Shown here: piece after piece, positions 1 to 64,000 of the stretch
Numbering within the stretch: position 1 is the stretch's first letter
Layout: every line of letters begins with the position of its first letter
From: Bryobacterales bacterium
Lineage (GTDB): Bacteria; Acidobacteriota; Terriglobia; Bryobacterales; Bryobacteraceae
Direction of reading: 5' to 3'
Length of the DNA: 64,000 nucleotides
Assembly: GCA_963793395.1 (NCBI GenBank)
Contig: CAWCAP010000009.1
Location: 128,179 to 192,178 of the forward strand
Program-made: the position numbers and the translations under genes
Notes under the pieces: generated by a model
Seen by the model: only the letters and a program-made list of their open reading frames with translations
Told to the model about the DNA's origin: nothing
The model's database searches: none

Positions 1-362
1 GTTCGGGTAGCGCCGTCCTTGCCGTTCACGCTGGGGGTCACCGTCATAGGAATGGTGGGACCAGCCGGAGCAGCGTTCTTTTGCTGCGTCACCGGAACCG
101 CCTTCTGGAAGATCGCCGGGGAGGCCTTGCCGGCGCGCGTCGACATAATGGAGAGCGTCAGCGAAGTCACCATAAACAAGGCCGCTGCTATGGTGGTGGC
201 CTTCGATAATACCGTGGCCGAACCGCGCGGACCAAATACTGTCTGCGATCCCATGCCGCCGAACGCACCAGCCAGATCGGCCGCCTTGCCGCTTTGCAGC
301 AGCACTACGATGGCCAGGAACAAACACACAATGACGTGCACAATTGTAATTAAAATGGTCAT
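1..362 (-). CDS. secG: Preprotein translocase subunit SecG (C-terminal end runs off the window start)
   Basis: Minus-strand ATG at 360-362. My translation is MTILITIVHVIVCLFLAIVVLLQSGKAADLAGAFGGMGSQTVFGPRGSATVLSKATTIAAALFMVTSL... This has the SecG layout: TM1, LLQxGK...FGG loop, TM2. It is absent from the ORF track because there is no stop inside the window. The listed + ORF 19..390 is its antisense shadow. Confidence 0.7.
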   Translation of the reverse strand, partial: MTILITIVHVIVCLFLAIVVLLQSGKAADLAGAFGGMGSQTVFGPRGSATVLSKATTIAAALFMVTSLTLSIMSTRAGKASPAIFQKAVPVTQQKNAAPAGPTIPMTVTPSVNGKDGATR

Positions 363-439
363 ACGGCGATCCCAGGAAAGAAAATCTTAACCCCCATCGT
401 AACACGGGTCCGGTCCCGCGGCGGATCGGCCAAACCCTA

Positions 440-1609
440 TCATTTATAAGCCGGGATGCCCGTGACCCGCTCCCCGATCACCAGCGCGTGTATATGATCG
501 GTGCCTTCGTAGGTCTTGACGGTTTCCAGATTACACATGTGGCGCATGATCGGATACTCGTCCATGATGCCGTTGGCGCCTAGCAGGTCGCGAGCCGCGC
601 GGGCGCAATCGAGCGCCATGGCCACGTTGTTACGCTTCAACATGGATATGTGCGCCGCATCCGTCTGCCCCCGATCCTTGAGCCGCCCGACATGCAGAGC
701 CAACAGTTGCGCCTTCGTGATTTCCGTGATCATATCGGCGAGCTTCTCCTGCACCAATTGATGCGAGGCAATGGGGCGTCCCTCGAATTGCTTGCGCAGC
801 ACGGAATAGGAGCGCGCTGTCTCATAGCAATCCATGGCGGCGCCGATCACTCCCCAGCCGATGCCGTAGCGGGCCTGCGTCAGGCACGACAGCGGAGCGC
901 GCAGTCCCTTGGCTTGCGGAAGCAACGCACTATCGGGCACGCGGCAATTATGGAACGCGAGACTCGAAGTCACCGACGCCCGCATCGACAGCTTTCCGTG
1001 TATTTCGGAGGCAGTGAACCCAGGAGTCCCGCGCTCCACCAGAAATCCACGGATGCCATCCTCGGCGCGGGCCCACACCACGGCGAAGTCCGCCACGCTG
1101 CCATTAGTGATCCAGGTTTTCTCGCCGTCGAGCACCCATTCTGAACCGTCGCGCCGTGCGGTGGTCAGCATACCCGCGGGGTTCGAACCGAATCCGGGCT
1201 CGGTAAGTCCGAAGCACCCGATAGCCTCTCCGGCTTGCAGCTTGGGGAGCCAACGCTGCTTCTGTTCGTCGCTGCCGAAGGTCAGGATCGGATACATCAC
1301 CAGCGCGCTCTGCACGCTGACAAAGCTGCGCAGGCCGGAGTCGCCGCGCTCGATCTCCTGCATCACCAGCCCGTATTCCACGTTGTTCATCCCGGCGCAG
1401 CCATAGCCGTCGAGGTTCGCGCCCAGGAAGCCCAGGCGGCCTAACTCGGGGATGAGTTCTGAAGGGAAGCGTCCCTCGCGAAAGCAATCGCGGACCAGCG
1501 GCGCGACACGCTCGTCGACGAACTGGCGCGCGGTTTGCCGCACCAGCAGTTCCTGTTCGGAGAACTGCGAGTCGATCATTAAGTAGTCAACGCCGGGGAA
1601 TCGGGGCAT
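440..1609 (-). CDS. Acyl-CoA dehydrogenase (glutaryl-CoA dehydrogenase-like)
   Basis: 389-aa ORF with typical ACAD blocks (GCFGLTEPGFGSNP, GEKTWITNG, C-terminal YEGTDHIHALVIGERVTG). Confidence 0.9.
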   Translation of the reverse strand: MPRFPGVDYLMIDSQFSEQELLVRQTARQFVDERVAPLVRDCFREGRFPSELIPELGRLGFLGANLDGYGCAGMNNVEYGLVMQEIERGDSGLRSFVSVQSALVMYPILTFGSDEQKQRWLPKLQAGEAIGCFGLTEPGFGSNPAGMLTTARRDGSEWVLDGEKTWITNGSVADFAVVWARAEDGIRGFLVERGTPGFTASEIHGKLSMRASVTSSLAFHNCRVPDSALLPQAKGLRAPLSCLTQARYGIGWGVIGAAMDCYETARSYSVLRKQFEGRPIASHQLVQEKLADMITEITKAQLLALHVGRLKDRGQTDAAHISMLKRNNVAMALDCARAARDLLGANGIMDEYPIMRHMCNLETVKTYEGTDHIHALVIGERVTGIPAYK

Positions 1610-1733
1610 GCGGGTTTATTTTAGCGCGCGGCCCGGGGCGCCGCCCATTATCGGCGCGTTTGGCGGGCGAAATTTCCGTGTAGGCGTGGTATCGTACCGG
1701 AGAGAGCAAAGCTATCTCAATAAGGAGGGAAGC

Positions 1734-2213
1734 ATGACTCGTATTCTGGCGCTGCGGCGCTTATCCCTGGCCGCACTGGTGGCCGGTTCGTTCGTATGGC
1801 TCGGTGCGGTGCAGGCCGACGTCGATCCTTCGGTCGCAAGTTTCGTGAATCTGAAAGATGTTAAGTGGAAGGAAAACGCGAGTGGCTCTGCCGCGTCATT
1901 CCTGGTTTCCGGCGATCCCACTAAAGAAGGAAGCCTGTACGTTCAACTCATGAAGTGGCATCCACACCACAACAGCACGCCGCATTTTCATCCGCACGAC
2001 CGCTTCATCACGGTTCTCTCGGGGACCTGGTGGGTAGGCACGGGCGCGAACTACGATATGAACACCACCACGCCGATGCACGCTGGCGCGGTCGTCACGC
2101 ATTATGCGAACGGCATCCACTATGATGGCGCCAAAGATGAAGAGGCGGTGCTTGAGATCGTAGGAATTGGAACCGCCGCGTCAAAACCTGCCCCCGGCTT
2201 TAAGCCGGAATAG
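1734..2213 (+). CDS. Secreted cupin-domain protein
   Basis: Internal ATG at 1734 is preceded by AAGGAGG and followed by a signal peptide (MTRILALRRLSLAALVAGSFVWLGAVQA). His-rich cupin-like core (HFHPHDRF...HYANGIHYDG). The upstream part of ORF 1608..2213 overlaps the ACAD start and is probably not translated. Confidence 0.65.
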   Translation: MTRILALRRLSLAALVAGSFVWLGAVQADVDPSVASFVNLKDVKWKENASGSAASFLVSGDPTKEGSLYVQLMKWHPHHNSTPHFHPHDRFITVLSGTWWVGTGANYDMNTTTPMHAGAVVTHYANGIHYDGAKDEEAVLEIVGIGTAASKPAPGFKPE

Positions 2214-2248
2214 TCACCAAAATTAGGGAGCGACACTCTTGCTTTTTT

Positions 2249-2272
2249 GCGGGCCGGGCGAATCCGGCCCGC
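2249..2272. terminator. Perfect 9-bp GC hairpin between convergent genes (possible terminator)
   Basis: GCGGGCCGG-gcgaat-CCGGCCCGC, with a TTTTTT run directly upstream on the + strand (an A-run downstream on the - strand). It lies between the cupin gene (+) and the YtxH gene (-). There is no canonical 3' U-tract on either strand. Confidence 0.3.
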
Positions 2273-2298
2273 ACGGGCTCTACGGACTTTCCGGGATA

Positions 2299-2583
2299 CT
2301 AAGGAGTGGTTTGCACTGCCTCCCGGTAAGTTTGAACACCGGCATCGACGGCGGCGCTCAAATTGTCCGCGTTCTGTTTGATCACTTTTTTCCCGCGATT
2401 GATTGCTTCCGACGCGGTGTCGCGCGCGTTCGCTGCCCGCGACGCCACATAATCTGTGCTCTCCCCGGCCTTCGAACGCAGGAACTTACGCGTGTCCGGT
2501 CCCGATTTCGGAGCAAGCAGCACGGCCGCCGCTGCGCCCAGTGCGGCTCCGATTCCAAAGTATACAAATTCGTTTGAGTCCAT
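2299..2583 (-). CDS. YtxH domain-containing protein
   Basis: Start at the internal ATG (MDSNEFVYFGIGAALGAAAAVLLAPKSGPDTRKFL...). It has a YtxH-type N-terminal glycine-zipper helix followed by APxSGxxTR. Confidence 0.7.
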   Translation of the reverse strand: MDSNEFVYFGIGAALGAAAAVLLAPKSGPDTRKFLRSKAGESTDYVASRAANARDTASEAINRGKKVIKQNADNLSAAVDAGVQTYREAVQTTP

Positions 2584-3034
2584 AGTTATTTTTACTCCTC
2601 CGCGTTGATGCTGCACTTCGCAGGCCATCGTGTCCGGATGGCGCTGGCAGCCCGAACTCGGCCGAATGGTACTAAAACTGCATCGGCGTAGAGTAAGCCC
2701 GGTGTAGGCGAGCGTAGCCGCTTTCCATTAGGTTGAAGGGAGAAGTCACATGCTAGGTTACGGATTAGCTGGACCCGTTATTGTCATTATGTTGGTGGTG
2801 TGGTTCGTGCACGGTTTGTAGGCTACTGACTTTCCATGTGAGTCATGATATTGGCTCTCTGTGGATTCCTGCTGGCGGGGAGCGCAGGCGCATTCTTGTT
2901 CTACGTTTCCACCTTGTCGAAACAGCGGCGGCGTGTCGTCGCGACGGTCCATAGTCATTTGACCGGCAGCGGTCAAAACTCGCTGAGGATAGACCGGGAC
3001 TGATCAAGCCAAAGTTTTTTGCGAAGATTGAAGC

Positions 3035-3862
3035 TTGATCCTCAGACGGGTTCGGGACGCCATCTTCGGAGTTGCCGTGGCGGCGATAGCGCTGACACTT
3101 TGCCCCACGCCGGCGGGAGCGCAGTCCTCCGCCTACCAAATCCTGCGAACTAAGGATGGCAAGCCGGATCTGAGCGGAATCTGGCAGGTGCTCAGTACCG
3201 CAAACTGGGATTTGCAAGCGCACGCGGCGCAGGCTGGACACGTGGTTGCACTCGGCGCGCAAGGGGCTGAACCGGCCGGCATCGGCGTCGTCGAAGGAGG
3301 CGAGATTCCCTATCTCCCGGCGGCGCTGGCGCAGAAAAAAACCAACTACGAAAAGCGTTTCACCGATGACCCGGAAATAAAGTGCTACATGCCGGGAGTG
3401 CCGCGCGCCACTTATCTGCCGTTTCCCTTTCAAATTTTGCAGAGCCAGAAGGTGATCCAGATCTCCTACGAATTCGCGGCCGCCGCGCGGACGATATTCA
3501 TGCAGAAAATGCCGCCCGCCCCGCTCGATTCGTGGATGGGGCAATCGGTTGGACATTGGGAGGGCGACACATTAGTAGTAGATGTAACGGGTCTGGTCGA
3601 CCAAACCTGGTTCGACCGGGCAGGGGATTTCCATAGCGATGCGCTGCACGTCGTCGAACGTTATACGCCTGTCAGCCGCGACGTGCTGAAGTACGAAGCC
3701 ACTATTGAAGATCCGAAAGTGTTTTCGCGCCCGTGGAAAATCAGCATGCCGCTTTACCGCCACGTGGAGAAAGATGCCAGGCTAATGGAATTCCGTTGCG
3801 CGCAATTTGTCGAAGAACTTTTGTACGGCCAGTACCGCAAGACGCCCGCCACGTCGAAGTAG
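3035..3862 (+). CDS. Secreted protein of unknown function, paralogue A1 of a 5-member family in this window
   Basis: TTG start and a signal peptide ending in AGAQ. Family motifs present: KDGKPDLSGIWQ, GHWEGDTLVVDVT, FHSDALHVVERYT, EDPKVFSRPW. Confidence 0.75.
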   Translation: MILRRVRDAIFGVAVAAIALTLCPTPAGAQSSAYQILRTKDGKPDLSGIWQVLSTANWDLQAHAAQAGHVVALGAQGAEPAGIGVVEGGEIPYLPAALAQKKTNYEKRFTDDPEIKCYMPGVPRATYLPFPFQILQSQKVIQISYEFAAAARTIFMQKMPPAPLDSWMGQSVGHWEGDTLVVDVTGLVDQTWFDRAGDFHSDALHVVERYTPVSRDVLKYEATIEDPKVFSRPWKISMPLYRHVEKDARLMEFRCAQFVEELLYGQYRKTPATSK

Positions 3863-3881
3863 GGCGTGGCGAAGGAGTGCT

Positions 3882-4871
3882 ATGAGATTTGCGATCCTCA
3901 TCATCATCACCATCGGCGCAGCGTTCGGGCAACCTGCGGCGAAAAAGGCGTGGACTGCGCCGCGCACACCGGACGGCCAGCCGGATCTGCAAGGAATCTG
4001 GAACAGCGCCACCGGCACCCCCATCGAACGGCCCGATGAACTCAAGGGCAAGGAATTTTTCTCTCCACAAGAGGCGCGCGACTGGGAAAAAACCATGCAG
4101 GCGCGCAATCGCAAAGACGGCAAAGCGGACGACCCGGGAGTTCCCGGTACCTACAATGACGCGTTTTGGGAGATGGGGACCAAGGCTGCGAAGACCCTGC
4201 GAACTTCCATCGTGATCGATCCGCCGGATGGGAAAATGCCCGCGCTGACCCCTGCGGCGGCGGCCGTGCGGCAGCAGAAGATCGACAGGATTTTTCATCC
4301 CGATGGACCGGAGGATTTAGGCTTGGGCGATCAGTGCCTCATGTTCTCCACCGGCGCGCCGCCGATGCTGCCTTACAACTACAACAGCAACTACCGCATC
4401 GTGCAGACCAAGGATTACGTTGCGATCTACGTCGAGATGGTGCATGACACGCGCATTATTCCTGTCGTCAAGAGTATGGACGGCCGCAAGCATCTGCCTT
4501 CGAACGTGCGCCTCTGGTACGGCGATTCTATCGGCCATTGGGAAGGCGACACGCTGGTGGTCGACACCACCAACTTCATTCCCAAGAGTCAGTTTTATTT
4601 TCAGCTTCCTTATCAAGTCACCACCGGACCCATGGCTGACGAGAATATGCACGTCGTCGAGCGCTTCCGTAGGTTGGACGCCGATACCATCCTCTATCAA
4701 TTCGATGTGGATGATCCGACCGTCTTTGTGAGGCCGTGGAAAGGCGAGTACACAATGTCGGCCGCGCCCGGGCCTATCTATGAATACGCGTGCCACGAGG
4801 GCAATTACGGTTTGCCGGATGTACTCAAGGGCGCGCGTGCCCAGGAGAAAGCCGCTGCGGCCGCCAAATAG
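3882..4871 (+). CDS. Secreted protein of unknown function, paralogue B1 of the same family
   Basis: ATG at 3882 after GAAGGAG. Signal peptide MRFAILIIITIGAAFGQ. Motifs PDGQPDLQGIWN, GHWEGDTLVVDTT, MHVVERF, DDPTVFVRPW, YACHEGN. Confidence 0.75.
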   Translation: MRFAILIIITIGAAFGQPAAKKAWTAPRTPDGQPDLQGIWNSATGTPIERPDELKGKEFFSPQEARDWEKTMQARNRKDGKADDPGVPGTYNDAFWEMGTKAAKTLRTSIVIDPPDGKMPALTPAAAAVRQQKIDRIFHPDGPEDLGLGDQCLMFSTGAPPMLPYNYNSNYRIVQTKDYVAIYVEMVHDTRIIPVVKSMDGRKHLPSNVRLWYGDSIGHWEGDTLVVDTTNFIPKSQFYFQLPYQVTTGPMADENMHVVERFRRLDADTILYQFDVDDPTVFVRPWKGEYTMSAAPGPIYEYACHEGNYGLPDVLKGARAQEKAAAAAK

Positions 4872-4892
4872 AACGCTTAGTTTTTAGGCGCT

Positions 4893-5633
4893 TTAATCCG
4901 GCCTTCCCACAGAGCTCTTGTTATTCTCCTCGCAGGAGAACTCCATGATTTCCCAATCCGGACGCAGCGTGAACATGCGGGTATTTTTCCACGGCCTGGT
5001 ATAAGTCTTGGGATCGTCAACCGTGATCTCGAGAGCCATGTGCCCCAGATCCTTGCGCGTCCAGCGCTGCGTGACATGCAACTGGTCGCTGTGCGGATGG
5101 CCGGCCGAATCCGCCTTGGTCTTGCCATTGAAATTCACGGTATCGATCACCAGCGTGTCGCCTTCCCAATGCCCCACGGAGTCGCCCGCCCAAGTAGCAA
5201 TCTGCTTGCGATGCGGACGGCCGTCGATGGGCACCACCTGAAACCAGTTGTCGGTTTCAAAATCGAAAGAGACGTATTTATTGTTCTGCACCAGTTGAAT
5301 CGGAAACGGTGCGCTGATGGAACGGAGCAGGCCATGGGGCAGGCAAGCTCCCGTCGCATCGCCATCTTCGGCGTTATAGTTTTTCCACTCGGCGAGTCCC
5401 CAGGCAGTGAACGGCAATTCCCCGGCGCCGACTTGATCGCGGCCGCTCTTGGACATGTCACCGACGAATGGATGGTCCCACACGCCGCTGAGGTCGGGCT
5501 TGCCGTCGGCCATGCGCGGCACCGGACCCTCGGGAGGTTTGAATCCGTCGCTCTGCGCGAACGCCGGAAGCGCCATCAGCGCCAGCAGCGCGGTTGAAAG
5601 AAAGACAGATCGCGAGCCCATGGAGAACCTCAC
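4893..5633 (-). CDS. Secreted protein of unknown function, paralogue C of the same family
   Basis: Signal peptide ...ALPAFAQ. Motifs ADGKPDLSGVWD, GHWEGDTLVIDTV, HSDQLHVTQRW, DDPKTYTRPW. Its start overlaps the stop of the upstream small gene. Confidence 0.75.
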   Translation of the reverse strand: MRFSMGSRSVFLSTALLALMALPAFAQSDGFKPPEGPVPRMADGKPDLSGVWDHPFVGDMSKSGRDQVGAGELPFTAWGLAEWKNYNAEDGDATGACLPHGLLRSISAPFPIQLVQNNKYVSFDFETDNWFQVVPIDGRPHRKQIATWAGDSVGHWEGDTLVIDTVNFNGKTKADSAGHPHSDQLHVTQRWTRKDLGHMALEITVDDPKTYTRPWKNTRMFTLRPDWEIMEFSCEENNKSSVGRPD

Positions 5634-6016
5634 TTGTACTCGTTATTGGACGAGCCTGCGAAGACGCTCTTGCCGTCGGGCATCTTCACGGAACGCGTGT
5701 TGCAGGTCTTCGAGCCGTCCTTCGCGAGCCAGCCATCCAGCGATACCTGGTCACCGGGCTTGAGCGAATCTTTGCTCCAGCCGGCCCGCGTGAGCGTGTT
5801 GGGGGCGCCGCCTTCGCACTGCCACTTCACAACGTTGCCGGCTTCGTCCTTCACATCCAAATACATCCAGATATGAGGGTTGGTCCATTCAACCTTGGTG
5901 ATGGTGCCGTCGAGCTTGACGGGTTTCTTGCCATCGAACTCCGCCGCGAAGGAGTGATGCGCCAGCGCCGGGATAGCCGCCACACACGCCACGGCCGCAA
6001 GCATCGCAATCTTCAT
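5630..6016 (-). CDS. Small secreted DUF6152-like protein (mature N-terminus His-His)
   Basis: ATG at 6014-6016. MKIAMLAAVACVAAIPALA|HHSFAAEFDGKKPVKLDGTITKVEWTNPHIWMYLDV... It is a paralogue of 8416..8805. The family name comes from my recollection of DUF6152 sequences (AHHSF..FD...V.L.G.V..W.NPH). Confidence 0.7.
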   Translation of the reverse strand: MKIAMLAAVACVAAIPALAHHSFAAEFDGKKPVKLDGTITKVEWTNPHIWMYLDVKDEAGNVVKWQCEGGAPNTLTRAGWSKDSLKPGDQVSLDGWLAKDGSKTCNTRSVKMPDGKSVFAGSSNNEYK

Positions 6017-6173
6017 TTCCCTGAACCTCCACCGGAACGACGTTATCAACATAAACGTTAGCAACCGTGGCCGCTAGAGTCCAGCCCCGTGGAGCGCGGC
6101 CCGGATGTAGAATAAACCTGATACAGGGCACGCGTTTTGTGTTCTGGCCAGGTAGCTTCCATTAGGAGGGACC

Positions 6174-8414
6174 ATGCTGAAGCACTATTCCGCGAGCATC
6201 GTTCTTGGAGCGTGCGCGTTCGCGGCGACCGCTGCCGCCGAGACAGATTCAAAAGTCGATTTCGGCCGCGACGTGCTGCCCTTGATCCGGCAAAATTGCA
6301 TCGCCTGTCACGGACCCAACGTGCAGATGAACAACTTCCGGCTGGATCGCCGCAGTACCGCGATGCGGGGAGGCACGCGCTCGGTGATCGTGCCGGGCAG
6401 CTCGGCATCCAGCCGCCTCTACTTGCGGCTAAGCGGCGATCAGTTTGGGAGGCAAATGCCGCCTACGGGGGCTTTGAATCCCGAACAAGTGGCCGTGTTT
6501 AAGAACTGGATCGATCAAGGGGCCGAGTGGCCTGACGCGTTGGCGAACGATGTAGATCCGCCTCCCGCCGATGCGAAAGCAGTGCGGATGGTGATGGCGC
6601 TGCGATCCGGCGACGCCGCAACTTTCAATAAATTTGTTGCGGAAGATCCGAAGTCTCTTAACCTGCGCGGCCCCAACGGCTCGACCCCTTTCATGTTTGC
6701 GGCGCTCTATTCCGATGCTGCAACTGTTCGCGAGCTACTCGACAAAGGAGCCGACCCGAATCAGCGCAATGACGCGAACGCGACTGCTCTCATGTGGGCG
6801 GCGAACGATCTTGAAAAGACGCGGGTGCTGGTGGCGCATGGCGCTCAAGTGAACGCGCGCTCAAACGACGGGCGATCGGCGCTGGCCATCGCGGCGACTA
6901 AGGCCGGGGCTGCGCCCATCGTGAAGTTTCTGCTGGAGCACGGCGCAAATCCCGATCCGGCTGGTCCGACGGATACCGCCGCGCTTCATCAAGCCGCCGC
7001 GGCTGGGGACGCCGAAGTCATGCAACTGTTGATCGACCACGGCGCGCATCCTAAAGCCGCTGGCGAAGACACGTTGGCCGCCGCGATCGAAAACGATTGC
7101 AAGAAGTGCATTGAACTCGTTGAAAAGAGCTTCGATGCGAAGGCGTACAGCACTGCGCTGGTCGATCTCTCGATTCACAGCGAGCGCTATGACGGGATCA
7201 AATTTGCAGTGGAGCATGGCGCGAATGTGAAAGCGGCCGATGTCGAGGGCCGCACGCCGCTGCTGTTCGCGGCCAATTCCGACTTGCTTCCTTTGAATAC
7301 CGTCAAATTGCTGATCGATCATGGAGCCGACGTCAATGCCAAAAACATCTACGGCAACACGCCGCTGTATTTGGCCAAACTGCACGGCGATACGCCGATT
7401 GTCGATCTGTTACTCAAATCCGGCGCCAAGCCGGAGCCCATCGCCGACCCGGCCCTAAAGTTTCAAAAGGCGAACACCATTCAGAGCGCCGTTGAGCGAG
7501 CCATCCCGCGCTTGCAACGCGCCGACATCAGCTTTTTGCAGCAGTCAGGCTGTGTCTCCTGCCATAACGAAGCCTTGACCGACATGACGCTTTCGACAGT
7601 CCGCAGCGCCGGATTCAAAGTCGACGAGCCGATGGCGGCGAAGGAAGTCAGCGGCGTGGCACAGTTCTTCGAGCTATGGCGCGACCGTCTGTACCAGGGC
7701 AATGCTCCGGGAGGCGTTGCATATTCGTTGGTTGGATTGCACGCCGAGCACTACCCGGCAGATCTCGTTACCGACGCGGTCGCTCGCTACATCGCGGTGA
7801 AGCAATTTCCCGACGGCCATTGGGGATACGGTTGCGGCGGCTCGCGGGCTCCGCTGTGTGGCGCGGAAATCTCGAACACGGCACTATCGATGCATGCCTT
7901 GCAATTTTACGCGCCCGTCACCGGCCGCGCCGAATACGACAAAGTCATTCAGATGGCCGGAGCATGGCTGGTCGAGGCGCCTTCGAAAACTAACGAAGAT
8001 CGGACCTATAAAGTTTTCGGTCTGGCTTGGGCCAAGGCGGACAAACGCGCTCTTCAGCAGGCGATGAAGGAATTGCTGGCCACGCAGCGGGCCGACGGCG
8101 GATGGTCCGATATCGCCAGCATGAATAGCACGGCTTACGCGACCGGCGAGGCTATGGTGGCGCTGCACGAAGCGGGCTTGCCGGTGTCAGATTCCGCGTA
8201 TCAGCGCGGAGTGAAGTATCTGCTGTCAACGCAGCTCGAAGACGGCTCGTGGTACATCAAGACGCATTCGCAGGCAGTGCAGCCGTACTTCGACGTGGGC
8301 TTCCCGCACGGGTTCGATCAATGGATTTCGGCGTGCGGCACTAACTGGGCCACGATGGCTCTGGCGCTGGCCGCGCCCGAGACGCATGCGGTTACCGCGC
8401 AGGTGGTGCGCTGA
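6174..8414 (+). CDS. Multidomain secreted protein: PSCyt1-type cytochrome c domain, ankyrin repeats, second CXXCH, terpenoid-cyclase/prenyltransferase-like repeats
   Basis: GGAGGG lies before the ATG, and a signal peptide is present. CIACH at 6297-6311 sits in a Planctomycete-cytochrome-C-like context (VLPLIRQNCIACHGP...PP). There are at least 6 ankyrin-like repeats (e.g. GRTPLLFAA...LLIDHGADVNAKN). CVSCH is at 7551-7565. The C-terminus has QxxDGGW/DGSW repeats (LATQRADGGWSD, LSTQLEDGSWY). Confidence 0.85.
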   Translation: MLKHYSASIVLGACAFAATAAAETDSKVDFGRDVLPLIRQNCIACHGPNVQMNNFRLDRRSTAMRGGTRSVIVPGSSASSRLYLRLSGDQFGRQMPPTGALNPEQVAVFKNWIDQGAEWPDALANDVDPPPADAKAVRMVMALRSGDAATFNKFVAEDPKSLNLRGPNGSTPFMFAALYSDAATVRELLDKGADPNQRNDANATALMWAANDLEKTRVLVAHGAQVNARSNDGRSALAIAATKAGAAPIVKFLLEHGANPDPAGPTDTAALHQAAAAGDAEVMQLLIDHGAHPKAAGEDTLAAAIENDCKKCIELVEKSFDAKAYSTALVDLSIHSERYDGIKFAVEHGANVKAADVEGRTPLLFAANSDLLPLNTVKLLIDHGADVNAKNIYGNTPLYLAKLHGDTPIVDLLLKSGAKPEPIADPALKFQKANTIQSAVERAIPRLQRADISFLQQSGCVSCHNEALTDMTLSTVRSAGFKVDEPMAAKEVSGVAQFFELWRDRLYQGNAPGGVAYSLVGLHAEHYPADLVTDAVARYIAVKQFPDGHWGYGCGGSRAPLCGAEISNTALSMHALQFYAPVTGRAEYDKVIQMAGAWLVEAPSKTNEDRTYKVFGLAWAKADKRALQQAMKELLATQRADGGWSDIASMNSTAYATGEAMVALHEAGLPVSDSAYQRGVKYLLSTQLEDGSWYIKTHSQAVQPYFDVGFPHGFDQWISACGTNWATMALALAAPETHAVTAQVVR

Positions 8415-8415
8415 T

Positions 8416-8805
8416 ATGAAGCGCCTGTTAAGCGTCGGGTTGGTGCTGTGTGCATTGCCGGCCTTCGGCCATCACTCGTTCTCCGCCGAATACGATATCG
8501 ACAAACCGGTCACCATCAAAGGAACGCTGACGAAACTCGATTGGGTGAATCCGCACGGCTGGATTTACATCGACGTGAAGGGCGAGGATGGCAAAGTCAC
8601 CAACTGGGCCGTTGAATTCGGCGCGCCCAACGCTTTGCTTCGGCGCGGCTTGCGCAAGACGGATTTCCCGGTCGGCGTAGAGGTGACGGTGAAGGGATAC
8701 CGCGCCAAGAGTGGAGGCCAAAACGTGAATGGCACCAGCGTCACACTCCCAGATGGGCGCAATCTCTACACGGGGTCGTCGGCGAATGGTCTGCCGACGG
8801 AGTAA
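8416..8805 (+). CDS. Small secreted DUF6152-like protein (mature N-terminus His-His)
   Basis: ATG at 8416, one nt after the stop of the 746-aa gene. MKRLLSVGLVLCALPAFG|HHSFSAEYDIDKPVTIKGTLTKLDWVNPHGWIYIDV... Confidence 0.75.
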   Translation: MKRLLSVGLVLCALPAFGHHSFSAEYDIDKPVTIKGTLTKLDWVNPHGWIYIDVKGEDGKVTNWAVEFGAPNALLRRGLRKTDFPVGVEVTVKGYRAKSGGQNVNGTSVTLPDGRNLYTGSSANGLPTE

Positions 8806-8812
8806 AGCGGCA

Positions 8813-9550
8813 GTGAGAAAGTTGCCGTATTATTTCGGGTTGGTATTGTTCACGTGCGGCGTCGTGTGTGGGCAAGGGGCGATTCCCCGAACCGCCGAGG
8901 GCCATCCGGATCTATCGGGCATCTGGCAGGTCATGAATACCGCGGAGTGGGACATCCAAGCTCATCACGCGAGACCGGACGCTCCCGCGGGTCTGGGCGT
9001 TGTCGAAGGCGATGAGATCCCGTATCAAGCATGGGCGGCGGCGAAGAAGAAAGAGAATTTCGAAAAGCGCGCGACCGCCGATCCGCTAGCCAAATGCTAC
9101 CTGCCCGGAGTGCCGCGACTCACTTATACCCCGCTGCCGTTTCAGATTTTTCAGACGCCCAAGCAAGTCACCATCTTCTATCAGTACGCGCATGCAGTGC
9201 GGCACATCTTCGCGAACGGAAGCAAGCATCCGGACGGCCACATCGACTGGTGGTTAGGGGATTCGCGCGCGCAGTGGCAGGGAGATACCTTGATCGTGGA
9301 CGTGACCGACTTCAACGATCTGACCTGGTTCGACCGGGCGGGGAACTTCCACAGCGATGAGTTGCATGTGGTGGAACGCTATACGCCGTCGGATGCGGAT
9401 CACATCAACTACGAAGTCAGCATTGAGGACCCGAAAGTGTTCATGCGGCCGTGGAAGATGAACATGATCCTCTACCGTCACAAGGAAAAGAATTTCCAAT
9501 TGCTGGAGCATGAATGCTACGGCTTCGACTATGAGCAGTATTATCCGTGA
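8813..9550 (+). CDS. Secreted protein of unknown function, paralogue A2
   Basis: GTG at 8813 gives VRKLPYYFGLVLFTCGVVCGQ. Motifs AEGHPDLSGIWQ, AQWQGDTLIVDVT, FHSDELHVVERYT, EDPKVFMRPW. It is the closest relative of 3035..3862. Confidence 0.75.
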   Translation: MRKLPYYFGLVLFTCGVVCGQGAIPRTAEGHPDLSGIWQVMNTAEWDIQAHHARPDAPAGLGVVEGDEIPYQAWAAAKKKENFEKRATADPLAKCYLPGVPRLTYTPLPFQIFQTPKQVTIFYQYAHAVRHIFANGSKHPDGHIDWWLGDSRAQWQGDTLIVDVTDFNDLTWFDRAGNFHSDELHVVERYTPSDADHINYEVSIEDPKVFMRPWKMNMILYRHKEKNFQLLEHECYGFDYEQYYP

Positions 9551-9561
9551 CTGAGGCCAGC

Positions 9562-10461
9562 ATGAATCCACGATCTCTCCTTGCGACAGTTTTGGCCGGT
9601 GCGTTTGCCGTGGCGGCGGTGGTAGTAGCGGCACGGGCGCAGAACGCGGCAGTGGACAAGACCCTCTCCGCGGAGTCGAAGACTACGGGCCCGTGGGTTC
9701 CAGCACGATTGCCCGATGGACAGCCGGATGTGCAAGGTTTCTGGTCCGCGGAAGTAAGCGGAACGTATTCGCTGTTGAATCCGCGAAAGGGCGGAACGCG
9801 CCTCAAAGAGCAGTTGCTAGAGAAGGCGGGGAAGAAGGCGCCGACCAACCCAACGCGCATCGTCGATCCGCCGGATGGGCAAGTTCCGTATCAGCCTTGG
9901 GCGCGTGCCAAGCAGCAAGAGATTCAAGCCAACATCGATCAACCAACGGCGCAGAGGCATATCGATCCACAGGCGCGCTGCCTGCCCAACGGGCCGCTGC
10001 GATCGCCGCTATGGTCGACTTACGAGATCATGCAATCCCCCGGATACCTGGTGTTCTCCTACGAGACCACGCACATGTATCGCATCGTCGCGCTGGATGG
10101 GCGGCCGCACCCGAGCCAGAATGTGAAGCTGTGGATGGGCGATTCGAAAGGGCATTGGGAAGGCAACACACTCGTCGTCGACGTCATGAACAACAATATG
10201 AAGTCGCGCTTTTCTACTGAAGGCGATTTCGCGAGCGACAAGGGGCACATCGTCGAGCGCTACACTTTCCTGGATGCGAAGACCATGGAGTATCGCGCCA
10301 CCATCGAAGATCCCAGCGTGTATACGCGTCCGTGGACCGTTGAAGCGCGGATGATTCGCATCCACACCAAAGACCCGGATTACGAAGTATGGGAAGACGC
10401 CTGCCACGAAGGCGAGAAGAACGCCGACGGGTTGATTCAGGCGGCGCCTGACAAGAAGTAG
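9562..10461 (+). CDS. Secreted protein of unknown function, paralogue B2
   Basis: ATG at 9562 (alternative GTG at 9547). The signal peptide ends in ARAQ. Motifs PDGQPDVQGFWS, GHWEGNTLVVDVM, GHIVERYT, EDPSVYTRPW, DACHEGE. Confidence 0.75.
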   Translation: MNPRSLLATVLAGAFAVAAVVVAARAQNAAVDKTLSAESKTTGPWVPARLPDGQPDVQGFWSAEVSGTYSLLNPRKGGTRLKEQLLEKAGKKAPTNPTRIVDPPDGQVPYQPWARAKQQEIQANIDQPTAQRHIDPQARCLPNGPLRSPLWSTYEIMQSPGYLVFSYETTHMYRIVALDGRPHPSQNVKLWMGDSKGHWEGNTLVVDVMNNNMKSRFSTEGDFASDKGHIVERYTFLDAKTMEYRATIEDPSVYTRPWTVEARMIRIHTKDPDYEVWEDACHEGEKNADGLIQAAPDKK

Positions 10462-10468
10462 GGTCCTC

Positions 10469-11293
10469 TTAATCGAGCTGGGCTTCCTTTAGCCAGGCGA
10501 CCAGAGCGCCGGTCCAGGCCGCGGAGGTCTTACCGGACTTCTGAATTCCGAATCCGTGGCCGCCGGAGGAATAAATGTGCAGCTCCGCGGGGATCTTGGC
10601 GGCGCGCAACGCGGCGAAGAAGCGTCCCGCATTCTCGGCAGGATTAACAGTCGTATCGTCATCGGCCGCCACGATAAACGTGCGCGGCATCGCCGACGTG
10701 ACGCTTAGCGACGCCGGGATCGCCGGGTAACCCAGCACCAGGAAATCCGGACGGCTATCGGCAGGCGCGATCATTCCCATCATCGCCGCCAGATGTCCGC
10801 CAGCCGAGAATCCCATCATGCCGATGGCTCCGGGCTTCAGGTTCCACTTGGCTGCGTTTTCGTGCATGATGCGCATCGCCGATTCGGCGTCTTCGAGTGC
10901 CACGTGAATCCGGTCCGCGACCTCGTGGATATCGCCCTGCGCGCTACCGCGCATGCTGCCCGGCAACCGGTACTTCAGCACCACTGCCGCGATGCCAATC
11001 GTGTTCAGCCAGCGTGCGATATCGTGGCCCTCTTTGTCGATGGCCAGGTGCTGATACCCGCCGCCGGGGCAGATCACGACGCCGGTTCCGTTGGCTTTTT
11101 CCTTGGCAGGCAAATACACGGTAATGGTTGGCTGATTGACGTTGCTAATTCCACGGTCGATAACGCCGCCTTTGCCGCGTTCCTCGATCTTCTCCGCGGG
11201 AGCGGACGGGTCGACAGGGTTCTTCAGAGGCAGCGAAATAACCTCTTGCGCCAACAGGGGCAGGGTGAGGAACAACAGGGGCCACAGTTTCAT
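10469..11293 (-). CDS. Secreted alpha/beta hydrolase (esterase/lipase-like)
   Basis: Signal peptide, nucleophile elbow GFSAGGH, C-terminal GGHGF. Confidence 0.85.
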   Translation of the reverse strand: MKLWPLLFLTLPLLAQEVISLPLKNPVDPSAPAEKIEERGKGGVIDRGISNVNQPTITVYLPAKEKANGTGVVICPGGGYQHLAIDKEGHDIARWLNTIGIAAVVLKYRLPGSMRGSAQGDIHEVADRIHVALEDAESAMRIMHENAAKWNLKPGAIGMMGFSAGGHLAAMMGMIAPADSRPDFLVLGYPAIPASLSVTSAMPRTFIVAADDDTTVNPAENAGRFFAALRAAKIPAELHIYSSGGHGFGIQKSGKTSAAWTGALVAWLKEAQLD

Positions 11294-11336
11294 GTGAACC
11301 AGGATACTGCCAATTGCAAGTCTCGTGTGGCGCGGG

Positions 11337-12040
11337 TTAGAAATGCCGCGAGGACAGCGTGAGATCCGACAGCGCGGCGACGCGCACCGGATCGTTCACG
11401 TAGAGGGCGGCGGCGTATTCGGTGCCTATGGACAGGCCCAGGTGGCGGGCGGCGGAGAGGCGGAGGTCTATGTAGCCGCGCGTTTGCAATTGGCCGGCGT
11501 GGCATTGCATGGTGGATTCCCATTCTTTTATCACTTCGGTTATGTCTATTACTATGTCGGGGGGGCCGAATTCTTTGGTAATTGTGTAGTAATAGAGCGC
11601 CGTTATTGTGTGTGGGGCGGTGCCTTTTAGGGAAAAGCCTCTTAGGAATTCTAATCCGCCGTAGCGGGCGAAGCGGGAGGCGTCGCGGACCAGGTGGCCT
11701 ACTACGGCGTGGTCGGGGTGTTGGTTTTCTGCGGTGTGGGGGGCTAGGACGATTGCGGCTGGAATTTGCGGATTTCGTAGGCTAGTTTGAAGGCGTTTTC
11801 GGGGGCGCGGAGGAAGTGGCAGTCGCCTCCGAAGTCCAGGAAATCGATTTCGGCTCCGATTAGTTTGGCGGCGGCGCGGGCTTCGGATTCGCGGGAGTCG
11901 GGGGTGCCGTTGGTGCCGGCTTCGCCTCTCGAGAGAACCAGAAGTTTGACGTTGTTGCCTTTGCGGACTTCCTGAATCAGGACGTGGGCGCAGCCGAACT
12001 CGATGTCATCGGGGTGGGCGCCTACTGCAAGGATGTTCAT
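11337..12040 (-). CDS. PIG-L/LmbE family N-acetylglucosaminyl deacetylase (BshB-like), interrupted by one apparent frameshift near 11750-11760
   Basis: N-terminus [17 protein letters not shown] (PIG-L motif) in ORF 11744..12040. By my translation the remainder continues in another frame (IVLAPHTAENQHPDHAVVG...ITEVIKEWESTMQCHAGQ...), ending at 11337. Confidence 0.75.
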
Positions 12041-13502
12041 GATTTACCAACTTGTCGGCTAGCTGGGTGAAGGTGCGGACGCAGACTCCGGTGGGGCCTT
12101 TGGCTAAGTTGGGCGCGGACTCGTCGAGCCAGCCGGTGCCGGCGATATCGAGGTGAACCCACGGAGTGTCTTCGGCGAATTCGCGGAGGAACCAGGCGGC
12201 GGTGATGGCTCCGCCCCAACGGGGGCCGATGTTGGCGAGATCGGCGAAGGCGCTTTTGAGGAGCTCGCGGTAATCGTCATCGAGGGGCATGTGCCACATG
12301 TTTTCGCCTTCTTCTTTGGCGGCGGCCAGGACGCGGGCTAGCATGGCTTCGTTGTTGGTGAAGGCTCCGGTGTGGACGTGGCCTAGGGCGACGACGATGG
12401 CTCCGGTTAGCGTGGCGGCGTCGACCAGATGGGTGCAGCCGAGTCGCTTGGCGTAGGTGATGGCGTCGTTCAGGATGAGGCGGCCTTCGGCGTCGGTGTT
12501 CAGCACTTCGATGGTTTTGCCGGAGAGCGATTTGACGATGTCGCCGGGGCGCTGGGCGCGGCCGCTCACCATGTTCTCGACTGAGGGGACGAAGGCGGTA
12601 ACCGGGATGGCGGGTTTTAGTTGCGCGATGGCGCGCATGGCTCCGAGGACGGCGGCGGCGCCGCACATGTCGTACTTCATTTTCTCCATGTCTTGCGCGG
12701 GCTTGATGGAGATGCCGCCGCTGTCGAAGGTTACGCCTTTGCCGATCAGGGCGAGGTGATCGGCTGGATTTCGAGGGCGTGGCGGGGACGTATTTGAGGA
12801 CGATCAATACGGGCGGCTCGTCGCTGCCTTGCGCGACGCCCAGCAGCGAGCCCATGCCTAATTGCTTCATGCGATCGCGGTCCAGGACTTCGATGTCGAG
12901 GCCGAAGTCGTGGGCGATTTGTTCGGCTTGCTTGGCGATGACGGTGGGGGTCATCAGGTTGGCGGGTTGGTTGCCGAGGTCGCGGGCGAAGTTTTGCGAT
13001 TCGGCTAGGATTACGCCGCGTGCGAGGGCTGCTTCGAGGGCGGCGGGATTGCGCGGGGGCTACCAGCGGAGAAGGACTCGAGGGGCTTGGCGTCGCTCGA
13101 GGGCTTGTTCATGTCGGGTTCGTAGTTGCCTAGGATGGCGCCTTCGACGGCGGCTTCGGCGGTGACAGCGTCGCGTCGCCGGATAGCATCCAGGCCAGTT
13201 TCTTTACGCCTTTTTGTTTGACGGCGCGGACTACGGAGCCGACGGCTTTGCGCAGGGACCGCGGCATTGAACTTTTCTTTTTTGCCTCCGCCGACGGCGA
13301 TCAGGCGTTTGGCTTTCAGGCCTTGCGGCTGGTGCAGCGTGGCGGTCTCGCCGGGCTTCCCGCTGAATTCGCCGGAGGTGCGCATTTCGTCCAGCCAGGT
13401 TTTGACGTGCGGCGACTCGCTGTCGCCATCTTCGAACAGCACGACGGCTACGGCATCGGCTTCCACTTCATTCAAGGGTTGATAGATGAGCTTGGTTTCC
13501 AT
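12006..13502 (-). CDS. pepA: Leucyl aminopeptidase (M17), interrupted by at least 4 apparent frameshifts
   Basis: The C-terminal fragment 12006..12689 carries the M17 catalytic blocks ([12 protein letters not shown] just upstream in frame, [13 protein letters not shown]). N-terminal fragments ([10 protein letters not shown]..., [43 protein letters not shown]) lie in other frames. Shifts are near 13255, 13170, 13050 and 12775. Confidence 0.85.
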
Positions 13503-14000
13503 GAGTCTCTTATTCTTTACGCTCTTCTCATCGGCGAATTTCTTGGCGCTGCGGCGCATGCCGGCGCGGGCTTCGTCTTTCATTTCGCGTTCGCGTTCGC
13601 TTTCGCGCTTGTCGTGCAGCTTTTTGCCGCGGCCGACGGCTAGCTCTACCTTAATCAGGCCGTGTTTCAAATATAGCTTGGTGGGGACCAGGGTGAGGCC
13701 TTTTTCGCGGATGGTCTTCTGCATTTTGACGATCTCTTGCCGATGCAATAATAGCTTCCTGCGGCGGACCGGCTCGTGGTTCATGATGTTGCCGTGGGAG
13801 TATTGGCCGATGTGGGCGTTGCAGAGCCAGGCTTCGTTGCCGCTGACTTCGCCGTAGGCGTCTTTGAGCTGGATTTTGCCGTCTTTGGCGGATTTGACTT
13901 CGGTGCCGCTGAGGACGAGGCCGGCTTCGATGCGGTCTGAGAGCGAGTAGTTATGACCGGCGGAGCGGTTATCGCTGAGGATTTTGATTTTTTCTTCCAC
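13503..14000 (-). CDS. smpB: SsrA-binding protein SmpB (no stop codon before the pepA ATG as sequenced)
   Basis: The first 166 codons of ORF 13011..14000 read ...[27 protein letters not shown]...[33 protein letters not shown]...[32 protein letters not shown], which is canonical SmpB. Confidence 0.85.
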
Positions 14001-14100
14001 GGATGGACCGGATCGGCGTCATAATTAGTGATGCCAAGTACTGGACAATGCCGAAGTTCCAGTGTACCATGGCGGCTGTTGATTAGTAGTCGGTAAGATA

Positions 14101-16549
14101 ATGAAGCCAAAACACTTATTCGTATTTTTGCTGTTGATCTCTGGTGGTCTCCGGCTCGTATGCGAAGAACCGGAAAGGCGGACAAGCTGGTTAAAGACGG
14201 CATGGCGGCCGAGGCCCGGGGGGACTGGGACAAGGCGCTCGACCTGTACGAGAAGGCAGTGGACACTGGACCCGAGCGACATTGCTTACCTGGTGCCGAT
14301 GCGCAAGGCGCGGTTTGAGGCAGGGCAGGCGCATGTGAAGGCCGGGCAGAAATTGCGCATGGAGGGCAAGCTCGAAGAGGCGGTGCAGGAATTCCAGAAG
14401 GCGCTGGTGGCGGATCCTTCGTCGGCGATTGCGATGCAGGAGATGAAGCGGATTCAGACGATGCTGGCGGCTCCGAAGACGGGGGCGCGGGTCGAGGATC
14501 GCGGGCTGACGCCGGCGGAGTTAGTGCGGCGGCAATCGCAGGACAAGGTGGATTCGATGGTGGGGCCTCCGGAGCTGAAGCCGATGACGGCGATCATTCC
14601 GGTTTTGAAGATGAACAATCAGCCTCCCAAGGTGTTGTATGAGACGGTGGCGAAGCTGGCGGGCGTGAATGTGGTGTTCGATTCGCAGTATGCGGCTCCG
14701 GCGCGGAATTTCAATGTCGACTTGAGCAATGCCACGGCGGATCAGGCGTTCGATTATCTGGCGACGCTGACGCACACGTTCTGGAAGGCGATCACGCCGA
14801 ATACGATTTTCGTGGCGGAAGACAATGTCACCAAGCGGCGCGATTACGAAGACGAAGTGGTGAAAGTTTTCTACGTCACCAATGCGACTTCGGTGCAGGA
14901 GTTCCAGGAAATCGCGACGGCGATCCGCACGGTGGCGGAGATCCGGCGGGTGTTCACGTACAACGCGCAGCGGGCGATGATTGTGCGCGATACGGTGGAT
15001 AAGGTCGCGCTGGCGGAGAAGCTGGTGCACGATCTGGATAAGCCGAAGTCGGAAGTTGTCGTCGATGTGATGGTGATGCAGGTGAACAGCGAGCGCACGC
15101 GGGATCTGGCGGCTACCATCGCGTCGGCGGGGACGGCGGGGTTGAACGTGCCGATCAACTTTGCCCCGGCGGGGACGCACGACTACCACCACTACCGGCA
15201 CGACCGGCACTACTTCGACGCCGACCACGACGACTACGGGCAACACTGTTACGCTGGCGCAACTGGCGCACCTCTCGACCATCGATTTTTCGACCACGCT
15301 GCCGGGCGGGCTGCTGCAGGCGATGCTGAGCGACAGCCGGACGAAGGTGTTGAACAATCCGCAGGTGCGGGCGTCGGACGGGCAGAAGGTGACGCTGAAG
15401 ATCGGCAGCCGCATTCCGTATGCGACGGGCAGTTTCCAGACCGAACACGGCGGCGGCGCTGGTGTCGACGCAATTCAATTACGCCGATGTGGGCGTCAAC
15501 ATCGATATGACGCCGCAGGTGCATTCGACCGATGAAGTCACGCTGCACATTGAAGTGACGGTGTCGAGCGTGCAGCAGTACATCAATATCGGCGGGATTT
15601 CGCAGCCGGTGATTCAGCAGAGCGCCAATGTCGCGGACATCCGCTTGCGCGAGGGCGAGGTGAATATTCTGGGCGGGCTGAGCCAGTCGCAGGACACTTC
15701 AGCTGGTGAACGGGATTCCGGGGCTGGTGAATATTCCGGTGCTGGGGCATACGCTTGTTCGGCAGCAATCATACGGACAAGATCAGAGCCGAGCTGATGA
15801 TTGCGCTGGTGCCGCATATCGTGCGCACGCCGGATTATTCGGCGGAGAATCTGCGCGGCATTTACGCGGGGACGGATCAGGTGGTGAAGATCAATTACGC
15901 ACCCGAAGGCGAGCGAGTCGTCAGGGATCGATTCTGCAACCGGGCGCGCCGGCAGTGAATGCGGTTGTGGCTGCACCGGTGCCTGCTTTCGCCTACTCCG
16001 GGGCTTGCGATCCGACGCCGGCGACGGTGCAGAGGGCGGCGATCATGCCGTTTCCGACGTCCGGCGGCGGTGAGTCCAGTGCCGGTGCCTGCGGCGCCAC
16101 CCTGGGCTGCGGCGCAATGCCGGCGGGAGATCCGGTGAAGGTGAGTGTGCAGCCTTCGGCGATGCCGGCGCATGGCGGGACGCTGACGGTGAACGTGCAG
16201 GTAGAAAACGGCGCGAATTTGGGATCGGTGGCGCCGCTGCGCATTAAATACGATGCGGATCTGCTGCGGCTGGAGGATATCGCTCCGGGCGACATTTTCT
16301 CGAAGGGCGGAGGCGGGGCTACTTCGACGAAAGATATTCGGAATGATGCGGGCGAGGCTTCGATTACGATTTCGCGGCTGCCGGGGGCCGCGGGCTGTGT
16401 CTGGGCCGGGAACGCTGGCGGTGTTGACGTTCACGGCGATTGGGTCGGGCGAGGCTCCGCTGACGGTGGAAGAAGTGGCGTTGAAGGACGCGCAGTCGCA
16501 GGCGATGGGCGTGGTGGCTCCGGCGGCTTTGGGAGTGCGGATTCAATAG
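14101..16549 (+). CDS. GspD/PilQ-family secretin with internal Thr-rich linker and C-terminal cohesin-like domain, interrupted by multiple apparent frameshifts
   Basis: Signal peptide and TPR-like N-terminus. Secretin N domains (VKVFYVTNATSVQEFQEIATAIR..., IVRDTVDKVALAEKLVHDLD). Poly-Thr stretch TTTTTTGTTGTTSTPTTTTTG. Secretin core (VLNNPQVRASDGQKVTLKIG, NYADVGVNIDMTPQV, GIPGLVNIPVLG, ELMIALVPHIVR). The tail LTVNVQVENGANLGSVAPLRIKYDADLLRLEDI...GTLAVLTFTAIGSGEAPLTV is cohesin-like. The fragments lie in all three + frames. Confidence 0.8.
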
Positions 16550-17028
16550 GTGCGTCATCCAGCGCAGCGGACGAATCAGCGCGGGCTGACGTTGGTGGAG
16601 CTGATTGTAGCTTTCACCATCATGGCGCTGCTGACGACCATGGCGGTGCCGCTGGCGCGCTACAAAGTGCAGCGCGATAAGGAACGGCAGTTGACGTTTG
16701 CGCTGCGCGAGATTCGCAAGGCGATCGACGATTATAAAGACGCGGCGCTGGCGGGGAAGATCGATATCAAGCTGGGTACGGAGGGGTATCCGGAGACGCT
16801 GGATCAACTGGTGGACGGGGTCAAGCTGCTGCAGGATGCGCAATGGCAAGAAGATCAAGTTTCTGCGGCGGGTGCCGCTCGATCCGATGACGAATTCGCG
16901 GGATTGGGGATATCCGCAGCATGCAGGACGATCCTAAGTCGCAGAGCTGGGGGCGGCAGAATATTTTCGATGTTTATACCAAGAGCACGGATCGGGCGCG
17001 CGATGGGACTCCTTATGCGGAGTGGTAA
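16550..17028 (+). CDS. Type II secretion/type IV pilus pseudopilin (GspG-like), frameshifted
   Basis: GTG directly after the secretin stop. Prepilin leader ...QRGLTLVELIVAFTIMALL. Later fragments KIKFLRRVPLDPMTNSRDWGY and ...DGTPYAEW* lie in other frames. Confidence 0.7.
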
Positions 17029-17037
17029 CCCGGCCGG

Positions 17038-17437
17038 TTGCAGGCTTCGGCGCGGTCCCCGCGGCTACACGCTGATCGAGCTGATCATCGTTATGGCGAT
17101 CATCTCGATTTTGCTGGCTACCGCCGTGCCGATGTATCAGAAGTCGCTGGTACGCACCAAGGAGAGTCTGCTCAAGAACAATCTGTTCACGCTGCGAACG
17201 GTGATCGACGAGTACACCTTCGACAAACAGAAGGCTCCGCAAACGCTGCAGGATCTGGTGGACCAAGGCTATCTGCGCGGCGTTCCGCTCGACCCGATGA
17301 CCGGCAGCAACCAGACCTGGCGCGTCATCATGGAGGATGCCGTCTCCACCGTCGACCAGACCCAGCCCGGGATTTACGACGTCCACAGCGGGTCCGACCT
17401 GAAGAGCCTGGAAGGCAGTCCCTACTCGGAGTGGTAA
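17038..17437 (+). CDS. Type II secretion/type IV pilus pseudopilin (GspG-like), start region frameshifted
   Basis: Prepilin motif RGYTLIELIIVMAIISILLATAVPMY, then LRGVPLDPMTGSNQTW. The TTG at 17038 is one frame off the body. Confidence 0.7.
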
Positions 17438-17814
17438 GCCCGGACTGCGCCGGCTTCCATTACCGGCGGCCGTGCAAATTGGAACGGTAATACGGGCGAA
17501 CCTCTGGGCGCCGCTTCCAAACGGTCACGGAACGCCAAAAGCGAACCAGCCAATTCCACATAGCTGAATCCTCCCCACCGGAAGCTATCACAAATGGGCG
17601 ATGGCGTCACCCGGGTGGGATAATAGTTGGGGTGGGCTGTGGAAAACTCGGGCGATTCCAGTCCGCAGTGGTCTACGAAGAGACCCCTAGATATAGCGGC
17701 TCGCGCGCAAGAGCCCCCATCTGCGGTAGCCATAGTCCTTTACTTTCCTTCCGATTCAGTTTAGGATTGGGTTGTCCCCCCGAGATGCGTCTCTACTATA
17801 TGGAGGGCTAGGTT

Positions 17815-20800
17815 TTGCTCCAGCTTAAGCGCGTCGATATCCAAGGCTTCAAGTCGTTCTACGACCGCACCGAGATGCGCTTCCACGGCTCCGGCATCGC
17901 TGCGATCGTGGGCCCGAACGGCTGCGGAAAATCCAACATCAGCGACGCCATCAGTTGGGTGCTGGGCGAGCAGAGCGCCAAGAGCCTGCGCGGCTCTCGC
18001 ATGGAAGACGTGATCTTCGCCGGCACGCGCGAGCGCAAGCCGCTGGGGATGGCGCAGGTGACGCTGACCATGGTGGACCCGGCGGCTGCACACCGCGCTC
18101 CGGATCAGGCGCAGAACGGTCACGCCAACGGGAATGGTCACGCTCCGCACAAGCCTGCCGAGGTCACCATCACGCGCCGCCTGTACCGCTCGGGCGAAAG
18201 CGAATATCTGATCGACGGGCAAATCCGCGCGGTTGCGCGACATCCAGGAGCTGTTCAGCGGCACGGGACTGGGCCCGGAGAGCTACGCCATCATCGAGCA
18301 GGGCCGCATCGGCCAGATTCTTTCGAACAAGCCGGCCGACCGCCGCGCCGATCATCGAAGAAGCCGCGGGTATCGGCAAATACAAAACGCGCAAGCGTCT
18401 GGCCGAAGCCAAGCTGGAGAGCGCGAAGCAGAATCTTTCGCGCGTGTTCGACATTCTGGAAGAGGTCGGCCGCCAGGTGAATTCGCTGAAGCGGCAGGCC
18501 TCTAAGGCCAAGCGCTACGAAGAACTGCGCACGGAGATGCTGGCGCACTTGCGCCAGGCCGTCGCCGGGCCGCTTCCGCATGCTGGAACGCGAAGCCGCG
18601 AAGCTGGCGCTGGACCTGAATCAGGCGCAGACGCAATTTCCAGAGCCTCTCGGCCGAAGTGCAGAGCAAGGAGCAGGAATACGCGCGCACCCAGGAATCC
18701 TGCTATCAAGTGGACGCCGCGCTGACCGCGTCGCGCGCCCGCGTGGCCGAGCTGAACCTGGAAGCCGAGCGCACGCGCAGCCGCCTGGCGCTGCAGGCCA
18801 AGCAGATCGGCGCCATCGAAGAGCGCATGACCGCGGGCGAAGTCGAAACGCGCACTCTCGACGAGCGCGCAGCAGCGTGAATCCGCCGAACTGCGCCGGG
18901 CTTCAGGAATCCCTGGCCGCAATCGAAGCGCGATGCCGCCGCGGCGCGCGGGCTTCTGGAGACCAAATCGCAAGAGCGCGACGCTTTGCAGAACCATTTG
19001 CGGGAACGCGAACGGTCACTCGAAACCGCACGTCAACAAGTGTTGCGGCTGTTGAGCGAAGCTTCGGCGCTGCGCAATCAACTGGCGCAGGCCGACGAAT
19101 ATCTGGCCGCCATGGAGCGCGACGCCGCCCGCGCCCGCAAGGAAGAAGAAGGCGGCGTCGGGAGACATGGCCCGTCTGGAACTGACTCGCGCCGAGCTAT
19201 CGTCGCGCCTTTCCGCGCGCCAACTGGAACTGGAATCGCTTGACGGATCGCCGCCGCCGCGTGGAGGAAGAATCGAAAGACCGCCAGCAGCGCACCGTTG
19301 AAGCGCGCCAGAAATTGAACGCCTTGCGCGATGCGCTGTCGAAGCAGAAGGCGCGCAAGGAATCGCTCGAAGGGATTCTGTCGCATCGCGCCTACACCAC
19401 TGAGTCGGTAAAGCGCCTGTTCGACCGCCCCGAGCCGATGGCTTCCGACCCTTGGGTGTGCTGGCCGATTTCGTCGAGGTCACGAATCCGGAATGGGAGC
19501 GCGCCTCCGAAGAATTTCTGCACGAAGAATTGGAATACGTAGTCGTCCAAGACTGGCAGGGTGCGGAACGCGGCATTGAAGTCCTGCGCGCCGCCGCCGA
19601 TGGACGGGCGACATTCCTGGTTCATCCCGAAGCGGGCGCATCGTCGGACGCACCGGATCTGTCTTCGGAGCCTGCAATCTCCGGCACTCTGCGCGACACC
19701 CTGCGCCTGACCAACGGTTTCGCTGCTGCGCCGCAAGGCTTGCTGCCGCGGCTGGCGCGCTGCTTCCTGGTATCCGATCACTCCGCCGCGCCGCGTTTAG
19801 CCGAAGCGCATCCCGATTGCTATTTCCTGCTGCCCGACGGCGCCAGTTATCACGGCCATACCATCACCGGAGGGAAGAAGAGTTCTGGCGGCCCGCTGGC
19901 GCTGAAGCGCGAGTTGCGCGAAGTCACCGCGCAGGTTGAGGTTCACGATCGCGAAGCTGACGAACTGACCTCCGAACTGGAAGCGTTGGAACGCGGCTCG
20001 GCCCTCTTGTCCGAGGAGCTGGAGCAGGTTCGCGCACTCCAACAAGCCCAGGAGAAGGACGCGCTGGCGCTGGATCACGAGCAGCGCAAGCTGGCCGAGG
20101 AATACGCCCGAGCGGGTTCACGCCTTTCGACGGCGCGGCTGGAGCTGGAGCGCCTGGCCCGCCAGGGCGAACAAGCCCGCGCCCAGCGGGAACGCAATCA
20201 AGCCCTGGTCGCCGAGAAGGAACAGGCCCGCTTCGATCAGGAAAAAGCGGTTGAGATCGCGCGCGGCGAGTTCGACGGATTGCAGGCGCAAGTTCATGCG
20301 ATCGGCGAAGAGTATTCCGTGCTGCGCGCCGATCTCGCCGGTCTTGATGAGCGTGCCCGCTCGGAGAAGACCGCCGCCGCGCGGCTCGAATCCCAGATCG
20401 CTCAACTCGCTGCCCGCCGCGAGCAATTGTCGCAGGATCTCGAACGCATGGGTGTGGAACGCGCCCGCCTGCTTACCGACAACATTGAGCTGGATCAGCG
20501 CGCGCAACATCTGCTGGAGCACACCTCTGAAGCCGCGTCGCGCGTCGAACTTGCTCACCGCACAGGAAGCCGGTGGCCGCGAAGCCTTGGCGGCGCTCGA
20601 TGAGGCGCTGAAGTCTCTGCGCATCGACGCCCAGGCCGTGCAGGAACTTCGCTCGCAAATCGAACTGGAACTGGTGCGCAAGCAGTCGGAGCTGAAGTAC
20701 CTGGACGAAACCAGCCGCAAGGAATTGAACGCCGCGGCGAGCGAGATTGCCGCCGCGCAAGAGCCGGATGCGCGAAGGCGCGGAGCCAGTCAATGTCGAA

Positions 20801-21490
20801 GAGTCCGAGCAGCGCTATCAGGAAGTCCGCGCGCGCATCGAAGCGCTGGGTCCGGTGAATCCGCAGGCGCTGGAAGAATATCAGGAAGCGCAGCAGCGCT
20901 ACGAATTCCTGAATACGCAAAGGCAGGATCTGCTCGATTCGATCCGCGACACCGAGAAGGCGATTCAGGAACTCGACACCGAATCGCGCCGCCGCTTCAA
21001 GGAAGCGTTTGAACGCATCAACGCCCACTTCAGGGAAATGTTCCAAACGCTATTCGGCGGCGGCCAGGGCGAGATGCGCCTGACCGACGAAGCCAACCTG
21101 GCCGAAAGCGGCATCGATATCATGGCGTCGCCTCCGGGCAAGCGCCTGCAGAATGTCGCGCTGCTTTCGGGCGGCGAGAAATCGCTGACGGCGATGGCGC
21201 TGCTGATGGCGATCTTCCGCTATACGCCCAGCCCGTTCTGCATTCTGGACGAAGTGGACGCGCCGCTCGACGAACCCAACATCCAGCGCCTCACGCGCCT
21301 GATCAAGGAGATGTCGCACGAGACGCAGTTCATCGTCATCACGCACGCCAAGCGGACCATGGAAGCCGCGCAGGCGCTCTACGGCGTGACCATGCAGGAA
21401 CCTGGCGTCTCGAAACTGGTGAGCGTGAGGTTCGATCCGCTGCCCGCCGTGGCAACTCCAAACGCAGCCGCGGCTTTAGCGGCGGTCTAA
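17815..21490 (+). CDS. smc: Chromosome segregation protein SMC, interrupted by at least 10 apparent frameshifts
   Basis: TTG start after GGAGGG. Walker A is FHGSGIAAIVGPNGCGKSNISDAISWVLGEQS. Coiled-coil fragments are spread over three frames. The hinge is in 19452..20603. The C-terminus carries LSGGEKSLTAMALLMAI and ILDEVDAPLD (20747..21490). Confidence 0.9.
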
Positions 21491-21778
21491 AATGACGGAC
21501 CCGCTAGGTTGCAAGTCCGATATTCACGGTGTTGAGTGGCCGTTGGTCGAGCCTCTGGAACGCGCAGTTGAAGCTGTGTTGAAGAAAGCAAATCCTTCGT
21601 GGAACGTAAGCATTCGAGGCGCGAAATCGACCTTGGAGGTTTGCGCTGTTTCTCAAGGAACGTATTCAACCACCCGAATCGTCGCGGACCCGGTGCGCCC
21701 GGAAAGGTGTTCCGGTGGCTGACGGGCCTTATCGCGGGAAGAGCAGTGACGCCAACGCGGTAGACCGAGCCCGAGAAC

Positions 21779-23624
21779 TTACCAGAGGTATTCCTTCGCT
21801 TCCGCCCGCCGTGCGTAGCTATCGAGCACATGCACCACCCGCAGCTTCTTGAGTTTGGTCGGCGAGAGCTGGCCTATCGGCACGTACAAAATTTTGCGAT
21901 TTAAGTGCGCTGCAATCGAACGGAAGATCGAGCGTGGCGGCTTGGCGGCGACGTACACCACGAAGCGCTCCACCGAGTAATCCAACGCCGCCATCAATAG
22001 CCGCTCGGGCTTCGACTCGGCGAATTCGTAATCCGGGTCCGACCACACATCGAACAGCCGGCGCGGTGGCAGCGTCATCAGCAAGCCGCCGTATTCGGCC
22101 CGCCCGATCCCGGGTCCCACAATGTTGTCGAACGGATGCGTGGAATAAAACGCCATATCGGATTCGTTTTGATGCTCGCCCAGCCAGGTTGTCAGATAGG
22201 TGTAGCGGTCGTCGCGATCTTCATCGAAGATCACCACCACGCGCGCCCACTTCGCCCGCCAGCCGGTTCGCGGTCTTCACAAAGATCTTGTGCCGGTGCC
22301 AGTTGCGAATGGTCTCGCGAATATCGATGCCGTCCAGGATCGAAGTGGTGAACGGCTCCACGCGCACGCGCTCTTCGGAGAGAATCGCCTTGGCCTTCTG
22401 CTTCACGAAGCGGCCGTATTCTTCGATCACCAGATCTTCCGGAGGATAAGAACAGATGGCCTCGCCGGTGGTCTGGTGCGCCCATTCGCCGGTAAACTTT
22501 TCGCGCTTGCGCGGCTTCAGGCCCGCCGGTTTCAGGCGCTGCTTGGGGCGGGGAAGCCGGCGGCGGATGCGCAGTCGCTTGGTGTTGATCCAGATCTCGC
22601 TGGCATTCAGACGAACCGTCTCCAGATCCGACGTTTCGTGCTGCGCCAGATAGCGATTTGCCATCTGCCACACTTCCCAGCCGTAGTTGTCATCCACGAC
22701 CGAGCGCGCTGCTACCGCCAGATCGTACACGCTGGCCACCAGATCGCCGCTGATGTGCGCCAGATTGCGGGTGAAACGCGCGATCATGCGGCGCTGCCAG
22801 TGCGCTAGCCTGTCGCCCGTCGATGATGTGTATTTGCCCTCGGCCTCGCGCAGCAAATCGAACTGCACGCGCGGGCGGTCGAGCACTTTGTCGTCGTACG
22901 CTCCACTGTTGGGAAGGGGACGCATGCCCAGCCGGAAGAACTCGTAGCGCTCCTGCAGGTAAGGAAATTCGATCGTGATCTCCGCCAGGCAATCGGGATG
23001 CGGATTCAATAAATCCGGATCGTACTTCTTGCCCTTCGGCGGCGGAGGCTGCGGAGCCTCCATCGCATCCAGCAGCGGGTCGAGCATGTTGAGCGCGACC
23101 ACCGCCACCACGCTGGCCTCCGGATCAGCGCCTTGCAGCTTCCACGCCATGGCGGAAGCGTGGGCCGTCACTTCTTCCGTGCGCATCTGCGGATACACGC
23201 GGTAGGCCTCGATGTAGGGATCTAGACCGATGCGCCGGATCGCATAGGTGTCGGGATACGTGTCCGGCAAGTGCGGACGCTCGGCCGAATCGGGTTCCAG
23301 GAAAATAACCTGAGCGCCGATTTCCTCCGCCGTTCGCAGCGCCTCGATGAAGGGATCGCACGGCTCGACGGGAACGAAGATGGCGCGGTCGTCGCCATCT
23401 TCGTCGTGATAGAGAATGACCGAGAGTTCTGGCAATCGCGCCAGCGCTCGCTGGTAGGATGCCGCGAGGAATCCGGGGAGTTCCACCGCGACTACGCCGG
23501 GTTTCGACGCCAGCAATAGCTTGCGCAGCTCGAGCGCGAACTCCAGCTTGCCGGGCACTACCGGGAAATAACGGACCTTGCCCCGGTCGAGGCCGCCGGA
23601 TTTGATTTCAGCTTCGAGCGACAT
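21779..23624 (-). CDS. Large (~615 aa) protein of unknown function, partner of the upstream AAA ATPase (possibly DUF5682-like); one apparent frameshift near 22240
   Basis: ORFs 22221..23624 and 21779..22240 join as ...AGEVGAR|VVVIFDEDRDDRY. The start overlaps the ATPase stop by 17 nt. The N-terminal pattern VRYFPVVPGKLEFALELRKLLLASKPGVVAVELP...IFVPVEPCDPFIEALRTAEEIGAQVIFLEPD resembles my recollection of DUF5682. That family assignment is unverified. Confidence 0.55.
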
Positions 23625-24447
23625 ACCGCAGGGCCTCTTCGCCGAGGGTCTGCACGATCGCGATCTTAAGAGTTTCCGCGCGGCCCAGCGGAGCGTTGCC
23701 CAGATCCGTCTCGCTGCGCATCAGCTTCATGGCGAAGCGTGCGATGTTGATACCGTCGCGTGCGGTGTAGCGCTCATCGGCCGCGTGCGCCTGCTGCAGA
23801 AAATCGGTGACGTAGTTGAGAATGTGGTCGTCGCCGAACGGCAGGTTCTCGCGCAGGATCGCGAACTCTTCGTGACGCTCCGGGAAATCGATCAGGATCA
23901 TGGGCTGCAGGCGCGAGTGAATATATTCCGGAAGATCGAAGGTGCTGGCGTCGTCGTTCATGGTCGCGACCACGCGGAATAGCGGATGCGCCTTGATCTT
24001 GATTCCGGCGACGATGGATTCCACATAGCGGCGGTTGTCGAGCAGCGGAGCGAGGCTGGCCCAACTCTTCTCGCTCATGCGATTGCCTTCGTCCAGGATC
24101 ACGATTCCGCCGCGCAGCATCGCGGTCACCAGGGGCGAGGCAACATAGCGCAGGCGCGCTTCGCCCTCGATCACCGGCGTGACGAGAAGATCCTCGGGCC
24201 GGGTATCGACGGTGGCCTGCATGATGTAGACTTCGCGGTCGAGCCGTTTGGCCGCCGCATACGCGAGAGTGGTTTTGCCCACGCCCGGCTTGCCCAGCAG
24301 GCGCGGATTCATGGGCAAGTCCTGGGGGTCGATCACCAGCCATGCCGCCAGCAACTGGCGCATCACTTCTTCCTGCCCTACCCACGTAATCGACAGCTCG
24401 TCGGGGTGGGCCAGATGCAGCGGAACGCCTTCGATCTCAACGATCAT
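23608..24447 (-). CDS. AAA_5 / MoxR-like AAA+ ATPase
   Basis: Walker A LLGKPGVGKTTLA, Walker B GGIVILDEGNR, single AAA module of 279 aa. Confidence 0.85.
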   Translation of the reverse strand: MIVEIEGVPLHLAHPDELSITWVGQEEVMRQLLAAWLVIDPQDLPMNPRLLGKPGVGKTTLAYAAAKRLDREVYIMQATVDTRPEDLLVTPVIEGEARLRYVASPLVTAMLRGGIVILDEGNRMSEKSWASLAPLLDNRRYVESIVAGIKIKAHPLFRVVATMNDDASTFDLPEYIHSRLQPMILIDFPERHEEFAILRENLPFGDDHILNYVTDFLQQAHAADERYTARDGINIARFAMKLMRSETDLGNAPLGRAETLKIAIVQTLGEEALRYVARS

Positions 24448-24664
24448 ATTGCTTCAATGTAGCAGAGCGGTTTGCTTTTTCAGGCGGCACTGAGCGGCGG
24501 CAGCCGATAATAAAGCTATGCCTGAGCCAAAACTTCCGCCGCCAGATCCGGATCCGCTAGACCCCTGGCAAGACCCCTCACCGGTGCCCGAGCCGGAAGA
24601 AGATCCCGAGTCCGACGTAATCGACACGCCGCTCGACCCACTTCCGGCTTAGGCGTTAGCCGGG

Positions 24665-25225
24665 TTATTGAGCTCTTTTGAAAAGCGTAACGAAGACCGC
24701 GTTGCCCAGGATATGGCCGTCTAGCGCCTTCATGGCATCGGCCCGGGTGGCATCGGCGCCCAGATCGAGCTTGGTGTCGAGCGCATACAACTCAAACGTG
24801 TAGTGATGGTTCAATCCCGGAGGCGCGCACGGTCCGAAGTAGCCGTCAAAGCCGCGAATGTTCTTGAGGTGTTTCGTGCCATCGGCCATCGCCCCGTTCT
24901 GGACCCCCTCGGCGAGGCTGGTCGCAGTGCCCGGAATGTTGTAGATGAACCAGTGCGTGACATCGTAGATACTTTTCTGCGGATGCGGCTCCGGATCGTG
25001 CAATAGAATAGCGAAGCTCTGCGTTCCCGCCGGAGCATTCATCCACTCAATTTTCGGCGAAGTGCCGGAGGGTGCATTGCTGCAGGAATACTTTATGGGC
25101 AGATCGGCGCCATCTTTCAGGTCGGGGATCATGATCATGAACGGCGGCGGCGCGGCTTTCTTGCCTTGCGCAAAGACGCCGGCAGTGCCGGCCAGCAATA
25201 GCGTGCTCAACAAAAACATCCTCAT
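24665..25225 (-). CDS. YbhB/YbcL family PEBP (Raf kinase inhibitor-like) protein, secreted
   Basis: Signal peptide MRMFLLSTLLLAGTAGVFAQ. PEBP blocks LLHDPEP...HWFIYNIP and GPCAPPGLNHHYTFELYALD. Confidence 0.85.
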   Translation of the reverse strand: MRMFLLSTLLLAGTAGVFAQGKKAAPPPFMIMIPDLKDGADLPIKYSCSNAPSGTSPKIEWMNAPAGTQSFAILLHDPEPHPQKSIYDVTHWFIYNIPGTATSLAEGVQNGAMADGTKHLKNIRGFDGYFGPCAPPGLNHHYTFELYALDTKLDLGADATRADAMKALDGHILGNAVFVTLFKRAQ

Positions 25226-25481
25226 AGTACTTGGATACTCCTCTTCTAAAGTTCGTACTCTTTGAACCACTATAAGCTTCCTAGGGCGAAAGTTCCAAAC
25301 CGGGGGCAAGAAGTATTCGTCCACGCCAGCGACGCTCGGCGGTCACTATTTCTCGTTAGTACATTTGGAAATCCTGGCCGATCTGTATAGCGATGGGCAC
25401 TCTGCACGAGCACACGCAAAATCACGCGTCGTTTGTCCCTGCCGTACCGCACGAAGCGAATTTGCACGAGCGAGGGGCGCG

Positions 25482-28400
25482 ATGAAGCAGAAATTGTTAG
25501 TCCTGGATCACGAGTCGCGCATCTTAAACTCGCTGCAGGAACTCTTCGAGGGCGACTATGCGGTGTATACAACCGACGATGTGGAGGAGGCGCTCCGTCT
25601 GGCGGCGGAGCACGACTTTGCCGTAATTTTGTGTGATGAGAGCCTGCCCGGGGTCCCGGGCCACGAATTTCTGCGCCGGGTGAGAAAGATTTCGAATGCG
25701 GCGCGCGTGCTGATGTCGGGGTACGCCGATTTCACCGCGCTCACCCAGGCTGTGAACAGTGGACAGATCTTCTCCTATATCGCCAAGCCCTGGGAGCCTC
25801 CCAAACTCAAGGCCCGCATCAAGGCTGCCGCCATGCATTTCAACCTGGTGCAGGAGGCCGAGCAGGGGCGGGAACTGCTGGGCGCCCTCATGGAAAAAAG
25901 TCCCGACCTGATTTTCTTCAAGGATTCGGATTTGCGCTTCACGCGAGTGAACAATTCGCTGGCGGAGTTTGTGGGAGCGAGCAACCCGGCGGAGTGTATC
26001 GGTAAGCGCGACGTAGACTATTTCGAAGCGGAAGACTCTCAACGCTGGAGCGGCGAGGAACAGGAGATACTTCGGTCCGGCCAGCCCCAAATAGACCAGG
26101 TCGAGCGATTTAAGAGGCCCAACGACGGCCTGTGCTGGCTTTCTACCACCAAAGTTCCCATGTTCGATCATGCCGGAGCAGTTTCCGGCATCGCGGGCAT
26201 TTCCCGCGACATAACCGCATTGAAAACCAGCGAGAAAATGCTGCGGGAGCAGAGTGAGCGCAACCGCATGATCCTTGAAACCACCTACGACGCGTTCATC
26301 GGCATGACCCCGGACGGCACCATCACCGCGTGGAATCCGCAGGCCGAATTGACCTTCGGATGGACAGCCGCGGAAATCCTCGGCCGCACTCTATGCGAGA
26401 CGGTGGTGGCTCCGGCCTACCGCCCGGCCAACGCGCGCAGCGTGGAAGAGTTCCTGAGCACCACCGAGGGATCCCTCTTGAATCGGCCGGTGGATCTGAT
26501 CGGATTGCACAGCGATGGCCATGAGTTTCCGGTGGAAGCGACGGTTTGGTCGGTTGAAGTGGGGGGTATCCGTAGTTTTAACGCGTTTGTACGCGATGTC
26601 AGCGTGCGCTTGCTAGCCGAAGACGCGCGCAAAAAAGAGGCGACTCTCGTTAAATTGCTGCACTCCGTGACGGTGGCCGCCAACCGCTCCTCCAACATTC
26701 AGCACACCGCTCAAACCTGTCTTCGCCTGATCTGTTCGTACACCGGATGGCATGTGGGCCATCTGTTTCTGCGTGCGCACGACTTATCGGGTGAATTGGC
26801 TTCGGCGGGGATTTGGTGCGAAGGAGAGGGAGAGGCGGAGAGATTTGCAGCCTTTCACGAGATCACCGCTCGTCCGGATAGCAATACCACCGGATTGCCT
26901 GGCTCCATTTTGGCTTCCGGGAAGCCCGAATGGATTGGCAATCTAGCGGACGCAAGCCTTCCGCCGGATCAACCTTTATCCGGCCAACAAACCATACCGG
27001 AGCCAACCATATCGGAACGAACCAGGACTGCACTAGCGGCAGGGCTACGGTCGGGATTTGGGTTTCCGATCGTGGTGGAGGGACAGATTATCGGGATTTT
27101 GGAATTCTACTCCCAGCATCGGGTGCAGCAGGATGAGGAGCTGCTGAACATGATGGGGCACATTGGCTTGCAGTTGGGCCAGGTGATCAAACGCCAGCGC
27201 GCCGAAGAGGAATTGCAGCGCGCCAAAGCCTCCGCCGAATCCGCGAATCGCGCTAAGAGCGACTTCCTCACCACCATGAGTCACGAGATGCGGACGCCGA
27301 TGAACGCGATTTTGGGGATGGCCGACCTTCTCTCGGAAAGTTCACTTCAGGACGAGCAGCGAGGTTACGTTGAAATCTTCCAAAAGGCGGGAGCGAATCT
27401 ACTAGCGCTGATCAACGACATCCTGGATCTCGCGAAGGTTGAGTCGGGCCGTTTTGAACTCGAATCGATCGACTTCAATCTGCGCGCGCTGCTCGAAAAA
27501 ACAATCGAGATGATGGCATCGCGGGCTCAGGATCGCGGCCTGCAACTCACGCTGGAGCTCCTTCCGGATGTCCCTTCGGGTTTAGTCGGCGATCCGAACC
27601 GCCTGCGGCAGATACTGCTGAATCTGATCGGCAATGCTCTGAAATTCACCGAGCGAGGCTCGGTCACTTTGCGTGCGGAACGCGATCCCGAAGGCGCCGC
27701 GGGTTGGTTGCGTTTCAACGTGATTGACACCGGAATTGGCATCGCCGCCGAGCAATCGGAGATGATCTTCGAGCGCTTTACCCAAGCCGATTCCTCCACC
27801 ACGCGCCAGTACGGCGGGACGGGCCTCGGGTTGGCGATTAGCAAAGGTTTCGCCGAACTCATGGGCGGCCGGCTGGGCTGCATCAGCGAATTGGGGAAAG
27901 GGAGCACCTTTTTTCTGGCGGCGCCATTTGCGCTCCGCAGCGAGACGACGGCAACGCCTGCCAACCCCGGTCTCCAGGCCGCCCCAATCCGAGCGGAGGA
28001 AACCAGCGCGCGGGGGGGAATCACGCGCGTGCTTCTGGCTGAGGATTCCGAATACAACGTGCTGCTGGTGCGGGCATATCTGAAGAATTCCGGCATCGAT
28101 CTGGAAGTGGCCGAGAACGGCAAGATCGCGGTCGAGAAAGTGAATTCGTGCCGGCCCGATCTCATTCTGATGGACTTGCAAATGCCTGTGATGGACGGCC
28201 TGGAAGCCACTCGCGCCATTCGCCAGGCAGAGCAGAGAACTGGGGAGCGGCCCCTTCCCATCCTGGCTTTGACGGCGGATGCCGGGCCAGAGGCAGTATC
28301 CAGAAGTCTGGCGGCAGGTTGTTCGGAGCACCTGAGCAAGCCCATCAAACAGGCCACTCTCCTGGATGCCATTGCCCGCCATATTCACGGCGTCATCCGG

Positions 28401-28682
28401 GTTACGCCGCCCGAGGGCCTTGAAGGATTGGTCCCCGATTATCTGGCCAGCATCCGCCGCGATATGGCCAGCATGATCACAGCCATCGGTGAGCAGGACT
28501 GCGGCAGGGCGGGGCGCCTGGGGCATCAGTTCAAGGGAACCGGCCACGGTTACGGCTTTCCGGAAATTGCGCAGGCCGGTAGCGCGATTGAGATGGCTGC
28601 CCGCAGCGCCAACGAGGATGAAATTCGCAAGCAAATCCTGTCGCTGGCCGCGTATCTCGATCGCGTCGAGGTTGTGGTTTAG
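25482..28682 (+). CDS. Hybrid sensor histidine kinase / response regulator (REC-PAS-PAS-GAF-HisKA-HATPase-REC-HPt)
   Basis: ATG at 25482. N-terminal receiver (VILCDESLPG). PAS regions. H-box SHEMRTPMNAILG, N-box LIGNALKFT, G-boxes DTGIGI and GGTGLGLAIS. Second receiver DLILMDLQMPVMDG. HPt HQFKGTGHGYGF. Confidence 0.9.
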   Translation: MKQKLLVLDHESRILNSLQELFEGDYAVYTTDDVEEALRLAAEHDFAVILCDESLPGVPGHEFLRRVRKISNAARVLMSGYADFTALTQAVNSGQIFSYIAKPWEPPKLKARIKAAAMHFNLVQEAEQGRELLGALMEKSPDLIFFKDSDLRFTRVNNSLAEFVGASNPAECIGKRDVDYFEAEDSQRWSGEEQEILRSGQPQIDQVERFKRPNDGLCWLSTTKVPMFDHAGAVSGIAGISRDITALKTSEKMLREQSERNRMILETTYDAFIGMTPDGTITAWNPQAELTFGWTAAEILGRTLCETVVAPAYRPANARSVEEFLSTTEGSLLNRPVDLIGLHSDGHEFPVEATVWSVEVGGIRSFNAFVRDVSVRLLAEDARKKEATLVKLLHSVTVAANRSSNIQHTAQTCLRLICSYTGWHVGHLFLRAHDLSGELASAGIWCEGEGEAERFAAFHEITARPDSNTTGLPGSILASGKPEWIGNLADASLPPDQPLSGQQTIPEPTISERTRTALAAGLRSGFGFPIVVEGQIIGILEFYSQHRVQQDEELLNMMGHIGLQLGQVIKRQRAEEELQRAKASAESANRAKSDFLTTMSHEMRTPMNAILGMADLLSESSLQDEQRGYVEIFQKAGANLLALINDILDLAKVESGRFELESIDFNLRALLEKTIEMMASRAQDRGLQLTLELLPDVPSGLVGDPNRLRQILLNLIGNALKFTERGSVTLRAERDPEGAAGWLRFNVIDTGIGIAAEQSEMIFERFTQADSSTTRQYGGTGLGLAISKGFAELMGGRLGCISELGKGSTFFLAAPFALRSETTATPANPGLQAAPIRAEETSARGGITRVLLAEDSEYNVLLVRAYLKNSGIDLEVAENGKIAVEKVNSCRPDLILMDLQMPVMDGLEATRAIRQAEQRTGERPLPILALTADAGPEAVSRSLAAGCSEHLSKPIKQATLLDAIARHIHGVIRVTPPEGLEGLVPDYLASIRRDMASMITAIGEQDCGRAGRLGHQFKGTGHGYGFPEIAQAGSAIEMAARSANEDEIRKQILSLAAYLDRVEVVV

Positions 28683-28768
28683 GATTGCCGCTGTTCGCGA
28701 GCCGCGACCACATGCTGAGTCGATACCCGCGTAGTAAGCTTTTATACGGTGGCAGGGAGAACCGGAAT

Positions 28769-29782
28769 ATGAGCTCATATCGGAGACCGTGGAAGCACAT
28801 CGGCTTCGCCGGATTAATCGCCGCAGCGGCTGCAAACATGGCCACGGCGCAGACCGAATCTTCGGGCGGCGCGGTTGCCGAACGGCAGCCGGCCAAAATA
28901 TTTTACGCGCCCAAGCCCATCCAGCCCATGCCGTATCTGGACCCCATGAAACCGCTGGTGCGCCTGGCCGATTTGAAAGCCAAACACGCGGGCCAGCCGA
29001 ATTGGAGCGAGTTGGTGGTCTACGACAAGAACAATCGCGCCGAGGTGATTTCAGCGGCGCCGGGAACGAAAGTGCCGCGCCACCTGCACTCGGACGCCCC
29101 CGAATACTGGGTGGTTCAGGAAGGCCGGATTCGGTTCGAGATCGAAGATTCTTTGGGAAAATTCAAGTACTTTGAGGCCGCGAAAGGCGATCTGGTGCTG
29201 GCTCCGGAGCGGCGTTTGCATTCGCTCGAAGTGATTGGATCCGAGCCGGCCATCCGTTTTCAAGTCACGCTGCCCGACACCACGACCGTCTACGAAACCA
29301 AGCCCGCCCAAGCCGAAAGAGGTATCGAATACGAGCCGGTGACTTTATCGACGGGCAACAATCCGGACGAAGTGCCGGGAGATGGCAAGCCCGAGCGCTT
29401 GTATTTCAATCTCGACGAGCTGCAGAAAGAGCATCCGGGGAAGCGCTCCTGGAGCGATCTCTCGGTTCGTAAAAACCGCGCGCACGCGAACATCATCTGT
29501 GGCTATGGCGCCGACGTGAAGCACCGGCCCGGCGACCTCGGGCACTATCACACAGACTTCGCCGAGATGTGGGTCATCATGCGCGGCCGGCAATCTTACG
29601 ACATCGAAGGGTTGGCTCCTTTTGTCGCTGGCATGGGCGACGTCGTCTACGCGCCGGCCAAAAGGTGGCACCGTCCGGAACCCACCGGCGAGGGAATGTC
29701 GTGCCGTCTTGCCATGACTCCGTATCCGGCAGGCAACCACCTGTATCAGCCGCGCGAACCGGGCTCTGCCAAAAGCGAGTAG
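28769..29782 (+). CDS. Secreted bicupin protein
   Basis: ATG at 28769 after GGGAGA, with a signal peptide. There are two cupin modules, each with an intact motif 1 (HLHSDAPE and HYHTDFAE) and a motif-2 His (ERRLHSLE and AKRWHRPE). Confidence 0.75.
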   Translation: MSSYRRPWKHIGFAGLIAAAAANMATAQTESSGGAVAERQPAKIFYAPKPIQPMPYLDPMKPLVRLADLKAKHAGQPNWSELVVYDKNNRAEVISAAPGTKVPRHLHSDAPEYWVVQEGRIRFEIEDSLGKFKYFEAAKGDLVLAPERRLHSLEVIGSEPAIRFQVTLPDTTTVYETKPAQAERGIEYEPVTLSTGNNPDEVPGDGKPERLYFNLDELQKEHPGKRSWSDLSVRKNRAHANIICGYGADVKHRPGDLGHYHTDFAEMWVIMRGRQSYDIEGLAPFVAGMGDVVYAPAKRWHRPEPTGEGMSCRLAMTPYPAGNHLYQPREPGSAKSE

Positions 29783-29820
29783 TCCGAAGTCTCAACATCA
29801 AGCTACAATGCTGGATTGGC

Positions 29821-30603
29821 ATGAGAACCTCCTACAAACCTCTACGCGCAGCCGCGGCACTTCTGCTTTCCGCCGGATTCCTGGCCGCACAAGCCATCCA
29901 AGGCCACCCCGAAGACTATTCGCGGGCCGATATCGAATACGGGGCACGCCTTTACTCCGAGAACTGCGACCGCTGCCACGGCCCGAACGGCACTGGCGTC
30001 AGTGGCGTGGATTTCAAGAGCGGTAAATTCAGCCACGCCTCGACGGACCGGCAGTTGATCGCAGTAATCACCAGCGGTTTTCCGGAAGCTGGCATGCCGC
30101 CGTTCAAATTCGACGATGCCCAGTTCGCCGGTATCGTCGCGTATCTTCGCAACATGAATACGCTGGATCGCGGAGCGCTGAAGCCCGGCGACCCCGCTCG
30201 CGGCCAGGCTGTTTTCGAAGGCAAAGGCGCCTGCCTGAACTGCCACCGCGTCAATGGCAAAGGGTCGCGAAAAGCTCCCGACCTGAGCGACGTCGGTTCC
30301 GTCCGCAGCGCCGGCTCCATCGAACGCTCCTTGGTCGATCCGAATACGCAGATGATGCCGATCAATCGCCCGGTTCACATCGTAACGCGTGACGGCAAGA
30401 CCATCGACGGCCGGCGCGTGAACGAGGACACCTATACGGTTCAAATCGCAGATCAGGACGGGCGTTTGCTTTCTCTCCAAAAGTCCGGCTTGCGCGAGTT
30501 CTCAGTTTCGACGAAATCCAACATGCCCTCGTATAAGGGCGAGCTCACACCGGCCGAAATGTCGGACCTGGTGTCCTACTTGCTTACGCTGAAGGGGCAA
30601 TAA
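29821..30603 (+). CDS. Di-haem c-type cytochrome
   Basis: ATG at 29821 with a signal peptide. CDRCH at 29965-29979 and CLNCH at 30232-30246. It ends 5 nt before the PQQ dehydrogenase gene. Confidence 0.8.
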   Translation: MRTSYKPLRAAAALLLSAGFLAAQAIQGHPEDYSRADIEYGARLYSENCDRCHGPNGTGVSGVDFKSGKFSHASTDRQLIAVITSGFPEAGMPPFKFDDAQFAGIVAYLRNMNTLDRGALKPGDPARGQAVFEGKGACLNCHRVNGKGSRKAPDLSDVGSVRSAGSIERSLVDPNTQMMPINRPVHIVTRDGKTIDGRRVNEDTYTVQIADQDGRLLSLQKSGLREFSVSTKSNMPSYKGELTPAEMSDLVSYLLTLKGQ

Positions 30604-30608
30604 ATACC

Positions 30609-32317
30609 ATGAAACGATTTGCATTATTGGCTCTAACTCTGGTCACACTGTTGCCCTTGGGCTTGAACGCCCAGAATCCGGTCACTTATGACCGCCTCGC
30701 CAACGCCGCGAAAGAGCCGCAGAACTATCTGACGTATGGCGGCGATTATTTTAGTGACCGCTTCAGTCCGCTCACTCAAATCACGCCCGCAAATGCGAAA
30801 AATCTGAGTCTCTCCTGGGTGTATCAATCGGCTGTTTCAGGTAGTTGGGAATCTACCCCGCTGGTAGTCGACGGAATCATGTACGTGACACAGCGGCCGA
30901 ACGATGTGGTTGCGCTCGACGCCGTTACCGGCCGGGTGTTCTGGATTTATCACTACAACAACGATCCTAAAGTCACGGTCTGCTGCGGTGCGAATAATCG
31001 GGGCATCGCGATTATGGGTGACACGCTTTATATGGGTACGCTCGACGCGCACCTGGTGGCTATCGACACCAAGAGCGGTCATGCCACTTTGGAAATCGGA
31101 TGTTGCGGATAGCAAGGCAGGGTACTCCCTGACAATGGCGCCACTCGCGGTTAAAGACGAAATAATCGTCGGCGTGGGCGGCGGAGAATACGGCATTCGC
31201 GGGTTCATTGCTGCCTTCGATGCGAAAACAGGCAAGCAACATTGGAAGTTTTATACCATCCCTGCGCCCGGCGAGCCGGGTTCCGAGACGTGGGGCAACT
31301 GCAAAGCCGCTACCGCGTACTGCGATCCCGACGCGTGGAAGCACGGCTCAGGTTCGGCCTGGGTCACGGGTTCGTTCGATCCGAGTCTCAACATGATCTA
31401 TTGGGGAATCGGCAACGTTGGTCCGGACTACAACGGCGAGCAGCGGCCGGGTGACAACCTCTACACCTGCTCCGTCATAGCGCTGGACGCCGACACGGGC
31501 ACGCTCAAGTGGCATTACCAGTTCACGCCGCACGATGAATACGATTACGATTCCGTCCAGGTTCCCGGTGCTGGCCGACATCACGTGGAAAGGCGCGCCG
31601 CTCAAAGCCATGCTATGGGCGAATCGCAACGGCAATTTCTATGTGCTCGACCGCGCCACCGGAAAGTTTCTCCTAGGCAAGCCCTTCGTAAAGGTAAATT
31701 GGATGAGCGGGTTCGACGACAGCGGCAAGCCGATCCAGACCCCGCAGCCTCCCGGGATGCCGACCTATCCTGCAGTGCAGGGCGGAACCAACTGGTATTC
31801 GCCTTCTTTCAGCCCGCGCACGCATCTCATGTATGTCTCCGCCTGGGAAGATGAGGGCGAGATGTTCGGTGGAGTGCCCGTCGAATACAAAGAAGGCATG
31901 AATTTCGGAGGCGGTAATCTCTCGCTGTTTGTGCCGCAGGCCGATGCTCCTACCAAACCGATTCCGAACGCGCCGACCATTCCCAACCTGCGGCGCGGGC
32001 CCATCAATAACTGGACCGATGCCGGTGGCCACGGCGCCGTCCTGGCAATCGATCCCCAAACCGGCACCGTGAAGTGGCGCTTCCGCATGACCGACGTCAC
32101 CGATAGTGGAATCATCAGCACCGCGAGCGATGTGATCTTTACCGGCGGCCGCGAAGGTTACCTGCAAGCCATCGATGCGCGCACCGGTACGCTGATTTGG
32201 AAGCAGAATCTGGGTGCGCAAATGATTAACAATCCCATCACCTACTCGGTGAACGGGAAGCAGTACGTCGCCGCGATGGCGGGGTTGTCATTGTTTACGT
32301 TCGCGCTGCCGAACTGA
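30609..32317 (+). CDS. PQQ-dependent alcohol/methanol dehydrogenase family protein, two apparent frameshifts (near 31083 and 31565)
   Basis: Signal peptide. Vicinal Cys VTVCCGANNRG. GGGEYGIRGF. YQFTPHDEYDYDSVQ. WANRNGNFYVLDR. C-terminal propeller repeats. The fragments are 30609..31112, 30904..31854 and 31535..32317. Confidence 0.85.
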
Positions 32318-32378
32318 TCGGCGTTCGTTCCCCGGCGATTGGCGCAAGCGTGACCTATAATAGCCGGAGGTGAACTCC

Positions 32379-34409
32379 ATGCTGACTATTTCTTTCCCGC
32401 GTGCGCTGTGTTGCGCAGCGATTGCCTGTCTGGTCCCGGCCATCCCGGCTCTGGCGCAGACCGGCGCCAAGAACGGAGAATGGCGCAGCTACGGTGGCGA
32501 CACTGCGAACACGCGCTACTCGCCGCTCGATCAGATCAACGGATCGAATTTCAATAAACTGCTACTCGCATGGCATTTCAATACCGCCAATCTGGGGCCG
32601 CGCCCCGAATACAACCTGGAAGGGACGCCGTTGATGGCGAACGGCATCCTCTATGCCACGGCCGGTACACGGCGCGCGGTGGTGGCTCTCGATGCCGCCA
32701 CCGGCGAAGAGTTGTGGGTGCATAGTGAGAACGAAGGCCAGCGTGGACGCAACGCTCCTCGCCAGCTCTCCGGCCGTGGACTTTCTTATTGGACTGATGG
32801 AACCGAAGAGCGCGTCCTTTACGTAACGCCCGGATACCGCCTGGTCGCTCTGAACGCGAAGACCGGCGCGCGCATTCCCAGCTTCGGCAAAGACGGCATG
32901 GTCGATCTCAAGGAAGACGACGACCAGATCATAGACCCTGTCACCGGCGAAGTCGGCCTGCACTCGGCGCCGGTGGTTGCGAACGACACCATCATCGTCG
33001 GCGCAGCGCATCGCTCCGGCGGCGTGCCTCGCGGCAAGACCAACGTAAAAGGTTACGTGCGCGCTTTCGACGTGCGCACCGGCAAGCGCCTGTGGATCTT
33101 CCACACCATTCCCAAGCCCGGCGAGTTCGGTTACAACACATGGGAAAAGGACTCCGCGGATTACACCGGCAACACCGGCGTGTGGGGGCAGATCAGCGTC
33201 GACGAGCAACTCGGCATGGCGTATCTTCCCGTCGAATTGCCAACCGGCGATTACTACGGCGGCCATCGTCCCGGCAACGGTTTATTCGGCGAGAGCATCG
33301 TCGCCGTCGACCTCAAGACCGGTGTCCGTAAGTGGCATTACCAGTTGGTGCACCACGGCGTGTGGGATATGGACATCCCGTGCGCGCCCATGCTGGTCGA
33401 CCTCACCATCAATGGCCGCGCGGTGAAGGCCCTGGCACAGCCTACCAAGCAAGCGTTTCTCTATCTGTTCGATCGAACGACCGGGCAGCCCATTTTCCCG
33501 ATGGAAGAACGGCCCGTCGAGCAATCGACAGTGCCCGACGAAAAGACAAGTCCGACACAGCCGTTTCCCAGCAAGCCTCCAGCCTACGACCGGCAAGGCT
33601 TCTCCATGGACGACCTGATCGACTTCACGCCGGAGTTGCACGCGCAGGCGGCTGAAATTGTCTCCCATTTCAAGATCGGACCCATCTTCACGCCTCCGGT
33701 TTTGAGCCAGCGGCCGGGTCCGCTCGGTACACTCGCGTTTGCGACAGCCGGTGGTGGGACGAATTGGTCGGGCGGATCGCTCGATCCCGAGACCGGCATC
33801 GCATATTTGCCATCGCAAAAATCGCTCAGCAATCTGGGCCTCGTGCCATCCGACCCGAAGACAAACGATTTCCGCTTCGTGCAGGGCAACGCCATCGCGG
33901 GCGCCCGGACTTCGGCAGGAGCGGGCGCGGACGGAGGCGCGGAGCCTGCGGGCGGTGAGGCCGCCGGCAACACCGTGCGCCTCACTGTGCAAGAACTGCC
34001 GCTGTTCAAGCCGCCCTACGGACAGATCAGCGCCATCGATATGAACAAGGGCGAGATTTTGTGGCAGGTCGCGCGCGGCGAAACTCCCGATCTGGTGCGC
34101 AATCATCCGGCGCTCAAGGGTCTGACGATTCCACGAACTGGCCGGGGCGGCATCGCGGGCCTTATCGTAACGAAGACGCTGGTGATCGGCGGCGAGCCCG
34201 GTACCATCACCATGCCGGATGGCAAGAAGGGCGCGTATCTGCGCGCGTACGACAAGAAGACCGGTGCAGACGCGGGTGCGGTGCCGATGCCTGCCGGCCA
34301 GACCGGTTCGCCGATGACGTACATGCTGAACGGCAGGCAGTACATTGTGGTGGCGGTGGGCGCCGCCGGTTTCCCCGCCGAATATTTGGCGTACAGGCTG
34401 CCGAACTGA
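32379..34409 (+). CDS. PQQ-dependent dehydrogenase (glucose/quinate/shikimate-dehydrogenase-like, soluble with signal peptide)
   Basis: ATG at 32379 lies 9 nt after GGAGG. GEWRSYGGDTANTRYSPLDQI, WHYQLVHHGVWDMDIP and 8-bladed propeller-type repeats. Confidence 0.85.
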   Translation: MLTISFPRALCCAAIACLVPAIPALAQTGAKNGEWRSYGGDTANTRYSPLDQINGSNFNKLLLAWHFNTANLGPRPEYNLEGTPLMANGILYATAGTRRAVVALDAATGEELWVHSENEGQRGRNAPRQLSGRGLSYWTDGTEERVLYVTPGYRLVALNAKTGARIPSFGKDGMVDLKEDDDQIIDPVTGEVGLHSAPVVANDTIIVGAAHRSGGVPRGKTNVKGYVRAFDVRTGKRLWIFHTIPKPGEFGYNTWEKDSADYTGNTGVWGQISVDEQLGMAYLPVELPTGDYYGGHRPGNGLFGESIVAVDLKTGVRKWHYQLVHHGVWDMDIPCAPMLVDLTINGRAVKALAQPTKQAFLYLFDRTTGQPIFPMEERPVEQSTVPDEKTSPTQPFPSKPPAYDRQGFSMDDLIDFTPELHAQAAEIVSHFKIGPIFTPPVLSQRPGPLGTLAFATAGGGTNWSGGSLDPETGIAYLPSQKSLSNLGLVPSDPKTNDFRFVQGNAIAGARTSAGAGADGGAEPAGGEAAGNTVRLTVQELPLFKPPYGQISAIDMNKGEILWQVARGETPDLVRNHPALKGLTIPRTGRGGIAGLIVTKTLVIGGEPGTITMPDGKKGAYLRAYDKKTGADAGAVPMPAGQTGSPMTYMLNGRQYIVVAVGAAGFPAEYLAYRLPN

Positions 34410-35986
34410 CTTCGTTCCAAGCCATCATTGTCGGCGGAGGCCATAATGGCCTGGTGACGGCGGCGTATCTTGCTCGCGCCGGCGTTCAGGTTCTGGTACT
34501 CGAATCGCGCGAGCTAGTCGGCGGATGTGCGGTCACGGAAGAAATCTGGCCGGGTTATCGAGTTTCGACCGCATCTTACCTCGCGAGCCTCATGCAGGAA
34601 AAAGTGGTGCGCGATCTGGAGCTGGAGCGCTTCGGGTACCGCGTTGACGCCAAGGACCCAGCCTTCTTCTCGCCGTTTCCCGATGGGCGTCATCTGTTCA
34701 TGTGGCAGGATCGCGCGAAGACTCTAGCCGAGATCGCCAAGTTCTCGCAGCATGATGCCGACGCGTTTCCGCGCTACGAAGCACACCTTGAAAAGTTGGG
34801 GATGGTTGCGGAGTCTCTGCTGCTGACCACTCCGCCGGACTTCCCTCCGCAAGGCATCGGTGATTTCATCGATTACCTGAAGCTGATGGGGAAAATGCGC
34901 GGTCTATCACGCACCGAGATCGTCGGTCTGGTGAAAGTCTTCACGCAGAGCGCCGCCGATTTTCTGGACGACTGGTTTGAATCTGAAGAAATCAAGGTCA
35001 CTCTCGCGACCGACGGCGTCATCGGAGCCAACGGCGGCCCGCGTTCCCCGGGGACAGCTTACATTCTGCTGCACCACTGCATGGGTGGCGTGAACGGCCA
35101 CCGCGGATTGTGGGGTTTCGTACGCGGCGGGATGGGTGCGGTGTCCAACGCCATTGCCGATTCCGCGCGCGCGAGCGGAGCCGTCATCCGTACCAATGCG
35201 CCGGTCGAGAAGATCATCGTGAAGGATGGGCGAGCCGCGGGAGTGGTTCTGACCGGCGGTGAAGAGATTCTGGCGCCTATCGTTGCGAGCAACCTTGACC
35301 CTCGGCGCACATTCCTGCATCTGGTGGAAGAGTCAGCGCTGCCGGCCGATTTCGTTGCCGGGATGCGCCGCTTCCGTTCCGAAGGGACCTCGCTCAAGAT
35401 GAATCTGGCATTGAGCGGTCTGCCCGAGTTCACGGCGTTTCCTGGTGCACCAGGTCCGCAGCATCGTGCCACTATGCACTTGTGCCCGTCCATCGAATAC
35501 GTCGAACAAGCGTGGGATGACGCGAAATACGGCCGTCCATCACGTTCACCGCTGATCGAGATGACGATTCCGACCATGTACGACGCGGCCCTTGCTCCTC
35601 CAGGCCGCCACATCATGGGAATCTTTTTGCAATACGCGCCCTATACGCTCAAAGGGACCGATTGGGATACCGAGCGCGAGCGCTACGCCGATCGCGTGAT
35701 CGATGTGATCCAGGAATACTGTCCGAACATTCGCGAGATCGTGGTCGAGCGGCAAACGCTCACGCCGCTTGATCTGGAGCGACGCTTCGGCCTGACCGGC
35801 GGCAACATATTCCACGGCGAGATGTCACTGGATCAGATGTTCGTCATGCGGCCGCTGGCGGGTTGGGCGAAATACCGGACTCCGATCAAAGGCCTGTATC
35901 TATGTGGTTCTGGTGCGCATCCCGGCGGCGGTGTCATGGGCGCGCCCGGTCACAACGCTGCGCGCGAGATCCTGAGGGACCGTTAA
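34406..35986 (+). CDS. FAD-dependent oxidoreductase, phytoene desaturase (CrtI) family
   Basis: Dinucleotide-binding fold QAIIVGGGHNGLVTAAYLARAGVQVLVLE. C-terminal GLYLCGSGAHPGGGVMG. The start codon is unresolved: there is no ATG/GTG/TTG in frame just upstream, and 34406 is a CTG. Confidence 0.75.
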   Translation: MTSFQAIIVGGGHNGLVTAAYLARAGVQVLVLESRELVGGCAVTEEIWPGYRVSTASYLASLMQEKVVRDLELERFGYRVDAKDPAFFSPFPDGRHLFMWQDRAKTLAEIAKFSQHDADAFPRYEAHLEKLGMVAESLLLTTPPDFPPQGIGDFIDYLKLMGKMRGLSRTEIVGLVKVFTQSAADFLDDWFESEEIKVTLATDGVIGANGGPRSPGTAYILLHHCMGGVNGHRGLWGFVRGGMGAVSNAIADSARASGAVIRTNAPVEKIIVKDGRAAGVVLTGGEEILAPIVASNLDPRRTFLHLVEESALPADFVAGMRRFRSEGTSLKMNLALSGLPEFTAFPGAPGPQHRATMHLCPSIEYVEQAWDDAKYGRPSRSPLIEMTIPTMYDAALAPPGRHIMGIFLQYAPYTLKGTDWDTERERYADRVIDVIQEYCPNIREIVVERQTLTPLDLERRFGLTGGNIFHGEMSLDQMFVMRPLAGWAKYRTPIKGLYLCGSGAHPGGGVMGAPGHNAAREILRDR

Positions 35987-35989
35987 ACC

Positions 35990-36865
35990 ATGCTGCCCCT
36001 GCGCCTGATGCCGACTCGCCATTCTCCGTTTTACGCTCCGTTTCTGGCGGTCCACGCGGCGGGATTTCTGCGGGATGAAGGCGTGGAGTCCACGCTGCGG
36101 CTTCCCGTCGATGGAGAGAGCACCGCCGCCGTTCTGCGGAGCGGCGAAGTCGATGTGATCCAGAGCGCCGTCTCCGCAGCCTGGACGGCAATCGAAAAGG
36201 GCGTAACCGATTTCCCCATTCACATTGCGCAGATCAACCAGTGTGACGGATTCGTCATCGTTGGCCGCGAACCCGACCCTAGCTTCACATGGCAGAAATT
36301 GGAAGGCAAAACGTTAATCGCCGATCACGGTCATCAGCCTCTAAACTTGCTGCGCTGGGCCGCGCACAAGAAGGGCGGCGACCTCCGGCGAGCGAATCTA
36401 CTGAACCTCGGCTCCGCGCCAGCGATGGAAGCCGCCTTCCGCGCCGGACAGGGCGACTACATCCACTTGCAAGGCGGCATCCCGCAACAGATGGAACTCG
36501 AAGATGCGGGCCACATTGTTGCTTACGTGGGCCACGGCCTGACGCCGTTAGCGTTCTCGAGCGTTGCCGTTCCGCGCGCATTCATCGGAAGCGATAGGCA
36601 CGAGCTATTTCTCCGCGCCTTCGCGAAAGCCAAGGGTTGGGCTCGCCAGACGCCCCCGAGCGAAATTGCCAAAACACTGTCGCCGTTGTTTCCATCTCTT
36701 CACCTCGACGCGTTGACCGCCGTCATTGCCGCATGTCAGAAACTTGGATGCTGGAGCGGGGACGCCGCCATCCCTCGCGCCGATTATCACGAAGCGGAGA
36801 AGGCGTTCCTCTGGGCCAACGCTATTCAGCGCTCACACGCTTATGAGCAGGTGTGCCATGCTTGA
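35990..36865 (+). CDS. Periplasmic-binding-protein-like (NMT1/THI5- or SsuA-like) protein without signal peptide
   Basis: 291-aa ORF 3 nt after the oxidoreductase stop. It shows weak family resemblance only (alternating beta-alpha pattern, GDYIHLQGG). Confidence 0.45.
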   Translation: MLPLRLMPTRHSPFYAPFLAVHAAGFLRDEGVESTLRLPVDGESTAAVLRSGEVDVIQSAVSAAWTAIEKGVTDFPIHIAQINQCDGFVIVGREPDPSFTWQKLEGKTLIADHGHQPLNLLRWAAHKKGGDLRRANLLNLGSAPAMEAAFRAGQGDYIHLQGGIPQQMELEDAGHIVAYVGHGLTPLAFSSVAVPRAFIGSDRHELFLRAFAKAKGWARQTPPSEIAKTLSPLFPSLHLDALTAVIAACQKLGCWSGDAAIPRADYHEAEKAFLWANAIQRSHAYEQVCHA

Positions 36866-37073
36866 AGAGCATGAGCCGTCCACCCGACAGCGCGCCGCCC
36901 AAAAGCGATGACAAGCCGCTCAAGCCTTCTACCGACGCTCAGAAGCGCCGCCCGCAGATGACGCGCAAAGCTTTCGGCGAGTTGCTCAAGAAGGCGTTCA
37001 CGAAGCCCGATCCTAAATCGACCTAGGCGCTGCGCTTCCCCATCGAACCCGATCCTTGTTACTCTGGTTTCCG

Positions 37074-38709
37074 ATGATCCCCGCTCATTCTGGATTCGGA
37101 CGAAACTACGGCCGCTCGCTCGTGATCTCGCAACAGGGAATTGTGGCCACCAGCCAGGCGCTGGCTTCGCAAGCCGGCGCGCAGATTCTGGCGAACGGGG
37201 GCTCGGCGGTGGATGCCGCGATCGCCGCGAACGCCGTGCTGGGAGTGGTCGAGCCCATGATGGACGGCATCGGCGGCGATCTGTTCGTCCTCTACTGGGA
37301 CGCCGAAGCCAAGGAACTTTCGGGCCTGAACTCGTCCGGACCCGCGCCATGCGGCCTGTCGCCTGCTTTCCTAGCGGATCGCGGTGAGACGACATGCCGC
37401 TGGCGGGAATTCACACCGTCACCGTTCCCGGAGCTGTGGATGGTTGGGCCAAACTGCACAAGCGCTTCGGAAAGTTGCCGTGGGACCGTTTGTTCGCATC
37501 CGCCATCGCTTATGCGGACCAAGGCTTCCCGGTCACCGAAGCGATCCAGGAACAATGGACCTCGCCCGATTTCTTACGAACGATTGCTGAGCCACGCCGA
37601 GTCGTCGCGCGTCTTTCTGCCCGGCGGAAAGCCCCCGCGCGAGGGAGAACTGTTTCCGCAATCCCGAACTGGCGGCGCTTAGCCGCCTGGTCTCCGGCAG
37701 GGGCGCGACGCTTTTACAAAGGCGAAATCGCCGCCGCCATTCTCAAAACGTCGCAGAGCTGGGCGGAACCATGACCGCCGAGGACCTGGCCGGTTTCTCG
37801 GCGGAATGGGTCGAGCCCATTTCGATCGACTACCGCGGCTGGCACGTCTACGAATTGCCGCCCAACGGCCAGGGAATGGCCGCGCTCGAAATGCTGAACA
37901 TCATGGAGACGTCGCCGGCAGTCGGCGCGGACCCGTCCAGCGCGGCCGAAATGCACAAGCGCATCGAGGCCATGAAACTCGCCTATTCGGATGTGTGGCG
38001 CTACAACGCGCGATCCGCGGCATTCGAAGTTCCGGTGGCAACGCTGCTCTCCAAAGAACATGCCCGCCAGCGCGCCGCCTTAATCGATCCGCGCCGCGCC
38101 AACGGACAGGTGCCCGCCGCGACAGATCAACGCCGGACGACACCACGTATCTGACGGTAGTCGATCGGGAAGGAAACATCGCAAGCTGGATTCAGAGCGT
38201 CTACAGTAATTTCGGATCGGGCATCACGGTGGAGGGCATGGGATTCACGCTGCAGAATCGTGGCGCTGGTTTCACGCTCGATCCCGCGCATCCCAACGTG
38301 CTGGCGGGCGGCAAGCGCCCGTTTCACACCATCATTCCGGGCTTCATGCAGCGTGGCGACGCGCACGTCGGATTCGGCATCATGGGTGGCCCCAATCAGC
38401 CGCTGGCGCACGCGCAGTTTGTGTCCAATGTCGTCGATTACGGGATGAACCTGCAGCACGCCCTCGAAGCGCCGCGCTTCACGAAGATTTAATCCTGCCG
38501 GGTGCGATGTCTTGATCGAATCGCGCGTGCCGGCGGGAGCGCTGCAGGAACTAACGGAAATGGGGCATGAGGTCTCCGTGCGCCGCGAGTACACGCAGGA
38601 AATGGGCCGCGGGCAGGCCATCCTGCACGATTCGGAAACCGGAACCAACTACGCCGCTTCCGATCCCCGTGCCGATGGCGCTGCAACGCCCGAGCCCATT
38701 GTGTCGTAG
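37074..38709 (+). CDS. ggt: Gamma-glutamyltransferase family protein, interrupted by at least 4 apparent frameshifts
   Basis: GGSAVDAAIAANAVLGVVEPMMDGIGGDLF. Nucleophile block DTTYLTVVDREGN. GFTLQNRG. PFHTIIPGF. GIMGGPNQP. C-terminal AASDPRADG. The fragments are spread over three frames. Confidence 0.85.
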
Positions 38710-38715
38710 AAACTA

Positions 38716-40296
<1,581 letters not shown>

Positions 40297-40303
40297 ATAT
40301 TTA

Positions 40304-41560
40304 TTATCCTCTCGCAGCTTGTCCCTGGACTTCCACGGTGTCCAACGCCGCGGTCCGGGGCTTATGGGGCAACGGCATTTTGATCATTGCCGCCGCCATC
40401 AAAGCCGCGACGAAAGTCATGATAGCGCTGCCATAGAAAACCACGGTCCAGGAGCCGGTTTTCTCGAACAGCATGGGCGCGAGGTATCCGCCGACAATGG
40501 CGGCGACACCCTTGGTGCTATACAAAAATCCGTAGTTTGCGCTGGCATTGCGCGAGCCGAACAGGTCGGCCGTCAACGATGGGAATAACGAGTAAATCTC
40601 GCCCCAACTGAAATAAACAATCGCCAGGCACACGATGAAGGCGGTGTCCGATCCCGGCGCCAGCAGCGGAACGCTCACCAGCGAAGCCGATTGAATCAGG
40701 AAGGCAATGACCATGGTTCGTTCGCGCCCGATATGATCCGAAACCCATCCCCACGAGAGGCGCGACGCTCCGTTTGCGATCGGATTCATGGAGGCCGCAA
40801 AAATGAGCGCGGCCGCGGTGATCTTGAAAGTGTCTGCTAGCTTCGCCAAGTTGGCAGTCACCATCAGCCCGCCAACACCCATGACGAACATCATCAGATA
40901 CATGATGTAAAAGTGCGATGTGCGCAGCATTTGACCGGGCGTAAAATCCTCGCCACGGCTGCGAACTTTTTGCGTGGCCGGAGCGGCGGCAGCTTCGCCG
41001 GGCCGGGGACTGCGCAGAAATTGCGCGGCGCAAACGATCAGAAATCCCTGCGCCAGTCCGGTGTACATAAACGTGGTCTTGAAGCCATCGGACTTCAGTA
41101 AATGTGCGATCAACGGAATGAAAAGCGCTGTTCCAGAGCCGTACGCCGCGGCGGTGATGCCAGCCGCCAGGCCGCGTTTATCGGAAAACCATTTCAGTGC
41201 CACGCCCATCGATCCGCAGTACACCAACGCTGCGCCCACCCCGGTCGCGGCATAGAACGTATAGAGCGCTGGAAGGCTCTCAGCCTGGCTCATAAGGGCC
41301 CAGCCTCCGCCGCACAGTACTCCGCCCAGGGTCATCATGAAGCGCGGGCCGATCTTATCGATAGCCCAGCCCGATGCAGGCATCAACCAGGTTTGGCAAA
41401 CGACGAATATCGAGAAGGCCAAGCCCACGTCGGAGAGCTTCCAGTGCTGGTCGGGATGCCCGGCGATCAGGGGTTTGACGAACAAGGTCCAGGCGTACTG
41501 AAAGTTCGCGATCATGATCATCGCGACCGCCGCCGATGCTAAACGAAACCAACGATTCAC
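40304..41560 (-). CDS. MFS transporter, oxalate/formate antiporter (OFA)-like family
   Basis: 418 aa with about 12 predicted TM helices and an OFA-like N-terminus ([30 protein letters not shown]). Confidence 0.8.
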
Positions 41561-41570
41561 AACAAACCTC

Positions 41571-42542
41571 CTACCGAGAGGAAATGGCGCCTAACAGCCT
41601 CGTACAAGCATATACCGTCCGCGTGTAGGGCATGGAAACCTCTAGGCGCTCGCCCAATTCAACCACCGCGCCGACTACCGCTTCCAGTTCCATGGGCCGG
41701 CCGGACTCCAGATCCTGGAGCATGGAAGTCTTATGCTCGCCGATTTTTTCCGCGCCCGCGATGCGCTGATCGACTGATATCGGCATTTCGATTCCCATTT
41801 TCGCAGCCACCGCTTCCACTTCGAGCATGATGTTGCGGACCGCGTGGCGTACTTCAGGATCGCCCGCCATCTGTGCCAGCGTCGCGCGCGTCAATGCGCT
41901 GATCGGATTGAAGGCGACGTTGCCCAGGATCTTGACCCAGATCTCAGTGCGGATCTTCTGCGTGACGGGGCAGCGGATGCCGGCCTTGATCAGCGCCTCC
42001 GAGATGGCCTTGCAGCGATCCGAACGCGTGCCGTCGGGCTCGCCGAGCGACAAGCGATTGCCTTCGGTATGGCGGATCACGCCGGGCTCCACAATGTCCG
42101 TGGCGAAATACGCGATAGAGGCGACCACATTCTTCGCCGGGATCGCCGCCGCGATCGCACCGCCGGGATCGACACGTTCTAAATGCAGACCGGTGAGTTC
42201 GCCAGCGTTGGTCTGAAAATACCACCAGGGAACGCCATTCTGTGTGCTGACGACCGTGGTGTTCTCGCCGATCAGAGGCTGCACTTGCGGCGCGAGCAGC
42301 GTCAGGCCGTTGGCTTTCACGCCGAGGAAGATGACATCCATCGGCCCGGCCTCCGCAAGGTCGCCGACGATCCGCGGATGGACCTCAAACTCGCCCTCGT
42401 CGCCGATCACTCGCAGCCCGCGTTCCTGCATCGCGCGCAGATGCGGACCGCGCGCGTACAAAGTGACATCCTGGCCTGCGTGGGCCATACGAGCGCCGAG
42501 ATATCCGCCGATGGCGCCCGCTCCTGCGATCAGAAACTTCAT
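41571..42542 (-). CDS. Ketopantoate reductase (PanE/ApbA) family oxidoreductase; candidate oxalyl-CoA reductase
   Basis: MKFLIAGAGAIGGYLGARMA Rossmann motif and ApbA C-terminal domain. Its ATG overlaps the ligase TAA (TAATG). Confidence 0.8.
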   Translation of the reverse strand: MKFLIAGAGAIGGYLGARMAHAGQDVTLYARGPHLRAMQERGLRVIGDEGEFEVHPRIVGDLAEAGPMDVIFLGVKANGLTLLAPQVQPLIGENTTVVSTQNGVPWWYFQTNAGELTGLHLERVDPGGAIAAAIPAKNVVASIAYFATDIVEPGVIRHTEGNRLSLGEPDGTRSDRCKAISEALIKAGIRCPVTQKIRTEIWVKILGNVAFNPISALTRATLAQMAGDPEVRHAVRNIMLEVEAVAAKMGIEMPISVDQRIAGAEKIGEHKTSMLQDLESGRPMELEAVVGAVVELGERLEVSMPYTRTVYACTRLLGAISSR

Positions 42543-44038
42543 TACGCGCCCGCGAGAGCTTTGCCGACTGCGCCGCGTTGGATCTTCCCGGTAGCGGTGC
42601 GGGGAATGGACTCGACTACAAATAGCTTTTTCGGCATCTTGAAATCCGCCAGCCGCTCTTTGCAGAATGCCAGGATGGCGGCCTCAGTTGCCGGCTCCCG
42701 CAGTACAACCGCGGCGTTGACTTCCTCGCCCCACATCGGATGAGGAACCCCGAACGCCAGCGCTTCGGCGACGGCGGGATGCGCCAGCAGCACTTCATCG
42801 ATCTCGCGCGGCCCGATCTTTTCGCCGCCGCGATTGATAAGTTCTTTCAAGCGGCCGGTGAGTGTCAGATAGCCATCCGCATCGAGGAAGCCCTGATCGC
42901 CGGTGCGGAACCAGCCGTTGGTAAATGACTTTGCCGTGGCCTCGGGATTGTTCTCGTATTCAGACACCACGTTGGGACCCTTGATCGACACTTCGCCGCG
43001 CTCACCCGCAGCCAGTTCATTGCCCGCATCATCCAGGATTCCGATTGTGATTCCTGTACCCGGACCGACCGAGCCCGGTTTGCGCGCGTGCGGCGGCTGC
43101 GGATTGGAGCTCATCTGGTGAGAGGCTTCGGTCATCCCGTATGCTTCCAGTACCGGAGCGCCGAACAATTCCTCCATCTTCGCCATCATCTCCGGCGGCA
43201 GAGCCGCGCTACACGAGCGGATGAAGCGCAGTCCCTCACGCCCGGCCGGCGGCTCTTTGGCGCGCGAGAGCAGCAGATTGTGAATAGTGGGCACGGCGGA
43301 GTACCAAGTTGCGCCGGAATCCGCGACAGTCCGCCAGAATGACAGCGGATTGAATTTGTTCGGCACGGCGACCGTCCCGCCGGAGCGCAGCGTCGAAAGC
43401 GTCGAGGCCACCAGTCCATGAACATGGAACAGCGGCATCACGCAAAGAGAGACGTCCTTCGGCGTGAGGCCGTAGTGCTCGACAATATTCGCGGTCGACG
43501 CCGTGATGTTGCGGTGCCGGATGGGTACGCGCTTAGGGCGGCCCGTGCTTCCGCTGGTGTGTAGCACCAGCGCAACGTCGTCGGGGCTAGGCGCAGCGGC
43601 TTTCTTTCCACTCGGCGCATTGACGATCCGAACCACGCCGGTCGCATCCATTTCGAGCGTATACACCGGAATGCCGAGTCCCGCGGCGGCCTTGCGCGCG
43701 GCGTCGGCGCCCTCGGCCATTGCCAGCAGAACTTTTGCCCCGGTGTCCTCCAGATAAAACGCGAACTCCTCTTCGCGATAGCCCGGATTCAGTGGCGCGG
43801 CCGTGCCCGCGATCGAACCGGCGAGGAAGCTGACGATGGCCGGCAGCCCATTTGGCAGCACTGTAGCCACGCGATCGCCGCGGCCGATTCCCATGGACGC
43901 CAGCGCGTCCGCCATGGCCGTGACCTGCTTGACCAGCGACTCGTAGGTGACGCGCGTTCCGGAATCTGTGAGCAGCAACGCGGTGTTCCCGGCTGGTGCG
44001 ACTTGGATCAGTTCGAGAAGAGTGTGCGGTTGAGACAT
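42542..44038 (-). CDS. AMP-dependent acyl-CoA synthetase; candidate oxalate--CoA ligase (AAE3/Pcs60-like)
   Basis: AMP-binding motif LHTSGSTGRPKRV. PLFHVHGL, WYSAVPTIH, LRFIRSCSAALPP, FGAPVLEAYGMTEASHQMSSNP, GWFRTGD, ELINRGGEKI, PRTATGKIQR. These blocks match my recollection of plant AAE3. Confidence 0.8.
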   Translation of the reverse strand: MSQPHTLLELIQVAPAGNTALLLTDSGTRVTYESLVKQVTAMADALASMGIGRGDRVATVLPNGLPAIVSFLAGSIAGTAAPLNPGYREEEFAFYLEDTGAKVLLAMAEGADAARKAAAGLGIPVYTLEMDATGVVRIVNAPSGKKAAAPSPDDVALVLHTSGSTGRPKRVPIRHRNITASTANIVEHYGLTPKDVSLCVMPLFHVHGLVASTLSTLRSGGTVAVPNKFNPLSFWRTVADSGATWYSAVPTIHNLLLSRAKEPPAGREGLRFIRSCSAALPPEMMAKMEELFGAPVLEAYGMTEASHQMSSNPQPPHARKPGSVGPGTGITIGILDDAGNELAAGERGEVSIKGPNVVSEYENNPEATAKSFTNGWFRTGDQGFLDADGYLTLTGRLKELINRGGEKIGPREIDEVLLAHPAVAEALAFGVPHPMWGEEVNAAVVLREPATEAAILAFCKERLADFKMPKKLFVVESIPRTATGKIQRGAVGKALAGA

Positions 44039-44084
44039 AAATACAATCTTAAGCCAGAAGTGCGGTAGCCGCGACGCTTCGCGA

Positions 44085-44399
44085 CTATCGCGACTGTTGT
44101 CTGGTTCTCGTTTGCGCGGCGTTCCGTGTGGGGAGCCGATAAATGGCTTTCCCGGACTGCTCGCGCGCTAGGTCAAGCTCGTACGCCGTCTGCAGATTCA
44201 TCCAAAAATCTGCGGACATACCGAAGTACCGGCCAAGCCGCAGGGCCGTGTCCGCGGTGATGCTCCGCTTGCCCGCCAAGAGCTGATAGAGGCGGTTGGG
44301 CGGAACTTCGATAACATCGGCGAGCTTCTTGGCGGTGAGGCCAATTTCTTCCAGCTCATCTTCCAGAATTTCGCCGGGATGGATAGGTGTGCGGGCCAT
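44085..44399 (-). CDS. higA: HigA-family antitoxin (XRE HTH)
   Basis: PIHPGEILEDELEEIGLTAKKLADVIEVPPNRLYQLLAGKRSITADTALRLGRYFGMSADFWMNLQ. Confidence 0.85.
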   Translation of the reverse strand: MARTPIHPGEILEDELEEIGLTAKKLADVIEVPPNRLYQLLAGKRSITADTALRLGRYFGMSADFWMNLQTAYELDLAREQSGKAIYRLPTRNAAQTRTRQQSR

Positions 44400-44417
44400 A
44401 ATATTTCTCTTTCGTTC

Positions 44418-44702
44418 CTAGTGATAGTCCACGATCTCCACATTCGACGGTCCGCGCGCGTCCTTCGGCCACCGAAAGCAGATGCGCCACTGTTCGTTGA
44501 TTCGAATCGAATACTGACCCTTGCGGGTTCCCTTCAAGGCTTCCAAGCGATTCGAGTTGAGCGTGGCGAGATCTCCCAACGAAGTTGCCGCATCCAGAAT
44601 CCGCAGGCGCTTCTCTGCTTGACGCCGGAACGGCTCCCATTTGCGAACGCGTTCGCCGTCCGCCAGTGCTGCTGTTTCCTGGTCGCGGTAACTCTGAATC
44701 AT
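44418..44702 (-). CDS. higB: HigB-like toxin (RelE/ParE superfamily, plasmid maintenance system killer)
   Basis: 94 aa. NRLEALKGTRKGQYSIRINEQWRICFRW...VEIVDYH. It lies directly upstream of higA. Confidence 0.8.
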   Translation of the reverse strand: MIQSYRDQETAALADGERVRKWEPFRRQAEKRLRILDAATSLGDLATLNSNRLEALKGTRKGQYSIRINEQWRICFRWPKDARGPSNVEIVDYH

Positions 44703-44744
44703 TCAGTCATGGCTACAGTATATACGAGTGACGTCAAGCGTACA

Positions 44745-45545
44745 TTACTGCACTTGGCCCAGCGGCCGAATCCAGATGTTGCGAAAACGCACCGGGTCGT
44801 GGTGATCCTGCAGCATCAGCGGACCCTTCGGTTCATGCACCACCAGCTTGGGTACTGCGCGATGCTCCGTCGCTCCTAAAATCTGCGTGTGATTCTGCAC
44901 CAGCACACCATTATGGAACGTAGTGACGAATCCAGGAACGTCGATCTTGCCGTCTTTGAACCGCGGCGCGGTGTAAACGATATCGTACGTCTGCCACTCA
45001 CCCGGCGGACGGCACGCGTTCACCAGCGGCGGCGATTGCCCGTAGACTGCTCCCGCTTGGCCGTCGGCATAGGTGAGATTGTGATAGCAGTCGAGCACCT
45101 GCGTTTCATAGAGGCCCATCAAAAAAATACCGCTATTGCCGCGGCCCTGGCTGTCGCCCTTCGGCGGCGAGGGAGCCATCCACTCGATGTGAAGCTGGCT
45201 ATCGCCGAATTCCGCCCGCGTCATGATGACGCCGGCTCCAGGCACCACTTCCAGGTACCCGTTTTCCACTTTCCATTTCGCGGGCTCGCCCTTGGCGGTG
45301 CGCCAGGCGTCGAGGTTCTTGCCGTCGAAGAGCACAATCGCATCCGACGGTGGCTTGCCCGGCGACTCCGGCGGCGTGATCACGGGCGGCCGCGGACGCG
45401 TATCGTCATGCACCCGCCATTTGCTTCCGGGGATCAACGGCGTATCTGTATATCCGGTGGGCGCCTTGGCCGGCGGCGCGGGGGCCGTCTGCGCCCCAAG
45501 CCCGACTGCCATTGCCACGGTGACGATTACAAGCTGGAACTTCAT
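44745..45545 (-). CDS. Secreted DUF1080 (3-keto-disaccharide hydrolase-like) domain protein
   Basis: ATG at 45545 with signal peptide MKFQLVIVTVAMAVGLGAQ. LFDGKNLDAW...W.VENGYLEV...NSGIFL...LQDHHDPVRFRNIWIRPL. Confidence 0.8.
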   Translation of the reverse strand: MKFQLVIVTVAMAVGLGAQTAPAPPAKAPTGYTDTPLIPGSKWRVHDDTRPRPPVITPPESPGKPPSDAIVLFDGKNLDAWRTAKGEPAKWKVENGYLEVVPGAGVIMTRAEFGDSQLHIEWMAPSPPKGDSQGRGNSGIFLMGLYETQVLDCYHNLTYADGQAGAVYGQSPPLVNACRPPGEWQTYDIVYTAPRFKDGKIDVPGFVTTFHNGVLVQNHTQILGATEHRAVPKLVVHEPKGPLMLQDHHDPVRFRNIWIRPLGQVQ

Positions 45546-45630
45546 GGTCCCTCCCCTATACATCAGATCATTGTAGTCCGACGGAACTTCCGCGGCCCTG
45601 TACCCGTATGCACCAAAGAGGGGGGAGAAA

Positions 45631-45987
45631 ATGTATTGCACAAATTGCGGAACGCAGATCGGGGATAGCGACAAGTTCTGCCGCGAGTGCGCCTGTGAAA
45701 CCAAGGCCGGCCGCGAAGCCCGCCGGGAGAGCGCTTCCGGATCCAGCGCCCCGCGTCGGCTCTATCGGGTGACGTCTGAGAAGAGAATCGCCGGCGTGTG
45801 CGCGGGTCTGGCGCGCTACTTCGAAGTCGATGTCACGCTAGTACGGTTGCTGGTAGTTGCCGGCACGCTTTGCAGCGGCGGGCTGGGTCTGCTTGCCTAC
45901 GTTGCAGCTTGGATCGTCATGCCTCGTGAAAACGAAGTTGGGCCATTTCGCTCGACCGCCGGCGCCTCAACCCAGACGGCCGCTTAG
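45631..45987 (+). CDS. PspC domain protein with N-terminal zinc-ribbon
   Basis: MYCTNCGTQIGDSDKFCRECA, then RLYRVTSEKRIAGVCAGLARYFEVDVTLVRLLVV...AWIVMP. Confidence 0.75.
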   Translation: MYCTNCGTQIGDSDKFCRECACETKAGREARRESASGSSAPRRLYRVTSEKRIAGVCAGLARYFEVDVTLVRLLVVAGTLCSGGLGLLAYVAAWIVMPRENEVGPFRSTAGASTQTAA

Positions 45988-45989
45988 AT

Positions 45990-46865
45990 TTAAAGTCCCG
46001 CTGCGCGTGCGGCCGATTGGGTCACGCTGGACCAATCCTTTTCGCCTTGCCCGTGCGCCAGGGCCGCGATAAATTGGTCGCGCACCACGCTCGCGAGCGG
46101 CATGGGCGCGTTGCATTCTTCCGACGCCGCCAGCATCAGGCGAACGTCCTTAAGGCCCAAACGCAGCGCGAATCCTGCCGGCTCGAATGTCTCTTCCACG
46201 ATGGCGCGCCCATAGTTGGTGATGACCGGAGAACCAAACAGCGCGGTCATGACGTCCAGAAACATATGCGGCTGCACCTCCGCCTTGCGCAACGTAGCCG
46301 AGGCCTCACCGAACGCTTCAATCGCGCTGACGATCATGAAATTACCGCACAGCTTGGCGATGTTGGCCTGCCACGGCTCGGCGCCGACCACGAACGTCTG
46401 ACGGCCGATGGCGTCCAGCAGCGGACGGCAGCGTTCAAGCACATCGCCGGATCCAGCCGCCAGCACCAGAAGCCTCTTCGCTTCCGCCGCCTCCGGGCGC
46501 CCGAACACCGGCGCGCTTAGGAAACCCTGCTTCCGCTGCGCATGCTCGGCACTCAAGTGGCGGGCCAGGGCCGTGCTGATTGTGCTGTGCGAAATATGAA
46601 CGCATTTTTCGGGCATCGCCGCAGCTAAGCCATCTTTTCCGAAGACGACTTCTTCCAGCGCGCGATCGTCGGAGACCATCGTCATCACAGAATCCACGCC
46701 GCGGCAAGCGTCTGCAGGGGAACTGGCTAATCGTGCGCCCTCGCCGGCCAGTGCCTGTGCCTTTTCGAGGCTGCGATTATAGACCGCCAGGTTGTGTCCG
46801 GCGCGCAGCAGGTTACGCGCGATGCCCGCGCCCATTCTTCCGAGTCCGATGAAAGCCAAGTTCAT
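45990..46865 (-). CDS. NAD(P)-dependent oxidoreductase, 3-hydroxyisobutyrate/tartronate-semialdehyde reductase family
   Basis: MNLAFIGLGRMGAGIARNLLRAGHNLAVYNRS and a 6PGDH-like C-terminal domain. Confidence 0.85.
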   Translation of the reverse strand: MNLAFIGLGRMGAGIARNLLRAGHNLAVYNRSLEKAQALAGEGARLASSPADACRGVDSVMTMVSDDRALEEVVFGKDGLAAAMPEKCVHISHSTISTALARHLSAEHAQRKQGFLSAPVFGRPEAAEAKRLLVLAAGSGDVLERCRPLLDAIGRQTFVVGAEPWQANIAKLCGNFMIVSAIEAFGEASATLRKAEVQPHMFLDVMTALFGSPVITNYGRAIVEETFEPAGFALRLGLKDVRLMLAASEECNAPMPLASVVRDQFIAALAHGQGEKDWSSVTQSAARAAGL

Positions 46866-47112
46866 ATTGCCCAGCATATCCAACCCGGCCTTGGCCCGGA
46901 TGGACTCACGTTCGGCAAAGCTCTCATTTGGGGCGAGTAATTTTTACGACCATCGGTAGTCAAATGGCGGCATTTGGTCAGCACTCAAGGGATCGGACGC
47001 AACCCCCGCACCGCGCAACTCCTTGAAAACTGGAGGCTGGCGCCAAAAGTTCCGCGACGCCTGTGGATTGGAAGCTGTTGTGCTCTAGGTAGGTGGAAGA
47101 GGAGAACCACCC

Positions 47113-47808
47113 ATGCGTAAAACATTAGTAACGATATTGGCGATTGCCGGCACCATGAGCACCGCCGCCTTCGCGGAAGACCGGGAAGCCAAGACTGCAG
47201 ACCGGCTGGATGCGTCGGTCGACACGATTGTCGATATGACCCACGCCGCTGACAAAGGTATCCCGCAGGATTTGATGGACCACGCGCATTGCGTGATCGT
47301 GATCCCCGGCATGAAGAAGGCCGGCTTTATTTTTGGCGCAAAGTACGGCCGCGGTTTCGCGTCCTGCCGCCGTCCGAGTAACCGTGGCTGGAGCGCTCCG
47401 GCTGCGATGCGCGTCGAAGGCGGAAGTGTCGGATTTCAGATTGGCGCTTCGGAAACAGACGTGGTTTTATTGGTCATGAATGATCGCGGAATGAAGCATC
47501 TTTTGTCGGATAAGTTCACGCTGGGCGGAGACGCAACTGCCGCGGCGGGTCCGGTTGGCCGCAACGCCACTGCTCAGACGGATGCGATGATGCATGCCGA
47601 AATGCTTTCCTACTCCCGTGCGCGTGGCCTGTTCGCAGGCATCTCGCTGGAAGGCGCCACGCTTCGTCCGGATGGAGATGCCAATCGCGAATTATACGGC
47701 CGCGACACCACGAATCGTGAAATATTGACCGGCGACTTCAAGACTCCGCCGGAAGCTGAGAAATTCCGTCACGCGCTAGGCGGCGAGTCGCCGCACCGCG
47801 AGAAGTAG
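47113..47808 (+). CDS. Secreted SYLF (Ysc84/DUF500) lipid-binding domain protein
   Basis: Signal peptide. CVIVIPGMKKAGFIFGAKYGRG, GGSVGFQIGASETDVVLLVMN, FTLGGDATAAAGPVGR, YSRARGLFAGISLEGA. Confidence 0.8.
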   Translation: MRKTLVTILAIAGTMSTAAFAEDREAKTADRLDASVDTIVDMTHAADKGIPQDLMDHAHCVIVIPGMKKAGFIFGAKYGRGFASCRRPSNRGWSAPAAMRVEGGSVGFQIGASETDVVLLVMNDRGMKHLLSDKFTLGGDATAAAGPVGRNATAQTDAMMHAEMLSYSRARGLFAGISLEGATLRPDGDANRELYGRDTTNREILTGDFKTPPEAEKFRHALGGESPHREK

Positions 47809-47829
47809 TCGCCGCTTTCATAGCTGCCA

Positions 47830-47854
47830 GGGGACCGTGCGTCAGCCGGTCCCC
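47830..47854 (+). terminator. 8-bp GC hairpin downstream of the SYLF gene (possible terminator, no U-tract)
   Basis: GGGGACCG-tgcgtcagc-CGGTCCCC, 22 nt after the stop at 47808. Confidence 0.3.
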
Positions 47855-47889
47855 GAACGCCCGTCTTGCTGCTACGAAGAGATACAGCC

Positions 47890-48087
47890 ATGCACGAAAA
47901 CCATCAAAGAGCTGCCGAACTACACGAACTCGCCGCTCACGCGCACCGCACCGCCGCTGAACATAACGAAAAGGGCGACAATGAGACGGGGAACTGGCAC
48001 ACGCAACGCGCCCTTGAGTATTCAGACCGCGCCTATCAGCTTGCCAAGGAAGCCCACGCCAAGTCCGGCCAGATCGTTACGCTCTAA
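47890..48087 (+). CDS. Small His-rich helical protein (paralogue 1)
   Basis: MHENHQRAAELHELAAHAHRTAAEHNEKGDNETGNWHTQRALEYSDRAYQLAKEAH... It shares an N-terminal module with the next gene. Confidence 0.5.
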   Translation: MHENHQRAAELHELAAHAHRTAAEHNEKGDNETGNWHTQRALEYSDRAYQLAKEAHAKSGQIVTL

Positions 48088-48091
48088 ACTT

Positions 48092-48430
48092 ATGTCAACC
48101 CGATACAACGACGGATCCCATTACGAGAATCACCAGCGGGCCGCGGAACTGCACGACCTGGCCGCACACGCCCATCGCTCCGGTGAACAGCAAGGGAAAG
48201 CGGAATATGATACCGGACACGAGCATTCCCGCCAAGCCCTTGAACATTCTGAACGGGCGCACCAAATGACGCAGTCGACAGTTGGACACGGAGTCTCGAC
48301 CTTTGGACACGATGAAATCGCCGCGCTGGCCCATTCGCTGTGGGAAGCCCGGGGTTGCCCCGAAGGATCGCCCGATGAAGATTGGCTCCGTGCCGCCGAA
48401 CAATTGCGCAGGGCATCGGTCAGACGATAG
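48092..48430 (+). CDS. Small His-rich helical protein (paralogue 2) with DUF2934-like C-terminus
   Basis: MSTRYNDGSHYENHQRAAELHDLAAHAHRSGEQQGKAEYDTGHEHSRQALEHSERAHQM... followed by IAALAHSLWEARGCPEGSPDEDWLRAAEQL (DUF2934-type). Confidence 0.55.
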   Translation: MSTRYNDGSHYENHQRAAELHDLAAHAHRSGEQQGKAEYDTGHEHSRQALEHSERAHQMTQSTVGHGVSTFGHDEIAALAHSLWEARGCPEGSPDEDWLRAAEQLRRASVRR

Positions 48431-48453
48431 GCGCGCCGCCTCGCCATCTGCTT

Positions 48454-49251
48454 TCAATTCAGGTCGCGCGAGATCATAAACTTCAGCGTCACTTTGTCGG
48501 ACGCGCTGGTCAGGCCGAATCCGATTCCCGTCTCGATATTGATCACTTTGCCGAAGTGATTCGCCACCGCCCATATCTGGTGGAATTGTCCTCTCCCTGG
48601 GTAGAGGTCGCGAAACTGCCCGTAGTCCGCATACTCCTCAACCGCTCCCTTCCACTTCGGCGAGAATTTGTAAGCCACCCGCACCGCCGGCGCGAAATCG
48701 AGACTCTTGAACCCGCCGGTATAGGACGTGTCCATGATCGGATTGATGATGATGTCGATGGGCTTCAAGTGCCATCCCACGATTGGCCGGACTTCGGATG
48801 AAAAATGCCGGGGGTCCCACTGCGGTTGGTTCACACTGAATTCGAAATTGACGCCGTAAAAAAATCTCTGCTCGTCGGCGTGCGGCTTGACGAACAGCCA
48901 GCGCAGCTTGAAACCGTTGTAGGTCGCTCCATCGTTGTGCGAGAAGCTATACAGCGGCAGATACAGGCCCTGCTCGAACCAATCCGTTACGCCATATGCC
49001 CATTCGGCGACGCCCACCAGTGCGTGGTTCGATTCCACGCCGCCCGGAAAAGCCGGTTCCTTCAATCCGTCGGGAGTGAAGTTATTGTGGATCATCAGAT
49101 TGAATTTGCCGCGATCGGCAATCGCGGCGTCATAAACCTGAATTTCGTCGGTTTGCGCCACGGCCGCAATCGGTGCCGCGGCCAGCGCTAGCGCTATGCA
49201 CCACGCGCGCATATCGATCGCGAGCCGGAAAGATTTCAGGCTTGAGTTCAT
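48454..49251 (-). CDS. Outer-membrane beta-barrel protein (MetA-pathway/transporter-like)
   Basis: Signal peptide (an alternative ATG at 49212 gives MRAWCIALALAAAPIAAVAQ). It shows alternating aromatic/hydrophobic beta-strand periodicity. Confidence 0.55.
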   Translation of the reverse strand: MNSSLKSFRLAIDMRAWCIALALAAAPIAAVAQTDEIQVYDAAIADRGKFNLMIHNNFTPDGLKEPAFPGGVESNHALVGVAEWAYGVTDWFEQGLYLPLYSFSHNDGATYNGFKLRWLFVKPHADEQRFFYGVNFEFSVNQPQWDPRHFSSEVRPIVGWHLKPIDIIINPIMDTSYTGGFKSLDFAPAVRVAYKFSPKWKGAVEEYADYGQFRDLYPGRGQFHQIWAVANHFGKVINIETGIGFGLTSASDKVTLKFMISRDLN

Positions 49252-49359
49252 TCAGATTTTCTGGACTCCAAGCCAGTATACGTTAGGCCGCCGCCCGCTC
49301 CGATACTGCCGCGCGGGAGTATACTGGCTGAAAAGCGCAGCCGCGCAGGGAGGCTTCCA

Positions 49360-50496
49360 ATGAGATTTTTTTCCACGTACGCGACCGTCCTCCTTGTCTT
49401 GGGTCTCTCGCCCGCAGCCTTCAGCGATGACGGCGGCCGCCTGTTGCGTGTGGATCACTACGTCGAAGTTCATTCGGCGGTCCCCGCGATTGCCGGACAA
49501 ACCACGCAGATTTATGTCCGGGAAGTAGTGGAAGCTGCAACAGTCCTACGCGGCGGACCCGCGCCCGATCGCGTTGCGCTTTTCATCCACGGCGCCGGCA
49601 CCCCTGCCGAGGTTTCCTTCGACGTTCCCTACCAGGACTACAGTTGGATGGCCTACCTCGCGCACGCTGGCTTCGACGTTTTTTCCATGGACATGACCGG
49701 CTATGGGCGCTCCACCCGTCCGCCAGCCATGAACGATCCCTGCAATCTTTCACGGGAGCAGCAGGCGGCCTTCGTGCCGGCTCTCATCCCAGCGGTCTGC
49801 GCCGCCACCTATTCACAGCAGATGACGACGCTTGCTTCCGATTGGCACGATATCGACGCGGTCGTCGATCGCGTGCGTGCACTGCGCCACGTGGACAAAC
49901 TGAACTTGCTCGCGTGGTCTTTGGGTGGCCCACGCTCGGCGGGATATGCCGCGCAGCATGCCGGCAAGGTCGCAAAACTGGTGCTGCTCGCTCCGGCCTA
50001 CAATCGAGCCGCGAAAGCCGATCCGCCCGCACAAGTCCCCGCCAGCGGCGTCGCCATGAACACGCAATCGCGCGACGAATTCATCGCCAATTGGGATCGC
50101 CAGGCCGGATGCCCGGGCCAATACGAAGCCGGCGCCCGCGACTCCGTCTGGTCGGAGATGATTCATTCGGACCCAGTCGGCGCGACCTGGGGCCCAGGCG
50201 TGCGGCGCGCCCCGCAAGTGACGAGCTGGGGATGGACCACGGCCGTGGTCGCCCAAACTCAAATCCCCACATTGATGGTTTCGGGCGCAACCGACAAGCA
50301 AGTCAATCCCGAACGTGTGCGAGAACTCTACACGGATCTGGGCTCGCCCAAGAAAGTGTTCATCGATCTCGCCTGTTCTTCCCACAACGCCATGTGGGAA
50401 AAGAATCACCTGCTGCTATTCAAGGCGTCGCTCGAGTGGCTGACGCAAGGCTCAGTCGAAGGCAAGCAGGAAGGGATGTTGCGGCTAGGCTATTGA
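49360..50496 (+). CDS. Secreted alpha/beta hydrolase
   Basis: Signal peptide. HGAGTPAE. Nucleophile elbow LLAWSLGGP. C-terminal SSHNAMWE. Confidence 0.8.
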   Translation: MRFFSTYATVLLVLGLSPAAFSDDGGRLLRVDHYVEVHSAVPAIAGQTTQIYVREVVEAATVLRGGPAPDRVALFIHGAGTPAEVSFDVPYQDYSWMAYLAHAGFDVFSMDMTGYGRSTRPPAMNDPCNLSREQQAAFVPALIPAVCAATYSQQMTTLASDWHDIDAVVDRVRALRHVDKLNLLAWSLGGPRSAGYAAQHAGKVAKLVLLAPAYNRAAKADPPAQVPASGVAMNTQSRDEFIANWDRQAGCPGQYEAGARDSVWSEMIHSDPVGATWGPGVRRAPQVTSWGWTTAVVAQTQIPTLMVSGATDKQVNPERVRELYTDLGSPKKVFIDLACSSHNAMWEKNHLLLFKASLEWLTQGSVEGKQEGMLRLGY

Positions 50497-50541
50497 GTTC
50501 CGCCGGCGCATCCGAAGCCGCGCGGAGCGCACCGGCCGGCC

Positions 50542-51060
50542 CTATTTCTTCTTGCCTTTCTCTTCAGCCCGCGAGGCCGTCGATGGCGGTACAATCCCGC
50601 TGGCGCGCAGATAACCCACCAGGTTTCCGTAGATCTCGTTGCTGTGCACGATCACGTGCAGGTACGCGTAGCTCACGCGCGGCGACGCTGCCGCCTTCTG
50701 GTCGTCCATCGTTTGCAGCACGGCGGCGCAGTAGTCGAAAGAATCCTTCAGGGCTTTGCTAACCTCCGCCTTTTCCTTCAAACTCGCAGCGTTCTTCTCG
50801 CCGGGCTGAGTCGGTTCGCCCCTCAGCACCGCGCAATCCCGATAGTTCCTCTCGATCGAATGCACCAGCCACTCGGCGAAGGTTCGCTGAGCCGGCGTTA
50901 ACCGGAAGCTATATTTTTCAGCGGGCATCACTTCAGCGCTGGCCTCGATACTAGCCCGGACGACATCGAAATATCGTTCCCTGGCAGCGGTAGTGATATT
51001 GTTCTGGGCATGCAACGTGGCGGAGGCGATCAAACAACAGAAAACGACGGGGATTTTCAT
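50542..51060 (-). CDS. DinB family protein with signal peptide
   Basis: ATG at 51060 (MKIPVVFCCLIASATLHAQ). DinB His triad context (WLVHSIE, HVIVHSNEIYGNLVGYLR). Confidence 0.7.
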   Translation of the reverse strand: MKIPVVFCCLIASATLHAQNNITTAARERYFDVVRASIEASAEVMPAEKYSFRLTPAQRTFAEWLVHSIERNYRDCAVLRGEPTQPGEKNAASLKEKAEVSKALKDSFDYCAAVLQTMDDQKAAASPRVSYAYLHVIVHSNEIYGNLVGYLRASGIVPPSTASRAEEKGKKK

Positions 51061-51110
51061 ATATTGAGCCAAGCCCTTTCAATCAACTGCCTATACTAAC
51101 AGAGCTATCG

Positions 51111-51332
51111 CTACTTCTTCTGGGTCACGGCGTATAAACTTTTGGTGGCCTTCCGGTAGGCGCGCCGTGCTTGCTTCTCTTTTCCGGCGGCAGCGTGATA
51201 CTGCTTGTCATTTTCCTTGGAGGGCCGGTTGACGGTCGCGACAAGGGCCGCTTTTTTCTCCTGAATGGACTCCAGATAGGCGCTCAGCGAAGCATCAAAA
51301 TCGCGTCTGGGCTTGATCTTGGTGGGGGGCAT
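51111..51332 (-). CDS. Small Lys-rich hypothetical protein
   Basis: 73-aa ORF with plausible composition and no recognisable family. Confidence 0.35.
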   Translation of the reverse strand: MPPTKIKPRRDFDASLSAYLESIQEKKAALVATVNRPSKENDKQYHAAAGKEKQARRAYRKATKSLYAVTQKK

Positions 51333-51520
51333 AACTGGGACTGTAACACAAATGTATTACGTCAACTCTTCACGGGTTTGAACTCGCCCAGCATCGACGG
51401 AATCAGTCCCGAAACGGCGGGATGAATGTGCATCGCGCGCTGGACGCGCCGTGCCATATGCGCCGCAGCGCTCGCAATCACGGCCTGGCCGCGCCGATCA
51501 CGATCGCGTCAACCCGGCGC

Positions 51521-51970
51521 TCATGAGACGATCCAGATCGCGCCTCCGATGGCGATGACGTCTTCGAGCAGCGCGATGGGAAGATCCTTGCCTCCAATGG
51601 CTTTCACCAGCCGCGCCCGGAATTCGTATCCACCCAGCGTTCCCGCAACGCCACCCAGCGCGCCTGCGATCAGGCCGCCGGCGTGCCCACCCGTGAGCGC
51701 CGCCCCGCACAGTGTTCCAGAAACAATCCGGAACAAGAACGGCCCCGGAGCTTTGCGGCTTGGCGTCTTCGGCAGCTTATCGGCGACCAATTCCCCGAGC
51801 GCAAGCACGGCGAGAATGTAAGGCGTGTACACAAAGCCGAAAAACGCGAGCCAGGTGTTGCCCAAGGGCAGCCATCCCAGCCGCGCAGCCCAGCTAACGG
51901 CTGCCAGCGGCGTCAAGGAACGAAGTCCCGCGGTTGCGCCAATGAGAAAGGCTAGGACGTAGGGAGACAT
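51521..51970 (-). CDS. DUF4126 family membrane protein
   Basis: ATG at 51970. MSPYVLAFLIGATAGLRSLTPLAAVSWAA...LGELVADKLPKTPSR... Confidence 0.65.
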   Translation of the reverse strand: MSPYVLAFLIGATAGLRSLTPLAAVSWAARLGWLPLGNTWLAFFGFVYTPYILAVLALGELVADKLPKTPSRKAPGPFLFRIVSGTLCGAALTGGHAGGLIAGALGGVAGTLGGYEFRARLVKAIGGKDLPIALLEDVIAIGGAIWIVS

Positions 51971-52155
51971 GATGCCACCATTGGACCACAGGATCCGGCC
52001 CGGGGGCGCCGTGGGAACCGGCCCATCCGGCATTCCTAATGACAACGGGTCATGGACCCGTCCAACTGCCTCAGGTGATTTTCTAGGTGTGCATAAGTGG
52101 AATCCCTCGTTCCCGCCCTCACCGCCCCTTGTTAGCCTGCAAATAGAGGAACTAC

Positions 52156-52776
52156 ATGCGCATCCTGGCATCTTTTCTATTGATTAACGCACTCGCCTTC
52201 GCCCAGAACTTGACCGAATTCGGCGCCGTCGCCGCCGGGAGCGCCGTGGGAGGCGCCAGCGGCAAGCCGGTCAGCAACAGCATCACCGCCATCTTCAGTA
52301 AAGCGGACCAGCAGGCCAAAGCTCCTGCTAAGCCGGCCGTAAAGGACACCGAGAAGGAGCCCGAGAAGGCACCGAAAAGAGAAACCGGGACGCAATCGGA
52401 AGCGCTCGTGGTTGCGCCTGGAGCGTCCGTTGCCGACCGCAGTGGCGTGCCGCCTCCGCCCTCACCGGCGGCGAAGCGCAATATCCCCACGACGGTCGCT
52501 GCCGAGCGATATGCGATTCCACAGGAAGTGGCTAGCATCGGTTCCTGGGCCGACGTTGCGCCGACCCTGCCGCCTCCGCCGGTGATGTCACCTGAAGAGC
52601 TTCGCGGTGTCTCGGCGGGCATGACCCGCGCCGACGTGCTGCGACTCGGCGCGCCTGCTTCCAAAATCACCATGTTTGAAGATGGGCATGTGATCGAGAT
52701 TTTCAGCTACTACCAAGACGGCCAAAAATTCGGTACCCTCCATTTCACCGACGGCGTGGTTTCGAGCGTCCAGTAG
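52156..52776 (+). CDS. Secreted hypothetical protein (Pro/Ala/Lys-rich linker plus small C-terminal domain)
   Basis: Signal peptide MRILASFLLINALAFAQ. No family recognised. Confidence 0.45.
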   Translation: MRILASFLLINALAFAQNLTEFGAVAAGSAVGGASGKPVSNSITAIFSKADQQAKAPAKPAVKDTEKEPEKAPKRETGTQSEALVVAPGASVADRSGVPPPPSPAAKRNIPTTVAAERYAIPQEVASIGSWADVAPTLPPPPVMSPEELRGVSAGMTRADVLRLGAPASKITMFEDGHVIEIFSYYQDGQKFGTLHFTDGVVSSVQ

Positions 52777-52919
52777 CGCACGCATCCGGGAGTCAACCCT
52801 CTCGCCGGGATCTACGCGAAGGTCACCTTCAGTCCCGGCGGTCCCCTCGCTTCCATCCGGCCCGCCAGTTAGATTCGACGGTTCTATCCGGGAACCAGGC
52901 AAGCGTGCGACCATGAAGC

Positions 52920-54485
52920 GTGAAGCTTGGCATCGATTTTGGCACTACGCGCATCGTGGTGGCCGCCGTCGATCGGGGGAACTATCCTCTGGTTCACTTC
53001 GAAACCCCGGATGGCGTCTACGATGAATGGTTTCCATCTCTGGTCTCCTTCCGGCCCGCGAGCGGCGGCACGAATGGCCGCCTGCAGCCCGCCGAGCGGC
53101 GCTACGGCTGGGACGCATGGCAGGGGCAAAGCGAGCCCGGCTGGGTCAATCTTCGCTCCATAAAGCGCTACCTGGAACACGCGGGGCCGGAGACCCGGCT
53201 CTCCTTGCACGGTACGCAGGTTCCGGTTACGGAACTGCTTCACGGCCTGCTCTCCTCGCTGCGCAGCGCGCTGGCCGCCCAATTCGGCGCGAAAGAGCCG
53301 TTCGAAGCCATGCTGGGAGTGCCGGCGAACGCCAATACCAACCAGCGATTTCTCACGGTCGACGCCTTCCGCCGCGCGGGCTTCTCCGTACTCGGGCTAC
53401 TCAACGAACCCTCCGCTGCGTCTATTGAATTTGGACACCGCCAGAAGTCCAAGGGCCGCATTTTGGTTTACGACCTGGGCGGCGGCACGTTCGACGTCTC
53501 GTTGGTGTCGATGGAAAATGGAACCCACACTGTTCTCGCGTCCGAGGGCATTTCGAATTTAGGCGGCGACGATTTCGACATCATGCTGGCGGAGCTGGCC
53601 GCGGGCAGGGAAGTGCTGCATTCGCTCACGCTCGCCGAAATGTTCCGGCTCGACGAGGAGTGCCGCCGCCAGAAAGAAGCGCTGCATCCGAATTCTCGCA
53701 AGATCGTAATCGACCTGGATGTTGCGCGTGAGGGCCTAGGCCAGGCCGTCGTGCCGGTGGCCGAGTTTTACGAGCATTGCCGCCCGCTGCTGGATGAATC
53801 GCTGGCCCTGGCCTTGAAGGTCGCGCGCGGCGAAAATATCGAAGCCCTGTATGTAACCGGCGGCGGCAGCGAACTCCCCTTAGTCACGCGTCTGTTGCGC
53901 GAAGAATTCGGACGCAAGGTGATTCGCAGCGAGTATACCCGCTCTGCCACCGCCATCGGTCTAGCCATTCAGGCGGATTCGGCTTCGGGCTACAAGCTGC
54001 GCGAGATGTTCACGCGCGATTTCGGCGTTTGGCGCGAAGGCCAGGGCGGCGAGCGCATGATCTTCGATCCTATTTTCGCGCGCGGAACGCGTCTGCCCTC
54101 AGCCGGCGATCCGCCGCTCTCTGTTAGCCGGGTCTATCGTCCGGTCCATAACATCGGCGATTTCCGCTATATCGAAGCCAGCCACTTGGGCAAACAAGGT
54201 GAACCGGCGGGAGACATCGCGGTCTGGGATGAAATTCTGTTTCCCTTCGATCCGTCGCTCCGTCACACAACATCGCTGGAAGGTGTCCCGGTCTTGCGTT
54301 CGGACGCCGTGGCTGCGGAAGAAATCGAAGAGAACTACGCGTGCGACGCGGCGGGGGTCGTCAAAGTCACCATCCGCAACCTGACGTCGAGCTACTCTCG
54401 CGAGTTCAGTCTTGGGCGCTGGAGCGGGAAGGCTGCCGTAGTTGCGCCCTCCGCCGGAAAGCGCGTCCGCAGAGCCGCGACATAA
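52920..54485 (+). CDS. Atypical Hsp70-family (actin-like ATPase) protein
   Basis: GTG start gives MKLGIDFGTTRIVVA (phosphate-1). LLNEPSAASIEFG. VYDLGGGTFDVSLV (phosphate-2). LGGDDFD. YVTGGGSELP. 521 aa, with a non-canonical C-terminal domain. Confidence 0.8.
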   Translation: MKLGIDFGTTRIVVAAVDRGNYPLVHFETPDGVYDEWFPSLVSFRPASGGTNGRLQPAERRYGWDAWQGQSEPGWVNLRSIKRYLEHAGPETRLSLHGTQVPVTELLHGLLSSLRSALAAQFGAKEPFEAMLGVPANANTNQRFLTVDAFRRAGFSVLGLLNEPSAASIEFGHRQKSKGRILVYDLGGGTFDVSLVSMENGTHTVLASEGISNLGGDDFDIMLAELAAGREVLHSLTLAEMFRLDEECRRQKEALHPNSRKIVIDLDVAREGLGQAVVPVAEFYEHCRPLLDESLALALKVARGENIEALYVTGGGSELPLVTRLLREEFGRKVIRSEYTRSATAIGLAIQADSASGYKLREMFTRDFGVWREGQGGERMIFDPIFARGTRLPSAGDPPLSVSRVYRPVHNIGDFRYIEASHLGKQGEPAGDIAVWDEILFPFDPSLRHTTSLEGVPVLRSDAVAAEEIEENYACDAAGVVKVTIRNLTSSYSREFSLGRWSGKAAVVAPSAGKRVRRAAT

Positions 54486-54521
54486 AGCAAAATCGCGCGC
54501 GACAAGCTACTCTCGGTAGAG

Positions 54522-55484
54522 ATGCAAGTGCCTATCAAGCGCGCGATCGAGCGCGTGCCCGGCGGAATGATGATCGTACCGCTGATTCTCGGCTCCATGA
54601 TCGTCACCTTCGCGCCTGCTACGGCAAGCTTTTTCGGATCGTTTACGGGCGCTCTCTTCACTGGTTCCTTGCCCATTCTGGCAGTGTTCTACGTGTGCCT
54701 TGGCGCGACCATCCCCTTCGAGGCGCTTCCCCGGATCGCAAAACGCGGCGGCACGTTGCTCGCCACAAAAATCATCGTAGGGATTCTGGCGGGGTTGGTC
54801 CTTGGCCACTTGCTGGGCGAGCGGCCGATCACGCACGGATGGTTCGCAGGCATTTCCACGCTGGCGGTGGTCGCGGCCATCAACGACACCAACGGTGGAC
54901 TTTACATGGCGCTCATGGAACAATGCGGGCGTGCCGAAGACGCTGGTGCTTACGCGCTCATGTCTCTTGAAAGCGGGCCTTTCCTGACCATGCTTACTCT
55001 CGGAGTCGCGGGATTGTCAGCGTTTCCCTGGCAGACGCTTGTCGGCGCGATTCTTCCGCTCGTGGTGGGACTCCTACTGGGCAATCTAGACCACGAGCTG
55101 CGGATTTTTCTAGGCCGCGCCGCCCCCACGATGATTCCGTTTTTCGGGTTTGCGCTTGGAGCGACACTGGATTTGCACCGCGTGTGGCAAGCCGGCATGC
55201 TCGGTCTGGCACTCGGGCTTTGCGTAGTGGCCGTCTCCGGAGCCGCTTTGCTGGTCGCCGATCGCCTCACGGGAGGCACTGGCACCGCCGGACTCGCCGC
55301 CGCGACTACCGCCGGGAATGCGGCGGCTGTCCCCGCGATTGTGGCTTCCGCGAATCCGGCGTACGCGGAAGCCGCGGCATCAGCCACGGTTTTGGTAGCG
55401 GCCAGCGTCATTGTCACGGCGCTCTGCGCTCCACTTTTGACGATATGGTGGGCGCGCCGGACATCGACAACAGAGCGGCCATGA
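54522..55484 (+). CDS. kdgT: 2-keto-3-deoxygluconate permease family transporter
   Basis: [28 protein letters not shown]...[25 protein letters not shown], collinear with KdgT as I recall it. Confidence 0.8.
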
Positions 55485-56671
55485 GCGGAGCCGCTCAGAT
55501 CGTAATGATCGCCGACGATCTCTCCGGCGCGGCCGACTGCGCCGTGGGTTGCGCCGTCCAGGGCCTGCGCACGGTCGTCCAGTTGTCCGAAGCGCCGTCG
55601 TCCGAACCCGCGCAGGTATTGGCGATCGATGCCGCTACTCGAAGCATGACCCCGGCGCGTGCGGCTGCCACCATCGGGCGCATCGCCGCAACCTACCAAC
55701 ACAAACCGGGCCGCGTCCTTTTCAAAAAACTTGACTCGCTCTTGCGAGGCCACATCGGTCCAGAGCTGGCCGCGATGCGGAATGGACGCGCTCCGGCGGT
55801 GATTGTAATGGCCCCGGCACTTCCAGCGCAGGGTCGCACGACGATCGACGGTTGCCAGCGTCTGCACGGGCAACGATTGGAAAACGCGGAGGCGCCGCGG
55901 CTTCTGGAATCCGCTGGCCTCACTTCAACGCAAATCAATCTGTCTTTGATTCGCGGCGCATCGCGGCAGTTGGCAGCAACCATGGCCGCACTTGCGGCTC
56001 AGCACAGTGTCTTAATTTGTGACGCCGAGTCGGAAGCTGATCTGCGATCCATCGCCGCAGCCATTGCAACGATGCCGCATGCAGGATGGGAGGGCTCGAT
56101 CGTTTGGGCAGGTTCTTCCGGACTCGCCCGGCACATCCCGGAAGCAATGGGTATTCCCGGCACTCCTGGTCAAAACGAGGCGCCGCGCTTTCGCGGTCCC
56201 ATTCTTGTGGTTGTCGGAAGCCGGACCGCCGTGGCGCATGAACAGGCTTGCGAGGCGGCGCGGTCCGTCGGAATGTCAACCGTGTCCCTGTCGCCCCAAG
56301 AACTTCTTGAAGCACACAGTCCCGCGCTGGGAGACGCGCTCGATTCCGGCAGCGACGTGATGACTGTGATCGATTCGATCGGCGGGGCCTCCGAAGATCC
56401 GCGGCTCTGTGCGGCTCTAGCGTCCCTCGCGTCGCCGCACATAGACAAAGTAGGCGCACTTATCGTCACTGGCGGAGAGACAGCGCGCTCCGTTCTCACG
56501 GCGTCGGATATCGCGGGTCTCCGCTTATTGCGCGAGGTCGAGCCGGGTGTTCCACTGGCCGTTTCCACCGGGGCGCGTCAGATCCCTGTGATCACGAAAT
56601 CCGGATCTTTCGGTAGCCGTACGACCCTCGCCCATTGTGTGCAGGTGCTTCGAGGGCTGAAACTGGAATAG
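55481..56671 (+). CDS. Four-carbon acid-sugar kinase (DUF1537 family; DtnK/DenK/OtnK-like)
   Basis: ATG at 55481 overlaps the kdgT stop (ATGA). N-terminus [16 protein letters not shown]-terminal ITKSGSFG. Confidence 0.8.
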
Positions 56672-56674
56672 AGA

Positions 56675-57679
56675 ATGCCTGGACCTCGAATCGCAATCAC
56701 CATGGGCGACGCCGCTGGCGTCGGTCCCGAAATCATCATGAAGAGCCTGGGGCATCGCGACCTGTATGCGCGTTGCCGCCCGATTGTGATCGGCGACGCC
56801 GAACGCTTGCGCGCGGCTGGACGACTGGTTGGAACGGACCTTGCCGTCGCCGCCATCGCCAACAGCGAGCCGGATCTTGCACATGCCGGCGAGCGGCCTG
56901 GCACCGTCGATTGCATCGATCTCGGCCTGATCCCGACGGATCTCCCCTGGGGAAAGCTTTCGGCCGTGGCCGGAGATGCGGCCTTTCGCTACATTCAGAC
57001 GGCCACGCAATTGGCCATGGCGCGGAAAGTCGCAGCCATCTGTACGGCTCCTCTCAACAAGGAAGCGCTGCACGCCGGCGGGCACATCTACCCGGGCCAC
57101 ACCGAACTCCTCGCCGCCTTGACCGGAACGCCTGAGGTCTCGATGATGCTCACCGCGCCGAATCTGCGCGTGATCCACGTCACCACTCACATGGGACTTC
57201 TGGATGCTATCAATCGCATCGAGCCTGGATTAGTCACCCGCACCATCGCGCGCGGCCACGAGGTTTTAGTTAAGGCCGGCATTCCTCGCCAAAAGATCGG
57301 CGTCTGTGGAATCAATCCGCACGCCGGCGAAAACGGATTATTCGGCCGCGGCGAAGAGGAATCCAAGATTATTCCAGCCGTCGAAGCCTGCCGCGCCAAA
57401 GGTTGGGATATCGAAGGCCCCTTGCCCGCCGATACGCTGTTCTACCGCGCCGGACGCGGGGATTTCGACATGGTGGTGGCCATGTATCACGATCAGGGGC
57501 ACGGACCGGTGAAGGTGCTGGGCCTTGAAGCAGGCGTGAATATTACCATCGGCCTGCCGGTCATTCGGACATCTGTGGATCACGGAACCGCCTTCGACAT
57601 CGCCGGTACTGGCAAGGCCGACGAACGAAGCTTGCTTGAAGCGCTTCGCCAAGCCATCGCGCTGGCGCCGTCCGATTGA
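56675..57679 (+). CDS. PdxA-family 4-hydroxythreonine-4-phosphate dehydrogenase-like enzyme (PdxA2-like)
   Basis: IAITMGDAAGVGPEI, YPGHTELLA, VIHVTTHM, GINPHAGENG, MYHDQGH, RTSVDHGTAFDIAG. Confidence 0.9.
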   Translation: MPGPRIAITMGDAAGVGPEIIMKSLGHRDLYARCRPIVIGDAERLRAAGRLVGTDLAVAAIANSEPDLAHAGERPGTVDCIDLGLIPTDLPWGKLSAVAGDAAFRYIQTATQLAMARKVAAICTAPLNKEALHAGGHIYPGHTELLAALTGTPEVSMMLTAPNLRVIHVTTHMGLLDAINRIEPGLVTRTIARGHEVLVKAGIPRQKIGVCGINPHAGENGLFGRGEEESKIIPAVEACRAKGWDIEGPLPADTLFYRAGRGDFDMVVAMYHDQGHGPVKVLGLEAGVNITIGLPVIRTSVDHGTAFDIAGTGKADERSLLEALRQAIALAPSD

Positions 57680-57695
57680 AGATCTGCTTAAAGGA

Positions 57696-58469
57696 ATGCA
57701 AATGACAACGCCCGCGCTATTTGATTTAACCGGCCAGGTGGCTGTGGTTACCGGCGGCAACCGCGGGATTGGACGCGGCATTGCCCTCGGACTGGCCCAG
57801 GCCGGAGCCGCTGTTGCTGTGTTCGGACGAAACGAAGAGAAGAACCGGCAGGTACTCTCCGAGTTGAAAGCCATCGGCGTTCCTGCCATGGCGGTGAAGG
57901 TTGACATGACCGATCGCGCCGGATTGGAGCCCGCCTTGAATAGCGTCGAGAGCAAGCTTGGCAGCGTAAGCATCATCGTCAACAATGCCGGCAACGTGTC
58001 ACTGAGCGGCGGTGTGCTGAACGAAAAGCCGGAAGATTGGGACTGTGTCATCGAGACTCAGCTCAATTCCGTCTTTTTGCTTTCGAAGCTCGCGGCCAAA
58101 TCGATGGTTGCTCACAGGCGCGGGAAGATTATCAACATCGGTAGCATGTACTCGTACTTTGGGTCCGGACTCATCCCCTCCTACAGCGCGGCGAAAGGCG
58201 CCATCGTCCAACTCACCAAGTCCATGGCGATCGAGCTCGCACCGCATAACATCCAGGTCAATGCGATCGCCCCAGGATGGATCGAAACTGACATGACGGC
58301 GCCGGTCCGCAGCATGCCCTTGAACGGCGAGATTCTCGCGCGGACTCCGGCTGGCCGGTGGGGTCAGCCGGAGGAAGTTGCCGGAACCGCCGTGTATTTG
58401 GCTTCGCGCGCTTCGGACTTCGTTACCGGCACCACCATTCGTGTCGATGGCGGTTACGCGATCCGCTAG
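57696..58469 (+). CDS. SDR family oxidoreductase (KduD/gluconate-5-dehydrogenase-like)
   Basis: VAVVTGGNRGIGRGIA, NNAG, YSAAK catalytic motif, IRVDGGY. Confidence 0.9.
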   Translation: MQMTTPALFDLTGQVAVVTGGNRGIGRGIALGLAQAGAAVAVFGRNEEKNRQVLSELKAIGVPAMAVKVDMTDRAGLEPALNSVESKLGSVSIIVNNAGNVSLSGGVLNEKPEDWDCVIETQLNSVFLLSKLAAKSMVAHRRGKIINIGSMYSYFGSGLIPSYSAAKGAIVQLTKSMAIELAPHNIQVNAIAPGWIETDMTAPVRSMPLNGEILARTPAGRWGQPEEVAGTAVYLASRASDFVTGTTIRVDGGYAIR

Positions 58470-58481
58470 CTCTGTCCCTAT

Positions 58482-58880
58482 TTATCGGGGCATCAACGCT
58501 ACCCGCTCCAGGCCCGCGCCTTTTGCAATATCGATCACCTCAGCGATGTACTGGAAGTCCAGATCTTTCTTGGCGCGCACAAAGATCACGTGATTCGGAG
58601 CGTTCTTGAAAACGTTCTTCAGCCGGGCGTCCAGGTCTTCCAGGGCGACCGATTCTTCGTTGAGACGAACCGTCCGATTTCCCAGCACGGTGACGACGAC
58701 ATCGTCCCGCGGCGTCGACGCCTTTTGGTCCGACGATTCCGGAGCCGAAGCTTTCAGGCCATGTGAAAGCGTGGGCTGGACCAGCAAGAAGATGATGATC
58801 AGAACCAGAAGAACATCAATCAGCGGCGTCACATTCATTTCCGCTTTCTGATGGAAGCCTCCACCCACCGACATCGACAT
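58482..58880 (-). CDS. exbD: Biopolymer transport protein ExbD/TolR
   Basis: ATG at 58880 after GAGGAG. NVTPLIDVLLVLIIIFLL TM helix and ExbD periplasmic domain. Confidence 0.85.
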   Translation of the reverse strand: MSMSVGGGFHQKAEMNVTPLIDVLLVLIIIFLLVQPTLSHGLKASAPESSDQKASTPRDDVVVTVLGNRTVRLNEESVALEDLDARLKNVFKNAPNHVIFVRAKKDLDFQYIAEVIDIAKGAGLERVALMPR

Positions 58881-58991
58881 TGTTGTTTGCTCCTCGGCTT
58901 CTTGGACACTGCCCCTCAAGCGAAAGTTCCCCCCAAACGGCGGCCCCCGCGCCGCGATGGCTGCTTAGGAATATGCCTCATAATTGGAATA

Positions 58992-59603
58992 GTGATTATC
59001 GATCCTCAGGCGGTTCCAGCTTCCATCGCCTATCAACTTCTCACCACTACCGTCATTCCACGCCCCATAGGCTTCATTTCTTCGTTGTCCCCCGAAGGCG
59101 TGGCCAACTTGGCGCCCTTCAGCTTCTTCAACGCCGTGTGCGGGGAGCCGCCCATGATCATGTTCTGTGCGTCCAATCGAAGTCCGCTGAAGGACACGCT
59201 GCGCAATGTCCAAGCCATGCGCGAATTCGTGGTGAACATCGTCAGCGAAGAGATCGCCGAGGCAATGAATTTGACCGCCGCCAATTACGCGCCCGAGATC
59301 AGCGAATTCGACGTCTCCGGGCTCACGCCGGTTCCCAGCGACCTCGTCCGCCCGCCGCGCGTTCTCGAATCGCCGGTGAATATGGAATGCCGGGTCCACG
59401 ACATTATCGAGGTGAGCGCGAAGCCCATGGGAGGAAACGTTGTGATTGGCGAAGTGATCCGTTTTCACGTGCAGGATAGTATCATTGACAAAGACATGTT
59501 CATCGATCCCGACAAACTCAAGCCCATCGCGCGCCTGGGCGGCCCTTCCTATAGCCGCATCCGCGACCGCTTTGACATGCTCCGGCCGGTGGTCAAAAAA
59601 TAG
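58992..59603 (+). CDS. Flavin reductase-like FMN-binding (split-barrel) protein
   Basis: The in-frame GTG at 58992 avoids overlap with exbD. IAYQLLTTTVIPRPIGFISSLSPEGVANLAPFSFFN...RPPRVLESPVNMECRV. Confidence 0.75.
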   Translation: MIIDPQAVPASIAYQLLTTTVIPRPIGFISSLSPEGVANLAPFSFFNAVCGEPPMIMFCASNRSPLKDTLRNVQAMREFVVNIVSEEIAEAMNLTAANYAPEISEFDVSGLTPVPSDLVRPPRVLESPVNMECRVHDIIEVSAKPMGGNVVIGEVIRFHVQDSIIDKDMFIDPDKLKPIARLGGPSYSRIRDRFDMLRPVVKK

Positions 59604-59607
59604 CGGA

Positions 59608-60700
59608 ATGGCTCTCTTAAAAACTCCTTTGAACGCCGTGCATCGCAGCATGGGCGCGAAGATGGTCGATTTCGGCGGCTGGGACATGCCGGTCGAATAC
59701 TCCGGCGTCATCGACGAGCATCGCGCCGTGCGCGAGCGCGTCGGCCTGTTCGACGTCAGCCACATGGGCGAGATCGAAGTGCGCGGGCCGCAGGCGCTGG
59801 ATCTGGTGCAGCACGTCACCGTGAACGACGCTTCGAAGCTGAAGTACGGGCAAGCCCAGTACTCGGCGCTGCTGTATGAACACGGCGGATTCGTCGACGA
59901 CATCCTGGTCCACAAAGTCGCGGACGATCATTATTTCCTGTGCGTCAACGCGTCGAATCAGGACAAGGATTACGAGCACATCGCCGCCAACAACCGTTTC
60001 GACGCGACCGTTGAAAACGCCGGGCCGCGTTACGCGCAGCTCGCCGTGCAAGGGCCCGTTGGCGACAAGCGTCGTCAAGAAACTCACCGATGTGGATCTC
60101 GCTTCCGTGAAGCGTTATCACTTCGTCGACGGCGTTGTCTCCGGCGCGCCCGCGCGCATCGCGCGCACCGGCTACACCGGCGAAGACGGCTGGGAAATTT
60201 ACGTCGCGCCCGAACATGCCGTCCGATTGTGGAACGAGATCCTGGAAGCCGGCGCCGAGTTCGGCATTATACCGTGCGGCCTGGGCGCGCGCAACACGCT
60301 GCGCCTGGAATCCGCCATGCCGCTCTACGGGCACGAAATCGACGCGACGATCACGCCCTGGGAAGCGGGACTTGACTGGATCGTGAAGATGGAAAAGGGC
60401 GATTTCCTGGGCCGCGAGGCGCTGGTGAAGCAGAAAGAACAGGGCATCACTCGCAAGCTGATCGGGTTTGAAATGAAGGGCCGCGGCATCGCCCGCGACG
60501 GTTATGAAATCCTGTCGGGCGGCGCGGGAACAGGTTGGGTGACCAGCGGCGGCCCGGCGCCGGCGTTAAACAAAAACATCGGAATGTGTTATCTTCCACT
60601 GCAACTGGCGGAGCCTGGCAACGCCATCGAAGTCTCGGTGCGCGGCCGCCTGGTCGAAGCCGTCACCATCCCCATGCCTTTTTATAAGCGAGCGAGGTAG
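59608..60700 (+). CDS. gcvT: Glycine cleavage system aminomethyltransferase T, one apparent frameshift near 60055
   Basis: [33 protein letters not shown]...[14 protein letters not shown], continuing in a second frame with [14 protein letters not shown]...[12 protein letters not shown]. Confidence 0.9.
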
Positions 60701-60703
60701 GAA

Positions 60704-61084
60704 ATGTATCCGGAAAATTATCGTTACACCAAAGAGCACGAATGGGTGCACGTTGAAAACGGCGTCGGCACCATCGGCATCACCGACCACGCGCAGCACG
60801 AGCTGGGCGATATCGTCTACGTCGAAGTGCCGAAAGTCGGCACGCACGTCGAGAAGGGCAAGAGCTTCGCGGTGGTCGAATCCGTCAAGGCCGCCAGCGA
60901 AATCTACGCGCCGGTATCGGGCGAAGTGGTGGAAGCGAACGAAGCTCTCACCGCCACGCCGGAACTACTGAATTCAGATCCGCATGTCGCAGGCTGGATT
61001 GCTAAAATAAAATTGTCCGTCCCGGAAGAAATCGATCGGCTCCTTTCCCCCGCCGATTACCAAGCCTATCTGGGAGAAGAGTAA
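60704..61084 (+). CDS. gcvH: Glycine cleavage system protein H
   Basis: YTKEHEWV...VESVKAASEIYAPVSGEV (lipoyl-lysine motif). Confidence 0.95.
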   Translation: MYPENYRYTKEHEWVHVENGVGTIGITDHAQHELGDIVYVEVPKVGTHVEKGKSFAVVESVKAASEIYAPVSGEVVEANEALTATPELLNSDPHVAGWIAKIKLSVPEEIDRLLSPADYQAYLGEE

Positions 61085-61091
61085 ATGATCG

Positions 61092-62419
61092 TTGCGATAC
61101 CTTCCTAAGTCAGACTCCGAGCGTCGCGAGATGCTCGACACCATTGGCTTTCGAAGCATCGAAGACCTGGTGGCATACCTTCCCAAAGCTGTTCGTTACG
61201 ATAAGCCGCTGGCCATCGCGCCGGGCAGAAGCGAATACGAGATTCTGGATTATTTCAAGGCGCGCGGCGCGGAGAATGCCACCGCCGGCGGCAATGGTTA
61301 CGCCTGTTTTCTGGGCGCGGGCGTCTACAACCACTACCGCCCGGTGCTGGTGGACACGGTCGTTTCGCGCGGCGAATTCCTGACGTCGTACACGCCGTAT
61401 CAGGCCGAGATTTCGCAGGGCACGCTGACCGCGATCTTCGAATTTCAGACCATGATCTGCCAGTTGACCGGCATGGATGTGGCCAACGCCTCCATGTACG
61501 ACGCCTCGACGGCCGTGCCGGAAGCCGCCATGATGGCGATGCGCGCCACCGGCCGCAGCCGACATGCTGATCGCGCGCACCGTGCATCCGGAGTATCGCG
61601 AAGTGCTGCGCACCTACGCGCAGCATCAGGGCATGCCGCTCGATGAGTTCGGCTACGACGCTGAGTCGGGCTAGCTCGACCTCGAAGACTTGTCGCGCAG
61701 CATCACCAAAGACACCGCCGCCGTCATCATTCAGTCGCCCAATTTCTTTGGGATCGTCGAAAACGTCAAGCAGGCCGCCGAACATCGCGCACGCGAACGG
61801 CGCGCTGCTGGTGTTCGTGTTTTCCGAAGCGGTATCGCTGGGGATTCTGGAGCCGCCGCGCGATGCCGACATCGTCGCCGGCGAATTGCAATCGTTCGCG
61901 ATCCCGCCCAGCTACGGCGGTCCGTTCGCGGGAATCATCGCCTGCAAAGAAAAGTTGATCCGCCAGATGCCCGGACGCCTGGTTGGCGAGACGAAGGATG
62001 CCAACGGCAACCGCGCGTTCTGCCTGACGCTGGCGACCCGCGAGCAGCACATCCGCCGCGAGAAGGCGACTTCCAACATCTGCACCAACCAGGCGCTGAT
62101 CGCCCTGATGGCGACGGTGTTTCTGGCGGTCTACGGCAAGCAGGGCCTGCGCGAACTGGCGGTGCAGAATCTCTCGAAGGCGCATTATCTTGCAGGCAAG
62201 ACCAAAACGCTTTTCAACGGGCCATTTTTCAATGAATTCGTGGTGCGAGCCGAATCCAAGGGCGTCGCAGAAATCAACCGAGAGCTCGAAGCCAAGAAAA
62301 TCATCGGCGGGTTGCCGCTCGAAAAGTTTTATCCCGAACTCAAGAACACCATGCTGTTGTGCTGCACCGAAATGAGCAGGAAAGCGCAGATGGATCTGGT
62401 GGCGGAGGCCTTCGCATGA
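61092..62419 (+). CDS. gcvPA: Glycine dehydrogenase (decarboxylating) subunit 1, with two apparent frameshifts and one in-frame TAG
   Basis: TTG start gives [62 protein letters not shown]. Shifts are near 61560 and 61785, and the TAG is at 61672-61674. Confidence 0.9.
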
Positions 62420-63895
62420 TCAAAAAGGTCCGCACCAACCCCACGCAGAACGAGCAACTGTTCTTCGAGATCAGTTCGCCCGGCAAGAAGGGCTATCAAC
62501 TGCCCGATCTCGACGTGCCAGCGATCGACCCGGCCGAGGCGCTGGGGGCAGGGAACACGCGTACCGAAATCGAGGACTTCCCCGAAGTCAGCGAAGTGGA
62601 CGTGATCCGCCACTTCACGCGCCTTTCCACCTGGAATTACGCTATCGACCTGGGGCTTTATCCGCTGGGTTCCTGCACCATGAAATACAACCCGCGCATC
62701 AACGAAGCAGGCCGCGCGCGTCGAAGGCCTGGCGTGGATGCATCCCTATCAGCCCGAATCGCTCTCGCAGGGCGCGATGGAGGTATGCGCGGAGCTGGAG
62801 CGCTGCCTGCTCGACATCACCGGCATGGATGCCATCACGCTGCAGCCCGCCGCCGGAGCGCATGGCGAGTTGACCGGCATTCTGCTGATTCACGCGGCCC
62901 TTGCTGCGCAAGGCAACCCCCGCAAGAAAATCCTGATTCCGGATTCCGCCCACGGAACCAACCCAGCCACCGCTCACATGGCCGGCTATGCGGTCGAAAA
63001 CATCGCGTCCAACTCGCGCGGCATGGTGGATACCGAAGCGCTGGCGCGCGCGGTCACCGAAGATGTCGCCGGGATGATGGTCACAAATCCCAACACCATC
63101 GGCGTGTTCGAGGAAAATATCGCGCAGGTGGCTGACATTCTGCATTCGAAAGGCGCTCTGCTGTATATGGACGGCGCCAACATGAACGCGCTCGCCGGAA
63201 TTTCGCGTCCCGGAGACTTCGGCGTCGACGTTATGCACCTGAATCTGCACAAGACGTTTTCGACACCGCACGGTGGTGGCGGTCCGGGCGCAGGTCCAGT
63301 AGCCGTGAAGCAGCACTTGGAGCCATTCCTGCCAATCCCGCGCCTCGCGCGCGTAGGCGATAAGTGGACGTGGAATTACGATCGCCCGCAATCCGTCGGC
63401 CGCGTACGTGCGTTCTACGGCAACTTCGGTGTGCTGGTGCGCGCTCTGGCCTATATCATGGCGCATGGCGGCAACGGTCTTCCGCGCGCCACTTACGATG
63501 CGCTGCTCAACGCTAACTACATCCGCAAATTGCTCGAGCCGTATTACGACATGCCGTATCGCGAGCCCAGCATGCATGAGTGCGTGTTCAGCGATGCCCG
63601 GCAGTCGAAACTAGGCGTCGATACCATGAGCATCGCCAAGCGCCTGATCGATTACGGCTTCCATCCTTACACAGTCGCATTTCCGTTGATCGTGAAAGGC
63701 GCGCTCATGATCGAACCCACTGAAACCGAAAGCAAGCGCGAGCTTGATCTGTTTGCGGATGCCATGATTTCCATCGCCAAGGAAGTCGAGGAAACGCCGG
63801 AGCTAGTCAAGACCGCTCCGCACACTACGCGTACCGCGAAAGTGGACGAAGTCACCGCTGCGCGGAAACCGATTGTTCGCTGGAAGCGGCCGTAG
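62416..63895 (+). CDS. gcvPB: Glycine dehydrogenase (decarboxylating) subunit 2, one apparent frameshift near 62710
   Basis: The ATG overlaps the gcvPA stop (ATGA). [42 protein letters not shown] (PLP-lysine block). Confidence 0.9.
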
Positions 63896-63909
63896 CCGCC
63901 CGCGCCGGT

Positions 63910-64000
63910 TTACTTCCCGCCGTCCTTAACGTACGCGCGGATCACTTTATCCACGTAATCCCGCGTTTCCGCGTAAGGTGGCATCCCGCGATAGCGATCA
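63910..64000 (-). CDS. C-terminal fragment of a probable lytic transglycosylase-domain protein (5' part beyond window end)
   Basis: My minus-strand translation is ...DRYRGMPPYAETRDYVDKVIRAYVKDGGK*. The ETRxYVxKV motif is typical of the end of Slt-type domains. Only 30 codons are visible. Confidence 0.35.
   Translation of the reverse strand, partial: DRYRGMPPYAETRDYVDKVIRAYVKDGGK

What the first reader, a model, noticed from the sequence alone, without database searches (positions are those of the whole stretch)
3035..10461. Eight-gene cluster of uncharacterised secreted proteins: five paralogues of one unnamed family, two DUF6152-like proteins and a cytochrome c/ankyrin/cyclase-like fusion
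Five proteins with signal peptides share three collinear motifs that I can read directly. The genes are 3035-3862, 3882-4871, 4893-5633 (minus strand), 8813-9550 and 9562-10461.
- Motif 1, right after the signal peptide: DG(K/Q/H)PD(L/V)(S/Q)G(I/V/F)W. The five versions are KDGKPDLSGIWQ, PDGQPDLQGIWN, ADGKPDLSGVWD, AEGHPDLSGIWQ and PDGQPDVQGFWS.
- Motif 2: G(H/Q)W(E/Q)G(D/N)TL(V/I)(V/I)D(V/T). The five versions are GHWEGDTLVVDVT, GHWEGDTLVVDTT, GHWEGDTLVIDTV, AQWQGDTLIVDVT and GHWEGNTLVVDVM.
- Motif 3: H(V/I)(V/T)(E/Q)R(Y/F/W), followed about 20 aa later by (E/D)DP.(V/T)(F/Y).RPW.
- Two Cys positions are conserved. One is in the C(Y/L)(M/L/P).G.(P/L)R block, with B1 carrying its Cys in a divergent context. 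The other is near the C-terminus (RCAQF, ECYGF, ACHEGN, ACHEGE, SCEENN). This is compatible with a disulfide.

The gene order is modular.
- A-type then B-type occurs twice in tandem, at 3035 then 3882 and at 8813 then 9562.
- A small DUF6152-like gene immediately precedes a large paralogue twice. On the minus strand 6016-5630 precedes 5633-4893 with overlapping stop and start. On the plus strand 8416-8805 precedes 8813.
- The genes from 6174 to 10461 are separated by only 1, 7 and 11 nt, so they look like one operon. That operon is divergent from the 6016-4893 pair.

I do not recognise a characterised family or function for the large paralogues. The combination with a haem protein suggests a periplasmic or extracellular redox or metal-handling system. 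That is speculation.
Basis: partly seen in the sequence, partly recalled or inferred. Interest (0 to 1): 0.8.

Follow-up and report, generated by a model that had tools for sequence, protein, structure and literature searches.

The report
Unnamed periplasmic barrel plus His-His OB-fold module
This soil-bacterium locus carries three copies of a very widespread but unstudied pair of secreted proteins: a fatty-acid-binding-protein-like barrel, and a small protein whose mature end is always His-His, which hints at an unrecognised metal or redox system that could be tested in cultured bacteria.

Summary
All eight ORFs, the three motifs and the two conserved Cys are at the stated coordinates. The five large proteins are true paralogues (all pairs give a BLASTP E <= 1e-21).

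- **Large family:** It matches no Pfam, NCBIfam or PDB sequence, yet it fills about 22,500 clusters at 50% identity. Its AlphaFold model (pLDDT 89) is a barrel resembling fatty-acid-binding proteins (FABPs), with no close solved homologue.
- **DUF6152:** It is an OB-fold whose mature N-terminus is His-His in about 97% of members.
- **Conserved unit:** The unit is barrel(s) plus DUF6152, not the eight genes.
  - DUF6152 lies next to a barrel gene in 60 of 80 genome loci and 62 of 80 metagenome contigs.
  - A-B fusions, DUF6152-barrel fusions and one cytochrome c-barrel fusion exist.
  - Elsewhere, pairs of DUF6644 membrane proteins are often attached.
- **Haem protein:** The dihaem/ankyrin/toroid protein is a widespread Acidobacteriota family. 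It sits beside the module only in near relatives (>= 87% identity).

My best guess, at low confidence, is a periplasmic redox complex. The His-His end would hold a metal, the barrel would bind a substrate, and cytochromes would carry electrons.

Function is unproven. Cultured sphingomonads carry the module and could be used to test it.

The parts
3035..3862 (+). A1: A-type member of the unnamed barrel family (275 aa, Sec signal peptide)
   Evidence: ORF. No Pfam or NCBIfam hit. 57% identical to A2. It matches the N-terminal half of A-B fusion proteins best.
3882..4871 (+). B1: B-type member of the barrel family (329 aa), 19 nt after A1
   Evidence: It matches the C-terminal half of A-B fusion proteins best.
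4893..5633 (-). C: single-type barrel protein (246 aa), translationally coupled to D1
   Evidence: The DUF6152-then-barrel pair recurs in 62 of 80 metagenome contigs.
5630..6016 (-). D1: DUF6152 OB-fold protein (128 aa). Its stop overlaps the start of C by 4 nt.
   Evidence: PF19649, 114.7 bits. Model pLDDT 83 with an OB-fold.
5954..5959 (-). His20-His21 codons of D1, the predicted first two residues of the mature protein (ALA|HHSF)
   Evidence: HH follows an A/G at position -1 in 119 of 120 close homologues, and is present in 88 of 91 diverse ones.
6017..6173 (.). Divergent intergenic region between D1-C and the fusion operon. It presumably holds promoters.
   Evidence: Inferred from gene layout only. 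The consensus scan found nothing above chance and Rfam found nothing.
6174..8414 (+). Dihaem c-type cytochrome / ankyrin-repeat / alpha-alpha-toroid protein (746 aa), first gene of the operon
   Evidence: PSCyt1 at 46.6 bits, Ank_2 at 150.7 bits and SQHop_cyclase_C at 34.1 bits. It belongs to a full-length family in Acidobacteriota.
6297..6311 (+). First haem c attachment motif, CIACH (residue 42)
7551..7565 (+). Second haem c attachment motif, CVSCH (residue 460)
   Evidence: All 114 full-length homologues have two CxxCH motifs.
8416..8805 (+). D2: DUF6152 OB-fold protein (129 aa), 1 nt after the fusion gene
   Evidence: PF19649, 111.5 bits. 46% identical to D1.
8470..8475 (+). His19-His20 codons of D2, the predicted mature N-terminus (AFG|HHSF)
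8813..9550 (+). A2: A-type barrel protein (245 aa), 7 nt after D2. This is the protein that was modelled.
   Evidence: Model pLDDT 89.4, pTM 0.84. Best PDB matches are FABP/CRABP at E about 1e-3. The exact sequence is in NCBI/ENA on a 195-kb contig.
9562..10461 (+). B2: B-type barrel protein (299 aa), 11 nt after A2

Best explanation
**What it is (shown).** The locus holds three ancient paralogous copies of a two-family periplasmic module: A1-B1, D1-C and D2-A2-B2.
- One partner is a roughly 220-residue beta-barrel protein of an unnamed family, with subtypes A, B and C.
  - Its predicted topology is strand A, then a helical insert, then eight more strands, as in fatty-acid-binding proteins (FABPs).
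  - It has a G-x-W motif on strand A, one disulfide, and an invariant set of Glu, Arg, Tyr and Asp residues.
- The other partner is the small OB-fold protein DUF6152. Signal-peptide cleavage should leave His-His as its first two residues.

**How it most likely works (inferred).**
- The barrel(s) and DUF6152 form one complex. A and B would act as a heterodimer.
- The free amino terminus, His1 and His2 of DUF6152, together with its invariant 'NPH' histidine, would hold a metal ion, most likely copper in a histidine-brace-like site.
- This metal site would act on an organic substrate held in the barrel.
- Electrons would come from or go to c-type cytochromes. In this lineage that partner would be the dihaem/ankyrin/toroid protein co-transcribed with D2-A2-B2. 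In many other lineages it would be a pair of DUF6644 four-helix membrane proteins.

The stated confidence is for this whole mechanism. The module-and-complex part alone I put at about 0.85.
For: **Module and complex.**
- DUF6152 lies on the same strand within 300 nt of a barrel gene in 60 of 80 genome loci picked by the barrel family.
- A barrel gene is present in 62 of 80 metagenome contigs picked by DUF6152, and in 26 of 29 contigs with at least 900 nt on both sides.
- The top 120 homologues are all A-B fusions of about 520 aa.
- Six DUF6152-barrel fusions exist, and DUF6152 is always at the N-terminus directly behind an AxA|HH cleavage site.
- The module is present in cultured sphingomonads.

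**Folds.** The barrel model has pLDDT 89 and its best PDB hits are all FABP/CRABP. The DUF6152 model has pLDDT 83 and an OB-fold.

**Metal site.**
- HH is present in 119 of 120 close and 88 of 91 diverse DUF6152 proteins. Its median position is 22, and position -1 is always A or G.
- An N-terminal His exposed by signal-peptide cleavage plus a second His is what defines the copper histidine brace (PMC10952591).

**Redox link.**
- A cytochrome c domain is fused to an A-type barrel inside a canonical A-B-DUF6152 module, next to a PQQ dehydrogenase and a cytochrome c. Its cluster has seven members, all 330 aa, several on contigs of hundreds of kb or more.
- ORFs with CxxCH make up 29 of 408 within 2.5 kb of modules and 9 of 312 beyond 4 kb (odds ratio 2.6, p = 0.012).
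- Recurrent neighbours include haem-containing DBH-like monooxygenases, CytoC_RC-type haem proteins and PQQ dehydrogenases.
- Here the gaps are 1, 7 and 11 nt.

**Enzyme-like rather than carrier-like.**
- About 30 positions, including E124, R130, E156, E188, R189, Y200, D206, E232 and E237, are at least 75% conserved across 318 diverse domains and all subtypes.
- The family is highly paralogous, with up to 10 barrel genes in 20 kb.
Against: - No metal, cofactor or activity has been measured.
- No complex model was run. The DUF6152 N-terminal segment is modelled with pLDDT below 50, so the geometry of a brace is untested.
- The barrel has no conserved His or Met.
- No known histidine-brace family has an OB-fold.
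- No classical copper-homeostasis gene appears among the 25 most frequent immediate-neighbour families.
- The cytochrome link is statistical and partial: 21 of 79 loci. It rests on crude ORF calls and a bare CxxCH motif, and some of those ORFs are clearly not cytochromes.
- The cytochrome/ankyrin/toroid gene is linked only in near relatives.
- The FABP-like assignment rests on weak Foldseek scores: E about 1e-3, TM 0.35 by query length and 0.55-0.6 by target length.
Confidence: 0.33

Rival explanations
1. Periplasmic carrier system for nutrients imported by TonB-dependent transporters. The FABP-like barrels would bind small, perhaps anionic or hydrophobic, organic molecules. DUF6152 would be an OB-fold co-receptor. 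The DUF6644 membrane pair would be the inner-membrane permease. No redox chemistry would be involved.
For: - The best fold matches are lipid and retinoid carriers.
- TonB-dependent transporters lie in 16 of 80 loci and directly beside the module in Croceibacterium and Sphingobium.
- DUF6644 pairs abut the module in 15 genome loci and in the sphingomonad loci L170 and L172-L175.
- Neighbours are varied hydrolases and catabolic enzymes, with TetR or MarR regulators.
- High paralogy fits many ligands.
Against: - It does not explain the invariant His-His at the mature N-terminus.
- It does not explain the cytochrome c fusion or the CxxCH enrichment.
- Carrier families usually vary in the pocket, whereas about 30 positions, many of them charged, are conserved across all subtypes.
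- The window itself has no DUF6644 gene and no TonB-dependent transporter within about 10 kb of the cluster.
Confidence: 0.25
2. Periplasmic metal acquisition or trafficking, analogous to CopC-CopD / YcnI-YcnJ. A copper or similar ion would bind the N-terminal His of DUF6152 and be passed to a CopD-like membrane protein (DUF6644) or to nearby metalloenzymes. The barrels would be accessory.
For: - N-terminal His proteins such as CopC and YcnI act in copper transport (PMC10952591; PMC12154828).
- DUF6644 gives weak sub-threshold hits to DUF2214, UPF0093/HemJ and SirB (E 0.004-0.007). From memory, these belong to Pfam's CopD-like clan.
- DBH-like copper monooxygenase genes lie in 8 loci.
- TonB-dependent transporters lie nearby.
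Against: - Up to ten barrel and six DUF6152 genes in 20 kb is not typical of metal homeostasis.
- Adjacent regulators are TetR and MarR, not metal sensors.
- No CopA, CopC, CusF, Sco or PCuAC gene is among the 25 most frequent immediate neighbours.
- The barrel, which is the most conserved and most abundant part, has no role in this scheme and no conserved His or Met.
- DUF6152 shows no homology to CusF: hhalign probability 0.5%.
Confidence: 0.15
3. One reading: all eight genes form one integrated system, with the cytochrome/ankyrin/toroid protein as a core component.
For: - The spacing of 1, 7 and 11 nt implies co-transcription with D2-A2-B2.
- The eight-gene layout is kept in L001, L003, L085 and L090.
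Against: - Homologues of the fusion at 82, 70, 64, 63, 58 and 54% identity have no barrel or DUF6152 gene within 6-7 kb.
- None of the 77 more distant barrel-selected genome loci carries an orthologue of the full fusion. Only isolated PSCyt1-like or ankyrin hits occur in nine of them.
Confidence: 0.1
4. Non-catalytic envelope proteins, for example a stress sensor or structural pair like NlpE, which combines a lipocalin-like domain with an OB-fold domain.
For: The combination of a calycin-like barrel with an OB-fold resembles the two-domain architecture of NlpE. This is from my own knowledge and I could not confirm it in the library.
Against: - There is no Pfam NlpE hit.
- None of the window proteins has a canonical lipobox (direct reading of the signal peptides).
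- High paralogy and catabolic neighbourhoods do not fit a sensor.
- It does not explain the His-His end.
Confidence: 0.05

Closest known systems
Copper histidine-brace proteins (LPMOs AA9-AA17, CopC, PmoB, X325/Bim1, YcnI)
   Same: They are secreted proteins in which signal-peptide cleavage exposes an N-terminal His, and a further conserved His is available (PMC10952591). DUF6152 has His-His at the predicted cleavage site in about 97% of members, plus an invariant NPH histidine. LPMOs are likewise reduced by cytochrome domains and PQQ dehydrogenases (own knowledge).
   Different: DUF6152 is an OB-fold, not a beta-sandwich. It has no sequence similarity to those families. It carries a second His at position 2 and has an obligatory barrel partner. 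Metal binding is untested.
Calycins: intracellular lipid-binding proteins (FABP, CRABP, CRBP) and lipocalins
   Same: The predicted order is strand A, helical insert, then eight more antiparallel strands. There is a G-x-W motif on strand A. The top 50 PDB matches are all FABP, CRABP, CRBP, myelin P2 or SAHS.
   Different: The match is weak (E about 1e-3, rmsd about 7 A). The protein is almost twice as long. It is secreted and has a conserved disulfide and conserved Glu/Arg residues. No Pfam lipocalin or FABP model hits.
CusF, the periplasmic OB-fold copper/silver chaperone
   Same: It is a small periplasmic OB-fold with histidines near the mature N-terminus (own knowledge).
   Different: CusF was not among the top 50 fold matches. 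The CusF metal site uses Met and Trp residues that DUF6152 lacks.
CopC-CopD / YcnI-YcnJ copper uptake
   Same: A periplasmic N-terminal-His protein is encoded beside a multi-helix membrane protein. DUF6644 gives weak hits to families I recall as CopD-like (PMC12154828).
   Different: The hits are below threshold. DUF6644 is absent from this window. The barrel family has no counterpart in that system. Paralogy is far higher.
PSCyt1-domain 'Planctomycete cytochrome c' proteins and squalene-hopene-cyclase-like toroid repeats (for the fusion gene)
   Same: PSCyt1 is matched at 46.6 bits. There are two CxxCH motifs and three QxxxGxW repeats. SQHop_cyclase_C is matched at 34.1 bits.
   Different: It is not a cyclase. 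The hopene-cyclase equivalog model scores 29 bits against a cut-off of 431, and there is no DxDD motif. The dihaem + ankyrin + toroid architecture is a distinct family that is uncharacterised as far as my searches show.

Membership tests
Pfam DUF6152 (PF19649) | HMM score above the gathering cut-off (27 bits) | tested here: met
   D1 scores 114.7 bits and D2 scores 111.5 bits.
Copper histidine-brace proteins | His is the first residue of the mature protein after signal-peptide cleavage | tested here: met
   AxA|HH in 119 of 120 close and 88 of 91 diverse DUF6152 proteins. Position -1 is always A or G. The cleavage site is predicted from sequence, not measured.
Copper histidine-brace proteins | A second His positioned to complete the T-shaped N3 site | tested here: inconclusive
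   His2 and the invariant NPH histidine are candidates. The N-terminal segment is modelled at pLDDT below 50, and I had no access to coordinates.
Copper histidine-brace proteins | Binds copper | not testable with these tools
   This needs metal analysis or EPR on protein with a native N-terminus.
Copper histidine-brace proteins | Homology or shared fold with a known brace family (LPMO, CopC, YcnI) | tested here: not met
   The fold is an OB-fold. Pfam gives only DUF6152 at E <= 0.1.
Calycin superfamily (FABP / lipocalin) | Antiparallel beta-barrel with FABP strand order (strand A, helices, then the remaining strands) | tested here: inconclusive
   The model (pLDDT 89) has this order. Foldseek's top 50 hits are all FABP-like, but at E about 1e-3 and a target-normalised TM of 0.55-0.6.
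Calycin superfamily (FABP / lipocalin) | G-x-W on the first strand packing against a basic residue of the last strand | tested here: inconclusive
   G36 is 99% and W38 is 91% conserved, and both lie on strand A. 'RPW' starts the last strand in all five window proteins, but the Arg falls below the 75% conservation cut-off family-wide. Packing was not examined.
Calycin superfamily (FABP / lipocalin) | Match to a Pfam lipocalin or FABP model | tested here: not met
   No such hit for the five window proteins or for 139 diverse members.
c-type cytochrome (fusion gene) | CxxCH haem attachment motif and a cytochrome c domain model | tested here: met
   PSCyt1 scores 46.6 bits against a cut-off of 22. 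CxxCH occurs at residues 42 and 460, and both motifs are present in all 114 homologues.
Squalene-hopene cyclase (fusion gene C-terminus) | Equivalog HMM score and the catalytic DxDD motif | tested here: not met
   TIGR01507 scores 29.3 bits against a cut-off of 431. There is no DxDD motif. Only the repeat-level Pfam model passes, at 34.1 against 26.1.
CusF family | Profile similarity to CusF | tested here: not met
   hhalign probability 0.5%, E 0.13.
CopC/CopD-type uptake system | A CopD-like membrane partner encoded with the periplasmic protein | tested here: not met
   The 64-kb window has no DUF6644 gene. Elsewhere DUF6644 is adjacent, but its similarity to DUF2214, HemJ and SirB is below threshold.

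The most novel reading that the evidence does not exclude
DUF6152 would be a new, OB-fold class of histidine-brace copper protein. Docked on an FABP-like barrel of a family missing from Pfam and NCBIfam, it would form a very widespread, previously unrecognised type of periplasmic copper oxygenase or oxidase. It would be fed by c-type cytochromes or by DUF6644 membrane proteins, and would act on small organic substrates brought in by TonB-dependent transporters.
Probability: 0.15. Interest if true: 0.9.

Novelty: categorically new. Interest (0 to 1): 0.62.

Why it matters
**Size of the gap.** The barrel family fills about 22,500 clusters at 50% identity. It is found in Acidobacteriota, Gammaproteobacteria, Alphaproteobacteria and Gemmatimonadota from soils, sediments and oceans. 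It has no Pfam or NCBIfam model, no solved relative and no name. I found no papers on its partner families DUF6152 and DUF6644; the barrel family has no name to search on.

**Why it stands out among unknown families.** The module has an invariant His-His at a processed N-terminus. It also shows three kinds of gene fusion that tie its parts to each other and to a cytochrome.

**If the metal-enzyme reading is right.** It would add a new fold and a two-protein design to histidine-brace chemistry. It would also help explain how abundant soil bacteria process imported substrates.

**If it is a carrier system.** It would supply a candidate for the periplasmic and inner-membrane steps that follow TonB-dependent import in these phyla.

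**Testability.** Either way it can be tested now, because cultured Novosphingobium humi, Croceibacterium atlanticum and Sphingobium strains carry the module on plasmids.

Tried and rejected
- **Family searches for the barrel.**
  - Pfam and NCBIfam scans of the five large proteins found nothing. The only Pfam blip was Dioxygenase_C at E 0.013, below its cut-off.
  - A Pfam scan of 139 diverse members found no family covering the domain.
- **PDB sequence searches.** A single sequence and profiles of 5 and 139 sequences gave nothing meaningful. The same was true for DUF6152.
- **RNA and signals.** Rfam on 1-12000 gave no hits. The promoter and terminator scan gave counts at or below shuffled expectation.
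- **Literature.** Searches for DUF6152, DUF6644, PF19649, 'histidine brace + OB-fold', 'PSCyt1 + ankyrin' and 'NlpE + lipocalin + OB-fold' found no papers.
- **Rejected memberships.**
  - CusF homology was rejected.
  - Terpene-cyclase function of the fusion was rejected.
- **The fusion gene as a conserved partner.** This was rejected after six look-ups.
- **DUF6644 in the window.** It is absent.
- **Immediate neighbours of the module.** In 139 cases no single partner beyond DUF6152 and DUF6644 emerged.
- **Artefacts set aside.**
  - Two neighbour 'clusters' (unk190 and c10) were probably antisense ORFs over DUF6644 genes, since their coordinates overlap DUF6644 genes on the opposite strand.
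  - P0374, an apparent barrel-then-DUF6152 fusion, lacks the DUF6152 N-terminus and looks like a chimeric gene call.
- **Extra N-terminal domains in some family members.** These gave no Pfam hit.
- **Flanking genes in the window.** They are housekeeping genes and give no clue.

Full report
**1.

The ORF list shows all eight genes at the stated coordinates and strands.

| Gene | Coordinates | Strand |
|---|---|---|
| A1 | 3035-3862 | + |
| B1 | 3882-4871 | + |
| C | 4893-5633 | - |
| D1 | 5630-6016 | - |
| fusion | 6174-8414 | + |
| D2 | 8416-8805 | + |
| A2 | 8813-9550 | + |
| B2 | 9562-10461 | + |

- The quoted motifs read exactly as written. The five-way alignment has 31 invariant columns, including both cysteines.
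- Every pair of large proteins gives a BLASTP hit of E <= 1e-21. D1 and D2 are 46% identical.
- The gaps of 1, 7 and 11 nt and the 4-nt D1/C overlap are correct.
- All eight proteins start with a Sec-type signal peptide. I read this from the sequences; no predictor was run.
- The nearest genome match is a Bryobacterales (Acidobacteriota) metagenome-assembled genome (MAG), L003, at 92% identity.

**2. What the parts are**

*The large barrel proteins.*
- They match no Pfam or NCBIfam model. They match no PDB sequence, even with profiles.
- A scan of 139 diverse members found no Pfam family covering the domain.
- Public sources call them 'hypothetical protein'.
- The family is very large. A profile search of 1.84 billion representatives gave 22,490 clusters at E <= 1e-3 and 12,147 at E <= 1e-10.
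- The AlphaFold2 model of A2 is confident, with pLDDT 89.4 and pTM 0.84.
- The model runs in this order:
  - strand A, carrying the 'SGIW' motif;
  - a helical insert at residues 73-105;
  - eight more strands, the last of which begins at 'RPW'.
- The best PDB fold matches are all FABP, CRABP, CRBP or SAHS proteins. They are weak: E about 1e-3 and a target-normalised TM of 0.55-0.6. I therefore call the fold FABP-like, with no close solved relative.
- Across 318 diverse domains about 30 positions are at least 75% conserved.
  - These include the G-x-W motif, the Cys95-Cys235 pair, E124, R130, E156, E188, R189, Y200, D206, E232 and E237.
  - No His or Met is conserved.

*The small proteins D1 and D2.*
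- They are true DUF6152 members.
- The D1 model (pLDDT 83) is an OB-fold. Its best matches are the OB domains of lysyl-tRNA synthetase, TiaS and SSB.
- The main new observation concerns the mature N-terminus. The signal peptide ends in AxA or AxG and the next residues are His-His.
  - This holds in 119 of 120 close homologues and 88 of 91 diverse ones.
  - The consensus HH(A/S)F(A/S)AE(F/Y)D follows, and an invariant 'W.NPH' lies further on.

*The fusion protein.*
- It combines a signal peptide, PSCyt1, ankyrin repeats, a second CxxCH motif and a toroid domain with three QxxxGxW repeats.
- It is not a terpene cyclase.
- It belongs to a full-length family of about 750 aa in Acidobacteriota, annotated only as 'ankyrin repeat protein'. 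All 114 full-length members have two CxxCH motifs.

**3. What is conserved elsewhere**

*Barrel plus DUF6152.*
- Among 80 genome loci picked with the barrel family, 60 have DUF6152 on the same strand within 300 nt. The usual order is A, B, DUF6152.
- Among 80 metagenome contigs picked with D1-like DUF6152, 62 carry a barrel gene. Of the 29 contigs with at least 900 nt on both sides, 26 do. The usual order there is DUF6152 then a single barrel gene, as for D1-C.

*Gene fusions that tie the parts together.*
- The best 120 barrel homologues are all A-B fusions. The window's A types match their N-terminal half best, and the B types match their C-terminal half best.
- Six proteins in L037 and L058 are DUF6152-barrel fusions. 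In each, DUF6152 comes first, directly behind an AxA|HH site. This is what a requirement for a free N-terminal His predicts.
- P0248 is a cytochrome c domain fused to an A-type barrel. Its cluster has seven members.
  - It sits in a canonical A-B-DUF6152 module.
  - That module lies next to a PQQ dehydrogenase, a small cytochrome c and a CMD/AhpD-like gene.

*A third family.*
- Pairs of DUF6644 genes, which encode small hydrophobic proteins I read as four-helix membrane proteins, abut the module in 15 genome loci. They also abut it in the sphingomonad loci L170 and L172-L175.
- DUF6644 is absent from this window.
- It gives only sub-threshold hits to DUF2214, UPF0093/HemJ and SirB.

*Other neighbours.*
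- They are varied: TonB-dependent transporters, PQQ dehydrogenases, haem-containing DBH-like monooxygenases, CytoC_RC-type haem proteins, amidohydrolases, esterases and peroxiredoxins.
- ORFs with a CxxCH motif are enriched near modules: 29 of 408 against 9 of 312, odds ratio 2.6, p = 0.012. This excludes the window's close relatives. It rests on crude ORF calls, and some of these ORFs are not cytochromes.

*The fusion gene.*
- It is next to the module only in relatives at >= 87% identity: L001, L003 and L083-L090.
- Homologues at 82, 70, 64, 63, 58 and 54% identity have no barrel or DUF6152 gene nearby.

**4. Anatomy of this locus**

- The locus holds three modules: A1-B1, D1-C and D2-A2-B2.
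- The paralogues are old. A1/A2 are 57% identical, D1/D2 46% and B1/B2 34%. This is therefore maintained diversity, not a recent duplication.
- The dihaem gene heads the D2-A2-B2 operon, so co-transcription in this lineage is likely (inference from spacing).
- The flanks are housekeeping genes: acyl-CoA dehydrogenase, YtxH, an esterase, PIG-L, PepA and SmpB.

**5. Mechanism**

Shown:
- The two families are genomically coupled and are sometimes fused.
- Both are exported.
- The predicted folds are an FABP-like barrel and an OB-fold.
- The predicted mature N-terminus of DUF6152 is His-His.

Inferred:
- The two proteins form a complex.
- The N-terminal amine, His1, His2 and the NPH histidine bind a metal. 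An N-terminal His unmasked by signal-peptide cleavage plus a second His is the defining feature of the copper histidine brace (PMC10952591).
- The conserved polar residues of the barrel suggest a shared chemistry or a shared interface, not a variable ligand pocket.
- High paralogy and catabolic neighbourhoods suggest many organic substrates.
- The cytochrome fusion, the CxxCH enrichment and this lineage's operon suggest electron transfer.

I put the full redox-metalloenzyme model at about 0.33 and the module-as-complex part at about 0.85. The rivals are:

| Rival | Confidence |
|---|---|
| Carrier or uptake system behind TonB-dependent transporters | 0.25 |
| CopC/CopD-like metal trafficking | 0.15 |
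| The eight genes as one integrated system | 0.10 |
| NlpE-like envelope pair | 0.05 |

**6. Comparison with known systems**

- DUF6152 meets the sequence-level criterion of a histidine brace. It is not a member of any known brace family, because the fold is an OB-fold and there is no homology.
- It is not a CusF relative.
- The barrel resembles FABPs in topology but fails every sequence model.
- I therefore do not file the module under any known system.

**7. Novelty and verdict**

- I found no paper that mentions DUF6152, DUF6644 or PF19649.
- The module is real, very widespread and uncharacterised as far as my searches reach. It can be tested in cultured sphingomonads.
- Its function is not established.
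- Interest is 0.62. It is not higher because uncharacterised conserved families are common and the mechanism is inferred. It is not lower because of the family's size, the His-His signature and the fusion evidence.

Noticed in passing
window 11340-14000: The genes just downstream of the cluster look broken. PIG-L is split across two reading frames near 11756. PepA is fragmented: the 12006-12689 ORF holds only the last two thirds of the Peptidase_M17 catalytic domain. SmpB and the PepA N-terminal domain lie in one ORF (13011-14000). The 12-14 kb bin also has an extreme AT skew of -0.286. These look like indel errors or pseudogenes. The eight cluster genes are intact.
   Followed up: partly
P0001-P0120 (public proteins, about 520 aa): In many organisms the A-type and B-type barrel genes are fused into one protein. 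Each half keeps its own 'PRTxDGKPDLxG' start.
   Followed up: yes
L037:1337-2476 and five ORFs in L058 (e.g. 2553-3587, 4091-5125): These are natural DUF6152-barrel fusion proteins. L058 holds five of them within 20 kb, alongside further barrel and DUF6152 genes.
   Followed up: yes
L170:5110-6085; L173:10436-11496; L174:13592-14624; 15 genome loci: Tandem pairs of DUF6644 genes, read as four-helix membrane proteins, abut the module in Acidobacteriota and sphingomonads. Their first helix carries a conserved 'P(V/I)IE..H' motif. They give weak hits to DUF2214, HemJ and SirB. They are absent from the window.
   Followed up: partly
P0303, P0352, P0371, P0277: Some family members carry an extra N-terminal domain of about 130-240 residues beginning 'PDFSGTW'. 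It looks like another small barrel and has no Pfam match.
   Followed up: no
window 6174-8414; L163-L168: The dihaem/ankyrin/toroid protein is a widespread family of about 750 aa in Acidobacteriota, with no known function that I could find. In L163 it sits next to Fur and a catalase-peroxidase. In L168 it lies near a PQQ dehydrogenase.
   Followed up: partly
L173 (Sphingobium sp. TomTYG65 plasmid, 291765-308370): Here the module lies inside what looks like an organosulfur-scavenging cluster. That cluster has two luciferase-like monooxygenases, a peroxiredoxin, TauD, a sulfonate-binding protein and two TonB-dependent transporters.
   Followed up: partly
L169:8515-10596 and L174:11878-13431: An Abhydrolase_10 hydrolase lies close to the module in two unrelated lineages. 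It is directly downstream of DUF6152 in L169 and between two modules in L174.
   Followed up: no
L055, L064, L042: MAG records labelled Klebsiella (L055, L064) and Rugosimonospora (L042) carry barrel-family genes. L042 also carries a TonB-dependent transporter. The labels look like binning or classification errors.
   Followed up: no
L003 (closest genome relative): Several genes of the same cluster are split into two ORFs in L003: a barrel gene, a DUF6152 gene and the fusion gene. This suggests frameshift errors in that assembly.
   Followed up: no
window 1608-2213: A roughly 160-residue secreted protein lies upstream of the cluster, with a weak, below-threshold Cupin_2 match and several His residues. 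No link to the module was seen in other loci.
   Followed up: no
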